From: Candidatus Poseidoniaceae archaeon
GTDB lineage: Archaea; Thermoplasmatota; Poseidoniia; Poseidoniales; Poseidoniaceae
DNA: 43,691 nucleotides
Assembly: GCA_029250345.1 (NCBI GenBank)
Contig: JAQXFL010000005.1
Span: 1-43,691 of the forward strand
Direction of reading: 5' to 3'
Shown here: piece by piece, positions 1 through 43,691 of the stretch
Numbering within the stretch: the stretch's first letter is position 1
How the letters are laid out: every line of letters begins with the position of its first letter
The notes under the pieces: model-generated
Told to the model about the DNA's origin: nothing
Seen by the model: the letters and a program-made list of their open reading frames with translations, nothing else
Databases searched by the model: none
Translations under genes and position numbers: made by a program

Positions 1-20
1 CTCGGCGAAGACGACGAAGA

Positions 21-632
21 TTAATGAAAAAATCCTTCCTCTTCAAGTCGCAGTTGTAGTTCCTCATTTTCAGTACTTAATGTTCGATGAGGCCCATCTT
101 TGGGTCGTTCAAGTCTCCATACTTCAAACCCAGCAGTTTCCATCGAATCTTTCGCTCGAGCCACGACCGCAGTTTTCGCTTCTCCACTGGCATCAATACT
201 GCCCTTGCTGATGAGGAGAATACAAATTTCATCCATTGTTTCTTCTGCAAGTTTTTGCACAGCACTGATTCTATCTTTCGAGATTCTTCCAGAACGCTCG
301 CACCAATCGTCCATCACAATGAGTTCAACACTCGGGAGTGAGTTGGAAGTCTGAATCAAAATCTCAACAGCTTGGTCAAAATCTCCACCAATGTTCATCG
401 CATGATACTTTGCAGAATTGGCGAGTGAAAGGTGTGAGAAAAGTTGCCCGAATCGAACGCCGTCAGGCATGAATGGAGATGCCCATAGGACGCGACCTCC
501 TCGTTCGATCACATCCGTTGCCATATGCAATCCTAGCGTTGTCCCGCCCACGCTTCCTTCAACAGCGAGGTGGATATTTTCGCCGGATTGCTTGAAGCGG
601 AATCTCCCCATGGGACGGGATGGATGGAACAC
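21..632 (-). CDS. RecA-superfamily (KaiC/RadB-like) single-domain protein with a degenerate P-loop
   Basis: 203-aa ORF. 'AVEGSVGGTTLG' sits where Walker A is expected but lacks the GK[ST] lysine. 'VELIVMDDW' is a Walker-B-like hydrophobic strand plus Asp. Size and layout match archaeal KaiC/RadB-like domains. Confidence 0.45.
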   Translation of the reverse strand: MFHPSRPMGRFRFKQSGENIHLAVEGSVGGTTLGLHMATDVIERGGRVLWASPFMPDGVRFGQLFSHLSLANSAKYHAMNIGGDFDQAVEILIQTSNSLPSVELIVMDDWCERSGRISKDRISAVQKLAEETMDEICILLISKGSIDASGEAKTAVVARAKDSMETAGFEVWRLERPKDGPHRTLSTENEELQLRLEEEGFFH

Positions 633-700
633 AGCATTGATACTTACCCATCGGCAATATCCTCAGCAACCTTCATGCCCTACCTGCACTACCCAACACT

Positions 701-925
701 ATGAGCGGCGACCTCGAAGTACGCAAGGGTGAACGGATTCCTCGACGCCCTCTTCCAGAGTTCAATGAGGCATCCTCATTCCGTGAAGCTCTTCAGCGAG
801 ACGGAATTTTGGGAACGATTCTCGGAGATTCAAACCAGTACGGGCCTTTGTCGATGCTCTTTGTTCTGCTCGGTGTGGCCACTGTGACAGGATTTCTCAT
901 CAAGATGATTTCCGTGTTTCTTTGA
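701..925 (+). CDS. Small tail-anchored membrane protein (hypothetical)
   Basis: 74-aa ORF with an ATG start, a charged N-terminal half and one C-terminal TM helix (LSMLFVLLGVATVTGFLIKMISVFL). No family recognised. Confidence 0.35.
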   Translation: MSGDLEVRKGERIPRRPLPEFNEASSFREALQRDGILGTILGDSNQYGPLSMLFVLLGVATVTGFLIKMISVFL

Positions 926-1013
926 ATTCGCCCCCTACTGCGGTTGAACAAAACCACATTTTTCTCCTTTTGATGACGGTAAACATCAAACCCTTTCCAC
1001 TGAACGAGCATCC

Positions 1014-1442
1014 ATGGATGAACAATCGGTTAACGTCGAAAGCCGAACCTCATCTCAGGACAAACGCTGGACAATCATGGCTGCCCTCCTCGGTACAAAC
1101 ACGGCTTTCATGCTGTTCCAAGGCATACAGCAGGAAGCAAATCCGCAACAAATCCGAGAAATCGCTCTCGCCATCATCGCCGCATCATTGCCGTTTCAGG
1201 GCATTTACTTTCTCATCTACACGTTCATGATGGAACACGATGGTGAACTTAGTCCTGAACGGATTGAACGGTTGAATATGGCTTCAGCGGTTTGTCAAAT
1301 CGTAGCGTATTTTTCGCTCATTGGCGTTGCAATGATGTGGTACAACATCTCTCTTTACGTAGGATTAGCGTTCCTGCTGTCCACTTCCCTTGCCATCATC
1401 TTGATTCGTTCCGTAATGACTCCTGTTCACATTGATGAATAA
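1014..1442 (+). CDS. Integral membrane protein, about 4 TM helices (hypothetical)
   Basis: 142-aa ORF with four hydrophobic segments (WTIMAALLG.., IALAIIAASLPFQGIYFLIY, AVCQIVAYFSLIGVAMMWY, LYVGLAFLLSTSLAIILI). Confidence 0.5.
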   Translation: MDEQSVNVESRTSSQDKRWTIMAALLGTNTAFMLFQGIQQEANPQQIREIALAIIAASLPFQGIYFLIYTFMMEHDGELSPERIERLNMASAVCQIVAYFSLIGVAMMWYNISLYVGLAFLLSTSLAIILIRSVMTPVHIDE

Positions 1443-1509
1443 TCTCTGACCTCGACGTGCATCGTAAACAACGGCAATGTTGATGAAGCGTGGCGTGTGG
1501 AGTTCAAGC

Positions 1510-2859
1510 ATGGCCTTCTGCCCACTGGATTATCGATACGGTTGCCAAGATTTCAAACGCATTTGGTCCGAAGTCGGACGCCACGAACGCCAACTCGAAG
1601 TTGAGCGTGCTTTGATATGGGCACACATGCAACTTGGTCGAGTCACTGAAGAGGACTACAATGCTGTTGCAGCGATTGCCAATCCAGATTCTGTTACCAA
1701 AGAGCGAGTCTCGGAAATCGAAGCCGAAACTCGCCACGATATTATGGCCCTCACCAAGGCGATGGCCGAAGCAGCTGGTGATGCTGGTTGGTGTATTCAT
1801 CTTGGAGCAACTTCGAACGATATTGTTGATACAGCGGTTGCATTGCAACTTCGTGACAGCATCGTTTTGCTTCGTGAGCAATTGTGCCTTCTCATAGGTG
1901 TGTGTGCAGACGTCGCAGAACGTGAACGAGATACAGTAATGCTCGGCCGTACGCACGGTCAAGCAGCAGTTCCGATCACTTTCGGTTTGAAAGCAGCAGT
2001 ATGGCTCGATGAACTTCGCAGGCATTTGGTCCGCTTGGATGAAGCAGCACCCCGAATTTCAGTTGGTAAGTTCCTCGGTGCAGTTGGTACCGGTGCTGCA
2101 CAAGGCGAGAATGCACGTGAGTTGCAACGGTTAATTCTGACCCATTTGGGTCTTGGCGTTCCGCTTGCAACCACTCAAGTTGTCGGCCGAGACCGGTACA
2201 TTGAGTACGTCTCATGGCTTTCCACTGTTGCAGCAACTTGCGAGAAGATTTTGCAAGAAGTCCGAAACTTACAACGCTCCGAACTGCGAGAAGCAGGTGA
2301 AGGGTTTGATGTCGAAAAGCAAGTTGGTTCGTCGACCATGGCTCACAAGAAAAACCCGATCAAGTCGGAGAACGCTTGTGGACTTGCACGCATTGTCCGT
2401 GCCATGATTATTCCAACCTACGAGAATGCGTTGTTGTGGCACGAACGAGACCTTACGAACTCCAGCAGTGAGCGTTTCACTCTCTCGCACGGTTCGGCTC
2501 TCTGTGAAGATGTACTTGCCAAAACTCGTGATGTTCTCAAGAACATGTGGGTCGACGCAGAACGATGCATGGCGAACATCAAAGCTCAGAAAGGTCTTGT
2601 GATGGCAGAGAAAGTCATGATTGATTTGGTCGACCACGGCATTCCTCGAGATGAGGCACACGAAATTCTTCGTGCGGCTTCTTTCGAAGCAGTGGATAAG
2701 AACCTCGAACTGATTGATGTCTGCAGCCGTACTCCTGAAATCTCAGCGGCGTTCTCTGCAGAAGAACTTGAGGCTATGTTCGAACCTGCAAACCACATTG
2801 GTGTGTCGGGTGAAATCGTCGACGAGTGCGTTGCTCTCGCTCGTCAAGCAATTGCTTGA
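1510..2859 (+). CDS. purB: Adenylosuccinate lyase
   Basis: Fumarate-lyase signature 'GSSTMAHKKNP' and 'GATSNDIVDTA'. N-terminus 'MAFCPLDYRYG' matches the usual PurB start, so ATG 1510 is preferred over ORF-track start 1477. Confidence 0.9.
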   Translation: MAFCPLDYRYGCQDFKRIWSEVGRHERQLEVERALIWAHMQLGRVTEEDYNAVAAIANPDSVTKERVSEIEAETRHDIMALTKAMAEAAGDAGWCIHLGATSNDIVDTAVALQLRDSIVLLREQLCLLIGVCADVAERERDTVMLGRTHGQAAVPITFGLKAAVWLDELRRHLVRLDEAAPRISVGKFLGAVGTGAAQGENARELQRLILTHLGLGVPLATTQVVGRDRYIEYVSWLSTVAATCEKILQEVRNLQRSELREAGEGFDVEKQVGSSTMAHKKNPIKSENACGLARIVRAMIIPTYENALLWHERDLTNSSSERFTLSHGSALCEDVLAKTRDVLKNMWVDAERCMANIKAQKGLVMAEKVMIDLVDHGIPRDEAHEILRAASFEAVDKNLELIDVCSRTPEISAAFSAEELEAMFEPANHIGVSGEIVDECVALARQAIA

Positions 2860-3509
2860 ACATCCGTAATTTCGTAGGTTCCTCGGACACCATCCCAGTG
2901 TACTTCTCCGGACAATTCCAGTCGACCAGGCAGATGAGGTCCGCCAGTTACCAACGTCTCGTATTCTCCACCTTCGCCGTCAACATTGAATCGGAATCGC
3001 TTTGCAAGTTGTTCAAGTTCGCTGAGAGATGATGCATCGAGTGTACGCCCAATCCATTCTTTCCCAAGCCCCTCACAACTCACCCCGGTAATGAAAACCT
3101 CGAACTTATTCTCGATGAGTCCACGCATGTGTGCTTCGCTTTGTTGGTGCCAAAGCGGCGTCCAACTTTTGATGTCGAGACGCTGTGCCATTCTTTCAAT
3201 TCTGCTTTTTTGGTAATCGGACCGCAATGCGCCACTCACAACACCGTCTATGTTCAGCTGTGCTAACGCTTCTTCAAGATCTTGAATTTCTTCCTCTTGA
3301 ACACCTTTGGTTTCAACTTCAATCCAGGGAATCTCAGCAAGTCGGGCTTGGTGTTCGACCAAATGAGTACCGGGAACTTGGAACATCCACGAATCTCCGC
3401 CGGTAATGCGAACCGTCACAAGATGAGTTACATCCCATCCACGGCAAGTTGCCCACCACCATGCAGCAGCGGAGTCTTTGCCGCCGGAGGAGAGCACTGC
3501 GACGCGCAT
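2844..3509 (-). CDS. dph6: Diphthine-ammonia ligase (Dph6 / MJ0570-type PP-loop ATPase)
   Basis: 'MRVAVLSSGGKDS' PP-loop, 'GALRSDYQKSRIE', 'TPLWH', 'GEGGEYETLV'. Start set at internal ATG (cat at 3507-3509). The 126 upstream codons of ORF 2844..3887 are non-homologous and cross the psmA start. The 3' end overlaps convergent purB by 16 nt. Confidence 0.8.
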   Translation of the reverse strand: MRVAVLSSGGKDSAAAWWWATCRGWDVTHLVTVRITGGDSWMFQVPGTHLVEHQARLAEIPWIEVETKGVQEEEIQDLEEALAQLNIDGVVSGALRSDYQKSRIERMAQRLDIKSWTPLWHQQSEAHMRGLIENKFEVFITGVSCEGLGKEWIGRTLDASSLSELEQLAKRFRFNVDGEGGEYETLVTGGPHLPGRLELSGEVHWDGVRGTYEITDVQAIA

Positions 3510-3681
3510 GGTGTTGCTACATGCCTCTGTTTGAAGAGGTTGGGGGTGAAGTGGTGATGTGTAAGGGTTCAAATGGGGTGGCGTTGAGTGGTTTGTATCT
3601 CGGCCGGTGAGTGTGTGTTCATGCGAGTGAACCCGTATCCTCATAAAGCGTCGATTTAAGGACACAGTGAGAGTGAACGAA

Positions 3682-4404
3682 ATGCAACCAAGCGGAAGAG
3701 GATATGACCACGGAATTACTACTTTTAGCCCAGACGGACGATTGTTCCAAGTTGAATACGCTCGAGAATCTGTAAAGCGTGGAACCACAACAGCCGGACT
3801 CAAGTTCCGTGACGGCGTGGTTCTGGTTTGTGACAAGCGCATTGTTAGTCGTCTTATTATCCCAGAATCCATTGAAAAGATGTTCAAGATTGACGAACAT
3901 ATTGGAATCGCAACCTCTGGCTTGGTCGCTGATGCTCGCCAACTCGTTGCACGTGCTCGTGTTGATGCTCAAGTCAACCGTATCACATACGCTGCAAGCG
4001 TTCCAGTCGATGTTTTGGTCAAGAAACTCTGTGACTTCAAGCAGTCGTTCACCCAATACGGTGGTTCACGACCGTTTGGTACGGCGTTGTTGATTGGCGG
4101 TGTTGACCCGAACGGTATCCACCTCTACGAAACCGACCCAAGTGGCGCATACCAGTCCTACCACGCTGGTGCTATCGGTAGCGGAAGAAACACCGTGATT
4201 GAATACTTCGAATCCAATTGGAAAGAAGGCCTAACACTCAATGCAGCAATGAAACTCGGGCTCGAAGCTCTTCGCAGTGCGAACGATACCGAACTAAACA
4301 GAGAAGCTGTGGAAGTTACCGTTGTTGATGGTGATGGATACCGTGTTCTCGACCGTTCTGAAGTGAACAAGCAAATCGACCGCTTGAAACCACTTGAGGA
4401 CTGA
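3682..4404 (+). CDS. psmA: Proteasome subunit alpha
   Basis: 'GYDHGITTFSPDGRLFQVEYA' is the canonical alpha-subunit N-terminus. ATG 3682 is in frame with the GTG 3667 listed in the ORF track. Confidence 0.95.
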   Translation: MQPSGRGYDHGITTFSPDGRLFQVEYARESVKRGTTTAGLKFRDGVVLVCDKRIVSRLIIPESIEKMFKIDEHIGIATSGLVADARQLVARARVDAQVNRITYAASVPVDVLVKKLCDFKQSFTQYGGSRPFGTALLIGGVDPNGIHLYETDPSGAYQSYHAGAIGSGRNTVIEYFESNWKEGLTLNAAMKLGLEALRSANDTELNREAVEVTVVDGDGYRVLDRSEVNKQIDRLKPLED

Positions 4405-4459
4405 GTTTAGATAACCACGTTCAAATGCCGCCTCCCGACTCAACAGTCGAGGGAACATT

Positions 4460-5146
4460 ATGGTAAGTCTTGATGATGCCGTGCTCGCACGCATGGAAAA
4501 AGGTGGAAAGCGATACGAATTACTGGTCGATCCGAACTTAGTTGATGTGTTTAAGTCTGAACCGGCATCGGTCGACCTCAATGCCTTTCTAGCAATGGAC
4601 GAGGTGTTCCATGACATACGAGGCGGCGAACGACCAACTGAGGATGCCATTGAGAATACCTTTGGCACACAAGACATTTTTGAAATCACCAAAACCGTAT
4701 TGTCTAAAGGGAGTATACAACTTACGACAGCTCAACGTAAAGCCCGTGTTGAGCAAATGCGTCAACAAATCGTTCACGAAATACACACACAAGCAGTTGA
4801 TCCGAAGACCAAGAGCCCTCATCCAAAAACTCGGATTGAATTGGCACTCAATGAGTCTCGTTACTCGGTTGATCCATTCAAGCGCTTGGATGATCAAGTC
4901 AAAGACGCTATTGAATTGCTTAAACCCATGATTCCACTGTCTTTTGAATCGGTACGGCTTGCTGTCCGAGTCCCTGGTTCTGCTTACGGTGGCTCGTCCC
5001 GAATTTTGCGTCCATATCTTGAGAAGGAACAATGGCTTGAAAACGGCTCTTGGGCCGGAATTATAGAGATTCCCGCAGGTATGAAAGACACCATTTATGG
5101 GAAATTGATGAGCCAATCATCCGATACCGAAATGAAGGAACTTTGA
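4460..5146 (+). CDS. sdo1: SBDS/Sdo1 family ribosome maturation protein
   Basis: N-terminus 'LDDAVLARMEKGGKRYELLVDP' is typical of archaeal SBDS. It sits between psmA and rrp4 as in the conserved archaeal superoperon. Confidence 0.9.
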   Translation: MVSLDDAVLARMEKGGKRYELLVDPNLVDVFKSEPASVDLNAFLAMDEVFHDIRGGERPTEDAIENTFGTQDIFEITKTVLSKGSIQLTTAQRKARVEQMRQQIVHEIHTQAVDPKTKSPHPKTRIELALNESRYSVDPFKRLDDQVKDAIELLKPMIPLSFESVRLAVRVPGSAYGGSSRILRPYLEKEQWLENGSWAGIIEIPAGMKDTIYGKLMSQSSDTEMKEL

Positions 5147-5229
5147 ACCAATTTTATTGGGGTTCGATAGAATCCCTATGGGTCGGTTTTATCATGGGTT
5201 GGCGATTCGCCACGAATGGAGAGAAAGAA

Positions 5230-5925
5230 ATGTCCAACGGTCAAAACGGCGCCGAGCAGCGCCTCGTGACCCCGGGTATGGCTATTGGGCCATCAGCCGG
5301 GATTCGCGTAGGAAGTGGTGCACTCGCACAAAACGATACAATCATTGCTACCCGACTCGGGTGGGTTAAAGAATTCAACAATACGGTGTCTGTCGACCCG
5401 ATTAACAGTGCTTACATGCCTCGCTCTGGTGACCTCATCGTCGCTACAGTGGCGGAAGTTCGTAACAATCTTTGGTTCATGAACATCAACGGCCCGTTCC
5501 AGGGTCTTTTGCCAATGTCGCTTGCGCCATGGAAGGTCGAATTCGGCGCTGCACGCCAGCACATGGGAATCGGCGATGTCGTTCTTGCCCGTGTTCAAGA
5601 AGTCGACGAGTGCCACAATGTCGTCCTCACAATGAAGGGTGTCGGCCTACGCAGACTTACTCAAGGCTCTCTACACTCTGTACCAATCAACCATCTTGAC
5701 CGCCTTCGTGGAGAAGGAAACGCAACTCTGCAACGTCTTCGAGACGCTTGTGATTGCCGAATTATTGTCGGTGAAAACGGCAAAGTTTGGGTTGACGGTG
5801 ATTCAGAAGGAACTGCTTGGGCTCGCCAAGCGTTCGATTTAGTCCGCAATTCAGGACACAAAGACACATTCGAAGCAGATTTAACTGCTCTTGAAAAAAA
5901 TACTCCAAAAAAGGGTGATGCTTAA
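5230..5925 (+). CDS. rrp4: Exosome complex RNA-binding protein Rrp4 (S1 + KH)
   Basis: S1-like 'GDLIVATVAEVRNNLWFMNING' and KH-like 'CRIIVGENGKVWVDG'. ATG 5230 is preceded by 'ggagagaaagaa'. The ORF-track start 5050 overlaps the SBDS gene. ATG 5194 is an alternative start. Confidence 0.85.
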   Translation: MSNGQNGAEQRLVTPGMAIGPSAGIRVGSGALAQNDTIIATRLGWVKEFNNTVSVDPINSAYMPRSGDLIVATVAEVRNNLWFMNINGPFQGLLPMSLAPWKVEFGAARQHMGIGDVVLARVQEVDECHNVVLTMKGVGLRRLTQGSLHSVPINHLDRLRGEGNATLQRLRDACDCRIIVGENGKVWVDGDSEGTAWARQAFDLVRNSGHKDTFEADLTALEKNTPKKGDA

Positions 5926-6653
5926 TGGGCGGATACGGTGATGTACAATTATTACGCGACGACGGTCTTCGACTGGACGGACGCAAGCTAGACGAAATGC
6001 GACCAGTCTCCATCGAAGCGGGAATTCTTCCTGCTGCTGATGGCTCAGCAATGGTTACGCATGGATTGAACGTTGCAGTTGCTGCAGTCTACGGACCTAT
6101 GGAAGCGCATCCTCGAAAGATTCAACGCCAAGACCGTGCGGTGATCGATGTTCGATACAACATGGCTCCGTTTTCAACCGGTGACCGGATTCGTCCAGGT
6201 TACAACCGACGTTCACGTGAAATCTCCAAGGTGACAGCAGAAGCGCTTGAATCCGTCGTCCTCGTTGAACGATACCCTCGCTCAAAGATACGTGTAGAAA
6301 TCGAAATCTTGGCTGCTGAAGCCGGAACTCGCTGCGCAGGAATTACTGCCGCTGCAGTTGCCCTTGCTGATGCTGGAATCCCAATGCGTGACCTCATTGT
6401 TGGTGTCGCATCTGGTAAAGTCGAAGACACCGTTGTCCTCGACCTCGACAAGGCTGAGGATAACTACGGACAAGCAGATTTGCCCGTCGGTATTCTTCCA
6501 AACACAGGCGAAATTGCATTCCTCCAAATGGATGGCGACCTCTCCCCTGATGAATACAATCTAGCAATGGAGTACAATTTCAAAGCAGCCGCTGAGATTC
6601 ACGAAATCATGGTTGATGCTCTCAAGCGACGATACGAAGGGGGCGAAAACTGA
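5925..6653 (+). CDS. rrp41: Exosome complex exonuclease Rrp41 (RNase PH domain)
   Basis: 'RLDGRKLDEMRP', an RNase PH fold sequence, and 'YGQADLPV'. Start overlaps the rrp4 stop (TAATG). Confidence 0.9.
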   Translation: MGGYGDVQLLRDDGLRLDGRKLDEMRPVSIEAGILPAADGSAMVTHGLNVAVAAVYGPMEAHPRKIQRQDRAVIDVRYNMAPFSTGDRIRPGYNRRSREISKVTAEALESVVLVERYPRSKIRVEIEILAAEAGTRCAGITAAAVALADAGIPMRDLIVGVASGKVEDTVVLDLDKAEDNYGQADLPVGILPNTGEIAFLQMDGDLSPDEYNLAMEYNFKAAAEIHEIMVDALKRRYEGGEN

Positions 6654-7438
6654 TGGTCGAACTCGTACCAACATTGCTTCGCCAAGAACTCGCTCGTCTT
6701 GCAGAAGACGATCAACGACTCGACGGACGCAGCCAATGGGAAGGCCGAGAAGTCAGTCTCGAAGTGGACTGCCTCTACAACGCTGAAGGTTCAGCAAAGG
6801 TCGTCATGGGCAAAACCATCGTTTATGCCGGTGTTAAGTTCGAACTCCGAACACCTTGGCCTGACCGCCCTACACAGGGTTCACTCATGTGTGGTGCAGA
6901 ACTACGTCCTGTGGCTCACCGCAAGTATGAACCTGGGCCACCATCACCGCAATCCATTGAACTTGGCCGTGTAGTTGACCGTGGAATCCGTGAATCCGGA
7001 TGCATCGACATGGAGAGTCTCTGTATTGTTCCTGGAGAGAAGGTCTGGGGCGTCATGATTGACATCCACGTTCTTTCCGACGGCGGAAATATTTTCGACG
7101 CTTGCGGACTTGCCGCAATCGCTGCTTTGCGAACGGCAATTGTTCCTGCTGAACGATTTGATGTTGGCGAAGATTACAAGCTGAAAGTCAACGGAACACC
7201 CATCATGTCATCCTTTACTCGTGTCGGAGGCCGTTACATTTACGACCCATCTGAAGAGGAGGAACTCGGTGGCGATGAGCGAATTCATATCACTCTCGGA
7301 GACGAGGGTCACCTCCATTCCCTACAAAAGGGGTTAAGAGGGGTGTTCACGCCGGCCGAATTTGCAGAGATATTCGATGTGGCACATCAGCGATGCGCCG
7401 ATCTTCGAACACTCGTGGCAAACCAGGAGGGGAACTGA
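6653..7438 (+). CDS. rrp42: Exosome complex protein Rrp42 (inactive RNase PH-like)
   Basis: 'RLDGRSQWEGREV' RNase-PH-like protein immediately after rrp41, with a TGATG overlap. Confidence 0.9.
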   Translation: MVELVPTLLRQELARLAEDDQRLDGRSQWEGREVSLEVDCLYNAEGSAKVVMGKTIVYAGVKFELRTPWPDRPTQGSLMCGAELRPVAHRKYEPGPPSPQSIELGRVVDRGIRESGCIDMESLCIVPGEKVWGVMIDIHVLSDGGNIFDACGLAAIAALRTAIVPAERFDVGEDYKLKVNGTPIMSSFTRVGGRYIYDPSEEEELGGDERIHITLGDEGHLHSLQKGLRGVFTPAEFAEIFDVAHQRCADLRTLVANQEGN

Positions 7439-7798
7439 TTGGCAAAGCGAACACAAAAAGCAGGCGCAACAGCACGATTTGGAGCTCGATACGGTGTATC
7501 CGTTCGACGTAACGCAGGGTCAGCACTGGCGAAGAAAACCGCCAAGTATACCTGCCCAGTATGCCAATACCGTAAGGTGACCCGACAATCCGTAGGAATT
7601 TGGTCCTGTGGAAAGTGCGGACACACCTTCGCTGGTGGCGCATGGGAACCTTTCACACGTGCTTCAGATACAAACAGCCGAATTCTACGCCGTTCAGTCG
7701 AAGGTGCAACCACCGCAGACATGGCATTCATCGCTCAACAAGCAGCAATGGATTATGAGCGTGCACTCGCTGCTGGCGAAATCTCTGAAGAAGAGTGA
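7439..7798 (+). CDS. rpl37ae: 50S ribosomal protein L37Ae (eL43), C-terminally extended
   Basis: 'AKRTQKAGATARFGARYG' and zinc ribbon 'CPVCQ...CGKCGHTFAGGAW'. Apparent TTG start follows directly after the rrp42 stop. Confidence 0.85.
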   Translation: MAKRTQKAGATARFGARYGVSVRRNAGSALAKKTAKYTCPVCQYRKVTRQSVGIWSCGKCGHTFAGGAWEPFTRASDTNSRILRRSVEGATTADMAFIAQQAAMDYERALAAGEISEEE

Positions 7799-7820
7799 AC
7801 ACTCTCGTGGAGTGTTGACG

Positions 7821-8075
7821 ATGTCGTGGTCATTGACCCTGTCAGTTCAATCCAATTCACGTGAAGATACCAAGGCTCTTGCTGATGCACTCATCACAGA
7901 TGAAGATGTCATTTGGGCAACTTCGAAAGAGCATTTCTCATTCCAATTGAATGAAGAAAAAGCAAAGGATTTGCGTGCAATGCTTAACACCCGTATGCGT
8001 GGTCTCATCGCAGTGGATTCTCTGCTTGCATCTCTCGTGGACCAGTCCGAGGGTTCATCAACCCAAGGCCAGTGA
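7821..8075 (+). CDS. pcc1: KEOPS complex subunit Pcc1-like
   Basis: 84 aa. 'LTLSV..S..DTKALADAL' and 'AKDLRAMLNTRMRGL' resemble the Pcc1 pattern (A.D...LRA.lNs.lR). Position next to prefoldin beta is as in the archaeal superoperon. The ORF-track start 7608 overlaps rpl37ae. Confidence 0.55.
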   Translation: MSWSLTLSVQSNSREDTKALADALITDEDVIWATSKEHFSFQLNEEKAKDLRAMLNTRMRGLIAVDSLLASLVDQSEGSSTQGQ

Positions 8076-8092
8076 GAAGAACAGGTGAGCGT

Positions 8093-8413
8093 ATGGATAA
8101 CATGGAACAACTGCAAGTCGTCGTCAACGAAGTTCAGTCTGCACGTCAGCAACTCGCTAACTTACGAGCTCAAGTTTTGGAACTTGAGACCACGCTTGAA
8201 TCGGTCAAGACACAACCAGCAGACCTGGCACTTCACCAACAAATGGGTGGCGTGATGGTGGAAGTTTCCGATCGTGAAGCACTCGTCAAGGAACTCGATC
8301 AAACACTCACGGCTCTCAAAGAGCACCTCGAACGGTTCGCTGGACGAGAAGCTGAACTTCTTGCGACCTATGACCAGCTCAAACAAATGCTTTCGGGGTC
8401 GGAGAACGCATGA
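8093..8413 (+). CDS. pfdB: Prefoldin subunit beta
   Basis: About 106-aa coiled-coil/beta-hairpin/coiled-coil protein (central 'QQMGGVMVEVSDREA'). ATG 8093 is preceded by 'aggtga'. GTG 8072, overlapping the pcc1 stop, is an alternative start. Confidence 0.8.
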   Translation: MDNMEQLQVVVNEVQSARQQLANLRAQVLELETTLESVKTQPADLALHQQMGGVMVEVSDREALVKELDQTLTALKEHLERFAGREAELLATYDQLKQMLSGSENA

Positions 8414-9411
8414 GCACTAATGAGCAGCAAGCAGACTTGGAATCGTTTCACGATTGGTTGCTGAATGCTTGCTCACGTGGTGCTGTACCAATTGTTACCG
8501 GTAAGAACGGGGATATGGACACCATTGGCTCAGCTGTAGCACTCTCTGCAGCCCATCCAAACTTGATGGCATGTGGGCTTCATCTGGGGAGAACTGCCAA
8601 GCGTATGGTGGAATCTCTACAAGCACCCTTTCGTAAATTATCTGAGCAGCAAACTGTATGGCCGAAAAACATTGGTGGTGTCATCATTGTCGATGCTGCT
8701 GCTGCAAGCCAAGTGGGTGTTTCTCTGCCCGAAGGTACACCTTTTTGCGTTCTAGACCATCATGCAACATGCGATTGGGAACTCAGTGAAAGCGATTTGT
8801 TATTGCAATGGGATGTCCGTGCAACAACACAGATTGTCGACGCCTATCTTCGACTCTATGCACCACAATCCCGCTCTATTGTAGTACGAAAGATGCTTTT
8901 AGCAGGCCTGTTAACCGATACCGCTCGTTTTCGCCACGCAGACAAGGGTGCTTTCCAAACAGCCGTAGATCTCCTTTCAGGGGACGACATTGATTACGCA
9001 TCCTTTGTCGAATCGGTTGAATCAGAAACCACTTCTCCCAGCGAGCGTGGAAGTCTTTTACGAGGGCTAGAACGTGCGACATCAATTGATTCTGGTGCGT
9101 GGAATATTGTCCACACTTATTCAGGCACTCTCGAAGGAAGGTTAGCAAGCCTCCTCATTGGTACTGGCGCCGAAATTGCCCTTGTGAGCAGATTCCGGGA
9201 TGGAACAACCCGTCTCACAGCTCGTGCATCACGGCACACGACCCAGAGAGGTATTCACCTTGGAGAACTCATGGAGAAAGTGGCTGATCAAATTGGCGGT
9301 GAAGGCGGAGGTCACGATGGCGCTGCAGGTTGGAGCGGTAAAACCGATCGCATTGCCGCTGAGTCTTCTTTTATTGCGCAGGTGGCGCACATATCAAGGA
9401 GAGATGATTGA
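8410..9411 (+). CDS. DHH/DHHA1 family phosphoesterase (NrnA/RecJ-like nanoRNase or pAp phosphatase type)
   Basis: All DHH motifs are present: 'NGDMDTIGS' (I), 'VIIVDAA' (II), 'VLDHH' (III), 'LLTDTARF' (IV), plus DHHA1 'GGGHDGAAG'. ATGA overlap with the pfdB stop. Confidence 0.85.
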   Translation: MSTNEQQADLESFHDWLLNACSRGAVPIVTGKNGDMDTIGSAVALSAAHPNLMACGLHLGRTAKRMVESLQAPFRKLSEQQTVWPKNIGGVIIVDAAAASQVGVSLPEGTPFCVLDHHATCDWELSESDLLLQWDVRATTQIVDAYLRLYAPQSRSIVVRKMLLAGLLTDTARFRHADKGAFQTAVDLLSGDDIDYASFVESVESETTSPSERGSLLRGLERATSIDSGAWNIVHTYSGTLEGRLASLLIGTGAEIALVSRFRDGTTRLTARASRHTTQRGIHLGELMEKVADQIGGEGGGHDGAAGWSGKTDRIAAESSFIAQVAHISRRDD

Positions 9412-10475
9412 TGTCCGAAATTGAACTTCCGAAAGCGCCAGGATACTTTATTTCCAAGTGGAGGGAACAAGGACCCGTCGACATCGATACGCTCACCGTT
9501 TGGCGAGATGAAATGAATTGGACCACTTGGTTACCCCTTGCGGAGGCCGCTATGTTCTTGGACGCTGCTGAACTCTTAGCACTCATTGAAACGGTACTCA
9601 GTCCTGCTGAAACTGCAACACTTTCGTTGGTTCGACGCCGAATGCTCGGAGATACACGGTTACAGCCGAGTATTGAAGCTGCACTGGATGTGGCCCGTCA
9701 CCCGGACACTCGAGATTTAGCGCTCGAAGGTCGTCTACGAATGGAACTGGGCTTGGCAAAGTATGAGGCCGGAGATTCGGAAGGAGCCAAAGAGGATTTG
9801 ACTTGGGCCGAAACGCGTCTCAAGTCTGTCGCTCAAGCAAGTCGAGATCACGACCTTTCCCTCATCAACAAGGCAGCACTTCACACCGCTTGTGGTGAAC
9901 CAGTCATGGCACTGACAGTCTACTCGGAAATACCTCGGAACGGCAGCCACGCTGATGAAACAATTGCGCTTTCACGGCTCGGTGCAAGTCGGATTTGTGC
10001 GGCCCTCGGTCATGAATTTGATGCAGCACGTCACGCATGGAACGCACATGCACACGCCATCAAAGCAAACCAAGTCGGCATGGCTATCGAAGGTGGTGCC
10101 TTGTTTTTGGATTTCGCAAGTTCTTCAATAGATGAAAATGCTGAAAAAATGCATATTCAAGTCGAGAATTCACGACCACGCGAGGCAGGAGAGGACGCTC
10201 ATGCTTTACGTATTCATCCCGATGATATCAAGAGTGTATTCCAATGGTGTTGCTCAAACATGCCTGAAGAATCTTCTGGCGCAGACCGACCAGATTTGCG
10301 GGCTATGGTGAGTCTAGCACATCGATTCGAAAAATTAGACACGTTCAGTGATATGCTGAACAATCCCGATTCAGTTGAGGACCCTATGCTTGCTGCCATC
10401 GTGCAAAGTTTCATTGAAGATCAACATCTCAAGGGACTCTGGGACATTCGTCTGGCCACACTCACCATGCTCTAA
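9408..10475 (+). CDS. TPR-like helical repeat protein (hypothetical)
   Basis: 355-aa alpha-helical ORF with a TPR-like segment '[25 protein letters not shown]'. ATGA overlap with the DHH gene stop. Confidence 0.55.
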
Positions 10476-10879
10476 TTTTTAGCGCAACACCAGTCGGACA
10501 AATCTGTGAATTCTTGCACAGTCCATTCTTTGAGGGGTGGGACTTCTTCCCACCATTTCACATTCGATACTTTGTCATCGCGCACATTCCATTCGGTACT
10601 TTCAGTCTCTTCAACGACGACATGGGCGACCCAGCCTTCGGGATAATACGATGTGTTCCAACGTTGAATCGTCCCCGTAAGCCCTGTCTCTTCATGCAAT
10701 TCTCTCAACATTGCTTCATCTGGAGTCTCACCTGGTTCAATATGCCCTCCAGGTATTTCCCATCCCCTTTGAGGATGCTCAACAAACAAAACCTTGCCAC
10801 CATTGCTAAGTTGGATGTTCTGTTTGGAACGGGTGGTCACCCAAGCCAAGACAAACTTCGGTACTGTGGACTGGGACAT
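10472..10879 (-). CDS. NUDIX hydrolase
   Basis: Complete Nudix box '[24 protein letters not shown]'. Confidence 0.85.
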
Positions 10880-10888
10880 TTTTTCACC

Positions 10889-11905
10889 TCAGAATGAATT
10901 CTTCGCCTTTTCAACCCACTCTTCTGCCCATTCTTCGCCCTGAGAAACGAGCCGCCGTGCAAGGAAAAATGCCTCGGAAGCATCCCCAGCTTCCATGAGT
11001 GATTGGAGTCGTACCACGTCTGGATTTTGCTTCACGGCTTCAACCTTGACCGTTTGTTCCGAGCGAGGCTCTTCAGTTAATGATGAAATGCGCTTTGAGA
11101 GTTGCATCATGTGTTCGAGGAATTGTGAACGTTTTTCGATGCTTGGAGCAGTCCACGGCTTTTCTTCTTCCCCCATCATTTTACCGGTGATTCTCTGGAG
11201 GAATGAATCACGCGGAGTTTGATGAGGTTGCAATTGTTGTACATGATCGTAGCACGACCATGCCTCGTCCATTTCTGAGCGTCTCTCGTACAGCCGGCCA
11301 AGTTCCATCCACAACTCATGATTGTTGGGTCGATGGGCGAGAAGATGCCGTGCTAATTCGATAAAGAGCCCTTCACGGCCACCAGAGCGAATACGTTCGA
11401 GTCTTCTCGCGTAGACAATATTTGCTCGTTGGTCACTGAAATCCAATCGCCTGCATCGTTCAGCAAAATCCTGTAGTTCGATTTCAATCGATTCGGACTC
11501 CGAATACATTTCCCACCAAGCATTGGGGTCTAATGGGTCTCGAGCGAATGCTGCTTCAAGCAATTCGAGGCCAACGAGTAGGAAATCCACATCTTTGAGT
11601 TGTTCGATTTGTTCAGGGTCTCTTCCGAGGACAATGAAGACGTCTTCAAGAACTGCACTCAAGCCATCACCGTCTTGATTAACAACTTTGATGTCTGCCA
11701 GACAACGCCAGTTTCTCTCGTCGGTGAAGTCATGAAGTAACGCTTGACGAGCATTTTGCTCTGCCCATTGCATGTTGTCCTCGAACCGTTCAGGATCTTT
11801 TGAGGCGAGGCGAGCAAACTTTTGCGCTTGAGTTCTGTATCGATTACCGAGGTTACGTCGGGGGTGTTGCAAAAGGTCCGCACTTTCCCCTACCATAGCG
11901 ACCAC
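10889..11905 (-). CDS. TPR repeat protein (hypothetical)
   Basis: 338-aa helical ORF with a clear TPR unit 'HELWMELGRLYERRSEMDEAWSCYDHVQQLQP'. Start is GTG 11905 or ATG 11896. Confidence 0.6.
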   Translation of the reverse strand: MVAMVGESADLLQHPRRNLGNRYRTQAQKFARLASKDPERFEDNMQWAEQNARQALLHDFTDERNWRCLADIKVVNQDGDGLSAVLEDVFIVLGRDPEQIEQLKDVDFLLVGLELLEAAFARDPLDPNAWWEMYSESESIEIELQDFAERCRRLDFSDQRANIVYARRLERIRSGGREGLFIELARHLLAHRPNNHELWMELGRLYERRSEMDEAWSCYDHVQQLQPHQTPRDSFLQRITGKMMGEEEKPWTAPSIEKRSQFLEHMMQLSKRISSLTEEPRSEQTVKVEAVKQNPDVVRLQSLMEAGDASEAFFLARRLVSQGEEWAEEWVEKAKNSF

Positions 11906-11941
11906 TCAGTGCCTTCGCTTTCAATATCTTCGATGTGATGT

Positions 11942-13234
11942 TCACTGGACGGACTTGAATCCTTCATGGTCGACGCCCCATGGGAGAGTAGCGTCAAATC
12001 CGACTTTGGCGGTTAACCCGTCACTGTCGCGAGAGGGATCGAGCGAACTGCCTTTTTGGTTTGACAGAATGAGCGTATCCTTGTCAGGTTGCCATCGAGT
12101 GACCATTGCCCACTCAACACGAACTGGGTTTCCGATATCGATGTCTTCATCAACGACAGTGACCATTTTCATGCTCCGATGCCCTGCAAGTGCGGCGTGA
12201 ATTGCATTCATTGAATCCTCAGGATTCTTCTTTCGGATTTTGACAACTGCGGCCAGCCAACCACAACCACCTTCAGTCATATGGACATCGATGCATTCAC
12301 AGACTTCATTGACGGCTGATTTGATGGTTGGGGCTCGTGGAAGCCCCATCAATGTCTTGTGTTCTGCCTCGCCGGGAATTAATGCATGGAATATTGGGTT
12401 GTCTCGGTGAACGACACCGTCGATTTCAATCACGGGCTCTTGACGAACATCATCAACAGTACCGGTGATATCTACGTATGGCCCTTCATCATCATCCTCG
12501 CCGGTGATGCGTCCCCAGAGAACATATTCAGCGTCAGCCGGGGCAAGAACTCCGTTCGGCATTCGTGTTAAGCGCAATGGTTTTCCATACAGTTTTTCGT
12601 GAAGCGCCGCTGCTATGGTGAGTTCATCGATGTTATCGTCGAACGACATAGCAGCCGCCAAGAGTACGACAGGATCTGGTGCATTGACGATTACTATGTC
12701 CACTTCGCGTCCTTCCTTGCGAGCGTTCATGGTAAGCGTCCGCAAGTGTCGCGGAACCAAACGGACAACCAGGTGATTTTCATCACGAACAAATTGGCGG
12801 TGGAACGACATGTTTCGTATGCCAGCATCTTGTGCGATAATTACGCTTGCCGATGAATAACGTCCACGGTCTTGAGGCCAGTGGTGCGGGATTGGAAGTT
12901 TGGTAATGTCGACAACTTCCTGCAAGTTTTCAAAACATTCAGCTTCGGAAGCATCGACAATGACGGGTTCACTTGGATTGTTCATTGCCCATCCGAGCGT
13001 GTCGATGTATTCTTCTGGCGTGATACCGATTGATTCACACAGTCGGTCACGAGTGAGGATATTGACGGCAGCACGTTGGCCGGGTGATTCTGGAATATTG
13101 GTGAATAAGGTGAGATCGTGATTGCTTGCACGCGAGTGCTCCCACATCCCGTGGATGAGGCTGGTTGGGGCTGGTTCTTCTTTGGCTGCGCCAAGGTGGT
13201 CACGGAAGGCCATGGCTCGTCCAGTTTGACGCAT
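11942..13234 (-). CDS. UbiD-family (prenyl-FMN dependent) decarboxylase
   Basis: 430-aa ORF with UbiD-like sequence throughout ('NMSFHRQFV', 'VVRLVPRHL', 'DEGPYVDITG', 'GGCGWLAAVVKIRK'). It is short, like archaeal UbiD homologues. Confidence 0.8.
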   Translation of the reverse strand: MRQTGRAMAFRDHLGAAKEEPAPTSLIHGMWEHSRASNHDLTLFTNIPESPGQRAAVNILTRDRLCESIGITPEEYIDTLGWAMNNPSEPVIVDASEAECFENLQEVVDITKLPIPHHWPQDRGRYSSASVIIAQDAGIRNMSFHRQFVRDENHLVVRLVPRHLRTLTMNARKEGREVDIVIVNAPDPVVLLAAAMSFDDNIDELTIAAALHEKLYGKPLRLTRMPNGVLAPADAEYVLWGRITGEDDDEGPYVDITGTVDDVRQEPVIEIDGVVHRDNPIFHALIPGEAEHKTLMGLPRAPTIKSAVNEVCECIDVHMTEGGCGWLAAVVKIRKKNPEDSMNAIHAALAGHRSMKMVTVVDEDIDIGNPVRVEWAMVTRWQPDKDTLILSNQKGSSLDPSRDSDGLTAKVGFDATLPWGVDHEGFKSVQ

Positions 13235-13272
13235 CGTTTGAACCTTGTTTATTGCATGGGCTGCAATACTGC

Positions 13273-13280
13273 TTAAAATA
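13273..13280 (-). promoter_or_regulatory. TATA-like box candidate for the UbiD-family gene
   Basis: 'ttaaaata' (minus strand TATTTTAA) lies about 40 nt upstream of start codon 13234 in the divergent spacer. Confidence 0.3.
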
Positions 13281-13364
13281 GGACATTTTATCGAATCAAA
13301 GTACCGGATTTTGTCATTTCATTCACACAAGCATCTGTACAATCACATGGGCTTTGAGGGTCGC

Positions 13365-13374
13365 TATTAAATAG
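13365..13374 (+). promoter_or_regulatory. TATA-like box candidate for the rps12-rps7-EF2 operon
   Basis: 'tattaaatag' lies about 40 nt upstream of ATG 13412. 'ggtga' SD-like element at 13405-13409. Confidence 0.35.
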
Positions 13375-13411
13375 GGGATTCAAGTCGGCAAAGTGCTTCA
13401 ATGCGGTGATT

Positions 13412-13843
13412 ATGATGGGTAGAGGACTCTTCGCAGGTGCTAAAATGGCAAAGGACCGACAAAAGTTCCGCTGGTCGGACCGTCGATACAAGAAGCGAAT
13501 GCTCAAGTCGCGAGCTAAGCACGACCCGCTTGCTGGGTCCACTCAAGCCAAGGGCATCGTCATAGAAAAGGTCGGTATCGAAGCGAAACAACCGAACTCC
13601 GGAATTCGCAAGGCAGTCAAGATTTCCCTCATCAAGAACGGTAACAAACTCACAGCTTTCGCTCCTGGCGACGGTGCAATCAACTTCATCGATGAACACG
13701 ATGAAGTGATGGTCGAAGGTATTGGTGGCCGCATGGGTCGTTCATACGGAGATATTCCTGGTGTCCGATACAAGGTCATCCAAGTCAACGGCGTTTCACT
13801 CGATGAAATGGTCCGTGGACGAAAGGAGAAGCCAATCCGCTGA
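13412..13843 (+). CDS. rps12: 30S ribosomal protein S12 (uS12)
   Basis: '[41 protein letters not shown]' and '[11 protein letters not shown]' are archaeal S12 hallmarks. Confidence 0.95.
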
Positions 13844-13850
13844 GGTGTTG

Positions 13851-14486
13851 ATGATGACTGAATCTGAAGTTGTAATCGAAGAAGAAGAAGAAATCGTCGA
13901 AGATGTCCGTCCTATCGCAGGAATCGGTACACTCGTCTTTGGAAAGTGGGATGCATCTGCAATTACTTGCAAAGATCCTGGACTTTCTCCCTACATCAAT
14001 CTCACAACCGTTGGTGTCCCCCACACTGGAGGACGTCACGCAAACGCCTGGTTTGGAAAGGCAAAGTTGTCAGTTGTTGAACGTTACATCAACAAACTCA
14101 TGCGAACAGGCCCTTACACTGGTAAGAAGCAAGGCGCAATGAAGGCTTTCGAATCTGCATTGGATGCTATCGCAGCAAAGTCTGGAGATAACCCCCTCCA
14201 AGTCTTCGTCGACGCAATCTGCAACGGAGCTCCAATGGAAGAAATCACCCGAATTAAGTTCGGTGCAGTTTCTCAACCAAAAGCTGTCGACTCTTCACCT
14301 TCTCGCCGACTTGACGTCGCCCTACGCAACCTTGCAAAAGGCGCTCAACAAGGCACTCACAAGTCGAAGCGAACACTCACCAACTGTATCATCAACGAAC
14401 TGTCAAAGGCAGCCGCTGGTGATGCAACTTCCTTTGCAGTTGCAAAGAAAGAAGAGTTGGAACGTATCGCATCCTCTGCTCGATGA
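13851..14486 (+). CDS. rps7: 30S ribosomal protein S7 (uS7) with a short acidic N-terminal extension
   Basis: 'LVFGKWD', 'GVPHTGGRHA', 'VERYINKLMR', 'AKKEELERIASSAR'. ATG 13851 is preceded by 'gaggtg'. The ORF-track start 13722 overlaps rps12. Confidence 0.95.
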   Translation: MMTESEVVIEEEEEIVEDVRPIAGIGTLVFGKWDASAITCKDPGLSPYINLTTVGVPHTGGRHANAWFGKAKLSVVERYINKLMRTGPYTGKKQGAMKAFESALDAIAAKSGDNPLQVFVDAICNGAPMEEITRIKFGAVSQPKAVDSSPSRRLDVALRNLAKGAQQGTHKSKRTLTNCIINELSKAAAGDATSFAVAKKEELERIASSAR

Positions 14487-14501
14487 AGTTGAACTTCTGA
14501 T

Positions 14502-14520
14502 TGGCCTTGGAAAAAGGCCA
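14502..14520 (+). other. Short hairpin in the rps7/EF-2 spacer
   Basis: Perfect 7-bp inverted repeat tggcctt / aaggcca with a 5-nt loop (ggaaa). Function unknown (processing or attenuation site?). Confidence 0.25.
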
Positions 14521-14630
14521 TTGGCTGTTAATTCACAACGACACAGTCATTGCTTTTCGTACCTCCGTTGCGAGTCACTTAAGAACCCCTTTCCGGTGGC
14601 CAAGATTGACGAGAAGTCATAGGTGATTTC

Positions 14631-16838
14631 ATGGGCCGAAAGGAAGACAATATTAACAAAGCAACAGAAGTTATGCACATTTTACCTCAGATTCGAAATT
14701 TGTGTATCGCAGCACACATTGATCACGGAAAAACAACCCTCTCAGACAACCTCATTGCGGGAGCAGGCATGATGTCCAGTGACCTTGCAGGCGCAGCTCG
14801 TGTTCTCGATTTCGATGAGCAAGAATCCGCTCGTGGTATTACCATCAATGCAGCATCCGCATCGATGGTTCACGGCGTTGATGGTACCGACTACCTGATT
14901 AATCTCATCGACACACCCGGTCACGTTGACTTCGGTGGCGACGTAACACGTGCCATGCGTGCTGTTGACGGATGTTTCATCCTTGCATGTGCAGTCGAAG
15001 GCCCAATGCCTCAAACTGAAACCGTCGTTCGTCAAGCATTGAAAGAGAAGGTAAAGCCAGTTCTTTTCATCAACAAGGTTGACCGTCTCATCAATGAGTT
15101 GCAAGTAACTCCTGAAGACATGATGGCTCGATTTACTGAGACCATCAAAAAGGTCAACCGTCTTATCAAGCAGTTCGCTCCTGAAGAATTCAAGAAAAGC
15201 TGGCAAGTTTCCGTTGCAGACGGAACAGTCGCATTCGGTTCCGCATACCACAACTGGGGAATCACCGTCCCATACATGGCTAAATCCAAGATTTCGTTTA
15301 CAGAGATTTTCGAATACTGTAACAATGAAGACCAAAAGACACTTGCCCAAAAGGCTCCAGTCCATGAAGTTCTTCTCGACATGGCAGTTAGCAAGTTACC
15401 AGGACCTGTTGAAGCACAACCATACCGTATCCCTAACATTTGGACCGGTGATCTCGACTCGACTATTGGAAAGGCAATGATTAGCTGTGACCCAGAAGCC
15501 GAACTTGCCATGATGATCACCAAGATTTGGATGGATCCTCACGCAGGTGAAGTTGCTGTTGGACGTATTTACTCCGGTGCAATTGCACAAGGTGAATCGG
15601 TCTTTGCTATCGGTGCGGCCAAACCAGAACGTGTTCAGCAAGTCAGCATGATGGTTGGCGGCGATCGAATCACAGTCCCGAAGGTTGTTGCAGGAAACAT
15701 TGCAGCACTTACTGGTATTCGTTCTGCAGCAGCTGGTGTGACACTTTCACGCGACAAGGATTTCACTCCGTTCGAAGCTATTCGACACTACTCCGATCCA
15801 GTCGTTACCGTTGCAGTTGAGCCAAAGAGTATGAAGGACCTACCAAAGTTCATTGATGCGCTTCGTTCACTCGCAAAGTCAGATGCATCTCTCCAAGTCA
15901 CAACGAACCAAGAAACCGGTGAAGCATTGCTTGCTGGTATGGGTGAGTTGCATTTGGAAATCACCGTATACCGAATCGAAGAAGAACAGAACATCAAGGT
16001 CAGCGTCAGCCCGCCTATTGTCGTCTACCGAGAAGGTATCCAAGGAAGCAACCGTGGAAATGCGTTTGAAGGCAAATCTCCAAACCGTCACAACCGTTTC
16101 TTCTTTGAAATCGAAGCTCTCAGCCCTGAAGTGGTTACAGCACTGCGTGCTGGAGATTTGGGTTCCGGAACAATCCGGCCAAACGATGCAAAGGAAACCG
16201 GACGTAAGTTCGGCGAACTTGGAATGGACAAAGACTTGATGCGCAAGATTTACGCAATCAACGGCTCAAACGTTCTTGTGAACGACACCAAGGGTATTCA
16301 AGGCCTTCACGAAACCCGTGAACTTATCATTGAAGCTTTCAATGGCGTCTGTTCAAAAGGGCCTATTGCAGATGAACCAGTACAAGGAATGTTTGTTCGT
16401 CTTGTTGACGCAAAGCTTCACGAAGACGCTATCCACCGTGGTCCTGCACAAACAATTCCTGCAGTCCGAAACGGAATCAAAGGCGCAATGATGCGTGCCC
16501 GCACAGTTCTCTTGGAACCAATGCAAAAGGCATTCGTCTCAGTTCCAAACGACTGGCTCGGTCAAGTAACTCGTGAAGTTACAAACCGACGTGGTATCAT
16601 CGAAGATATGCCATCAGAAGGTGAAGTTACAACTGTTGTCGGTGTTCTACCAATCGCAGAAACATTCGGATTTTCCAATGATATCCGTGCTGCATCGCAA
16701 GGTCGAGCAGTTTGGAACACAGAAAACCTCGGCTTCGAACAATTGCCTCCACAATTGTTTGACAAAGTCGTCGGACAGATTCGTACACGTAAGGGGCTAA
16801 AGCCAGAACCTTACCCAGAATCCTACTATTCAGAGTGA
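14631..16838 (+). CDS. fusA: Translation elongation factor 2 (aEF-2)
   Basis: 'AHIDHGKTTLSDNL' and 'DTPGHVDF' GTPase motifs. Diphthamide-site loop 'HEDAIHRGPAQ'. 735 aa. 'aggtga' precedes the ATG. Confidence 0.97.
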   Translation: MGRKEDNINKATEVMHILPQIRNLCIAAHIDHGKTTLSDNLIAGAGMMSSDLAGAARVLDFDEQESARGITINAASASMVHGVDGTDYLINLIDTPGHVDFGGDVTRAMRAVDGCFILACAVEGPMPQTETVVRQALKEKVKPVLFINKVDRLINELQVTPEDMMARFTETIKKVNRLIKQFAPEEFKKSWQVSVADGTVAFGSAYHNWGITVPYMAKSKISFTEIFEYCNNEDQKTLAQKAPVHEVLLDMAVSKLPGPVEAQPYRIPNIWTGDLDSTIGKAMISCDPEAELAMMITKIWMDPHAGEVAVGRIYSGAIAQGESVFAIGAAKPERVQQVSMMVGGDRITVPKVVAGNIAALTGIRSAAAGVTLSRDKDFTPFEAIRHYSDPVVTVAVEPKSMKDLPKFIDALRSLAKSDASLQVTTNQETGEALLAGMGELHLEITVYRIEEEQNIKVSVSPPIVVYREGIQGSNRGNAFEGKSPNRHNRFFFEIEALSPEVVTALRAGDLGSGTIRPNDAKETGRKFGELGMDKDLMRKIYAINGSNVLVNDTKGIQGLHETRELIIEAFNGVCSKGPIADEPVQGMFVRLVDAKLHEDAIHRGPAQTIPAVRNGIKGAMMRARTVLLEPMQKAFVSVPNDWLGQVTREVTNRRGIIEDMPSEGEVTTVVGVLPIAETFGFSNDIRAASQGRAVWNTENLGFEQLPPQLFDKVVGQIRTRKGLKPEPYPESYYSE

Positions 16839-16843
16839 TCCGC

Positions 16844-17305
16844 ATGAACGGCTCGATTGTGGGCCTTTTTGCAGCACCTGAAGGTGGAGTTCCCAAGCCA
16901 CGTGTTGAACAACTCGAAGTTCGCGACGATGGCTGTACAGGCGATTATCAACGAGACAAGAAGCATCATGGCGGCCCTGACCGCGCTGTTTGCCTGTTCA
17001 GTTCCGAAGTCATTTCTCATTTACAAGAGAGCGGACATCCGATCTACCCGGGTTCCGTTGGTGAGAATATTCTCGTCAAGGGAGTCCAATGGGAAAATGT
17101 CGGTATTGGCTCGATTTTCCGCTTTGCCGACCTCACTTTGGAAGTTACATCTGATGCGCCACCGTGTAAGACGATTCGCGATTCATTTACCAACGGTAGA
17201 TTCAAGGAAATCTCAGTGAAAACAGCACCTCACATGACACGCTGGTACGCCAAAGTCATCAAGCAAGGCAACGTCAAAATCGGTGATGATTTTGAAATCA
17301 ACTGA
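16844..17305 (+). CDS. MOSC domain protein (YiiM-like)
   Basis: 'DKKHHGGPDRAVCLFS', 'PGSVGENILV' and 'PCKTI' are typical MOSC elements. ATG lies 5 nt after the EF-2 stop (or GTG 16835 overlapping it). Confidence 0.8.
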   Translation: MNGSIVGLFAAPEGGVPKPRVEQLEVRDDGCTGDYQRDKKHHGGPDRAVCLFSSEVISHLQESGHPIYPGSVGENILVKGVQWENVGIGSIFRFADLTLEVTSDAPPCKTIRDSFTNGRFKEISVKTAPHMTRWYAKVIKQGNVKIGDDFEIN

Positions 17306-19112
17306 TTCGCTTTAATTGGAAGTCTGTTAATTCACGCAAGGCCTTCATTGCAGGTCCTTGTGGAATGCGGTCCAAACAAGCGTGGGCCTTTGCGTGGTAA
17401 TCGACCGCACGTTGCTTTGCATAGTCGATCGAACCGAGGTTGCCCAATGCCTTGAGTGCATCAGCAATGGCTTGAGCATCTGCAGCCTCGCCTTTTCCGA
17501 GAGCCGCAAGCAAGGTTTGTTTGTCTTCACTGTCAGGTTGTGCAAGCGCATGAATCACCATCAATGTCCTCTTACCTTGAGCTACATCAGAACCTGCTGG
17601 TTTTCCGAGTACATCTGAGTCGGACAGCACATCAATCAAATCATCCATAAGTTGGAAGCAGAGTCCGACAGCAAGACCCCAATCTGCCATACAGTCAATT
17701 GTTTCTTGGTCTGCACCGGCCATTCTTGCGCCAATTTCTGCACAGGTGAGGAACATGACAGCAGTCTTTCCTTCAATCATCTCGATGTAGTCGTCTTCCG
17801 ATACTGCGAGTTCATCTTCAAATTCGATATCCATCTGCTGACCTTCGCTGACGCGACGGACCATCCAGGCAATTCTGTTTACGAGTGGGGCTACATCGTT
17901 TGCTTGAAGCCCTTCAGCTTGTACTAATCGCTCGAACGCAATTGCAAGCATTGCATCACCGGCATTGATGGCGGTAGGGAGGTCGAACTCAATGTGGACG
18001 GCATTTCTGCCTCGTCGAACATCATCGTCATCCATGATATCATCGTGAACCAATGTGAAGTTGTGGACTGTTTCAATCGCTGCACCCACATCGAGCATTC
18101 CAGAGTGAGAGTCGCCAACCGCTTTTCCGACGAGCCATGGTAATGTTGCACGCAGCCGCTTTCCACCTCCATGAATGAGGTGGGTCATTGCAGCAGCCAG
18201 TCTTTCATGACGTGAGGCCATCAAGCTGTTCATGATACGTTGCTCAACCAACGGCTTTACCTCGAGAACAGAGATGTTGAGGCCAGCCCCCTCGGCTTCG
18301 GGTAGCATGTGTGTTACATCGCCCATGTCGTGTATTTCATCGTCGCTTAATGCGCTCAAAGCATCCGAATCTCCAATGGCGCTCCACCAGTCATCGTTCA
18401 TGATTCGAGCAGCAATGCATCGGAACCACGGTGCGACCGATCCATTGGAACGTTCCTCTTCGATGAGCATATCTTCCAATTCCTCTTGGGATACCCACAT
18501 GGTTTCCGAGACTTCGTTTTCGTTGATGTTGAGTTCAACGTCTTTCTGAGCAACTAGAATATGGTCGATTTCTCTTTCAATCCATGTTTCATTCATTCGT
18601 GCTGAATAACGCATCTTGGTCATGAAGGTAAAGTCGTCCGCCGAAATATGGCTCGGGTCGATTCCAAGTTCCTGTTCTAGTTTACGAATTGCAGCGGTTT
18701 TTACACCGAGCGCCCCTTCTTCAACCAATTCTTCGTCGCTGTGAAGCGGGTGTGAGCAGCAGGAATTCGCCCAGACCCCTGGGAATGTGACTTTGCCGTG
18801 TGCTCGACGTTGGAGCAGCAATCTCTTCTTTGAATCAAACAGCAGAACACTGAATGCACGGTGGTACGCTCCTGCGTTCCGATGAGCCGCAATTTTGGAC
18901 AGAGGTCCGAGTACTGCGTCCTTTTCATTGACTGCAATAATGGCTTCGGACATGAGTGTCGACTGCGTAGAATCAGCACCCAACGAGTCGAGTAAATCCC
19001 TCTCAGAATCAGACAGTTCGATATTCGGGACGTCTGTTATATCGTATCCGCTCATGTGAACCCCGAGTTCAATGGATTCGCGGTCGCTACATGAAGAGTT
19101 CTGTAAAGTCAT
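17298..19112 (-). CDS. Bifunctional fusion: type-1 isopentenyl-diphosphate isomerase (N) + geranylgeranyl/polyprenyl diphosphate synthase (C)
   Basis: N-terminal half: 'HRAFSVLLFDSKKRLLLQRRAHGKVTFPGVWANSCCSHPL' and 'EREIDHILV' (IDI1 Cys/Glu motifs, eukaryote-like CCSHP). C-terminal half: FARM 'LVHDDIMDDDDVRRGR' and SARM 'FQLMDDLID'. Start is uncertain (TTG 19121, ATG 19112 or ATG 19055). Confidence 0.85.
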   Translation of the reverse strand: MTLQNSSCSDRESIELGVHMSGYDITDVPNIELSDSERDLLDSLGADSTQSTLMSEAIIAVNEKDAVLGPLSKIAAHRNAGAYHRAFSVLLFDSKKRLLLQRRAHGKVTFPGVWANSCCSHPLHSDEELVEEGALGVKTAAIRKLEQELGIDPSHISADDFTFMTKMRYSARMNETWIEREIDHILVAQKDVELNINENEVSETMWVSQEELEDMLIEEERSNGSVAPWFRCIAARIMNDDWWSAIGDSDALSALSDDEIHDMGDVTHMLPEAEGAGLNISVLEVKPLVEQRIMNSLMASRHERLAAAMTHLIHGGGKRLRATLPWLVGKAVGDSHSGMLDVGAAIETVHNFTLVHDDIMDDDDVRRGRNAVHIEFDLPTAINAGDAMLAIAFERLVQAEGLQANDVAPLVNRIAWMVRRVSEGQQMDIEFEDELAVSEDDYIEMIEGKTAVMFLTCAEIGARMAGADQETIDCMADWGLAVGLCFQLMDDLIDVLSDSDVLGKPAGSDVAQGKRTLMVIHALAQPDSEDKQTLLAALGKGEAADAQAIADALKALGNLGSIDYAKQRAVDYHAKAHACLDRIPQGPAMKALRELTDFQLKRIS

Positions 19113-19154
19113 TTGACACAACTGCGGATGAAAGTGAAAAAATTGAGGTGCAGT

Positions 19155-19979
19155 TCACTGTTTGTGAGTGACAATTGTTCCTCGAACTGGATTTCCGAGC
19201 ATTGCCGCCAGAACTCGTTCGGGTTTGCCACCGTTGACCATGACGACATTGATTCCATGAGCGGCGACATGGGCTCCTCTTGCAGCTTTCAATCCGATAC
19301 CACCCGTGACATCGATGTCTGATTGGTGAACGCCCTCAAACGTAATCTCGGGAGTCCACACTTCGATGAGATCCTTTTCAGTGGCGTGCTCGGGTGGTAT
19401 GCGAAGCAGTCCGTCAACACCGCCAATGGCAAAGACAAGACGCTTTACATTTTCCAATTCCAACGAAAGCCGAACGACTAAGTCGTCGCCCGACAAGATT
19501 CCAAATTGCTTTTCACCCTCAACATTGACCACGTCACCAAAGGTGATGTGAACCGTGTTGTCGCTCTGTGCCGTGAAGTTATCAAGGCTACCTGCAAAAT
19601 CTGTTCCCGTGTTTGTGGCCCACAGGTGAGGTGGATGGACTATGCTTTGTATTCCGTACATTCCCAAGGCATCGCATACATGTTTGTTGAGTTGTAGCAT
19701 TTCAAGTCGGACTTGGTCTACAGCCTCTTTTTGACTGGAAAGTGTACTTCCTTCTGGTGTTTCAACATGAGGGATGTATCCCTCATTGAGCCTCCAAGTT
19801 TTAGCACGCAGATGTCCAAATGACCCTGCACCGTGTACAAGAATGACCTCGAGACCCGCCGCTTGACATTTTTCAACGGTTGATGCCAGTTGATTCAGCA
19901 CGGCCATGTTCGGTGTACAGAGTGATGATTTGTCGGTGATGAGGCCTCCACCCCATTTGATGACCACTCTGTCACGCAT
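19155..19979 (-). CDS. ipk: Isopentenyl phosphate kinase
   Basis: Amino-acid-kinase fold with 'VIKWGGGLITDK' and 'VHGAGSFGH'. Lies immediately upstream of the IDI-GGPPS gene on the same strand. Confidence 0.85.
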   Translation of the reverse strand: MRDRVVIKWGGGLITDKSSLCTPNMAVLNQLASTVEKCQAAGLEVILVHGAGSFGHLRAKTWRLNEGYIPHVETPEGSTLSSQKEAVDQVRLEMLQLNKHVCDALGMYGIQSIVHPPHLWATNTGTDFAGSLDNFTAQSDNTVHITFGDVVNVEGEKQFGILSGDDLVVRLSLELENVKRLVFAIGGVDGLLRIPPEHATEKDLIEVWTPEITFEGVHQSDIDVTGGIGLKAARGAHVAAHGINVVMVNGGKPERVLAAMLGNPVRGTIVTHKQ

Positions 19980-20083
19980 GTTACACCCACTACGAAATCG
20001 CTGATGAGCATACCCCTTCGGTTTCCATCCGAATCAATATTTCTTCACCAAGGATTCATGACCCACCGCACCGACCGTGATTC

Positions 20084-20419
20084 ATGTCCGACGGTCCGTC
20101 TCTAAGCGACTTCATGCGTCATCTTCAAGCAATCTTGGAAGATTCGGAAGAAATTCCTGATCGAGAAGATCGTGAAACCCGACAATTCCAGATTGAATCA
20201 GCAATTCAAGAAGCAATTTTGTTTGGTAACCGGTACAAGGAGTTGCTCGAACATGGAATCGATCCATTCCATTTCGTTCGTTCGATGTCCAACGATGAGC
20301 ATCCACAACCAGTTTCCAAGGCTGAATCGCTAAGTCTTGGTCATGACCATTGTTCCGGCTGTGGAACACGTCTTGAGAAAGATCTCGACTTCTGCGCCTC
20401 ATGCGGCGCAAAGCGATAA
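20084..20419 (+). CDS. Hypothetical acidic protein with a C-terminal zinc ribbon
   Basis: 111 aa, ending 'CSGCGTRLEKDLDFCASCGAK'. Confidence 0.45.
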   Translation: MSDGPSLSDFMRHLQAILEDSEEIPDREDRETRQFQIESAIQEAILFGNRYKELLEHGIDPFHFVRSMSNDEHPQPVSKAESLSLGHDHCSGCGTRLEKDLDFCASCGAKR

Positions 20420-21115
20420 TCACTCTTCTTCTTGCTCTTCAAGTTCCCACTGGGCAATAATTTCCAGAATGATTGGGTCATCTGCCTCGAGCTTGTAGAG
20501 GTATTCGCCAGGCATTTCGTCGACGAGGAAAACTGTCTTTCCAGCACGGTAGATGATGTGACCATCGGCTATTGCACGAACGGTGTCAACTTCAAGAATA
20601 GTTGGGCGGTGTATTCTCACATGTCCAGCTTCCATAGCGTTGGAGATGCTTCGTGAAAGGTGAATGTGCTTTCGGTCGCCTGCAGTAATACCGAGTTCCA
20701 TGGTTGTTTCTGCTTGTCCTTCTTCACATGGCCAGTACAGAGCTTCTGGGATTTGGTCGGTAGGGAGGTCCAATTCCAATTCAATGGAGTGCCCGTAGGT
20801 CGCTCTTAGCATGTCGCCTTCAACTTGGTATCGTCCTTTGTCGTCTGCGTTTGCGATTGCAGCGAAGTGCCATCCACGAAGCCAGTGGTAGTGGCGGCGT
20901 TGCTTGGAGATGGATTCAGAAAGTTCCCGAGCGTTGACCCAGCCGTTGATATCCATTTCGACATTGAACTTTTCAGGTGCGTGACGAAGAACCAACGCAA
21001 GCATACGGCCGAGGGAGTTCGATTCCCGGTCGCTCATGATGAATTTTCCTTCTTCGTTACAGGTCGGGCAGTTGGCACCTTTGAAGTGTCCGTGGGCTCT
21101 ACATTGTCGGAGCAT
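20420..21115 (-). CDS. kptA: RNA 2'-phosphotransferase (Tpt1/KptA) with an N-terminal zinc-ribbon head
   Basis: 'CRAHGHFKGANCPTCNEEG', 'LALVLRHAPEKF', 'DINGWV', 'KGRYQVEGDMLRATYGHS', 'HLSRS'. Start set to ATG 21115 (MLRQCRAHG). The ORF track extends to 21193. Confidence 0.85.
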   Translation of the reverse strand: MLRQCRAHGHFKGANCPTCNEEGKFIMSDRESNSLGRMLALVLRHAPEKFNVEMDINGWVNARELSESISKQRRHYHWLRGWHFAAIANADDKGRYQVEGDMLRATYGHSIELELDLPTDQIPEALYWPCEEGQAETTMELGITAGDRKHIHLSRSISNAMEAGHVRIHRPTILEVDTVRAIADGHIIYRAGKTVFLVDEMPGEYLYKLEADDPIILEIIAQWELEEQEEE

Positions 21116-21221
21116 GTTTGTAGCGGGTGACGGCGCGTTCTTAGACTCTACGGGTGGTACACTCGGTTTCAGGGCTGAATCGAACCGACTCAATCAAATG
21201 CTGGTTCTTCTTCGGCGTGTC

Positions 21222-22397
21222 ATGGTTGATGTCGCAGTCATCGGTGCAGGTCAAACCAAGTATGGTAACCACCATCTCGGTCTCAAAGGGATGTGGGCTG
21301 AAGCCGCTGAAAATGCTTTTGCGAGTGTTGACCAGAATTTCGACCCACGGCAAGTGGATGAAGCATTCATCGGCAGCGTGGCTTTCGGCGGTGGTCAACT
21401 AGGCAATACCGCTGCACTGCTTACCGAACATTCTGGGATGGAAGGCGTGGCAGTGCGTCGTGTTGAGAACGCATGTGCATCTTCTGGTTTCGCATTACGG
21501 GATGCTTGGATGGCCATTAAGAGTGGACAAGCAGACATTGTGGTTGCTGGTGGCATCGAAAAAATGAATGATCTTTCACCGGAACGCAAGCGGTTTTGGC
21601 TCGGCGTTTCGGGTGATACTGAATGGGAGCGGCTGGCTGGTCTTACCTTTCCAGGAACGTATGCGCTCATGGCTCGACGGCATTTTCACGAACATCAATC
21701 CACTCACGACGATTTAGTGCACATCAGCGTCAAAAACCACATGCATGGTTTCGAAAATCAACAGGCGCACCTTCGAAAGCAGGTCTCTTTTGAGAAAGCT
21801 GCGGGTGGTTTCATGGTCGCAGATCCCCTGACGCTCTACGACTGTTGCCCAACTTCAGATGGCGCATCATGCGTGATTTTGGCGGCAGATCATGTTGTGC
21901 GTCAATTTACCGATGACCCCGTCTGGATTCGATCATCCGGTGCAGGTTCAGACAGGCTTGCTTTGCACGACCGTCCATCCATCACCCAATTGGTAGCAAC
22001 TCAGAAGGCTTCCAAATCGGCTTATTCAGCTGCAGGGATAACTGCTCGCGATGTTGATTTAGCCGAAGTCCACGATTGTTTCACAATTGCTGAAATGATT
22101 GCAACTGAAGACCTAGGCTTTGCCGATTCTGGACAGGGCGGACTCTTTGCCCGCAACGGTGAAGGAATTCGCAATCAAGGTTCAGTCTGTCTCAATCCGA
22201 GTGGTGGTCTCAAGTCGAAGGGCCATCCTCTAGGTGCCACAGGAACCGGTCAGGCAGTTGAAGTGTTCAAGCAACTGCGTGGATCAGTCGAGTCTGAGCG
22301 ACAAGTCCGTGATGCCGAAATAGGTATCACCCACAACGTCGGAGGTTCTGGTGCCACATGTGCAGTCCATGTGTTTGGGAGGGATCGAAATGAGTGA
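21222..22397 (+). CDS. Archaeal-type thiolase (acetyl-CoA C-acetyltransferase, SCP-x-like)
   Basis: 'VAVIGAGQTKYG', catalytic Cys in 'ENACASSG', 'VHDCFT', 'NPSGGLKSKGHPLGATG'. The ORF-track start 21036 overlaps divergent kptA, so ATG 21222 is preferred. Confidence 0.85.
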   Translation: MVDVAVIGAGQTKYGNHHLGLKGMWAEAAENAFASVDQNFDPRQVDEAFIGSVAFGGGQLGNTAALLTEHSGMEGVAVRRVENACASSGFALRDAWMAIKSGQADIVVAGGIEKMNDLSPERKRFWLGVSGDTEWERLAGLTFPGTYALMARRHFHEHQSTHDDLVHISVKNHMHGFENQQAHLRKQVSFEKAAGGFMVADPLTLYDCCPTSDGASCVILAADHVVRQFTDDPVWIRSSGAGSDRLALHDRPSITQLVATQKASKSAYSAAGITARDVDLAEVHDCFTIAEMIATEDLGFADSGQGGLFARNGEGIRNQGSVCLNPSGGLKSKGHPLGATGTGQAVEVFKQLRGSVESERQVRDAEIGITHNVGGSGATCAVHVFGRDRNE

Positions 22398-23241
22398 GAC
22401 AACTGAATGGAAGGGATACTTACTCTCGCATTCGAACGGTTCATTGCTCCTTCAGTCCCCTTACATTCATGACGGTACTCCTGTGTTCGGGCCAGACAGT
22501 GATTCAACAACAATGGCAGTGGCTGGAATCCAATATTTACATGCCCAAGGGCACAAATTCACGACCATCCGTCTACCACAATCCATTGACGCCCAAGTGG
22601 TATACATGTCAACATCGGTTGACTCGCCTCAGCGAAATCAAGATCTTGATGATGACGTTGTCGACTGGCATTTAATCGACGGTGAAGAGGCGACATTGGT
22701 TCTTTCTCAATCCGATGATGAACATTATGAGTTCGATGAACCAATCGGTACTGAAATCATGGATGACGAATTATTCACGGATATGAAGGCCGCTTGGGAG
22801 CAAGAGTGTTCCCTGCAGCATGTTTCCCAAGGTGCGTATGTCTCTCAGTCGCAATACTATGAGGGTGGAGCTGCTCGACTTTCACTCGCATCACAGAACT
22901 TTGATGGTAGCATCATTTGGCCACCACGTCAAATGGATTCGTCAGGCGTACGTCTTCCTAAGGAAGACGCCCTTCTCGCTGATGCTGCAACCGTCGAATC
23001 GTGGACGAAACTGAGTGCTGCTGGCGCACCTTCAGAATTCTCCCTACGTGCACCAATATTGGGTGGGGTTCAAACGGTTCTCGTCAAGTTCGAAGAAGGC
23101 CCTCGAGGTGTCTTTTTGGTTTGCGATGACGTCGAATATTCTCCCCGTATTGGCGACCAAGTTCATTTTGCGGTTCGTCGCATTTACGCTCAAGAAGGCT
23201 TGATTCGTTACGGTCTCAAAGCCATTCCACAGTCTGCCTAA
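22390..23241 (+). CDS. DUF35-type OB-fold protein, atypical (Cys-less ribbon region, N-terminal extension of about 145 aa)
   Basis: The C-terminal ~130 aa follow the DUF35 pattern ('IIWPPRQ', 'GGVQTVLVKFEEGPRGVFLV', 'IGDQVHFAVRRI'). ATG 22390 overlaps the thiolase stop (ATGAGTGA) and follows 'gggaggga'. Confidence 0.6.
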   Translation: MSETTEWKGYLLSHSNGSLLLQSPYIHDGTPVFGPDSDSTTMAVAGIQYLHAQGHKFTTIRLPQSIDAQVVYMSTSVDSPQRNQDLDDDVVDWHLIDGEEATLVLSQSDDEHYEFDEPIGTEIMDDELFTDMKAAWEQECSLQHVSQGAYVSQSQYYEGGAARLSLASQNFDGSIIWPPRQMDSSGVRLPKEDALLADAATVESWTKLSAAGAPSEFSLRAPILGGVQTVLVKFEEGPRGVFLVCDDVEYSPRIGDQVHFAVRRIYAQEGLIRYGLKAIPQSA

Positions 23242-23302
23242 TGCAGAGTTTCCAACTTCTCTCTCCAAAGCCTTGATAGAAAGCCATTGTTGTGGGCATC
23301 TC

Positions 23303-24319
23303 ATGGCAGGCTTTGGTAACATACGGAAAGGACGACGCGAGGCCGTAGACAATCTTGCTTTCACTGAAGGTGGAGACTGCCCCAGGTGCGGTGGAGAATC
23401 TCAACCTTCGACGATGAATGGATATCTGAGCTGCGTTGCTTGCCAGCATGAGTGGAAAGACCCGAACCATGTTGATTCCTCGGGCCCTACTGAAATTCCA
23501 ACCTACCACCAGGACCGTGCCAAAATCGAAGAATTCCGTAAGGAGGTTGAAAGCGGTGGACTCGCTGGAGTTCTCGGTGTTGACAGTAATTTATCTGATG
23601 AGCAAGAAGCGTCGCTTTCTCGACTTGAAGACAAGTGGATGTCCGGCATGAAGGGGCATTACAACACAGCGACTGAGGAACGGAAACCACTCATGATTAG
23701 TTTCGATGACGACGATAACATCGTATCGACTGAAGTTGCAGCACTTACAATCGTAGCAAACGGCTTTGACGGTGGAGAAGAAATACGACTGGAATATCCT
23801 GGTAAGGGCACTGAGTTCTATTGTTTCAACGTTTCAGATCCTCACGGTTGGAGGCGTGGTACCTCAGCAGCACACACCGCTCGGTCAATTGCAAATGTAA
23901 TCAACAACAATTCTAATTTGGTCTATGCTAATCTCGAGGGTACAAGAATTTCATTCGAACTACGGAGCGAGGATTTGAAACCAGAATCACTCGTTCTGTT
24001 CGTTGATGACCCTGGAGGAACGGATATCGTTGCTGAGAAAAACGGAGTTGTATTGGATGCTCGAAACCTGCAAGATTTCGAGGATTACCGTAGTATTGTA
24101 GCGCTGGTTTTGGAAGATGGAATCATCTCGCCAAGCGAAGATCAACTGCTCTGGTCCATGCGTCAGCAACTTGGAATTGATGATGTATACCATATCCAAA
24201 TGGTATTGGAAATGTTTGGTGAGGATACGCTCAAGGAATGCACATCATGTGGCTCGATGGCTCGTCTCTATCCAGAATATGCTGCATGGTATTGTCAGTC
24301 CTGTGAAGAATGGTGCTGA
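23303..24319 (+). CDS. Uncharacterised protein with N- and C-terminal zinc ribbons
   Basis: 338 aa. 'CPRCGG-x15-CVAC' at the N-terminus and 'CTSCG-x14-CQSC' at the C-terminus. The central ~230 aa match no family I recognise. Confidence 0.6.
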   Translation: MAGFGNIRKGRREAVDNLAFTEGGDCPRCGGESQPSTMNGYLSCVACQHEWKDPNHVDSSGPTEIPTYHQDRAKIEEFRKEVESGGLAGVLGVDSNLSDEQEASLSRLEDKWMSGMKGHYNTATEERKPLMISFDDDDNIVSTEVAALTIVANGFDGGEEIRLEYPGKGTEFYCFNVSDPHGWRRGTSAAHTARSIANVINNNSNLVYANLEGTRISFELRSEDLKPESLVLFVDDPGGTDIVAEKNGVVLDARNLQDFEDYRSIVALVLEDGIISPSEDQLLWSMRQQLGIDDVYHIQMVLEMFGEDTLKECTSCGSMARLYPEYAAWYCQSCEEWC

Positions 24320-24429
24320 TTTCTTCGATAGTTCAGTTCAAGAATGGCATTTTTCCAACCTCAAGTGCGATTCTGTATGCGTGGCATCCTTCATAAGGTA
24401 GTTCACAATGGCAAGGGTAGGCGAGTGTT

Positions 24430-25455
24430 ATGGCAGAAGACGTATTGTATATTGGAATTGATTTGGGAACCTTCCGTTCGGTTATGGTTTCATCCGACAG
24501 CCACGAAGTAGAAGAGTTGACCGTTATCGGAACTCCGAAAGACCCGATTGCCCGTAATTTCCTCAAGCGAGATGTTCTCTTTGGTGAAGAAGCACTCAAA
24601 AATCGACTTGCACTCAACCTTTTCCGACCACTCGAACTTGGTGTTATCAAAGACACGCAAGAAGACCGTGAATTCATTGCACACTTTATCACCCACCTGA
24701 TTGGACTTTCCGACCCCGAAGACTACGATCGTGTCGTCGCTGTCATTGGTGCTCCTGCTGAAGCAAGTTATGTCGATAAGACTGCAATTTTCGACGCAGC
24801 TGCAGGTTCCGTAAACGCCGCTATGATTATTTCTGAACCATTCGCTGTTGCGTATGCACTGGACATGATTGAACACACTCTCGTCATTGATATTGGAGCA
24901 GGAACCGCAGATCTTTGCCGTGTTTACGGTACAATCCCTGGCCCTGGCGATCAAATGCACACCGGGCACGCTGGAGACTTTGTTGACCGAAAAATCATCG
25001 AAGAAGTGCAATCTAAGTACAGCGGTGCACAAATTACCAAGGATATGGCTCGCCGATGGAAGGAGCAATATTCCTTCGTAGGAACAGCATCCCCTGACGA
25101 ACCGGTTATGGTTGACTTCTCTATTGAAGGAAAAGCAATGAATCTCGATATTACCGACTGTATTCAGCGAGCATGTGAGTCTATTGTCGACCCTATCGTT
25201 GAAAACGTCAAGGAATTGATTTCTGGCTCGAACCCTGAGTATCACGACCAGTTCCGTCGAAACATGGTTCTCGCTGGTGGCGGCTCAGGAATCAAAGGCC
25301 TCGGGGCCATGATTGAGCGTAAACTCTCTGATATGGGCGATGTCAATGTACACGTCGTTGATGACCCGGTACGCTTGGGCGCAATGGGCGGTCTGCGACT
25401 TGCAATGGAAGTTCCTGAAGAAATGTGGAAGAACCTTACTCTCGCATCTCGCTGA
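24430..25455 (+). CDS. Actin-fold ATPase, MamK-family-like (MreB/MamK superfamily)
   Basis: Phosphate-1 'IGIDLGT', phosphate-2 'VIDIGAGTADLC', adenosine motif 'VLAGGGSGIKGL'. MamK-like stretches are 'GTIPGPGDQ', 'WKEQYSFVGT', 'NPEY' and 'DDPVRLGAMGGLRLA'. Confidence 0.8.
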   Translation: MAEDVLYIGIDLGTFRSVMVSSDSHEVEELTVIGTPKDPIARNFLKRDVLFGEEALKNRLALNLFRPLELGVIKDTQEDREFIAHFITHLIGLSDPEDYDRVVAVIGAPAEASYVDKTAIFDAAAGSVNAAMIISEPFAVAYALDMIEHTLVIDIGAGTADLCRVYGTIPGPGDQMHTGHAGDFVDRKIIEEVQSKYSGAQITKDMARRWKEQYSFVGTASPDEPVMVDFSIEGKAMNLDITDCIQRACESIVDPIVENVKELISGSNPEYHDQFRRNMVLAGGGSGIKGLGAMIERKLSDMGDVNVHVVDDPVRLGAMGGLRLAMEVPEEMWKNLTLASR

Positions 25456-25472
25456 GATTAAGACTTCAAGTG

Positions 25473-25490
25473 CATTCGCTCGCACGAATG
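25473..25490 (+). terminator. Hairpin plus T-rich tail after the actin-like gene
   Basis: Inverted repeat cattcg / cgaatg (6 bp, 6-nt loop) starts 18 nt after the stop and is followed by 'ttgtt'. This is weak as an archaeal terminator. Confidence 0.3.
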
Positions 25491-25589
25491 TTGTTCACCT
25501 GTCTCATCGTATAGTTTTCATTAACTCAATGATTGAATTTCACTCGCAACCTACAACATCTCTTTCAATAAGACTGCCAACATAACCGC

Positions 25590-26390
25590 ATGGACGATTC
25601 CGATTCTGCAGGTGAATCAATCAGCAATCCCCCTGAAAAGATTGTCTTAGTTGATGGACCAGCGCTTTCTGGTGTCGAATCTTATTCAAGTTCTACACAG
25701 GGTGCAAACCCATATTCGGAGGACAACGCAGGTGTATCAAGCCGTCCACAGTGGGTTTGGTTTGTCGCAGGTCTTTTCATTCTGCCAATTTTTGTAGCGA
25801 TTGCAAGTACATCATTTGCTACCTTAGCTGATTCTGGACTGTTTACTTCGTACTCTTCTGAAGAATCTACTTCGGAGAATAATGTTTCTTTTGGTACCGA
25901 AGCCTACGCAGTTCGTGGATTTTATATGTCCTCAGAATTTAACTCTAATTTTGCAACTCATGGTTACTGGGATCTTACAGTGGAAACTGAAACCTGGGAA
26001 GGATACATTTCGGGTTATGGGTCGCAAAAAGTACGTGACATTGAGCAGCCCGTTGAGGCTGATGATACAGGTAAAAATTGGTGGGTGGCAGAGTTCCATG
26101 ATGCGAATCAGAATTTTTCTGTTTATATTTCGCAAGAGGGTAATTCGGTGTTCATAGCCTATCCTCCTTCAACCTCTGAACCAACATACACTCACTACTA
26201 CTGGAAAGACTCAGGTGGAATCCTTGATTTTGGGTCTCTTGCTGTTTTGGTCTGGCCAGTTTCTGCCATTGGTGGGATTGCCTGGGGCTTTGCTAAAAAG
26301 CGTCCATCTTTTTCGTACGGTGTAATGATTTGGGGCTCAATTGTTCTTCTTGCCACCGTTTTCATTGCGTTCATTGCCCTGGCACTTTAG
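25590..26390 (+). CDS. Membrane protein: acidic/Ser-rich N-terminal tail, TM, ~130-aa Tyr/Trp-rich loop domain, two C-terminal TMs (hypothetical)
   Basis: 266-aa ORF. TM1 'WVWFVAGLFILPIFVAIAS'. C-terminal TMs 'LAVLVWPVSAIGGIAWGF' and 'VMIWGSIVLLATVFIAFIALAL'. Confidence 0.55.
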   Translation: MDDSDSAGESISNPPEKIVLVDGPALSGVESYSSSTQGANPYSEDNAGVSSRPQWVWFVAGLFILPIFVAIASTSFATLADSGLFTSYSSEESTSENNVSFGTEAYAVRGFYMSSEFNSNFATHGYWDLTVETETWEGYISGYGSQKVRDIEQPVEADDTGKNWWVAEFHDANQNFSVYISQEGNSVFIAYPPSTSEPTYTHYYWKDSGGILDFGSLAVLVWPVSAIGGIAWGFAKKRPSFSYGVMIWGSIVLLATVFIAFIALAL

Positions 26391-26445
26391 TTTGAGTAGA
26401 GCGGATTCAAATTGAAAGCGCAGTTGCCCATGTAGCATATTTGTC

Positions 26446-27306
26446 TTATTGCTGGCTCATCCAAACCGTCCATGCATTGGCGACTTCATCCTTCTCCTTG
26501 TTCGAGTTGACACCCGCCATACTTCCAAAGAATTTCGTCATGAGAACTGGAGTAACAGTTTCACCTATTTTGACATGGCCCATTTTCAATTCAGTTCCTT
26601 GCTTATCTCCGGGGTTAGCATCAGTAAATGTACCGTGCCCAAACAGTCTTTCGATGATCACCCAGCCCGACTTTCCTGTGACCTGTATCCACTTAGGCTT
26701 AATTTTCTTAATAATTGCTTCAATTAATCGCATGTTTGCACCAAGAGCAGGGTCCGTCTGTATGAGGTCTGCAAGGTGTTCAGGGTTGAGGCCAGTTTTA
26801 TGTGAGAAGTATTGAACTGTGTCCACTTCGACGAGGTGCCTGTGGCAAACCATTTGCTTCCAATCAGCAGTAGAAAAGTCTGAAGCAGTTTCAGTAAACC
26901 AGTGTTTACCTAGCCAGCTGCCGTATTTGTTAAAGTATCGACGATTCCTTTCTTCCCGCAGGAAATACTGGTTTTGGAACTGAATCCAATTCTCTAGATC
27001 ACTCACTTTTCCTGAATTTCTGTAGTTTTGTAGGCTTTCCATTGGTAGATTGATGTTCACTCTCTGGAAATTTTCATCAAAATTTCGCTTCGGGTTGATG
27101 CCCAAGAGAAGAACACACTCACCAGGTGGGACATTATCGATGTCACCCACGTATGTATGCGGAGGTACATTTGGGTCGAGCATTGTGTCGCCTTTGAGGT
27201 TGAGTGCTCGGTTCAAACGAGCTACTGCAGCTTCGTGGTCTTGTTCGATAACAGCTAGCCATTCGTCCATGACCATCTTAATCACCATCTCAGTATGTTT
27301 TGGCAA
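26446..27306 (-). CDS. Hypothetical protein with uracil-DNA-glycosylase-like motif order
   Basis: 286-aa ORF in a visibly more AT-rich stretch. 'CVLLLGINPK' recalls MUG/TDG motif 1. Start is uncertain: ATG 27306 overlaps the proS end, and ATG 27288 lies directly after the proS stop. Confidence 0.5.
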   Translation of the reverse strand: MPKHTEMVIKMVMDEWLAVIEQDHEAAVARLNRALNLKGDTMLDPNVPPHTYVGDIDNVPPGECVLLLGINPKRNFDENFQRVNINLPMESLQNYRNSGKVSDLENWIQFQNQYFLREERNRRYFNKYGSWLGKHWFTETASDFSTADWKQMVCHRHLVEVDTVQYFSHKTGLNPEHLADLIQTDPALGANMRLIEAIIKKIKPKWIQVTGKSGWVIIERLFGHGTFTDANPGDKQGTELKMGHVKIGETVTPVLMTKFFGSMAGVNSNKEKDEVANAWTVWMSQQ

Positions 27307-28819
27307 GAATCACTCGTCGACGGGTCATTTTGCCGCTCATGTGACAAGGCATTTCAGTTTCGTATTCATCGGTTGAATCTCCGAGGAAAGTCAGGCTCGT
27401 TGCACGCTCTATGGCTTCGGCATGAGCATCGGTTCCGTCGAATGGGATTTCGTAGATTTTGCCCTCTTCAATTTCACCGTCCATGACCCAAGTTCCATCC
27501 TTTTCGGTGAATGCAGGTAGCGGTTGAACAACATCAGACATGTGAGCGGAGGAACGCTTTCGAAGTTCTTGTGCGATTTCGTCGAGAATTTCCTTACATG
27601 CATTCGGTAAATCATCCATTGGTATGGGCTCCTTGCCACCAGTTCTGCGAGCGGCGAAGGCAGTTCCTTGTGCGATATCGCGTGGGCCAACATCCAGTCG
27701 TAGAGGTACGCCTTTAATTTCCCAATCGTAGTATTTCTGTCCTGCATGAATATCACGTGAATCAACTTTGACGCGAAGCCCGCTCGCTCGGAGGCTCGTT
27801 GCCATATCGTTGGCTACTGAGACCGTGTCCACATCAGAATTCTTTCGAATCATTGGGCATATGACGACTTGGAAAGGTGCGACGGCTGGCGGCATAATAA
27901 GTCCGTTTTCATCACCGTGCATCCCAACAACCGCACCAAGCAACCGTTCGGACATACCGTAAGTGGTTTGATGACAGAATTGTTGCTTCGCTTCAAGATT
28001 CTCATAGGAGAGGTCGAATGCTTTGGCCCATTGGTCACGGTAATGGTGGCAAGAAGCAACTTGGAGCGTTCGTCCATTCGGCATCACCGCATCGATTCCA
28101 ATGGTGTACCATGCCCCGGGGAACGTATCCCAAACAGGGCGCTTGGCCTTAATAATCGGCAAGCATAGGTCATGCATGATGTTGTTGACGATTTCTAAAT
28201 CTTGTTGGATTTGGCGAGTAGCATCCTCTTCGTCTGCGTGTGCTGTATGCGCCTCAAAGAAATGGATTTCACGTACCCGAATGAATGAGCGGGTTTGCTT
28301 GGTTTCGTACCGGAATGTGTTGACCATTTGATAGACTTTCAATGGTAAATCTTTGTGCGAACGAATCCACAGCGGGAACATGGTATACATTGCCGTTTCA
28401 GAGGTCGGTCGCAAAAACATGGGAATGTCAAGTTCGTTTTCACCCGCATGCTTGACCCAATAGACTTCTTTCTTGAAACCGCCTTCTTCATCTTCATCTC
28501 GCAAGTCATCAGGGTCTACACCTTCTTCACGTGCCCTTTTCAGCCGTGCCACCAAAGCGTTTTCTTTTTCTAAGAGGTTCTCCGGTATGAGGAGCGGGAA
28601 ATTGACTTCCTCGTGCTCGGTCCTCTCCATCTCCGCGTGAGTAAGGCTATCGATGAGTTTCATGGTCTTCCAACCGTATGGACGCCAAACGTCCATTCCT
28701 TTGATTGGATATCGCTTGTCAACCAATTCAGCAGCTTCCACCATGAATGGATACCATTCGGTGAAGTTGTCAGCTTTGGAGGGGATTCCTCGCTTGGCCT
28801 TACCCGGTCCTTTGCCCAT
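27290..28819 (-). CDS. proS: Prolyl-tRNA synthetase (archaeal/eukaryotic type)
   Basis: 'FTEWYPFMVEAAELVDKRYPIKGMDVWRPYG', 'FRYETKQTRSFIRVREIHFFEAH', 'HQTTYGMSERLLGA'. Start ATG 28819 (MGKGPGK). Confidence 0.95.
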   Translation of the reverse strand: MGKGPGKAKRGIPSKADNFTEWYPFMVEAAELVDKRYPIKGMDVWRPYGWKTMKLIDSLTHAEMERTEHEEVNFPLLIPENLLEKENALVARLKRAREEGVDPDDLRDEDEEGGFKKEVYWVKHAGENELDIPMFLRPTSETAMYTMFPLWIRSHKDLPLKVYQMVNTFRYETKQTRSFIRVREIHFFEAHTAHADEEDATRQIQQDLEIVNNIMHDLCLPIIKAKRPVWDTFPGAWYTIGIDAVMPNGRTLQVASCHHYRDQWAKAFDLSYENLEAKQQFCHQTTYGMSERLLGAVVGMHGDENGLIMPPAVAPFQVVICPMIRKNSDVDTVSVANDMATSLRASGLRVKVDSRDIHAGQKYYDWEIKGVPLRLDVGPRDIAQGTAFAARRTGGKEPIPMDDLPNACKEILDEIAQELRKRSSAHMSDVVQPLPAFTEKDGTWVMDGEIEEGKIYEIPFDGTDAHAEAIERATSLTFLGDSTDEYETEMPCHMSGKMTRRRVILAKTY

Positions 28820-28900
28820 AAACAGGACTCGCCACCACTCGCTCATCAAGATGACGCATGAAGTGAACCAAGAATTGAGTTCTCCACTCAACAGCCGTTT

Positions 28901-29188
28901 TCACAATTCGAGTTGATTGGTCTGCCCATCTCTTGAGGGACGAACAACGAACCCCAGCATCGCAGTAACAAACCAAGCGACCTCTAGAATGAAGAATGCC
29001 CATTCTTCGATCAAATAGGCCCGAACGGCGAGTATTCCTGAACCGATTGCCATGAGCATCAGATAGGATGATGCCTTACTGTGGATGATGTTTTGAGTTT
29101 CAAGAAAAAAAGCACACAATATGAGAAACATTCCAAGGAATGCAACCGTTTCTGAATTCAAGCCAATGTCCATGACAACACCGGTCAC
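28901..29188 (-). CDS. Small 3-TM membrane protein (hypothetical)
   Basis: 95-aa ORF with three hydrophobic helices. GTG 29188 overlaps the upstream stop (GTGA). ATG 29173 is an alternative start. Confidence 0.4.
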   Translation of the reverse strand: MTGVVMDIGLNSETVAFLGMFLILCAFFLETQNIIHSKASSYLMLMAIGSGILAVRAYLIEEWAFFILEVAWFVTAMLGFVVRPSRDGQTNQLEL

Positions 29189-29760
29189 TTTCGCATGGTG
29201 AGAAGAAGAGCGGCAAAGAGTACCACTACAGCCACGATATCAGGGATTCCGTAGATACCTGCTTGCACTGGTTCAGACCAGCCGTAGCCCGAGTCAATCT
29301 TGTAAATATCCATCAAATTGATGCGTGTGTACCCTTCAGCAGGGCACAAATCACCAGTTTCACACATCGATCCGAAAACATACGACCAAACGCCGAAGAG
29401 ATTCAAAACGACGAAACCGAGGCCTGCAATAACCAATCTTCCCATTGCATTGGACTTCTTTGACTCTGTGGCTTCAGCAACGACTGCCATGTCGGCCACA
29501 GGCATTGGCAGTGGGGTTGCTGGGGCAATATCACCAATCACTTCTATCAACATATCAGTAGGTGGAGCAACCTCAGTAACTGGGGCGGCAGCAGCGACCT
29601 CATTTGGTTGTATGTCTCTTGGTTTCACAGGTGTGATTGGAGCGATTTTGATGCCGTAAATCCGGTCAGCGAGGCTCACGAGGACGGGGTCACCCGCAAT
29701 TTCTTCAGGCGAAAAATCACCCGCCAAGAGTTTCTTCAACAAGTCATTTGATGATGTCAT
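29185..29760 (-). CDS. Membrane protein with a Pro/Ala-rich linker and 2 TMs (hypothetical)
   Basis: Start ATG 29760 (MTSSNDLL). TMs are 'LVIAGLGFVVLNLFGVWSYVFG' and 'IVAVVVLFAALLL'. Confidence 0.45.
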   Translation of the reverse strand: MTSSNDLLKKLLAGDFSPEEIAGDPVLVSLADRIYGIKIAPITPVKPRDIQPNEVAAAAPVTEVAPPTDMLIEVIGDIAPATPLPMPVADMAVVAEATESKKSNAMGRLVIAGLGFVVLNLFGVWSYVFGSMCETGDLCPAEGYTRINLMDIYKIDSGYGWSEPVQAGIYGIPDIVAVVVLFAALLLTMRK

Positions 29761-29832
29761 CTTGCGGCCTCCGTAAGTTATCGGGTGAAGCCTTCCTTCA
29801 AGAAGCCTCCTTCTCAATACACTAAGCCGAAC

Positions 29833-30495
29833 TCAGGCATTTCCAGCCTTTTCCACTTCGGCCCAGTCCTTCATGAATCCTTCAAGTCCGCGGTCAGTGA
29901 GTGGGTGCTTCATGAGTTGGCGGAATGTCTTTGCAGGCATTGTTGCGGTATGTGCTCCAAGTTGGATGCACTGCAGCACGTGAGTTGGGTGTCGGATTGA
30001 GGCAGCAAGGACCTTGGTCGTAATCGATGGGTAATTGGCCCATGTATCCATGATTTCAGCAATCAACGTCATTCCGTCATGCCCAGTGTCATCGATTCGA
30101 CCGATGAACGGTGAGACGTAAGTTGCGCCAGCCTTCGCAGCCATCAAGGCTTGAGCCGCAGAAAAGATAAGTGTAACGTTGGTATCAATTCCTTCCTCGT
30201 TGAGAACTTTCGTAGCCGCCAGTCCTTCTGGAGTGCAAGGAATCTTGATGATGACATTTTCAGGGAGTTCTGCTTTCAATGCTCGGCCTTGAGTAATCAT
30301 ACCTTCAGTGTCCATTGCGGTAACCTCTGCGGAAATTGGTCCATCGCATATCGATGCAATTTCAGCAACTACTTGTTTGAAGTCACGACCGCTTTTCTTA
30401 ATGAGTGAGGGATTGGTTGTTACCCCATCTAGAATACCCCATGCGGCAATTTCACGAATTTCGTCTACGTCTGCTGTGTCAAGGAAGAACTCCAT
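29833..30495 (-). CDS. tal: Transaldolase / fructose-6-phosphate aldolase (short TalC/Fsa type)
   Basis: '[13 protein letters not shown]', 'GVTTNPSL', Schiff-base Lys in 'VIIKIPCT', '[11 protein letters not shown]'. Confidence 0.9.
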
Positions 30496-30550
30496 GTTGC
30501 GAGGATGTGGAAGGCACTCTTTCAAGTATTTGCTGTGGGCTTTGTCTCAG

Positions 30551-30913
30551 TTATTCGTAGTCAGTGTATTTCTTCGAGTTCCCTTTCGCCTTCTCAATGG
30601 GGTACTTCGCTCGATTCTTCTCGATTTTAGTATGCATGATTTGTACCGGGTCGACGTCCAATACAGAGCACAACCGGAGGCAGTAGACCATGACGTCGGC
30701 TAATTCGTCACAGATCTCGACAGTGAGTTCGGGGTTTGAGCGAATTTCTTCAGCAGTTGGATTGCTCCATTGAATGGTTTCATTGAGTTCACTCGCTTCT
30801 ATTGCGACAGAGGCCATCAAGTTCTTGACGCTGTGGAACTGTTCCCAGTCCCTTTCTTTGGTAAATGAATCAACAGTTTCAAGTGTTGAAGCAAGTGTAT
30901 CTTCACCCGTCAT
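30551..30913 (-). CDS. MazG-like nucleotide pyrophosphohydrolase
   Basis: 'ERDWEQFH', 'EASELNETIQW', 'ELADVMVYCLRL', 'KNRAKYP'. Confidence 0.8.
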   Translation of the reverse strand: MTGEDTLASTLETVDSFTKERDWEQFHSVKNLMASVAIEASELNETIQWSNPTAEEIRSNPELTVEICDELADVMVYCLRLCSVLDVDPVQIMHTKIEKNRAKYPIEKAKGNSKKYTDYE

Positions 30914-30955
30914 GAGATGAACTCAGCGCATCTCGCTAATGTAACTTCAGCACTT

Positions 30956-31894
30956 TCACTTTCGAGAGATTGCCTTCTTGGCAGCCGCAACGATGTACTT
31001 AGCAGACAACTTCATGACATCCAACATTTCATCAGCTTGGCCAGATTCTCCGAATCGGTCTGGAACTCCGACCATTTCAAGGGGAGCAAACTTGTTTGCA
31101 ACCAAGTGCTCAGCAACAGCGCTGCCTAATCCACCGATGACATTGTGGTCTTCAGCCGTCACAATTGCCCCGCATCGTTCAACCATCTGGTCGACAAGTT
31201 GACCATCGAGTGGCTTGAGGGTGTGCATGTCGATCACACTGGCATTGATGCCTTCTTGCTTCAACACGTCAGCGGCTTTGAGAGATTCTGAAACCAATAC
31301 GCCGCATGCAATAATTGCAACATCGTTACCAGCCTTGAGTTCGATTCCCTTGCCGATTTGAATCGATTCAGGGTCAACATCGTCGTACAAGACAGGAGTT
31401 TTATTCCGAGCGGTTCTCATGTACGAGGGAGACTTCGTGTCTGCAAGCCTCATGGTGAGGATACGAGTGCTTACATCATCACACGGATGAAGAACCGTAA
31501 CGTTTGGTAGTGTTCGGAACACCGCCAAGTCTTCGATTGACTGTGCCGATGAACCATCGGTTCCAGTGTGCGTTCCTCCATGGCTTCCACAGAGGTGTAC
31601 GGCAAGGTTTGGGCGTGCAACGCCGTTCCTCATTTGTTCAAACGCACGTTCTGTAAAAATAGCAAATGTACTTGCAAACGGAATGTATCCCGATGCGGCC
31701 ATGCCTGCACCAACCAAGAGCATGTTTTGCTCTCCAATCCCGCATGAAACAGTTCGCTCTGGATGGGCTTTTCTAAAATGCAAGGACTTGGTGGATTTAC
31801 CCAAATCTGCTTCCAATACAACCACTTTCGGGTTGTCGGCGAGGTCGAGTAATGCTTGGCCGTATCCGTCTCGTGTTGCTGCCATACGTGTCAT
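30956..31894 (-). CDS. Transketolase, C-terminal (pyrimidine-binding) subunit
   Basis: 'GIGEQNM', 'FASTFAIF', 'HGGTHTGTDGSSAQSIEDLAVFR'. ATGA-type overlap with the N-terminal subunit gene. Confidence 0.9.
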   Translation of the reverse strand: MTRMAATRDGYGQALLDLADNPKVVVLEADLGKSTKSLHFRKAHPERTVSCGIGEQNMLLVGAGMAASGYIPFASTFAIFTERAFEQMRNGVARPNLAVHLCGSHGGTHTGTDGSSAQSIEDLAVFRTLPNVTVLHPCDDVSTRILTMRLADTKSPSYMRTARNKTPVLYDDVDPESIQIGKGIELKAGNDVAIIACGVLVSESLKAADVLKQEGINASVIDMHTLKPLDGQLVDQMVERCGAIVTAEDHNVIGGLGSAVAEHLVANKFAPLEMVGVPDRFGESGQADEMLDVMKLSAKYIVAAAKKAISRK

Positions 31895-32724
31895 GCTTCC
31901 ACCTCCCCAAGTTCAACCATGGCTTGGTGGAATTGTTCATCGTTCGGTGCAGCACCATGGAAGGAGGGATTGTTTTCCATGTATGAAATACCAGCACCTT
32001 TGACGGTATGAGCAATAAGAATCGAAGGGCCGTTGCAGTTCTCTGGCGCTTCAAGGAAGTCTAAACCTTCCATGACTTGAGTCATATCGTGTCCATCAAT
32101 TTCTTTAACGTTCCATCCGAATGCTTTCCACTTTGCAGGGATGTCAAACATGCGCATTTGCTCTTCACAGAAATCGTCGTTTTGGATACGGTTTCGGTCA
32201 AGAATGACCTTGAGGTTTCCAAGTTCATGGTGTGCTGCAGCCATTGCTGCTTCCCAAACACTGCCCTCTTGCATTTCACCATCACCGATCATAACGAACG
32301 CTCTTCGCTCACTGGAATCGAGTCGAGCTGCGGTCGCACAGCCCATGCCGAACGAGAGTCCCATGCCAAGAGATCCAGCAGAGAAATCTACGCCTGGACA
32401 CCATTTCATGTCGACGTGCCCTTGGCAGACTCCGCCAAGAACACGGTATGATTTGAGGTCTTCATGGGATATGAATCCCATTTCAGCCAAGACAGCATAC
32501 ATACCCGGAGAGGCGTGTCCCTTCGAGAGAATGAAGCGGTCACGGTCATTCCAATCTGGCTGCTCTGGGCGTACTCGCATACGAGTGGCATAAAGCGCAG
32601 CTATGAGGTCAATCTCGGAAAGAGAGCCACCAGGATGTCCTGCCTGCGCACGGTGAACCATTTTGACAATTTCAACACGGCATTTACGTGCCATTTCCTC
32701 TAAATCTGCTATCGACTTGGACAT
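31891..32724 (-). CDS. Transketolase, N-terminal (TPP-binding) subunit
   Basis: 'GHPGGSLS', 'ILSKGHASP', 'GDGEMQEGSVWEA'. Confidence 0.9.
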   Translation of the reverse strand: MSKSIADLEEMARKCRVEIVKMVHRAQAGHPGGSLSEIDLIAALYATRMRVRPEQPDWNDRDRFILSKGHASPGMYAVLAEMGFISHEDLKSYRVLGGVCQGHVDMKWCPGVDFSAGSLGMGLSFGMGCATAARLDSSERRAFVMIGDGEMQEGSVWEAAMAAAHHELGNLKVILDRNRIQNDDFCEEQMRMFDIPAKWKAFGWNVKEIDGHDMTQVMEGLDFLEAPENCNGPSILIAHTVKGAGISYMENNPSFHGAAPNDEQFHQAMVELGEVEA

Positions 32725-32805
32725 TGTTACACCCTCGTAATGTTGTGCCTTAGCGGGAGCCCTTTGATGGTTTTCCTACTTTTCGAATGGATGACCGTCG
32801 TGAAA

Positions 32806-34854
32806 TCACTTCAAGTTCTTGAGTTTGAAAGCGTTAAACAATTTCTGACTGGCGTCGAGTACAACCATTCTCGATTCGGTAACGAGGTTTCCACCCTTCG
32901 GCAATGCTCGAGTGGCAAGCCAGATGAACACAGCAACGAACCATCCAAAGAACATCAGCGAGAAGAAGTCTCCAAGCGTCGTCACACCGAATATTTCGTT
33001 AAGATTGATATCGCTAACAATCAGCAATGCGATGAACACTCCAAGCAGCGATTCACCTGCAATGAATCCTGCACCGATGAGTACACCACGGTTCTCCACT
33101 TCTTTAGCAGCCTTCTTCGCTGCTGGAGAAGGATTCGACTTAATCGAGCCATCGATACGGATGTAGGCAGAATTGAGAGCAAAATAAGAGATAATTCCAC
33201 CAAGCATAATTGGAACAGAGAGGGCTAATGGGAGATAGATACCTATTGCTACGCTCATGACGGGCATTTTGAGTACGATAAGGACAATTGCAATGACAGC
33301 TCCCAACAACACCATCTCAATATTGAGCCCCCCACCAAATGCTCCTTGCACGATGGCCCCAATCAATTCGGCTTGCGGTGCGAAAAGCGCTTTTTCACAC
33401 CCAGGGTCCGAAGGCAGCGGATTGATTTCACATGCTGTTTTAGAAATTCTGAATGCATTGTGGAGCAGTTGCAACGTTGGTCCGATGATGACAGCACCCG
33501 TAACTACACCAATGATTTCTGCAGTTTGTTGCCTCCACGGTGTTGCCCCAACCATATGTCCTGTTTTGAGATCCTGCATGACGTCTCCGGCAATTGCCGC
33601 CGATGATGCCACAATTGCAGCGATGAGAAGTGTTGCTAACATCAGTTCTGATGTTCCGAGGCCGAGGAAAAAGTCTCCAACAATCCAAACCAATGCTACA
33701 GTGAAAAGTAATGTAGCGATGGTCATACCCGAAACTGGAGAGTTTGAAGAGCCTACAACTCCGGCGATATATCCTGCAACAGCTGCGAAGAAAAAGGCTA
33801 CTACTCCAAGGAATAATGCGCCTGCAAGTGCGAGTATGAGTGAACCAGTCGCCCACCAATAATAGAGGAAAGTGAGGACGATGAGAACTCCACAGAACAT
33901 GAGAACTTTATCGAGAGGGAGGTCTATTTCAGTTCTCAAAAGGTTTTCAGAGGAGTCGTCGTTCTTGACAAGGGCTTTTGATAGTCCAGTGATGATTGTC
34001 TTACGCATCGACCAAAGCGTGTATACTCCACCAACGACCATAGCACCTACACCGACGTAACGTATTTGCGATGCCCAGATAATGCTGAAACTCGATACTA
34101 AATCAGGCGCAGGCGGCCATCCACGAATGAGTCCGTACATGGGCACCAACAATGCAAATCCAATGACGCCGCCAAGGAAGATGAACGATGCAATTCGAAC
34201 ACCAACGATGTAGCCAACTGAAAGCAACGCAATCGAGAGATCCATGCCAGCATACACTCGAGTTCCAATGAACTCCCAGGCTGCCTCGACCTTGTGATGG
34301 GTAACTTCGAAGCCTTTGACCATGAGACCATAGATCGCACCGATTCCAAGTGCGTAGAGAATGGCCAATGCCCCTTCTCCACCCTCTTCACCTGCAACCA
34401 ATACTTCTCTGCAAGCTACGCCTTCTGGATAAGGTAGAGCTTCTTCAACAATGAAGAGTCGACGCAAAGCAATGGTGAACATGGTGCCCAACAATCCCCC
34501 GAGTAACGCAATAATCATGGTATCAAGCCATTGAATTTCTGTCCAAATGCCAATGACCAGGAATGCAGGGACGGTGAAAATAATTCCTGCTGCTAGAGAT
34601 TCCCCAGCACTAGCCATTGTTTGGACGGCGTTGTTTTCAAGGATTGAGACATCATTGAATGCTGTTCTCAGTATAATCATTGACATGACAGCTGCAGGTA
34701 TACTTGCGGATACTGTCATACCAGCATACAACCCCAAATAGGCATTAGCAGCAGTCATGAGGACACCCAGAATTACCCCCACAATCACGACACGCAGTGT
34801 CAATTCTTTCGGTGATTCTGAGGCAGGGATATATGGATCTCCCAAATCGCTCAT
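32806..34854 (-). CDS. OPT-family oligopeptide transporter
   Basis: 682-aa polytopic protein (about 16 TMs) whose N-terminus 'ELTLRVVIVGVILGVLMTAANAYLGLYAGMTVSASIPAAV' is typical of the OPT superfamily. Confidence 0.8.
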   Translation of the reverse strand: MSDLGDPYIPASESPKELTLRVVIVGVILGVLMTAANAYLGLYAGMTVSASIPAAVMSMIILRTAFNDVSILENNAVQTMASAGESLAAGIIFTVPAFLVIGIWTEIQWLDTMIIALLGGLLGTMFTIALRRLFIVEEALPYPEGVACREVLVAGEEGGEGALAILYALGIGAIYGLMVKGFEVTHHKVEAAWEFIGTRVYAGMDLSIALLSVGYIVGVRIASFIFLGGVIGFALLVPMYGLIRGWPPAPDLVSSFSIIWASQIRYVGVGAMVVGGVYTLWSMRKTIITGLSKALVKNDDSSENLLRTEIDLPLDKVLMFCGVLIVLTFLYYWWATGSLILALAGALFLGVVAFFFAAVAGYIAGVVGSSNSPVSGMTIATLLFTVALVWIVGDFFLGLGTSELMLATLLIAAIVASSAAIAGDVMQDLKTGHMVGATPWRQQTAEIIGVVTGAVIIGPTLQLLHNAFRISKTACEINPLPSDPGCEKALFAPQAELIGAIVQGAFGGGLNIEMVLLGAVIAIVLIVLKMPVMSVAIGIYLPLALSVPIMLGGIISYFALNSAYIRIDGSIKSNPSPAAKKAAKEVENRGVLIGAGFIAGESLLGVFIALLIVSDINLNEIFGVTTLGDFFSLMFFGWFVAVFIWLATRALPKGGNLVTESRMVVLDASQKLFNAFKLKNLK

Positions 34855-34916
34855 GCACCATCGAGGCAGATGCAGTTGTTCAATTCATCGCTTGTGCGGA
34901 AAGGGAAGACCACCAT

Positions 34917-34928
34917 CATTATCATAAG
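34917..34928 (+). promoter_or_regulatory. TATA-like element candidate for the P-type ATPase gene
   Basis: 'cattatcataag' lies about 50 nt upstream of GTG 34978 in the OPT/ATPase divergent region. Confidence 0.2.
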
Positions 34929-34977
34929 TCCTCCATGGTACCAAGAACTGCTTACGCACGTAAGTGAGGTGTTTTGG

Positions 34978-37866
34978 GTGAATACTTGGCATGACTTGAA
35001 CTCGGATGAAATCATTCATACTCTTGATACCAACAAAGACGGTCTTTCGGATGCCGAGGTTCTCAAGCGGCGTGGGGAATACGGTAAGAATAAACTGAAA
35101 GAACCCGAAAAAACTTCTGCGATTCTTCGTTTTCTCTCTCAATACAACGACCCTTTGAACTACTTGCTGATTGGTGCAGCACTCATCGCACTTGCCATCA
35201 AACCGGATCATCCAGGAGACGCAATTTTCATCTTCATTGTCCTCACTGCAAATGCCACCTTTGGGTACTGGCAAGAAGGCCAAGCAGAACAGGCTATGGA
35301 TGCTCTCAAACAGATGGCTGTTTCGACATGTGTCGTTATCCGTGATGGCATTGAATGGTCAATCCCAACGCCTGATTTAGTTCCTGGTGACATTGTCAAA
35401 CTCGAAGAAGGGTTGAACGTACCCGCTGATATTCGTGTCATTGAATCGTACCAGTGCAGGATTGATGAATCCTCACTCACCGGTGAGTCGAACAGCATTC
35501 TCAAGTCAACGGATTCTCTGCCGGCTGCGACGCTCTTGGCTGACCGTAACAACATGGCTTACATGGGCACATGCGTATCGACAGGCCGAGCAATTGGTGT
35601 TGTTGTTGAAACTGGAATGGAAACAGAACTTGGACGCATTGCAAGCAACATTGTCGATACTGAAACTCCAAAAACTCCATTGGAACTAAAATTGGAATCA
35701 CTTGGTCGTTTCTTAGGATTCATCGCATTGATCGTTGCAGTCCTCTTGGTCTCAATTGAACTCATCATTGCTTACGGTTTAGCCCAAGACAATCTTTGGG
35801 AAGTTGCCGTAGACCAATTTATCATCGCCATCGCCATTTTCGTAGCGATTGTTCCAGAGGGGTTGCCGATTATTCTCGTGATTACCCTTGCGCTCGGTAT
35901 GCGAAATATGGCCCGTCACAAAGCAATTATTCGTCGCATGAAAGCAGTTGAGACCCTCGGTTCGACTACAGTCATTTGTTCGGATAAAACGGGCACGCTT
36001 ACGAAGAATCAAATGACTGTACGCCAGTTTTCTTCGACCTACGGCACTTTCACAGTTTCCGGTGAGGGTTTCAAGCCAGTTGGCAACCTCTCACTGGACG
36101 GCACCGAAGTGACGGATGAAGGGATGAGCAAATTACAGAGTGATTTGGCATTCCGACTTTCGGCTGCATGCCTCTCTTTGTGCCATAATTCTCAGATTTC
36201 GAAAGTCGATGGGCAATGGCAGGCGATTGGCGATCCTACGGATTCAGCATGTGCTGTTTTAGGATGGAAAATTAACGGTGATGTGCGTAAGTTTTCGCAA
36301 CGCCATTCAAGAATCCACGAATTCTTTTTCGACACAACACGTAAGCGAATGTCTGTTATTCACGAGTATGAAGGTGAGCGATGGATCTTTTCAAAGGGTG
36401 GTGCCGGTGGTTATGTACCATTAGTCGAATGGAAAGTAGTGGACGGAGAAATTGTCCCTATCACACAAGACGACTTTGAAGCAGCATCGAAAGCGAACAA
36501 AGAAATGGCGAATCAAGCAATGAGAGTCCTTGCGCTTTGTGCTCGTCGGCTGGATGATGACGAAGATATTCATGATGTCAACGTTGTTGAGTCCAGTTTC
36601 ATTTTCCTTGGACTCGTCGGAATTATGGATCCACCGCGTTCCGAAGTCAAGGAAGCAATTGCAACATGTCAGAAAGCAGGAATCCGTGTCAAAATGATTA
36701 CTGGAGACCAACAATATACCGCAGAAGCAATTGGCAAAGAACTCAATATCACCGAAGGTGGTATTGCCCCTGTGAACGGTGCATCCCTTGAAACAATGAG
36801 CGATGAAGCATTGGCGGAGGCTGCATCTCAAGCCAGTATTTTCTCACGTGTTACGCCTGAGCAAAAAATGCGTATTGTGTCTGGTCTTCAGGAGCGCGGA
36901 GAAATTGTCGCAATGACGGGCGATGGCGTGAATGATGCGCCAGCTCTTTCTCGTGCCAACATCGGTATTGCAATGGGAATTGCTGGAACGGATGTCGCAA
37001 AAGATGCAGCAGATATGGTGCTTCAAGACGATAATTTTGCAAACATTGTTCATGCAGTCGAAGAAGGGCGCAAGATTTACCAAAACATTCGTAACTTTGT
37101 CCGCTACCAAGTTTCTACAAACGTGGCAGCGGTAGCATTGATTGTTCTTTCTACGCTCGTCCTGCCTTGGGAATTACCGTTGACTGCAACCCAAATCCTG
37201 GTCATCAATATCCTCATGGATGGCCCACCTGCGGTTGCTTTAGGCGTTGAGAAGAAGCATGGCAATGTAATGGAGCGACCCCCTCGTCCAGTGAACGAAG
37301 GATTACCGAATTTCCGCGATGTTGCCCTCATTTTCTGGTTAGGAACCATCATGGTCGCAGGTACGTTGACTGTGTTCTATCTCGCAGGCGGCGGTCTTGA
37401 TCCTTCAACGTGTGACACGATTCCAATGACCGATGCGGCGACCTTTACTGGCTTCGATATTGATGCGTGCCTTGCTGGAGATGCCGGCGCAATGGCTGAT
37501 GCAGAATCGTATGCATCCGAGAAATTCGCCTATGCTCAAACAATGACATTCTCGGTATTTATTCTCTATCAGTTGTTTAACGTCATTAATTGCCGTTCAA
37601 GCCAAGACAGTGTGTTCACGCTTGGTTTATTTTCAAACAAGGCGATAAATTTGGCTATACTCATCTCGCTCGGTCTTTTGTTGTTCTTTGTGCAACTTTC
37701 AAATCTCACGCTACCGCTCGTGGGACTGGAGATTGGTGGGTTGCTACGTACAGTAACGCTTGAAGCGACGGACTGGATGGTGATTGTATGCGTAGCCTCA
37801 ACAGTATTTATCATTGAAGAGTTTAGAAAGTTCATCGTTAAATCTCGTTACTTTGCTGTACAGTAA
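34978..37866 (+). CDS. P2-type cation-transporting ATPase (Ca2+-ATPase-like)
   Basis: 'LTGES', 'VPEGLP', 'CSDKTGTLT', 'MITGD', 'TGDGVNDAPAL'. Start set to GTG 34978, which is preceded by 'gaggtg' plus a 6-nt spacer and gives 'MNTWHDL..'. The ORF-track ATG 34870 would leave only 15 nt to the divergent OPT start. Confidence 0.9.
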   Translation: MNTWHDLNSDEIIHTLDTNKDGLSDAEVLKRRGEYGKNKLKEPEKTSAILRFLSQYNDPLNYLLIGAALIALAIKPDHPGDAIFIFIVLTANATFGYWQEGQAEQAMDALKQMAVSTCVVIRDGIEWSIPTPDLVPGDIVKLEEGLNVPADIRVIESYQCRIDESSLTGESNSILKSTDSLPAATLLADRNNMAYMGTCVSTGRAIGVVVETGMETELGRIASNIVDTETPKTPLELKLESLGRFLGFIALIVAVLLVSIELIIAYGLAQDNLWEVAVDQFIIAIAIFVAIVPEGLPIILVITLALGMRNMARHKAIIRRMKAVETLGSTTVICSDKTGTLTKNQMTVRQFSSTYGTFTVSGEGFKPVGNLSLDGTEVTDEGMSKLQSDLAFRLSAACLSLCHNSQISKVDGQWQAIGDPTDSACAVLGWKINGDVRKFSQRHSRIHEFFFDTTRKRMSVIHEYEGERWIFSKGGAGGYVPLVEWKVVDGEIVPITQDDFEAASKANKEMANQAMRVLALCARRLDDDEDIHDVNVVESSFIFLGLVGIMDPPRSEVKEAIATCQKAGIRVKMITGDQQYTAEAIGKELNITEGGIAPVNGASLETMSDEALAEAASQASIFSRVTPEQKMRIVSGLQERGEIVAMTGDGVNDAPALSRANIGIAMGIAGTDVAKDAADMVLQDDNFANIVHAVEEGRKIYQNIRNFVRYQVSTNVAAVALIVLSTLVLPWELPLTATQILVINILMDGPPAVALGVEKKHGNVMERPPRPVNEGLPNFRDVALIFWLGTIMVAGTLTVFYLAGGGLDPSTCDTIPMTDAATFTGFDIDACLAGDAGAMADAESYASEKFAYAQTMTFSVFILYQLFNVINCRSSQDSVFTLGLFSNKAINLAILISLGLLLFFVQLSNLTLPLVGLEIGGLLRTVTLEATDWMVIVCVASTVFIIEEFRKFIVKSRYFAVQ

Positions 37867-37925
37867 GCGTAACAAGCGTGTGGCCTAAACCACATCTTGA
37901 AAAACAGTGTGGGGCAGGAACATGT

Positions 37926-39140
37926 ATGTCAGCATGGGAATCTTCCGTTCTCGATGCGGGTTCTAACCCTGAATGGAAGTCACTCTTGCCACAACTTGTC
38001 GGTGACCTCGATACTTGGAGTGCGACTCTACAGCCAGTTGCTGCCAAGATTTCCAACGGTCAACGCCTCACGCTTGCCGATGGTATTGTTCTCTTTGAGC
38101 ATCCCAATCTTTCGGAGGTTGGACGATTGGCAAATTGTGTCCGTTCCGCTCGATTCGGCTCGAATGCTTTTTTCAATTCCAATGTGCATGTCAATCAGAC
38201 CAACATTTGTGTTCTCGCTTGCAAGTTTTGTGCCTTCCGTCGTTCTAAGAAAGCGAAGGATGCTTACGCATTAGACGTCAGTGCATACCTCGAAGACCTC
38301 GGTCAATATGCCGAGCATGTCGACGAAGTACACTCCGTTGGTGGATTGCATCCTGATTGGGGTGTCGAACATTACGCAGAACTCTTCAAGGCATCACGGG
38401 AACGCTTCCCGCATGTATCCATCAAGGCCTTGACTGCTGTCGAAATCAAACACCTTTCCCAACTCTCGAACATGAGTTACAAAGACACTCTCCAACAACT
38501 TAGAGATGCAGGCCTTGGTTCGCTACCAGGTGGAGGTGCAGAGATCCTTGACGATGACGTACGAGCGATTATTTGCAACGGAAAAGAAAGTTCATCCGAG
38601 TACCTCGAAATCCATCGCACCGCCCATGAACTCGGAATTCCTACCAATTGTACAATGCTTTTTGGAACCATTGAAACACTTGAACAGCGATTAATGCACA
38701 TGATTCAATTACGAGAAGTCAACGATGACACCTCCGGTTTCCAGTGCTTTGTCCCCTATCCGTTCCTTCCTGACCACACACGGCTTCCTGAAGCCCAACT
38801 TGCAACGGGTAGCGAGATTCTACGTACCATCGCCGTTTCCCGCCTCATGTTGGATACCATTCCTCACATCAAGGCCTACAGGATGAACATTGGTGATGAA
38901 TTAGCCGAGTTAGCCCTCCAATACGGTGCTGACGATATCGATGGAACAGTCCAGAAAGAATCAATCATGCATCTTGCCGGCTCAACAACACCACTCGACC
39001 ACGACCGTATTCGCCTTGCGCGTCTTATCACGGATGCTGGATGTGTCCCTGTCCAAAGAAACACGACTTACGAAAGATTCGAAATCTTCATTCCACCAGA
39101 GCCTAAGCCTCGTAGAGGGTTAAAAATGGCCAGCCCCTGA
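37926..39140 (+). CDS. Radical SAM enzyme of the futalosine pathway (MqnE/MqnC family)
   Basis: Cluster motif 'CVLACKFCAF' (CxxxCxxC), 'GGGAEIL', 'GADDIDGTVQKESIMHLAG'. I cannot separate MqnE from MqnC by eye. Confidence 0.75.
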   Translation: MSAWESSVLDAGSNPEWKSLLPQLVGDLDTWSATLQPVAAKISNGQRLTLADGIVLFEHPNLSEVGRLANCVRSARFGSNAFFNSNVHVNQTNICVLACKFCAFRRSKKAKDAYALDVSAYLEDLGQYAEHVDEVHSVGGLHPDWGVEHYAELFKASRERFPHVSIKALTAVEIKHLSQLSNMSYKDTLQQLRDAGLGSLPGGGAEILDDDVRAIICNGKESSSEYLEIHRTAHELGIPTNCTMLFGTIETLEQRLMHMIQLREVNDDTSGFQCFVPYPFLPDHTRLPEAQLATGSEILRTIAVSRLMLDTIPHIKAYRMNIGDELAELALQYGADDIDGTVQKESIMHLAGSTTPLDHDRIRLARLITDAGCVPVQRNTTYERFEIFIPPEPKPRRGLKMASP

Positions 39141-39176
39141 GGAAGAGAGATGGTTGAATCACATTGGATGCAAACG

Positions 39177-39947
39177 ATGGGCAGAGTTGCTTTTCTCAAT
39201 TGCGACCCACTGTTCTATGGATTAGAGACCAATTGGAATATTCTCGCTGCCCCGCCTGCATGGCTTACCGGTCATCTACTGCGTAAGGACTGCATACTTG
39301 CACCAATACCGGCGGCAGACTATGCTCGGCATGCCGACGAACTGATACTGCTGCCAGACATTGGGATTTGCAGTCGAGGTGAAGTTGGTAGTGTTCTTGT
39401 CTTCGGAAATAAGCCTCTCGAGCAAATGAAATCCATTGCTTTACCAACGGACTCAGCTACTTCAGTTCAATTGTTGAAGTACCTCTTGAAAAAGCGAAAC
39501 TTGGACCCCGAATTTGTTCTTATGGGCCCTGATCTCGAGGGGATGCTGAAACAATGCGAAGGAGCGCTGCTCATTGGTGACCGTGCTCTTGAAGGTGCCA
39601 AAATCGCACCGAATACTGTTCAACTCGATTTAGGTCAAGACTGGCTTAAATTCACTCAAAAACCTATGGTGTTTGGCGTTTTTGCAGCTCGTAAGGATAC
39701 GCCAATTGAATCTCTTCGTCACGCACACGCCGTTCTTAACGACAATTTGCGTCATTTCGAACAAAGTGCTGAGCAACGTCAGAGCGTAATAGAATGGGCC
39801 ATGACACGTTCGCATCTTGATTATGAGCGATTAGATCGGTACTTTGGAGAAGTGTTCAATCGCATCGACAGTGAAAATCTCTCTGGGCTTAATGAGTTCC
39901 TCACGAAAGCATGTGGGCTAAAGTCGGGTGCAGAATTCGCTTGGTAA
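39177..39947 (+). CDS. mqnA: Chorismate dehydratase MqnA-like (VitK2_biosynth family)
   Basis: 'GRVAFLNCDPLFYGL', 'ILAPIPAADY', 'GEVGSVLVF', 'ALLIGDRAL'. Start is ATG 39177 or upstream 39150/39168. Confidence 0.7.
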   Translation: MGRVAFLNCDPLFYGLETNWNILAAPPAWLTGHLLRKDCILAPIPAADYARHADELILLPDIGICSRGEVGSVLVFGNKPLEQMKSIALPTDSATSVQLLKYLLKKRNLDPEFVLMGPDLEGMLKQCEGALLIGDRALEGAKIAPNTVQLDLGQDWLKFTQKPMVFGVFAARKDTPIESLRHAHAVLNDNLRHFEQSAEQRQSVIEWAMTRSHLDYERLDRYFGEVFNRIDSENLSGLNEFLTKACGLKSGAEFAW

Positions 39948-42161
39948 TCAGTCATCATCTGCGGTTTCGTCCTTCTTGTCAGAATAGGTAACCACCCTTC
40001 GAGTTTTTACTTTCCTTTGTGTTGGTTTTTCTTTAACCACCTTTTTCTTTGAAGCAGTCTTCCTCCGAGGTAGTTCTTCAGATGTTGCTGCATTACTGTC
40101 TAGGCGTCGACGCTTGACCTTCGTAATCGGGCCATCCTTTGGTGCTACTTTTTGAACGGCCTTTCTGCGGGTCTTAACGGGTTTGTCTTCAGACTTTTCG
40201 CGAGGTTCATCAGTGGTTACGTCTCGCTCCTCACTGTAACCTTCATCATTGTTCTGGAGATCATCAACTTCTTCGTCGTATTCCGGTTCATCATCGCTGA
40301 TTGTACCGAGCTCTCCTTCATCTTCAACGTCCATATCGAGTTCTAAATCCATTGCGTTCTTGGTTCTCATCAGCACCACAGCGACTCCTGCCAGCAAGAG
40401 TATGACTGGGGCAAACAGGATTGGATTGTCGATGAACCCTTCAATCACTTTTGTCGCAATGCCTGGCTCTTCTTTGACCACTTCCTCCAACGTGATGCTC
40501 AGTTCACCCTCACTCACCCACCAAGGAGAATAATAGAATTCATTCGATTCCGAAGATAATGCAGTAACATCGATGGGGTGGAGTTCAGCATGTTGGGCCA
40601 AAGAGGCATCAGTTGACTTCGGTTGAGATCGAATGTTAAATTCAAGCGGGTATGTTACCGTATCACTGAGATTAAAGTAAATCGAGTAGGTGACAGCAAT
40701 GTGCGTTTTTTGGTCACTCACTGCAGTAAATGCCATTCCTCGTTCGACATTGCATTCGACACGAGCATTTGTAAGCTGACCCGATGACATTTGTATGGCG
40801 TCTTTCCAAGAACTGATGTAGTGAATTTGGTTCATATTTTTGCACGTTGCATCGGCAAAAAGTACAGCCTCTTCTTCACTCAACTGCGTATCCGTCACAA
40901 CAGAACGCCGAGAAAGATTTCGCAATGCTGAGGAGAGTTGAATGTCGAGGGTGAATGTATCGTCAAGGATTAATCCAGTAGAATTAAACTGGAGTGAAAC
41001 TTTCCGGATGGTCTCTACATCCGGGTTTTTGCTGCATGCTTGGGTAAAAGTTTCACAATTGTTGTCTCGGATATCGGGAATTGCATCACCGTCATCATCA
41101 TCATCAAACTCATCTGGAAGTTCATCTCCATCCAAATCAGCGCCGCTTTCACCCTGTCCTACTGCTACACTCGGAGCGCCATAGACTGCAATATGTCCCG
41201 TATCCGTCGCTACATAGGCCATTTGGCGTGTGCCAAATTGGTTCTCGACGATATCGAAACCCATGGCTTGATGAGCGAGATAAATCGATACGATGTCGTT
41301 GAGTGATGTGGAATCCACTGTGAGAATTCTCTGTGAAATTCCAGTTTCGAGGAGGTGGATTTGGTTGTTGTTGACCGACCATAGCAACTGCGAGCCCCCC
41401 TCAAAATTTCTTTCAGATATTGCTCCACCGGAAAATGACCAGAGTGCCATTTGACCTTGTTCGGTAAATACAGCAAGTTGTTCGTCCACTGAATCAAAGT
41501 CACAACTCACCACTTTTGAATCGTGGTCCCATTGCTTGCCGGTTGGATTCCCCTCAAGCGTCCACATGACGACACGACCACTTTCATCGCCGGTCAAAAT
41601 GTAACTTCCGAGGGATGAAAAATCCACACATGTCACCTTCGTATTGTGCTCTCCGTTGAGCGTTCGTTCGACTTGCATGTCCGATGCACGAAGTAGATTG
41701 ATTCCATTGTTGGTGTTTGGGACTGCGATTAGGTTTCCATCCGGCGACCATTCTATACGTTCTGAGCGCGAATTGGAACCACTCTGTTTCGAGGTCAGCG
41801 TCATTGATTCAACATCAATGACTTGTATCGTATCGGTATCGGTTACAGAGCCGGTCATGGCAAATGCGATCAATGTTCCATCAGGAGAGAACTTGATATC
41901 CAATACATCACCGTCTACGTCAAAGGATTCGACCAATTCTAAGCTGCTCAAATTGTGAATTGCTACTAATCCATCATATCCACTTGCAATCAAGGTTTCA
42001 TCTGGGCTTATATGGACCGTACGAGATTCCTCTGCATTCTCTGTCACAGTTACATCGACAAAAGCAATATCTGAGTATTGGCCTGCGACCACTGAAACTG
42101 AACTTGCTAGAAACACCGCTAAGCAAAGTAGCGTTTGTATTCTTAACCGTCGATTGTCCAT
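39948..42161 (-). CDS. Type-I membrane surface protein: signal peptide, WD40-like beta-propeller, Asp-rich Ca-binding-like linker, unknown domain, TM, charged cytoplasmic tail
   Basis: 737 aa. Signal-like 'LLCLAVFLASSVSVVAG'. Repeated 'SPDG.LIA' blades (ISPDETLIASG, FSPDGTLIAFA, WSPDGNLIAVP, LTGDESGRVVMW). 'DLDGDELPDEFDDDDDGDAIPD'. TM 'ILFAPVILLLAGVAVVLM'. The 139-aa tail is acidic in its first half and Lys/Arg-rich in its second. Confidence 0.7.
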   Translation of the reverse strand: MDNRRLRIQTLLCLAVFLASSVSVVAGQYSDIAFVDVTVTENAEESRTVHISPDETLIASGYDGLVAIHNLSSLELVESFDVDGDVLDIKFSPDGTLIAFAMTGSVTDTDTIQVIDVESMTLTSKQSGSNSRSERIEWSPDGNLIAVPNTNNGINLLRASDMQVERTLNGEHNTKVTCVDFSSLGSYILTGDESGRVVMWTLEGNPTGKQWDHDSKVVSCDFDSVDEQLAVFTEQGQMALWSFSGGAISERNFEGGSQLLWSVNNNQIHLLETGISQRILTVDSTSLNDIVSIYLAHQAMGFDIVENQFGTRQMAYVATDTGHIAVYGAPSVAVGQGESGADLDGDELPDEFDDDDDGDAIPDIRDNNCETFTQACSKNPDVETIRKVSLQFNSTGLILDDTFTLDIQLSSALRNLSRRSVVTDTQLSEEEAVLFADATCKNMNQIHYISSWKDAIQMSSGQLTNARVECNVERGMAFTAVSDQKTHIAVTYSIYFNLSDTVTYPLEFNIRSQPKSTDASLAQHAELHPIDVTALSSESNEFYYSPWWVSEGELSITLEEVVKEEPGIATKVIEGFIDNPILFAPVILLLAGVAVVLMRTKNAMDLELDMDVEDEGELGTISDDEPEYDEEVDDLQNNDEGYSEERDVTTDEPREKSEDKPVKTRRKAVQKVAPKDGPITKVKRRRLDSNAATSEELPRRKTASKKKVVKEKPTQRKVKTRRVVTYSDKKDETADDD

Positions 42162-42274
42162 GGCCGTCGATATAACCCAGTTCCCTCTAAGGTTTGAATA
42201 CTTCGTATTCTGTGTTTCATTTTTGTATTCAAATCATGCGGTTGGTTCATCAAGGTCGCTACGGTGGGAGCATC

Positions 42275-43159
42275 ATGGTGGCAGAGTTACCTCTCGATGA
42301 AAACGGAAACAAAATTGTACGGATTGGCCACTCACCAGACCCCGACGACGCCTTCATGTTTCACGCCATGACAACCGGCGCTTTTCCAACTCCTGGTTAC
42401 AATTTTGTCCATGAACTACAGGATATCGAAACCCTCAACCACAGAGCAATGAATTGCGAACTGGAAGTGTCTGCTGTCTCAATTCATGCCTTTCCTGAGA
42501 TTTCCGATGACTATGCACTCATGAACTGTGGTGCATCAATGGGCGAAGGATACGGTCCGATGGTTGTCTCTCTTGCTGGCGCCTCAACCGAAGAAGTACG
42601 TTCATCGACCATCGCAGTGCCTGGTTTGAAAACCAGCGCATACCTCGGTCTTCGACTTGCATGGGGCGACTGTGATATTGCAGTGGTACCGTTCGACGAG
42701 ATTATTCCTCGAGTTCTCGATGGGACATACAAGAGCGGTCTTATCATTCACGAGGGTCAACTCACTTACGTCGACCACAACCTAAAGGTCCACGTCGACC
42801 TTGGCATATGGTGGAATGAACGTACCGACGGCTGGCCTATGCCGTTGGGTGGAAACGTCGTGCGACGTGATCTTGGGCAGCAAGTAATGGAAGATATAAC
42901 CAAATACACCAAAATGAGCATTGAATTCGCTCTTCAATCACCAGATGAGGCTCTTGAGTTTGCTAAAAAATGGGGTCGCGGTATTGATGACGATACCAAC
43001 CGCGAATTCGTCGGAATGTATGTGAATGAACGCACAATTGACTACGAAAACGAAGGCAGAGCCTCAGTACGACAATTCATCCGTGAAGGACAGGAGATCG
43101 GCATGATTCAGATGGATTTCGATACTTCCACAATGGCCTTTATCGGCGCAAATGAGTGA
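42275..43159 (+). CDS. mqnD: 1,4-dihydroxy-6-naphthoate synthase MqnD-like (VitK2_biosynth family)
   Basis: 'RIGHSPDPDDAFMF', 'DIETLN', 'IAVPGLKTSAYLGLRL', 'GLIIHEGQLTY', 'DLGIWWNERT', 'MPLGGNVVRRDLG'. ATG 42275 follows 'ggtggga'. Confidence 0.7.
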   Translation: MVAELPLDENGNKIVRIGHSPDPDDAFMFHAMTTGAFPTPGYNFVHELQDIETLNHRAMNCELEVSAVSIHAFPEISDDYALMNCGASMGEGYGPMVVSLAGASTEEVRSSTIAVPGLKTSAYLGLRLAWGDCDIAVVPFDEIIPRVLDGTYKSGLIIHEGQLTYVDHNLKVHVDLGIWWNERTDGWPMPLGGNVVRRDLGQQVMEDITKYTKMSIEFALQSPDEALEFAKKWGRGIDDDTNREFVGMYVNERTIDYENEGRASVRQFIREGQEIGMIQMDFDTSTMAFIGANE

Positions 43160-43653
43160 TCCAAATGGCAGTCGAAAAGCGGATGCCGGGTGTGAGCCAA
43201 TACGGATCTGTTGACCCCGCCCCCGCAGAATTCAAGGGCGATGTAACTTCTTGGGCCGAAACGCTGTGCGATGAATCACTGCCAATGTTTCAAAGAATGC
43301 GGAGCGTCTTCTCTTTGAGAAATCTCGGTTCTGACGATGCTTGTTTGGCCCTTTGCTCTGGATTTTCAGCTTCAAGCGCACTTTTACGTCATGAGTTGGC
43401 CTATGTATTGGGGCAAATGCAAAACGATACTGCACTCCCTGCACTTATTGAGCGCTTAAGCGACGCAGGAGAGCACATTATGGTACGTCACGAAGCTGCA
43501 GAGGCACTTGGCGCTATCGGTAATTTAGAAGCAAAGCCCGTTCTCGAAGAATTTCTACACGATGAAAATCCAGAGGTTGCAGAATCCTGCGAAGTCGCTC
43601 TCGACTTGCTGAATTGGTGCGCTACCAGTGAATGGGATGAGGCAGAATGGTGA
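43156..43653 (+). CDS. Half-size deoxyhypusine hydroxylase (DOHH)-like HEAT-repeat protein
   Basis: 'SVDPAP', 'LCDESLPMFQRMRSVFSLRN', 'SALLRHELAYVLGQMQ', 'MVRHEAAEALGAIG' and 'ESCEVALDLL' match the linker plus C-terminal four-HEAT half of eukaryotic DOHH, including two His-Glu metal motifs. Start is GTG 43156 (overlapping the mqnD stop) or ATG 43165. Confidence 0.75.
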   Translation: MIQMAVEKRMPGVSQYGSVDPAPAEFKGDVTSWAETLCDESLPMFQRMRSVFSLRNLGSDDACLALCSGFSASSALLRHELAYVLGQMQNDTALPALIERLSDAGEHIMVRHEAAEALGAIGNLEAKPVLEEFLHDENPEVAESCEVALDLLNWCATSEWDEAEW

Positions 43654-43691
43654 CGAAAATGAACCTCAAGTTCAAAGACTCAATACTCTTC

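Follow-up and report, generated by a model that had tools for sequence, protein, structure and literature searches.

Prokaryotic actins are accompanied by partner proteins that differ from one system to the next. ParR and AlfB, the adaptors of the plasmid actin ParM and of AlfA, are non-enzymatic, small-to-medium proteins encoded beside the genes of these bacterial-type actins. ParR is a ribbon-helix-helix (RHH) protein, and its gene follows parM in the same operon, next to centromere repeats. MamJ and MamY, the lineage-specific and likewise non-enzymatic partners of MamK, are both tied to the magnetosome; the former is an acidic, repetitive protein, the latter is a membrane protein, and neither carries zinc ribbons. 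The arcadins of the Thermoproteales are archaeal, lineage-specific proteins encoded around the gene of the eukaryote-like crenactin, and they too are without zinc ribbons. ParR, arcadin-2 and WH2 motifs bind their actins via short peptides or helices, in the case of arcadin-2 via a short C-terminal helix.

The Poseidoniales (Marine Group II) are uncultured and are among the most abundant archaea of the surface ocean. The DNA analysed here, referred to as the window, is a stretch of 43,691 nucleotides from a Candidatus Poseidoniaceae archaeon (contig JAQXFL010000005.1). It is a stretch of core genome, with exosome genes, eL43, S7, EF-2, mevalonate-pathway genes, ProRS, transaldolase and transketolase.

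Directly upstream of a MamK-like actin homologue, the window encodes a double zinc-ribbon protein of 338 residues, termed ZR338. The gene is real, strongly constrained and specific to the order, it is transcribed in the sea, and it always lies beside the actin gene. Tentatively, and at less than even confidence, we regard its product as a scaffold found only in Poseidoniales whose likeliest role is that of an adaptor or regulator of the adjoining actin filament.

ZR338 belongs to none of the groups of partners named above and, by analogy, would work like them. With ParR and AlfB it has in common that a non-enzymatic protein of small to medium size is encoded beside a bacterial-type actin gene, and that a coupling of filament to cargo via a short peptide or helix can be proposed; the N-terminus of ZR338 may bind nucleic acid. 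However, ParR has no sequence or fold similarity to ZR338, in which Pfam and NCBIfam detect no RHH or ParR family and in which the predicted N-terminus is a zinc ribbon. The loci differ as well: ZR338 lies upstream of its actin gene, has a promoter of its own and is part of the chromosomal core genome, and the search for centromere-like repeats or iterons returned only short two-copy chance repeats in 22300-26500. The likeness to MamJ and MamY is that of a lineage-specific, non-enzymatic protein, MamK being the actin family nearest to the neighbour of ZR338, but homology is not shared and ZR338 has no acidic repeats. No magnetosome genes were noticed in the window or in the Poseidoniales loci examined. 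As for the arcadins, which likewise show no homology to ZR338, their crenactin is eukaryote-like whereas the actin here is MamK-like; the short helix of arcadin-2 is proposed to be comparable to conserved disordered segments of ZR338.

The mechanically called open reading frame (23273-24319, forward strand) opens with a TTG codon and would encode 348 residues. The ATG at 23303 is nevertheless taken as the true start, since the orthologues all open with MAGFG and since the ATG is preceded, by about 30 nt, by a conserved TATA-like box. Throughout the MGIIa loci, those of a rearranged clade included, this box reads TT(G/C)ATAGAAA and stands at a constant distance from the ATG; such constant spacing points to a transcript with little or no leader. 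The protein appears to be a soluble, zinc-stabilised scaffold, modular and by prediction non-enzymatic, and neither a signal peptide nor a membrane segment stood out when its sequence was read by eye. The features of the locus are collected in Table 1.

Table 1. Features of the ZR338 and actin genes, in positions of the window.
Feature	Position	Strand	Remarks
TATA-like box TTGATAGA	23273..23280	+	About 30 nt 5' of the ZR338 ATG
ZR338 coding sequence, 338 aa, double zinc ribbon	23303..24319	+	ATG start; Poseidoniales-specific family
N-terminal C4 zinc ribbon (C26, C29, C44, C47)	23378..23443	+	Conserved basic tail (residues 1-22) on its N-terminal side
Residues 101-141, …LEDKWMSGMxGHxNxAxEERKPLMISFDDDDN…	23603..23725	+	Highly conserved; predicted without stable structure
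Central alpha/beta domain, residues ~142-255 (~115 aa)	23726..24067	+	Invariant motifs NGFDGGEEIRLEYPG and FVDDPGG
Three-helix repeat unit of ~48 residues, one copy, residues 258-305	24074..24217	+	DYRxhhxhhLEDGIISPSEDQLLWxMRQQLGIDDxxH…; TerB-like below threshold
C-terminal C4 zinc ribbon (C313, C316, C331, C334)	24239..24304	+	Motif LYPEYxAWYCxxCExW
Intergenic spacer, 110 nt (70-160 nt in relatives)	24320..24429	+	TATA-like box cTTCATAAGgt at 24389-24399
MamK-like actin homologue, 341 aa	24430..25455	+	PDB, NCBIfam and Pfam matches

The preliminary description had placed a MamK-like actin gene on the same strand 110 nt downstream of ZR338. The coordinates bear out the spacing (ZR338 stop at 24319, actin ATG at 24430), and the assignment to MamK is borne out as well. 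The protein aligns end-to-end with the MamK structure 5ljw (E 3.7e-76, 39% identity over 333 positions), the MamK structures 5ljw, 5jyg and 5ljv all match at E about 1e-76, and the phosphate-/adenosine-binding motifs DLGT, DIGAGT.D and AGGGS are retained. The NCBIfam MamK model NF040964 scores 360 bits, which is just under its 400-bit cut-off and still the best match by far; BeeR scores 212 bits. In Pfam, MreB_Mbl (8e-26) and Salactin (2e-16) are found, and the matches to MreB, salactin and volactin are much weaker than those to MamK. The actin is 79-100% identical across Poseidoniales, and its relatives among the matches listed all show at least 78% identity. Databases name the Poseidoniales protein 'MreB'. 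For salactin, another archaeal relative of MamK, a link to DNA partitioning has been reported (PMC10746226).

The association of the two genes was followed in 80 GTDB loci plus six other contigs, with Thalassarchaeaceae (MGIIb) represented, a locus being assessable where it had enough flanking sequence. The actin gene lies directly 3' of ZR338 and in the same orientation in every assessable locus (83/83), both in MGIIa and in MGIIb, and the 73 loci in which both genes are complete show gaps of 70-160 nt and no overlap. The ZR338 orthologues at the linked loci are 53-96% identical. The preliminary description had tied its proposal of an actin adaptor to conserved linkage in relatives, and such linkage was found in both Poseidoniales families, a doubly rearranged clade included.

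Three states are found for the gene upstream of ZR338, namely a DUF35-like gene in most MGIIa, a thiolase gene in MGIIb and Tpt1 in a clade of five species (L048, L051, L052, L055 and L065). In this clade, the Tpt1–thiolase–DUF35 block is inverted and the IDI/IPK/zr111 block now lies downstream of the actin gene, with the ZR338–actin pair left intact. The gene that follows actin occurs in at least six states, while the junction between ZR338 and actin has just one; the site 3' of actin looks like a rearrangement hot spot. Because the flanks vary to this extent, the pair can be regarded as a unit that has been retained.

A substantial possibility, which we rank second, is that ZR338 has a role independent of actin, e.g., as a nucleic-acid-binding or regulatory ribbon protein, and that its position reflects inherited order in a slowly rearranging core block. 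The eight-gene block upstream of ZR338 is indeed syntenic across MGIIa and MGIIb although its functions are mixed. IDI-GGPPS, IPK, zr111, Tpt1 and thiolase are as syntenic as ZR338 and functionally unrelated to actin, and the junctions of IDI-GGPPS with IPK, of IPK with zr111 and of Tpt1 with thiolase equal that of ZR338 with actin in stability. With the whole upstream block equally syntenic, adjacency alone is weak evidence for a functional link. However, the pair has outlasted rearrangement on both of its flanks, its inner junction having never been broken next to an apparent hot spot, and ZR338 is distributed as is the lineage that bears this actin. Collectively, the synteny supports a link between ZR338 and actin without proving it.

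Both genes are represented in marine metatranscriptomes, where the evidence consists of assembler contigs, not reads, so that transcript ends are only suggested. The box before the actin gene is conserved at 30-41 nt from the ATG. RNA contigs of actin start at 24419-24447 in six runs and reach a depth about 2-5 times that of ZR338, and the spacer is bridged by one low-depth contig only (run X5). In run X11, a contig begins within the DUF35-like gene, covers ZR338 and ends at the ZR338 stop codon. Given that each gene has its own conserved box and that the actin contigs start anew, ZR338 and actin appear to be mainly separate transcription units. Separate promoters and RNA contigs that mostly do not bridge the two genes count in favour of an independent role for ZR338. 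The higher transcript level of actin is also what one would expect if the filament subunit is needed in larger amounts than its adaptor; the actin would then be made from its own, stronger promoter. The TT(C/G)ATA(A/G)(A/G) boxes were considered as a special regulatory motif shared by the two genes, and this was rejected; comparable A/T boxes precede other genes of the window, and those of ZR338 and actin are thus read as ordinary archaeal TATA boxes. No structured RNA was found in or near the spacer.

The X11 contig, which spans part of the DUF35-like gene and all of ZR338 to its stop, also bears on a reading that we consider quite improbable, in which ZR338 serves the mevalonate and lipid genes upstream, e.g., as a scaffold of a complex of the thiolase / HMG-CoA synthase / DUF35 type. 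This would be consistent with the arrangement in MGIIb, wherein ZR338 directly follows the thiolase gene at a distance of 16-41 nt and no DUF35-like gene stands at that position. Further, DUF35 proteins carry a zinc ribbon too. However, the thiolase/DUF35-like block has been inverted away from ZR338 in the five-species clade, where Tpt1 is now the upstream neighbour, and ZR338 has a conserved promoter box of its own. The protein itself lacks an OB fold or a DUF35 match, and its fold matches are to decoration domains.

The preliminary description had ZR338 bracketed by two four-cysteine ribbons, and both alignments of the family agree with this. In the 25 aligned MGIIa sequences, seven of the eight cysteines of the N-terminal (C26-P-R-C29 … C44-x2-C47) and C-terminal (C313-x2-C316 … C331-x2-C334) ribbons are invariant, the remaining one, C44, being found in 24. 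When MGIIb orthologues of 53-55% identity are brought in, in an alignment of four sequences, none of the eight varies. Such conservation far exceeds chance.

The N-terminal ribbon of the window protein scores 25.8 bits with Pfam Zn_ribbon_IS1595 (cut-off 25.4). Among the 25 family members, this ribbon is matched by Zn_ribbon_IS1595 in 23, by the TFIIB ribbon in 11 and by L37ae in eight. A profile of the ZR338 family finds eL43 chains in the PDB (E 0.007), and the ribbon is 33% identical over 42 aa to the eL43 of the same genome. The region that aligns with the C4 ribbons of eL43 (L37Ae), IS1595 and TFIIB comprises the basic tail and the CPxCG…CxxC ribbon; these being RNA-/DNA-binding types, the likeness adds to the case for a role independent of actin. 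That ZR338 is a domesticated, degenerate IS1595-family transposase, i.e., a ribbon followed by a decayed DDE domain, is highly improbable, for although the IS1595 ribbon match is there and IS1595 transposases are similar to ZR338 in total length, no DDE_Tnp_IS1595 match appears even at E ≤ 1, Foldseek returns no RNase-H-like or transposase fold, and the gene occupies one constant site in the chromosome, in a single copy and without terminal repeats nearby.

Members of the eL43 (L37Ae) family are ~70-120 aa long, consist of the ribbon only and are encoded in the exosome/ribosomal superoperon. ZR338, in contrast, is four times longer and carries unrelated domains. An identity as ribosomal eL43 was accordingly rejected for this protein of 338 aa with its extra domains, the genuine eL43 gene being located at 7439-7795 of the window, after the genes for Rrp4, Rrp41 and Rrp42. 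Some ZR338 orthologues are wrongly named 'ribosomal protein L37AE/L43A' by JGI, a label that arises from the resemblance of the N-terminal ribbon to eL43.

AlphaFold2, run with the 25-row alignment, gave a mean pLDDT of 67 for the whole of ZR338 and of 81 for residues 120-338. The basic tail (residues 1-22) is conserved and predicted with low confidence. It is followed by the C4 ribbon (residues 23-55), a variable linker (residues 56-70) and two low-confidence helices (residues 71-114). Residues 101-141 combine a majority frequency of 0.85-0.91, a level of conservation that few other parts of the protein reach, with a pLDDT of only 33-50, and they constitute a candidate linear motif for binding a partner.

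The preliminary description had called the fold of ZR338 unknown and had reported that the central ~230 residues match nothing. This stands for sequence families, as none was detected for this region in Pfam, NCBIfam, PHROGs or the sequences of the PDB. It does not stand for the predicted fold of residues ~142-255, a domain with a pLDDT of 75-96. Searches of the PDB and BFVD with Foldseek matched it to the T7-like nozzle / tail tubular protein B, to PhiTE tail proteins, to flagellin FliC and to FliD, in alignments of ~110 residues with an rmsd of 3.4-5.9 Å, a probability of up to 1.0 and 8-20% identity. The E-values are modest (1e-2 to 1e-6) and the whole-chain TM-scores are low. What the predicted fold resembles is a decoration or insertion domain, as in gp12 / tail tubular protein B, the PhiTE tail, the outer domain of FliC and FliD, and these phage-tail and flagellar domains all sit outside helical or tubular polymers; homology of the ZR338 domain to them is unproven. 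A confident match of the central region to an unrelated enzyme family, which would have spoken against the adaptor proposal, was looked for in the fold search, and non-enzymatic decoration domains were matched instead. An enzymatic function was rejected for the whole protein, as Pfam, NCBIfam, sequence and profile searches of the PDB and Foldseek searches of PDB and BFVD gave no enzyme match. A viral origin of the central domain was likewise rejected, there being no relative on IMG/VR contigs and no PHROG match.

Between the central domain and the C-terminal ribbon lies the repeat unit, with helices predicted at residues 259-269, 277-290 and 294-305. The segment DGIISPSEDQLLWSMRQQLGIDD is present in ZR338, and the block EDGIISPSED is the most conserved stretch of ten residues in the protein (majority frequency 0.99). 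A resemblance of a helical segment near the C-terminus to TerB/DjlA-type repeats had been proposed from the outset, and what now speaks for it, weakly, are sub-threshold Pfam matches within the family and the behaviour of relatives with two units. Among the 25 members, ENT matches 16 and TerB nine, all below the cut-off (best TerB E 0.0075); the TerB (PF05099) gathering cut-off of 24.4 bits is reached by none of the 25. P0186, a distant relative with two units, scores 24.4 bits with TerB, equal to the cut-off, and two-unit relatives match Pfam ENT, TerB and DUF533. The likeness to the TerB / DjlA-N superfamily (PF05099, DUF533) thus concerns one unit of a 'DG[IV]I[ST]' repeat. ZR338 differs from the superfamily in having a single unit, with matches below the cut-off, whereas a complete TerB domain forms a larger bundle of helices.

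The same unit of ~48 residues occurs in tandem after Lrp/AsnC HTH domains in P0185, P0190 and P0191, and its presence in transcription regulators of this type is another point in favour of a role of ZR338 independent of actin. The second ribbon of ZR338 takes up residues 306-338. In P0187 and P0192, one finds the unit followed by a C-terminal ribbon of the ZR338 type, and the ribbon motif LYPEYxAWYCxxC is present in five tandem copies in P0189. The C-terminal module of P0187 and P0192, aligned and used as a database query, retrieved nothing. No actin gene lies beside these two, which could be counted for the independent role as well, but their contigs are just 1.5-2.4 kb long and therefore uninformative.

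Relatives of ZR338 form 292 clusters at 90% identity and are found in 245 GTDB species. Their named sources are Poseidoniales, Poseidoniaceae or the generic labels Euryarchaeota and Thermoplasmatota. When phmmer was run exhaustively against 1.84 billion representatives at 50% identity, it returned a single full-length ZR338 cluster; the other matches were fragments of the family, or weak ones (E about 1e-4) confined to the C-terminal ~90 residues. No copies were found on the viral contigs of IMG/VR. One full-length cluster, Poseidoniales-type labels and the lack of viral copies together identify ZR338 as an orphan family specific to the order. A comparative study has reported 199 Poseidoniales-specific protein families (PMC9258230). 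No mention of ZR338 or of the Poseidoniales MamK-like actin was found in the searchable literature.

The view that ZR338 would serve the actin filament, be it as adaptor or as regulator, draws on three observations, namely its constant adjacency to the actin gene, its restriction to the one lineage that carries this actin variant, and the invariance of its disordered segments. We infer the contact between ZR338 and actin, as well as the contacting segment and the cargo or signal. In the arrangement that we envisage, ZR338 would attach to the actin through its unstructured invariant segments (residues 1-22 and 101-141). Its globular parts, i.e., the alpha/beta domain, the TerB-like unit and both ribbons, would sit on the filament as decorations and connect it with a cargo or a regulatory input. 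The basic, eL43-like N-terminal ribbon may bind nucleic acid, which would be one possible cargo. A bolder version, in which ZR338 founds a new, non-homologous class of actin adaptor with the ribbon binding nucleic acid (chromosome or RNA) or another cargo, the disordered segment binding actin and the TerB-like unit sensing a metal or ligand, is conceivable and in our judgement unlikely.

To our knowledge, nothing is known about the cell biology of the Poseidoniales, as they are uncultured. Order-specific and inseparable from the actin gene, ZR338 is the most obvious handle on the function of the filament. Neither protein is unusual in size and both appear soluble, so that their association lends itself to direct tests, in vitro as well as in heterologous hosts. 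If the link is not real, ZR338 is still a well-defined orphan that defines its lineage and has a new combination of domains. If it is real, the Poseidoniales would have a new and unrelated solution to coupling a prokaryotic actin to its cargo. Should ZR338 indeed found a new class of adaptor, an actin-based system of positioning or segregation would have arisen among archaea that rank with the most abundant of the ocean.

The actin homologue of the window (Table below) is a MamK-like protein: it shares 39% identity with Magnetospirillum MamK and scores 360 bits against the NCBIfam MamK model, whose cut-off is 400. Despite this sequence, it is labelled 'rod shape-determining protein MreB' in public sources, and our literature search found no paper on the Poseidoniales MamK-like actin. 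In the first assembled MG-II genome (CM001443.1, locus L027), the gene at 7163-8187 is read in two frames with the break near codon 155, probably a sequencing or assembly frameshift; the neighbouring 338-aa double zinc-ribbon protein (ZR338) is intact there and the spacer between the two genes has a normal length of 145 nt.

Features of the window and their setting
Feature	Position	Setting or remark
eL43 (L37Ae) gene, genuine	7439-7795	after Rrp4/Rrp41/Rrp42
607-aa protein	17298-19121	adjoins isopentenyl phosphate kinase (IPK) gene
111-aa protein	20084-20419	C-terminal double-zinc-ribbon-type motif CSGCG…CASCG
283-aa protein	22390-23241	after thiolase, overlapping its stop codon
TATA-like box TTGATAGAAA	23273-23282	ahead of ZR338; conserved across MGIIa loci
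TATA-like box cTTCATAAGgt	24389-24399	ahead of actin gene; conserved across MGIIa loci
Actin homologue	24430-25455	
266-aa putative membrane protein and 286-aa protein (minus strand), two ORFs	25590-27306	
737-aa protein	39948-42161	minus strand

ZR338 and the actin gene are each preceded by a TATA-like box. Among the loci of MGIIa, one of the two families of Poseidoniales, the actin box lies 30 or 41 nt from the ATG, varying with indels. Such a shift in spacing is expected of a promoter, not of a ribosome-binding site. In one marine metatranscriptome run (X5), a single low-depth (4x) contig of the RNA library, at ~93% identity, covers positions 24224-24822, from the last part of ZR338 across the spacer into the beginning of the actin gene; it could stem from DNA carry-over or, in a related strain, from transcription that reads through the spacer.

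Downstream of actin lies a hot spot of rearrangement, where the 67 loci compared show at least six different neighbours. The two ORFs found there in the window match nothing in Pfam or NCBIfam, and their distribution is limited to the closest relatives. Upstream of ZR338, the 283-aa protein is fast-evolving (38-90% identity among MGIIa), its sole match being a weak, C-terminal one to OB_ChsH2_C (DUF35-type OB fold); in the other family, MGIIb (L083-L086), its gene is missing from the position after thiolase. Synteny of the 111-aa protein gene, between IPK and Tpt1, is kept in all loci. The 607-aa protein appears to be a NUDIX-type IDI-like domain fused to a polyprenyl synthase, and its orthologue in L083 and L085 has Pfam NUDIX and polyprenyl_synt on record. 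Elsewhere in the window, the 737-aa protein has an N-terminal WD40 beta-propeller, matched by many Pfam propeller families, each below its specific cut-off.

Within the genome, the closest relative of the ZR338 N-terminal ribbon is that of eL43, whose gene has the surroundings known from the classical exosome superoperon of archaea. Towards the C-terminus, the ~48-residue helical unit ('DG[IV]I[ST]…E…L..LR..L.IS..EH') and the ribbon ('Y..WYCxxC') are mobile modules. They were seen in eight distant proteins (P0185, P0190, P0191, P0186, P0193, P0187, P0192 and P0189) and in three arrangements: double Lrp/AsnC HTH domains followed by the helical unit in tandem; a membrane or helical N-terminus followed by helical unit and ribbon; and the ribbon alone, in five tandem copies separated by Pro/Ala-rich linkers.

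Across all Poseidoniales, actin identity is 79-100%, an unusually strong constraint on this protein.

Follow-up and report, generated by a model that had tools for sequence, protein, structure and literature searches.

Introduction

MamK is the magnetosome-positioning actin of magnetotactic bacteria, and its ATP-dependent polymerization yields parallel, non-staggered filaments with two strands. MreB, the rod-shape actin, is present in Methanobacteriales and Methanopyrus in addition to bacteria. The Poseidoniales (Marine Group II, MGII) are planktonic, wall-less and uncultured. They count among Earth's most abundant archaea, and no planktonic archaea are more abundant in the surface ocean. The MamK systems that have been described operate via adaptor and coiled-coil proteins (PMC12748827, PMC13170167), and BeeR, a MamK-related actin of Verrucomicrobiota, assembles into a three-stranded tube (PDB 8R2N; PMC11929497). 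Within the Archaea, salactin is the subfamily reported to lie closest to MamK, with an implied role in the partitioning of chromosomes and not in shape (PMC10746226), and some archaeal members were located in the MamK branch by Yutin et al. (2009; PMC2651865). The MamK family and the occurrence of MamK-type actins in non-magnetotactic organisms are already known, and the MGII case described here adds to this type of system without constituting a new one. Full-text literature searches yielded no report that connects MamK-type actins with MGII or Poseidoniales.

The original prediction, made from the DNA sequence, proposed a MamK-family actin homolog in an archaeal core-genome context. The protein, denoted actin-1, is a divergent member that forms a new branch within the known MamK family of prokaryotic actins. 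It probably forms a cytoplasmic filament, driven by ATP, for the positioning or segregation of a cargo within the cell, to which it is coupled via a zinc-ribbon partner.

Actin-1 Possesses the Motifs of a MamK-Type Actin

The actin-1 gene is supported by its open reading frame (ORF), profile and PDB searches, an AF2 model and dN/dS values:

24430 to 25455, + strand: “actin-1”, the MamK-type actin gene in Poseidoniales, 341 aa, coordinates inclusive of the stop codon

The frame opens with an ATG, and the start ATGGCA is kept in 20 of the 20 orthologous loci that were aligned. Each of the five motifs by which actins bind nucleotide (phosphate 1, connect 1, phosphate 2, adenosine and connect 2) is intact, and the strings IGIDLGT, SEPF, VIDIGAGT and LAGGGSGIKGL are each found in the translation. 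In order, the protein displays IGIDLGT (residues 8–14), VIDIGAGTADLC (152–163), GTIPGPGDQ (167–175), KEQYSFVGT (211–219), NPEY (268–271), VLAGGGSGIKGL (280–291) and DPVRLGAMGGLRLAMEVPEEMW (312–333). The motifs and the four-subdomain actin fold place actin-1 in the polymerizing-actin group of the ASKHA superfamily. The Glu residue of SEPF and the Asp residue of VIDIGAGT are conserved and align with MamK E143 and D161, respectively, the residues mutated in ATPase-dead MamK. Judged by these motifs, actin-1 would bind and hydrolyze ATP in the canonical actin-fold pocket.

The motifs that were quoted in the original prediction as a full actin-fold ATPase signature are thus all present in the translation. 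The stretches that it ascribed to MamK also have counterparts in the alignment with solved MamK: DIGAGT, GT[IV]PGP.DQ, KEQ[FY]SFVGT, PEY and the C-terminal DP..G..G.LRLA...P..W are common to both proteins, with DIGAGT, GTVPGPEDQ, KEQFSFVGT, QPEYQ and DP..G..GALRLAEELPPQYW as the MamK strings that align to actin-1. The distinction drawn between DIGAGT in MamK and DIGGGT in MreB is evident in the same alignment, in which BeeR as well as MreB carries DIGGGT.

MamK Is the Closest Characterized Relative of Actin-1

The NCBIfam MamK model (NF040964) matched actin-1 with 360.2 bits (E = 9e-108), which is below the curated cut-off of 400 bits for the whole-protein score. Scores with the other NCBIfam models were 212 bits for BeeR, 92 bits for MreB and 68 bits for salactin. 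When the MamK model was calibrated on other proteins, the MamK-like protein of AMB-1 scored 472 bits, followed by proteins from Nitrospira (425), a KSB1 fusion (402), Acidobacteriota (393) and ANME-2 (371), the MGIIb ortholog of actin-1 (367.5) and a second MGII actin, actin-2 (330). Actin-1 is located at the fringe of this MamK score continuum. Among PDB entries, MamK matched residues 2–336 of actin-1 with E = 4e-76 (~1e-76) compared to 6e-44 for BeeR and ~1e-13 for MreB, and sequence identity was 38–39% to MamK and 27% to MreB. On these sequence comparisons, the resemblance between actin-1 and MamK is far above chance.

The AF2 model of actin-1 was confident (pLDDT 92.2, pTM 0.88). Its best Foldseek match was the MamK filament subunit 5ljv_A (TM 0.91/0.96, rmsd 1.6 Å), with TM values of 0.86 for BeeR and about 0.8 for MreB; the top 50 PDB matches comprised MamK, BeeR, MreB, actin and actin-related subunits of actin complexes. 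Thus, MamK is the closest characterized relative of actin-1 by both sequence and structure, and actin-1 belongs with it on this basis. The affinity for MamK rather than MreB that was originally proposed holds by a wide margin in profile and structure matches, the best of which fell to MamK and not to Hsp70, sugar kinases or plain MreB, and the predicted model can be superimposed on the subunit of the MamK filament.

Phylogeny was examined by neighbor joining (NJ), a distance method, with 100 bootstraps. The MGII actins comprised a clade with 100% support that was joined with MGII actin-2 at 92%. These proteins fell outside the clade of AMB-1 MamK and MamK-like, and BeeR also formed a separate clade. 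Backbone support in the tree was under 25%. Being based on a distance method, the placement outside the magnetosome MamK clade is provisional. The expectation of an archaeal lineage-specific clade was upheld, but nesting of this clade among magnetosome MamK proteins was not observed. The term “MamK family” is applied to actin-1 in a broad sense only, because its score of 360 bits is less than 400 and because it lies outside the magnetosome MamK clade.

A Zinc-Ribbon Gene Restricted to MGII Is Fixed Upstream of Actin-1

The region immediately upstream of actin-1 contains the following features:

23303 to 24319, + strand: upstream zinc-ribbon gene, 338 aa, conserved start ATG at 23303 (MAGFG...)
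24389 to 24398, + strand: TATA-like CTTCATAAGG element, centered about 36 nt 5′ of the actin ATG
24420 to 24425, + strand: GGCGAG (GGTGAG in other loci), 5–10 nt 5′ of the actin ATG, where the aligned intergenic regions share a G..AG block

The mechanical ORF of the zinc-ribbon gene begins at a TTG at 23273. The product is an acidic protein in which a zinc ribbon at either end flanks a conserved β-rich domain in the center and a C-terminal helical bundle, and its alignment displays 4+4 invariant or near-invariant Cys residues. Pfam yielded a weak Zn_ribbon match only, and the AF2 model was weak (pLDDT 69, pTM 0.36). Foldseek matches of this protein to flagellin, phage tail proteins and Fab fragments (TM ≤0.25) are not credible indicators of its fold. 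A TerB-like C-terminal bundle, suggested by eye, was set aside as Pfam produced only a non-significant match to the ENT domain (E 0.24). A ParR-type DNA-binding adaptor is disfavored in view of the acidity of every domain (pI 4.05–5.5). MGII proteins in general look acidic, and for this reason the property is weak evidence against DNA binding.

In every locus with an upstream flank that was examined, the zinc-ribbon gene is positioned immediately 5′ of actin-1 and shares its strand. Its homologs number 287, and every one with an organism name derives from MGII/Thermoplasmatota archaea: the protein is exclusive to MGII. In common with the described MamK systems, actin-1 filaments would probably act via an adaptor, as the N-terminus of the protein includes no membrane-targeting segment of its own: only seven residues precede the phosphate-1 motif and hence there is no MreB-type N-terminal amphipathic helix. 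The zinc-ribbon protein is the best candidate for this adaptor, a proposal that stems from the adjacency of the genes in all loci examined, the confinement of the protein to MGII, and the lack of an amphipathic helix in actin-1. Actin-1 is predicted from its fold and family to polymerize into MamK-like cytoplasmic filaments, and the filament–adaptor pair may serve to position some structure inside the cell, to segregate it, or to organize cell shape or polarity. A MamK-branch actin that is vertically inherited in MGII and that forms filaments with a zinc-ribbon adaptor is, in our judgment, a likely explanation of the locus and the best one.

Alternatively, the MamK-type filament could function alone as a cytoskeleton with a general role in shape, division or polarity, with the zinc-ribbon gene a mere syntenic neighbor that has an unrelated role. 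We rate this as unlikely, if still a serious contender. The motif CTTCATAA keeps a constant spacing to the ATG in the 19 Poseidoniaceae loci that were aligned, in which the flanking intergenic sequence is unconserved. The CTTCATAAGG element is probably the archaeal TATA box of a promoter belonging to actin-1 itself, and GGCGAG may be a purine-rich Shine-Dalgarno-like element. Actin-1 and the zinc-ribbon gene therefore appear to have separate promoters, in which case their adjacency may not signify a physical interaction. The zinc-ribbon protein also diverges much faster than actin-1 (54–95% versus 80–100% identity), with 63–95% identity among Poseidoniaceae loci and 54–55% in Thalassarchaeaceae. 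Moreover, the entire upstream block of IPK, Tpt1, thiolase, zinc-ribbon gene and actin is syntenic, and the adjacency could reflect frozen gene order. However, the zinc-ribbon–actin pair is unbroken from MGIIa to MGIIb despite an ORF that separates thiolase from the zinc-ribbon gene in some loci only and despite variable genes downstream of actin-1, and the zinc-ribbon family and the actin clade share the same narrow phyletic range.

Residue Asp-273 Is a Caveat to Polymerization of Actin-1

Residue Asp-273 (D273) of actin-1 aligns with Ala-278 of MamK. The engineered A278D mutant of MamK is non-polymerizing, as stated in the title of PDB entry 5ljw, and Asp at this position is invariant across MGII actin-1 proteins. 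It is quite improbable, but worth weighing, that actin-1 is an actin-fold ATPase, with a chaperone-like or regulatory role for example, which no longer polymerizes owing to the acquisition of this interface-breaking residue. The A278 column is variable and unconserved family-wide, with Asp or Glu common and natural in many members. From the alignment, D273 is therefore best viewed as a caveat and not as a refutation of polymerization. Furthermore, the AF2 model is nearest to the filament state of MamK, with an rmsd of 1.6 Å compared to 2.7–4.1 Å for the monomeric crystal form. Matches of actin-1 to Hsp70/HscA were partial and negligible (E 1e-4 to 4e-3), which also argues against a chaperone-like protein. 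The protein is 90–100% identical in loci where neighboring genes are 40–80% identical, retains 80% identity between MGIIa and MGIIb, and has dN/dS values of 0.004–0.04. Actin-1 is under very strong purifying selection, and dN/dS ≤0.04 combined with 80% MGIIa–MGIIb identity is typical of filament formers in which the whole surface is constrained.

Actin-1 Is Distinct from MreB and Other Actin Homologs

The top Pfam match of actin-1 is MreB_Mbl with 91 bits, which arises because Pfam contains no MamK model. This match, the overall similarity of fold (TM about 0.8) and database names that read MreB (“rod shape-determining protein” in PGAP/JGI) are compatible with actin-1 being a true MreB that acts as a membrane-bound shape determinant, a reading that we nevertheless hold to be highly improbable. 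Scores with the MreB-specific NCBIfam models were 55–92 bits versus cut-offs of 293–515 bits, as exemplified by TIGR00904 (81.3 versus 365.75 bits) and PRK13927 (91.6 versus 293 bits), whereas the MamK model yielded 360 bits. Similarly, the E-value with MreB in the PDB was ~1e-13 versus 1e-76 with MamK, and identity was 27% versus 39%. The N-terminal amphipathic helix is missing from actin-1, and no mreC, mreD, rodA or PBP genes were found in the window, by which is meant the whole 43.7-kb stretch of DNA that was analyzed. Archaea are not known to possess peptidoglycan elongasomes. Actin-1 is neither a component of an MreB/peptidoglycan elongasome nor has it a role in magnetosomes.

Other described families were more distant. 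The BeeR model (NF053558) scored 212 bits against a cut-off of 530, and actin-1 does not have the N-terminal extension of that protein either. The salactin model (NF053533) produced 68.5 bits compared to a cut-off of 400, and the volactin Pfam model 24.5 bits, which is under its gathering score. ParM and crenactin models were absent among the Pfam, NCBIfam and PDB matches of actin-1.

Actin-1 Is a Resident Gene of MGII Archaea

The window is a chromosome segment of Poseidoniaceae (Marine Group IIa, MGIIa) that is rich in archaeal housekeeping genes. When all ORFs of ≥110 aa across the 43.7 kb were annotated, archaeal informational genes for aEF-2, S7, proteasome alpha, exosome Rrp4/41/42, SBDS, prefoldin and diphthamide synthase were recognized, no magnetosome families were detected, and the remaining ORFs were housekeeping, metabolic or without a match. 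No integrase, transposase, tRNA or structured RNA was found in the window, GC content is even throughout, and no relative of actin-1 was found in IMG/VR. Genome contigs produced 218 matches to actin-1, and the best 80 of these were nearly all Poseidoniales MAGs with contigs up to 630 kb. The synteny around actin-1 was seen again in ~78 contigs labeled as MGII, and every Poseidoniales locus examined, whether from MGIIa or MGIIb, retains the gene order. Two of the best 80 loci bear bacterial labels, namely L044 (“Verrucomicrobiales”) and L076 (“Rhodobiaceae”); the label on L044 is wrong as this locus shows the full MGII synteny.

Thus, the proposed archaeal core-genome context, with housekeeping neighbors and no hallmarks of mobile elements, is substantiated, and the gene is resident in an uncultured archaeon of the Poseidoniaceae. 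An origin of actin-1 by bacterial contamination, by misbinning of the contig or from a mobile element or virus has virtually no prospect of being the correct explanation: the two bacterial labels and the bacterial majority among nameable relatives outside MGII speak for it, but the archaeal informational genes that pack the window, its even GC content, the absence of mobile elements or viral relatives in the searches above, and the shared synteny, by which it is refuted, speak against it. Actin-1 is vertically inherited in MGII, and an ancient transfer from bacteria into the MGII ancestor is possible and compatible with the preferred MamK-branch filament with its zinc-ribbon adaptor.

A Second MGII Actin and Implications for MGII Cell Biology

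The second MamK-type gene of MGII, actin-2, encodes a protein that is 45% identical to actin-1 and adjoins a gene for a 426-aa coiled-coil protein. Contig look-ups for actin-2 (P0512), the zinc-ribbon protein (P0334) and actin-1 (P0005, P0006) all returned different contigs; the two actins are presumed to occur together in one genome. MamK-type actins also were found in ANME-2/Methanosarcinales. The assertion in the original prediction that archaeal actins described so far belong to other branches was consequently too strong, as salactin is reportedly near MamK and archaeal members of the MamK branch had been noted already. The closest bacterial relatives are proteins of 700–1232 aa in which a coiled coil, a disordered linker and a MamK domain are fused. 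An HMM built from 13 N-termini of these fusions gave a best E-value of 0.11, to unrelated frames, and homology of the extensions to the zinc-ribbon or 426-aa coiled-coil protein was rejected; Pfam also gave no match within the extensions. The coiled-coil partners of these tree relatives, fused in bacteria and adjacent in the case of actin-2, provide a family-wide precedent for the adaptor model.

It is conceivable, albeit doubtful, that MGII archaea rely on a dedicated MamK-type cytoskeleton with two actins, in which actin-1 with the double-zinc-ribbon adaptor and actin-2 with the coiled-coil partner position or segregate cargo such as the chromosome, the archaellum/chemosensory pole or storage bodies. 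If so, MamK-type positioning filaments would constitute a general prokaryotic system for the positioning of organelles and cargo that is older or far wider than magnetosomes, and a first handle on MGII cell biology would be gained. Actin-1 is more conserved than the neighboring genes examined, has a fixed lineage-specific partner and is accompanied by a second gene of MamK type. The placement extends the MamK branch firmly into Archaea, with members in MGII and ANME-2/Methanosarcinales, and corrects a systematic database error that affects thousands of entries named MreB or “rod shape-determining”. The MGII MamK-type actin and the zinc-ribbon protein are directly testable candidates.

Comparison of the MGII Locus with Known Actin Systems

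MamK (PDB 5LJV, 5LJW, 5JYG; NF040964) has the same length as actin-1, with no extra domains, and likewise has no intrinsic membrane anchor, so that adaptor-dependent action would be expected. It differs in that the host of actin-1 is a non-magnetotactic archaeon and mam genes are absent from the vicinity: no magnetosome gene cluster (mamAB-type, mamJ, mamY or mad genes) was detected among the ORFs of ≥110 aa in the 43.7-kb window. Furthermore, the candidate partner is a zinc-ribbon protein instead of MamJ, MamY or McaA/B, and Asp occupies the A278 position. BeeR ranks second to MamK as a match of actin-1, both by sequence (212 bits, E 6e-44) and by fold (TM 0.86), and shows that a MamK-branch actin can occur in an organism that is not magnetotactic, but it possesses a disordered N-terminal domain and DIGGGT, neither of which is found in actin-1.

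MreB shares the superfamily and overall fold (TM about 0.8), but its score with actin-1 amounts to one fourth of that for MamK, and neither the N-terminal amphipathic helix nor elongasome partners accompany actin-1. Salactin and volactin (PF25229, PF25216) are archaeal actin homologs, as is actin-1, and salactin is a plausible functional analogy. Nevertheless, their matches are weak (60–68 bits for salactin with a cut-off of 400, and 24.5 bits for volactin), MGII is a different archaeal lineage, and actin-1 is devoid of a long charged N-terminal tail. Finally, although crenactin/arcadin and ParM/ParR show no specific sequence similarity to the MGII proteins in either the actin or the partner, and although the MGII locus is chromosomal rather than plasmid-borne, these systems resemble it in organization, with an actin gene located beside that for a small lineage-specific partner which couples the filaments to cargo or regulates them.

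Relationship of Actin-1 to MamK

The gene for the MamK-type actin is situated as follows:

24430–25455, forward strand: actin-1, ATG start, 341 amino acids

The ATGGCA start context was retained in 20/20 aligned orthologous loci, and antisense ORFs overlapping the gene were dismissed as mechanical by-products of ORF calling. All motifs quoted in the original prediction were recovered from the translation in the order described. Residue-level alignment revealed that actin-1 and the solved MamK chains have in common DIGAGT, GT[IV]PGP.DQ, KEQ[FY]SFVGT, PEY and the C-terminal DP..G..G.LRLA...P..W, whereas BeeR and MreB possess DIGGGT, in agreement with the proposal that these stretches are associated with MamK rather than with MreB. 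Judged by sequence, the nucleotide pocket of the actin fold is intact in actin-1 and the protein is without a membrane anchor.

Pfam, which includes no MamK model, matched actin-1 to MreB_Mbl (91 bits) and Salactin (60 bits). The NCBIfam profiles clearly separated the actin families.

Scores of actin-1 on NCBIfam models, with cut-offs in brackets
MamK NF040964: 360.2 bits (400)
BeeR: 212 bits (530)
MreB PRK13927: 91.6 bits (293)
mreB TIGR00904: 81 bits (365.75)
Salactin: 68.5 bits (400)
EutJ, HscA, DnaK and FtsA: negligible

In a PDB sequence search, three MamK entries matched residues 2–336 with E = 4e-76 to 5e-75, followed by BeeR (6e-44), MreB (~1e-12) and eukaryotic actin (~1e-4). AlphaFold2, run on an alignment of 45 sequences, gave a confident model (pLDDT 92.2, pTM 0.88), for which the best PDB match was the MamK filament subunit 5ljv_A (TM 0.91/0.96, rmsd 1.6 Å, 38% identity), with BeeR (TM 0.86) and MreB (~0.8) the next folds. 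The monomeric crystal form of MamK was more distant from the model (rmsd 2.7–4.1 Å) than this filament state. As MamK was the best match by profile, sequence and structure, the anticipated affinity for MamK was confirmed, and actin-1 is unlikely to be a plain MreB, an Hsp70 or a sugar kinase.

Position within the MamK Family

The depth of actin-1 inside the family was calibrated by scoring various proteins on the NCBIfam MamK model (cut-off 400 bits).

Scores on the NCBIfam MamK model
P0152, an unlabelled close relative of MamK: 508 bits
AMB-1 MamK-like: 472 bits
Nitrospira protein named 'MamK family' by NCBI: 425 bits
Gemmatimonadota protein: 412 bits
KSB1 fusion protein: 402 bits
Acidobacteriota protein: 393 bits
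P0131, a related protein: 389 bits
ANME-2 archaeal protein: 371 bits
Thalassarchaeaceae (MGIIb) orthologue of actin-1: 367.5 bits
Actin-1: 360 bits
MGII actin-2: 330 bits

These scores place actin-1 at the fringe of the MamK family. An exhaustive phmmer search of 1.84 billion cluster representatives retrieved 150 representatives in all at E < 1e-30 and no relative >48% identical outside Poseidoniales. In a neighbor-joining tree (91 sequences, 334 columns, 100 bootstraps, rooted with T. maritima MreB), the Poseidoniales actin-1 sequences formed one clade (100% support) that was sister to the second Poseidoniales actin family (92%). This archaeal pair joined the clade of long bacterial fusion proteins weakly (50%), and was apart from both the AMB-1 MamK/MamK-like clade and the BeeR clade, in a tree whose backbone support was <25%. 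Identities of actin-1 over trimmed columns were 39% with MamK, 33% with BeeR and 27% with MreB. The label 'MamK family' therefore is apt in the broad sense, as MamK is the closest relative, but does not hold in the strict sense: the score is below the curated cut-off, the clade is separate and the magnetosome context is missing. Actin-1 is most similar to MamK in sequence and is predicted to work like it.

Genomic Context and Conservation

A scan of GTDB species representatives disclosed 218 relatives of actin-1, including two that were 100% identical. Nearly all of the best 80 of the 218 came from single-cell genomes or MAGs that bear the label Poseidoniaceae, Poseidonia, Poseidoniales, 'Methanobacteriota' or 'Euryarchaeota', and the contigs were up to 630 kb long. 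Two of these 80 loci carry an MGII actin under a bacterial label, namely L044 (NZEQ01000006.1, 'Verrucomicrobiales bacterium'), which has the full MGII synteny, and L076 (CALDQY010000264.1, 'Rhodobiaceae bacterium'). Both probably are misbinned archaeal contigs inside bacterial MAGs; the complete synteny points to a binning error at L044.

Archaeal housekeeping genes of the window include informational ones (proteasome alpha, SBDS, exosome Rrp4, Rrp41 and Rrp42, prefoldin beta, diphthamide synthase, ribosomal protein S7 and aEF-2) as well as archaeal-type ProRS, a NUDIX-polyprenyl synthase fusion, an isopentenyl-phosphate-kinase-like AA kinase, Tpt1, thiolase, split transketolase, transaldolase and futalosine-pathway menaquinone genes. 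Magnetosome genes, integrases and transposases were not found among the genes of the 43,691-nt window, nor were tRNAs or Rfam matches, and IMG/VR yielded no relative of actin-1. GC content is even across the window, with a dip to 0.45 in 25456–27306. The housekeeping genes, the lack of integrases and transposases, and the even GC content bear out an archaeal core-genome context without mobile-element hallmarks. Two other genes in the window were noted:

17298–19121, reverse strand: NUDIX-polyprenyl synthetase fusion, 607 amino acids, adjoining the IPK-like AA kinase (19155–19979) and kept in MGIIb (locus L084)
39948–42161, reverse strand: WD40 beta-propeller protein, 737 amino acids, between futalosine-pathway menaquinone genes

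The former may combine an IDI-like Nudix domain with GGPP synthase in an isoprenoid lipid gene cluster.

When window proteins were compared by tblastn with the best 80 of the 218 relatives, identities were 89–100% for actin-1, ~80% for thiolase, 63–95% for the zinc-ribbon protein, 48–92% for the AA kinase and 37–90% for the ORF after thiolase. The actin in MGIIb still was 81% identical to that of the window. Pairwise dN/dS values for actin-1 were 0.004–0.04, with dS often saturated, a pattern indicative of a highly constrained structural protein. The genes 3′ of actin-1 show no conservation across the 80 loci, and those of the window occurred only in its closest relatives, L001–L005. The neighboring features are:

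22351–23241, forward strand: 296-amino acid ORF after thiolase, with a 47-nt overlap at the thiolase stop codon
23303, forward strand: conserved ATG of the zinc-ribbon gene (mechanical ORF from 23273), 338 amino acids
25590–26390: predicted membrane protein, 266 amino acids, no Pfam match, in the strain-variable region 25456–27306
26446–27306, reverse strand: protein of 286 amino acids, no Pfam match, in the same region

The 266- and 286-residue proteins diverge rapidly (37–57% and 70–92% identity, respectively, in L001–L005). The sole match of the 296-residue ORF was a weak one to OB_ChsH2_C (DUF35-like; E 0.014), and the ORF is absent from MGIIb and from some Poseidoniaceae (MGIIa) loci, which have a different thiolase.

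The Zinc-Ribbon Partner Gene and the Intergenic Spacer

Wherever a Poseidoniaceae locus had sufficient flank, and also in MGIIb, the zinc-ribbon gene was located directly upstream of actin-1 in the same orientation. This pair is fixed, whereas the intervening ORF toward thiolase and the genes downstream of actin-1 vary. The 287 detectable homologues of the protein all derive from marine metagenomes, and those with organism names all are from MGII/Thermoplasmatota archaea. Alignment and modeling outlined two zinc ribbons, one N-terminal (CPRCGG...C..C.HEW) and one C-terminal (KEC..C...A......W.C..C..W). Between them, in order, are helical linkers, a central beta-rich domain of high conservation (NGFDGGEEIRLEYPG.GTEFY ... 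GW..G..TARSI) and a C-terminal bundle of three helices (DY...V...L.DGIISPSEDQ..W..R). The protein is acidic throughout (pI 4.5). Pfam returned no family beyond one marginal zinc-ribbon match, and a fold search with the model, which was moderately confident at best (pLDDT 69, pTM 0.36), produced no credible match.

Little of the 110-bp spacer that separates the two genes is conserved. The motif CTTCATAA(G/A), a predicted TATA box of actin-1's own, is at a fixed distance of ~36 nt upstream of the actin-1 ATG in 19/19 aligned Poseidoniaceae loci, in which a putative Shine-Dalgarno-like block, GG(C/T)GAG, also is kept at about −10. Just 3′ of the zinc-ribbon stop codon, most Poseidoniaceae loci have the perfect palindrome TTCTATAGAA, which precedes the actin ATG by ~100 nt (e.g., in L007, L012 and L019); the window copy is degenerate (TTCTTCGATAG, 24321–24331). 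The role of the palindrome may be that of a regulator site, of a second TATA element or of a motif associated with a terminator.

Related MamK-Type Actins

Actin-2 (P0127 family, 334–336 amino acids) is 45% identical to actin-1 and highly conserved (84–100%) in MAGs labelled Poseidoniaceae and Thalassarchaeaceae; it may occur together with actin-1 in one genome. The locus order is fixed as Peptidase_S8 (~950 amino acids), actin-2, a coiled-coil protein and PcrB:

L081:6001–7008, forward strand: actin-2 (also in L082, L083 and L089–L098)
L081:7101–8381, forward strand: P0301, acidic coiled-coil protein of 426 amino acids, always downstream of actin-2

P0301, a candidate partner of actin-2, is named 'chromosome segregation ATPase' by JGI; Pfam gave weak matches alone, to crescentin rod and tropomyosin.

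The closest non-MGII relatives in the cluster-representative search were bacterial proteins of 500–1232 amino acids (P0124–P0139; L087:6001–8364). These carry a conserved coiled coil (...EKxKFxEWAxYFG...) in the N-terminal part, followed by a low-complexity, disordered linker of hundreds of residues and, in the C-terminal part, the MamK domain. A bacterial context was seen for one of these proteins, and a second bears the label candidate division KSB1. No description of this fused architecture was found in the literature.

MAGs of ANME-2/Methanosarcinales (P0142 cluster) encode a MamK-type actin of 354–366 amino acids that is 40% identical to actin-1, likewise is annotated as MreB, and had no salactin match at E ≤ 1e-10. 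With its 371 bits on the MamK model, this protein marks a second archaeal lineage with the family. The original prediction that archaeal actins described so far belong to other branches is too sweeping in view of these proteins, and also of reports that the MamK branch holds 'some archaeal' proteins (Yutin et al., 2009; PMC2651865) and that salactin is nearest to MamK (PMC10746226).

Proposed Function and Comparison with Known Systems

Actin-1 combines a modeled MamK-like fold with extreme conservation and a fixed, lineage-specific neighbor. We propose that actin-1 would polymerize in an ATP-dependent manner into cytoplasmic MamK-like filaments that function in positioning, segregation or polarity. 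By analogy with MamK-MamJ/MamY/McaAB, ParM-ParR and crenactin-arcadin, the zinc-ribbon protein may couple the filaments to cargo or regulate them. The coiled coils that are fused to relatives in bacteria or that adjoin actin-2 support this filament-plus-partner arrangement. Asp-273 of actin-1, which is invariant in MGII actin-1, aligns with MamK Ala-278, the site of the engineered non-polymerizing A278D mutant. As this column is variable across the family with Asp or Glu frequent, filament contacts at this position may differ from those of MamK rather than being absent.

The interpretation of actin-1 as a MamK-type archaeal actin is supported with the qualifications outlined here, and its function is a prediction. 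MamK-branch actins beyond magnetotaxis have precedents: BeeR is such an actin of non-magnetotactic bacteria (PMC11929497), and NCBI already applies the name 'MamK family' to non-magnetotactic proteins. A full-text literature search found no paper linking MamK-type actins with MGII/Poseidoniales, and public annotations of actin-1 are MreB or hypothetical. Thus, actin-1 forms a branch that is real, well supported and new within a known family, rather than being a new kind of system; the novelty resides in this branch, its zinc-ribbon partner gene and its paralogue, all in an uncultured order of archaea that is ecologically dominant.

What the first reader, a model, noticed from the sequence alone, without database searches (positions are those of the whole stretch)
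43156..43653. Stand-alone half-size DOHH-like di-iron HEAT protein abutting mqnD
Eukaryotic deoxyhypusine hydroxylase is about 300 aa. It is an internal duplication of two four-HEAT halves, and each half contributes two His-Glu motifs to a di-iron centre. This 165-aa ORF matches, by eye, the inter-domain linker plus the C-terminal half:
- SVDPAP
- L.DES.P.F.R.R..F.LRN
- SAL.RHE..YVLGQ.Q
- MVRHE.AEALGAI
- ESCEVALD

It keeps exactly two HE motifs. As I recall the literature, archaea have long been reported to lack DOHH homologues even though some make hypusine, so an archaeal half-DOHH bears directly on that puzzle. It would have to homodimerise, or pair with a second half, to build the di-iron site. 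It also resembles the pre-duplication ancestor.

An alternative reading comes from gene context. Its start overlaps or abuts the mqnD stop (GTGA, or ATG 5 nt later). It could therefore hydroxylate a quinone or naphthoate intermediate rather than aIF5A.

A further ORF begins at ATG 43647, overlapping the stop (ATGGTGA), and runs off the window (MVTKMNLKFKDSILF...). It could encode the partner half.
Basis: partly seen in the sequence, partly recalled or inferred. Interest (0 to 1): 0.8.

Follow-up and report, generated by a model that had tools for sequence, protein, structure and literature searches.

The report
Half-size deoxyhypusine hydroxylase in marine archaea
Marine Group II archaea carry a conserved gene for exactly one half of the eukaryotic enzyme that completes the hypusine modification of translation factor 5A, although reviews state that archaea have no such enzyme.

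Summary
The ORF is real. It is most likely 43165-43653 (162 aa); the GTG at 43156 is an alternative start.

- **DOHH specificity:** it matches human DOHH (4D4Z) at E = 9e-66. It scores 102-122 bits per half, against 38 bits or less for generic HEAT units. The model's best structural match is 4D4Z (TM 0.85).
- **Conserved residues:** both His-Glu motifs, the substrate-anchoring Glu and Gly, and the SVDPAP tail are at least 99% conserved in 113 proteins of 153-177 aa.
- **Distribution:** all named relatives are Poseidoniales (Marine Group II) MAGs. There are 399 hits in GTDB species genomes, and contigs reach 2 Mb, so this is not an artefact.
- **Gene context:** MqnD lies directly upstream in 90 of 90 loci, even after local rearrangement.
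- **"Partner half" ORF:** the ORF at 43647 is spurious. It reads through a conserved intergenic motif that precedes a 68-69 aa zinc-ribbon gene and primase PriS.
- **Relation to the two halves:** outside the linker the protein is not specifically a C-half. It fits N-half and C-half profiles equally (161 and 163 bits).
- **Most likely function:** a homodimeric di-iron hydroxylase that acts on deoxyhypusinated aIF5A. This is inferred, not shown.
- **Origin:** whether it is a pre-duplication relic or an ancient transfer is unresolved.

The parts
43165..43653 (+). CDS of the half-size DOHH homologue: 162 aa plus stop, four HEAT repeats. An alternative GTG start at 43156 would give 165 aa and overlap the mqnD stop.
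   Evidence: ORF list. Orthologue lengths of 159-162 aa. 4D4Z at E = 9e-66. AlphaFold2 pLDDT 91.9 with 8 helices. Foldseek top hit 4D4Z, TM 0.85.
43207..43224 (+). Codons for S15-V-D-P-A-P20. This N-terminal tail motif is identical to the conserved motif in the inter-domain linker of eukaryotic DOHH.
   Evidence: At least 99% conserved in 113 half-size proteins. Aligns to human YLSVDPAP. Modelled as coil with pLDDT about 66-71 in the monomer.
43390..43395 (+). His76-Glu77, the first His-Glu motif. It corresponds to human H56-E57 and H207-E208: the His is an iron ligand and the Glu anchors the deoxyhypusine side chain.
   Evidence: CAT GAG read. At least 99% conserved. Invariant against both eukaryotic halves. 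Residue roles from PMC9117371 and PMC3306375.
43411..43413 (+). Gly83 in the LGQ motif. It corresponds to human G63 and G214, which are substrate-binding residues.
   Evidence: At least 99% conserved. Invariant in A1. Role from PMC9117371 (printed there as G65/G214).
43489..43494 (+). His109-Glu110, the second His-Glu motif, within MVRHEAAEALG. It corresponds to human H89-E90 and H240-E241, which are iron ligands.
   Evidence: CAC GAA read. At least 99% conserved. Invariant in A1.
42275..43159 (+). mqnD (1,4-dihydroxy-6-naphthoate synthase, futalosine pathway). It lies directly upstream on the same strand, with its stop 5 nt before ATG 43165. Its start is uncertain: ATG 42275 is favoured, and TTG 42194 or ATG 42236 are possible.
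   Evidence: Pfam VitK2_biosynth at 2e-64. PDB TTHA1568/3A3U at 4e-47 and AF1704 at 4e-68. Adjacent upstream in 90 of 90 loci, including the rearranged loci L088-L090.
43665..43680 (+). Conserved intergenic motif CTCAAGTTCAAAGACT downstream of the stop codon. It is probably the promoter of the next transcription unit (zinc-ribbon gene and priS, which lie beyond the window end). It makes the DOHH-like gene the last cistron of the mqnD unit.
   Evidence: A loose regular-expression form of the motif is found in 59 of 90 loci within 150 nt of the stop. The zinc-ribbon start MPH[ED][HN] lies 40-69 nt after the stop in 86 of 90 loci. The promoter assignment is an inference.
43647..43691 (+). It is spurious and is not part of the system.
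   Evidence: The same frame in L001 reads ATG GTG ATA TTT TGA. The real downstream gene is in another frame.

Best explanation
The gene encodes a single-domain, four-HEAT-repeat homologue of deoxyhypusine hydroxylase. It is a conserved chromosomal gene of Poseidoniales (Marine Group II archaea).

Proposed mechanism: two copies associate through their concave faces into a symmetric homodimer. This reproduces the pseudo-two-fold N-domain/C-domain arrangement of eukaryotic DOHH. Each protomer gives His76, His109 and Glu110 to one iron of a di-iron centre. Each also gives Glu77 and Gly83 to hold the deoxyhypusine side chain. With O2, the enzyme converts deoxyhypusine on aIF5A to hypusine.

The gene is expressed as the last cistron of a two-gene unit behind mqnD.

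Shown here: specific homology to DOHH, the fold, conservation of the catalytic and substrate-binding residues, the genuine half size, and the distribution and gene context.

Inferred: dimerisation, iron binding, the substrate, and co-transcription.
For: - **Specific homology to DOHH:** human DOHH matches at E = 9e-66, with both halves matched at 102 and 122 bits. Generic four-HEAT units from giant HEAT proteins score 38 bits or less and carry no HE motif.
- **Fold:** Foldseek gives 4D4Z at TM 0.85 and 47-48% identity. The next hits are designed alphaRep proteins at 28-30% identity. The model has pLDDT 91.9 and 8 helices.
- **Residue conservation:** H76, E77, G83, H109 and E110 are at least 99% conserved in 113 proteins. 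They are invariant against both eukaryotic halves. They correspond to the iron ligands and the deoxyhypusine-binding residues listed in PMC9117371 and PMC3306375.
- **Consistent with one protein playing both roles:** N-half HMM 160.9 bits and C-half HMM 162.5 bits, compared with 161.1 bits for true N-halves on the N-half HMM. The query is 45% identical to N-halves and 50% to C-halves, whereas the two halves of one eukaryotic protein are 40% identical to each other.
- **No second HEAT gene nearby:** none within about 8-10 kb in 90 loci.
- **Single-locus chromosomal gene:** it lies on contigs up to 1.7-2.06 Mb, and there are 399 hits in GTDB species genomes.
- **Native composition:** GC 0.50 and GC3 0.44.
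- **Upstream pathway step:** the literature reports a DHS homologue clustered with arginine decarboxylase and agmatinase genes in MGII/Poseidoniales (PMC10407285).
Against: - There is no biochemical or structural evidence for dimerisation, iron binding or activity on aIF5A.
- DHS and aIF5A were not found in this window. They were not checked directly in a Poseidoniales genome.
- The invariant pairing with mqnD (90 of 90 loci, kept through rearrangement) could point to a quinone-related substrate instead.
- Euryarchaeota analysed so far are reported to carry mainly deoxyhypusine rather than hypusine (PMC5178350).
- A second, unlinked half-size paralogue elsewhere in the genome was not excluded.
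Confidence: 0.6

Rival explanations
1. The protein has the same di-iron HEAT chemistry but a different substrate. It would hydroxylate a naphthoate or menaquinone intermediate, or otherwise serve the futalosine pathway, as the functional partner of MqnD.
For: MqnD lies immediately upstream on the same strand in 90 of 90 loci. In the loci with gene calls, the gap ranges from none to 12 nt. The pair survives a rearrangement that moved or removed all the other neighbours (L088-L090). Other futalosine and quinone genes lie nearby: MqnA, a radical-SAM CofH_C-type gene, a UbiD-like gene and a polyprenyl synthase.
Against: No hydroxylation step is known after MqnD in the futalosine route (my own knowledge of the pathway). 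The residues whose only known role is to bind the deoxyhypusine side chain (the equivalents of E57/E208 and G63/G214) are at least 99% conserved. The whole domain is about 45-50% identical to eukaryotic DOHH. That is not expected after a switch from a protein lysine derivative to an aromatic small molecule. A gene with no promoter of its own must stay behind its upstream gene to be expressed, and this alone explains the fixed adjacency. The next promoter-like motif lies just downstream.
Confidence: 0.12
2. The protein works as a heterodimer with a second half-size DOHH-like protein encoded elsewhere in the genome.
For: Eukaryotic DOHH uses two non-identical halves. A whole Poseidoniales genome could not be scanned with these tools. 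Only the best 80 of the 399 GTDB hits were visible.
Against: The proposed partner ORF at 43647 is spurious. No second DOHH-like gene lies within about 8-10 kb in 90 loci. The one MAG with two copies (L019 and L058) has mqnD upstream of both, so it is a mixed bin and not a case of paralogues. Only one half-size cluster representative appears among the best 150 representatives. The protein fits N-half and C-half profiles equally, as expected for a protein that plays both roles.
Confidence: 0.08
3. The protein does not function as a di-iron hydroxylase. It could be a monomer whose two His and one Glu bind a single iron, or a non-catalytic HEAT scaffold that binds aIF5A.
For: One chain offers only two His and one Glu, which resembles a mononuclear facial triad. 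Pfam sees only generic HEAT repeats. Euryarchaeota have been reported to carry mainly deoxyhypusine (PMC5178350).
Against: There is near-invariance of every residue needed for the di-iron and substrate functions, plus the linker motif, across a family with 57-97% pairwise identity to the query. In DOHH the active site is formed between two four-repeat domains (PMC9117371, PMC3306375).
Confidence: 0.08
4. The ORF is an assembly artefact, a truncated pseudogene, or a fragment of a frameshifted full-length gene.
For: The window ends 38 nt after the stop codon. The exact protein is not on record in the contig index.
Against: The same 153-177 aa protein occurs in more than 100 clusters, on contigs up to 1.7-2.06 Mb. 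MqnD occupies the upstream side in 90 of 90 loci. A zinc-ribbon gene occupies the downstream side in 86 of 90. A 97%-identical locus on a 168-kb contig shows the same layout (L008).
Confidence: 0.01

Closest known systems
Eukaryotic deoxyhypusine hydroxylase (human DOHH, PDB 4D4Z; yeast Lia1; Drosophila Nero; EC 1.14.99.29)
   Same: The HEAT-repeat fold is the same. The core is 45-50% identical to each half. The motifs SALL(R/K)HE-AY-LGQ, MVRHEAAEALGAIG and ESCEVALD are shared. The iron-ligand and deoxyhypusine-binding residues are conserved. The linker motif SVDPAP is present. It is the best sequence and structure match by a wide margin.
   Different: It has one four-repeat domain (162 aa) instead of two in one chain of about 300 aa. 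It has two His-Glu motifs per chain instead of four. It is equidistant from the N and C halves. It is encoded in an archaeal chromosome behind mqnD. Its activity, metal content and oligomeric state are untested.
PBS-lyase / E-Z type HEAT-repeat proteins (Pfam HEAT_PBS and HEAT_2; CpcE/CpcF, NblB; E. coli YibA; designed alphaRep proteins)
   Same: The repeat type is the same. The Pfam HEAT_2 and HEAT_PBS matches are significant. Structural similarity is TM about 0.65.
   Different: These proteins have no His-Glu motifs. Identity is only 28-30%. The NblB and CpcE equivalog scores are 28 and 21 bits against cut-offs of 300 and 330. No metal centre is known in these proteins.
Plasmodium DOHH, reported to have five HEAT repeats instead of eight (cited in PMC3306375)
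   Same: It is precedent for a DOHH with fewer than eight HEAT repeats.
   Different: It is a eukaryotic single-chain enzyme. It is not a clean single-domain half and it was not examined here.

Membership tests
Deoxyhypusine hydroxylase (DOHH) | Sequence similarity to DOHH clearly above that to generic HEAT-repeat proteins | tested here: met
   4D4Z matches at E = 9e-66, with 102 and 122 bits per half. Generic four-HEAT units score 38 bits or less. The full-length relatives that carry names are eukaryotic DOHHs at 46-54% identity.
Deoxyhypusine hydroxylase (DOHH) | All-alpha HEAT-repeat superhelical fold | tested here: met
   AlphaFold2 pLDDT 91.9 with 8 helices, that is 4 hairpins. Foldseek top hit 4D4Z with TM 0.85.
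Deoxyhypusine hydroxylase (DOHH) | Eight HEAT repeats in one chain, arranged as a symmetric dyad of two four-repeat domains | tested here: not met
   There are only four repeats in 162 aa. The flanking genes are MqnD and a zinc-ribbon gene in 90 and 86 of 90 loci. A dyad could only arise by dimerisation.
Deoxyhypusine hydroxylase (DOHH) | [quoted passage not shown] | tested here: not met
   There are two per chain (H76-E77 and H109-E110), both at least 99% conserved. The per-domain complement of two is met. Four would require a dimer.
Deoxyhypusine hydroxylase (DOHH) | Iron-ligand residues equivalent to H56/H89/E90 and H207/H240/E241 | tested here: met
   H76, H109 and E110 align to both ligand sets and are invariant in A1. 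They are at least 99% conserved in the family. The ligand list is from PMC3306375 and PMC9117371.
Deoxyhypusine hydroxylase (DOHH) | Deoxyhypusine side-chain binding residues equivalent to E57/E208 and G63/G214 | tested here: met
   E77 and G83 are conserved at 99% or more. The residue roles are from PMC9117371.
Deoxyhypusine hydroxylase (DOHH) | Binds two irons and forms a peroxo-diiron(III) intermediate with O2 | not testable with these tools
   This needs recombinant protein, metal analysis and spectroscopy.
Deoxyhypusine hydroxylase (DOHH) | Hydroxylates deoxyhypusine on (a/e)IF5A | not testable with these tools
   This needs an enzyme assay or metaproteomic detection of hypusine on Poseidoniales aIF5A.
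Deoxyhypusine hydroxylase (DOHH) | Co-occurs in the genome with deoxyhypusine synthase and IF5A | not tested
   Neither gene is in the window. [quoted passage not shown] It also reports a DHS homologue ('speY') clustered with arginine decarboxylase and agmatinase genes in MGII/Poseidoniales (PMC10407285).
PBS-lyase HEAT proteins (CpcE, NblB and relatives) | Reaches the NCBIfam equivalog cut-offs for NblB, CpcE or CpeY | tested here: not met
   Scores are 28, 21 and 12 bits against cut-offs of 300, 330 and 600. Only the generic repeat models HEAT_2 and HEAT_PBS are passed.
Futalosine-pathway (Mqn) enzymes | Homology to a known Mqn enzyme, or a known pathway step that needs such an activity | tested here: not met
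   There is no Pfam, NCBIfam or PDB match to any Mqn protein. The only link is the conserved adjacency to MqnD.

The most novel reading that the evidence does not exclude
The Poseidoniales protein is a surviving single-domain form of DOHH that split from the eukaryotic lineage at or before the internal duplication. On this reading, eukaryotic DOHH arose by tandem duplication and fusion of a homodimeric archaeal-type half-enzyme like this one, and hydroxylation of deoxyhypusine is not a eukaryotic invention. The equidistance from the N and C halves, the near-star tree, and the native composition are compatible with this. So is the fact that the protein does not behave like a recently captured C-half: it scores 162.5 bits on the C-half HMM against 181 for true C-halves, and 160.9 on the N-half HMM against 141 for true C-halves. 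Against it, the family was seen only in one archaeal order. The tail looks linker-derived. Bootstrap support is weak, at 37-65%. Outgroup rooting never placed the archaeal clade as sister to N plus C (0 of 100 replicates).
Probability: 0.27. Interest if true: 0.85.

Novelty: new variant of a known kind. Interest (0 to 1): 0.7.

Why it matters
[quoted passage not shown] Here is a DOHH-specific homologue that is conserved across an abundant order of planktonic archaea.
- **It is a natural minimal DOHH.** Because it is exactly one domain, it lets one test whether a symmetric homodimer can build the di-iron site and bind IF5A.
- **It makes a testable prediction.** Poseidoniales aIF5A should carry hypusine rather than only deoxyhypusine. 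That would tie maturation of a translation factor to oxygen and iron supply in the surface ocean. Existing marine metaproteomes could check this.
- **It bears on the origin of the eukaryotic enzyme.** The protein sits midway between the two eukaryotic halves.
- **Its limit.** It does not explain hypusine in Crenarchaeota, where no such gene was seen.

Tried and rejected
- **Exact-protein contig look-up.** Nothing was on record for the window's protein. Relatives were used instead, along with a 97%-identical GTDB locus (L008).
- **'Partner half' at 43647.** Rejected, because the frame is not conserved and the sequence is an intergenic motif.
- **Frameshifted full-length gene or artefact.** Rejected.
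- **Generic PBS-lyase HEAT protein.** Rejected.
- **Homodimer test.** I tried to model a tandem self-fusion with a paired alignment (A3).
- **Outgroup rooting.** I tried to root the N/C/archaeal tree with nine generic four-HEAT units. The outgroup attached to single long-branch taxa in 91 of 100 replicates, so this was uninformative.
- **NJ tree.** It gives three clades with weak support: 45, 37 and 65 of 100 replicates. No maximum-likelihood program was available.
- **Search for DHS, aIF5A or spermidine genes in the window.** None were found among 32 ORFs scanned.
- **Literature searches.** No paper in the searchable library links DOHH to archaea, Marine Group II, Asgard archaea, metagenomes or gene transfer. 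That library lacks most subscription journals. Park et al. 2006 and Kim et al. 2006 were not held.
- **Distribution outside Poseidoniales.** This could not be determined.
Full report
**1. Observation**

The ORF 43156-43653 (+) exists.
- Its GTG overlaps the TGA stop of the upstream gene.
- An ATG at 43165 lies 5 nt after that stop and gives 162 aa, which is the length of most close orthologues. I take 43165-43653 as the gene. The start codon cannot be settled from sequence alone.
- 'HE' occurs exactly twice. These are H76-E77 and H109-E110 in 162-aa numbering.

**2. It is specifically DOHH-like, not a generic HEAT protein**

- Pfam sees only HEAT_2 and HEAT_PBS. NCBIfam gives only far-sub-threshold PBS-lyase hits, for example NblB at 28 bits against a cut-off of 300. 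Neither library returned a DOHH-specific match.
- Against PDB sequences, human DOHH 4D4Z is the top hit at E = 9.3e-66. The query aligns to both halves: residues 11-138 (102 bits) and 144-285 (122 bits).
- Generic four-HEAT units cut from giant HEAT-repeat proteins score 38 bits or less over the same span and have no HE motif.
- An AlphaFold2 model built on 91 orthologues has pLDDT 91.9 and eight helices, that is four HEAT hairpins. The N-terminal 26 residues are coil with lower confidence.
- Foldseek against the PDB puts 4D4Z first (TM 0.85, 47-48% identity, E = 1e-10). Designed alphaRep HEAT proteins follow at 28-30% identity and E = 8e-6 or weaker.

**3. The half size is genuine and the family is large**

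- A search of 5.8 billion proteins returned more than 100 clusters of 153-177 aa proteins at 63-93% identity. The named ones are labelled Poseidoniaceae, Poseidonia, Euryarchaeota or Thermoplasmatota MAGs. Their contigs reach 1.7 Mb.
- IMG's pipeline already calls some of them 'deoxyhypusine monooxygenase'. NCBI calls them 'HEAT repeat domain-containing protein'.
- A scan of one genome per GTDB species found 399 stretches that encode a relative. The best 80 (61-97% identity) are all MAGs of this kind. They include the original MG-II chromosome CM001443.1 (2.06 Mb) and a 97%-identical locus on a 168-kb contig (L008).
- The full-length relatives (about 280-340 aa, two matched stretches) are at 46-54% identity. 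Those that carry names are eukaryotic DOHHs.
- Among the best 150 cluster representatives at 50% identity, only one is half-size. This is P0240 (159 aa, 58% identity), a marine cluster of 177 members.
- In 113 half-size proteins the following are at least 99% conserved: both HE motifs, Gly83 of the LGQ motif, the MVRHEAAEA and ESC-VA-D segments, and the N-terminal SVDPAP motif.
- These residues correspond to the six iron ligands (H56, H89, E90, H207, H240, E241) and to the residues that bind the deoxyhypusine side chain (E57, E90, E208, E241, G63/65, G214) of human DOHH (PMC9117371, PMC3306375).

**4. Gene context**

- The upstream gene is MqnD: PDB TTHA1568/3A3U at 4e-47 and AF1704 at 4e-68.
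- The gene at 39150-39947 is MqnA, chorismate dehydratase.
- A 737-aa WD40 protein lies between them on the other strand.
- In all 90 related loci fetched, MqnD lies directly upstream on the same strand. In the loci with gene calls the gap ranges from none to 12 nt.
- In the most divergent clade (P0240 type, L088-L090) the neighbourhood is rearranged. PriS and the zinc-ribbon gene are now upstream on the opposite strand, MqnA and the radical-SAM gene are downstream on the opposite strand, and the WD40 gene is gone. The MqnD to half-DOHH pair is still intact. The pair is therefore a conserved unit and not just part of a synteny block.
- Downstream, 86 of 90 loci have a 68-69 aa zinc-ribbon gene (MPHEHITLAQAPNGEIGPRC...) that starts 40-69 nt after the stop, followed by primase PriS.
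- The intergenic stretch carries a conserved motif, CTCAAGTTCAAAGACT, at window 43665-43680. A loose form of it is found in 59 of 90 loci. I read it as the promoter of the next unit, which is an inference.
In L001 the same frame stops after four codons, and the real downstream gene is in another frame. There is no partner half at this locus.
- No DHS, aIF5A or spermidine gene was found among the 32 window ORFs scanned.

**5. Relation to the two eukaryotic halves**

The N-terminal tail does match the eukaryotic inter-domain linker motif (YLSVDPAPP). The first repeat is also C-like (F-R-R--F-LRN, EA-LAL). The four-repeat core as a whole, however, is equidistant from both halves:
- Identity to N-halves averages 45.2% and to C-halves 49.7%. 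The two halves of the same eukaryotic protein average only 39.7% to each other. In 40 of 46 proteins the archaeal sequence is closer to the N-half than that protein's own C-half is.
- At the four columns where the N and C consensus residues differ, the archaeal family has the N state three times and the C state once.
- The archaeal halves score 160.9 bits on an HMM of N-half cores, the same as true N-halves (161.1). They score 162.5 bits on an HMM of C-half cores, where true C-halves score 181.1 and N-halves 126.2.
- An NJ tree recovers three clades with weak support (N 45, C 37, archaeal 65 of 100 replicates). The distances imply a near-star with about equal stems.
- Outgroup rooting was uninformative.
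- GC and GC3 are native.

Together these results argue against a recent capture of the C-half of a crown eukaryote's gene. They fit any of three alternatives:
- a lineage that separated around the time of the duplication;
- an old transfer followed by slow evolution;
- evolution of a homodimer subunit towards a symmetric, consensus-like sequence.

The family was seen only in one archaeal order, and trans-domain transfer between MGII and stramenopiles has been proposed for another gene (PMC10407285). I therefore do not favour the relic reading and give it about 0.27.

**6. Mechanism**

The most likely reading (confidence 0.6) is as follows:
- Two copies form a symmetric homodimer that recreates the pseudo-dyad of eukaryotic DOHH.
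- Each protomer ligates one iron through H76, H109 and E110.
- Each protomer helps to anchor the deoxyhypusine side chain through E77 and G83.
- The substrate is deoxyhypusinated aIF5A.

The homology, fold and residue conservation are shown here. Dimerisation, metal binding and the substrate are inferred.

Supporting context from the literature:
- DHS homologues are reported in all sequenced archaeal genomes (PMC5178350).
- MGII/Poseidoniales carry a cluster of arginine decarboxylase, agmatinase and a DHS homologue (PMC10407285). This parallels the agmatine-based deoxyhypusine route proposed for Haloferax in PMC5178350.

The conserved but poorly modelled SVDPAP tail may pack against the partner subunit. 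This is speculation.

The main rival (0.12) is a role tied to MqnD and menaquinone synthesis, because the pairing is invariant. Two points count against it. No known hydroxylation step follows MqnD. The deoxyhypusine-binding residues are also fully conserved. A gene with no promoter of its own would stay behind mqnD in any case.

**7. Comparison with what is known, and novelty**

- It works like DOHH, and it is a member of the DOHH sequence family at the domain level.
- It fails two architectural criteria of the described enzyme: eight repeats in one chain and four HE motifs.
- The accessible literature states that archaea and bacteria lack DOHH (PMC3306375, PMC5178350, PMC8153317).
- None of my searches found a paper describing an archaeal or half-size DOHH. 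That library is incomplete, and automated IMG annotation already uses the DOHH name.
- I class it as a new variant of a known kind, with interest 0.7.
- It does not explain hypusine in Crenarchaeota.

Noticed in passing
window 43654-43691; L001-L087 downstream of the DOHH-like stop codon: A conserved intergenic motif, CTCAAGTTCAAAGACT (window 43665-43680), lies about 30-35 nt upstream of the next gene's ATG. A GAGGG-like element lies just before that ATG. This is probably the archaeal promoter and ribosome-binding site of the zinc-ribbon/priS unit.
   Followed up: partly
L001 10547-10753; L002 10543-10752; L005 10524-10733; L008 about 8548-8754 (beyond the window end): A conserved 68-69 aa zinc-ribbon protein (MPHEHITLAQAPNGEIGPRCxxCG...) lies next to the primase small-subunit gene priS in every locus with gene calls, and between the DOHH-like gene and priS in 86 of 90 loci. 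A small ORF still accompanies priS in the rearranged loci L088-L090. Its function is unknown. The only family hit is a weak one to Pfam YrzR_Zn_ribbon.
   Followed up: partly
window 39948-42161 (-): A 737-aa WD40/beta-propeller protein has a hydrophobic N-terminus, an acidic stretch, a predicted membrane segment and a highly charged Lys/Glu-rich tail. It is inserted on the opposite strand between mqnA and mqnD. It is absent from the rearranged loci L088-L090.
   Followed up: no
window 37878-39140, 39150-39947, 42275-43159, 11942-13234, 17298-19121: The window holds a scattered set of futalosine-pathway and quinone genes. These are a radical-SAM gene (identified as CofH_C type by synteny with L001), MqnA, MqnD, a UbiD-like decarboxylase, and a NUDIX-polyprenyl synthase fusion.
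   Followed up: partly
window 2844-3887 (-) and 14631-16838 (+): A diphthamide synthase (Dph6-type) gene has an N-terminal extension of about 125 aa. It lies in the same window as aEF2, the protein it modifies. So a second translation-factor modification enzyme sits 25-40 kb from the DOHH-like gene.
   Followed up: no
window 24430-25455 (+): An actin-fold protein matches MreB_Mbl (8e-26) and the Salactin family (2e-16).
   Followed up: no
L019 and L058 (MAG CTOTU8138, contigs DAIUCF010000028.1 and DAIUCF010000088.1): One MAG carries two mqnD-DOHH loci, at 78% and 65% identity to the query. Both have mqnD upstream, so the bin most likely mixes two Poseidoniales populations rather than holding paralogues.
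   Followed up: partly
L005 9119-9998; L006 several genes: In long-read 'pilon' contigs several genes are split into two or three ORFs, including mqnD, the radical-SAM gene and MetRS. These look like residual indel errors and not real pseudogenes. The DOHH-like gene is intact in all of them.
   Followed up: no
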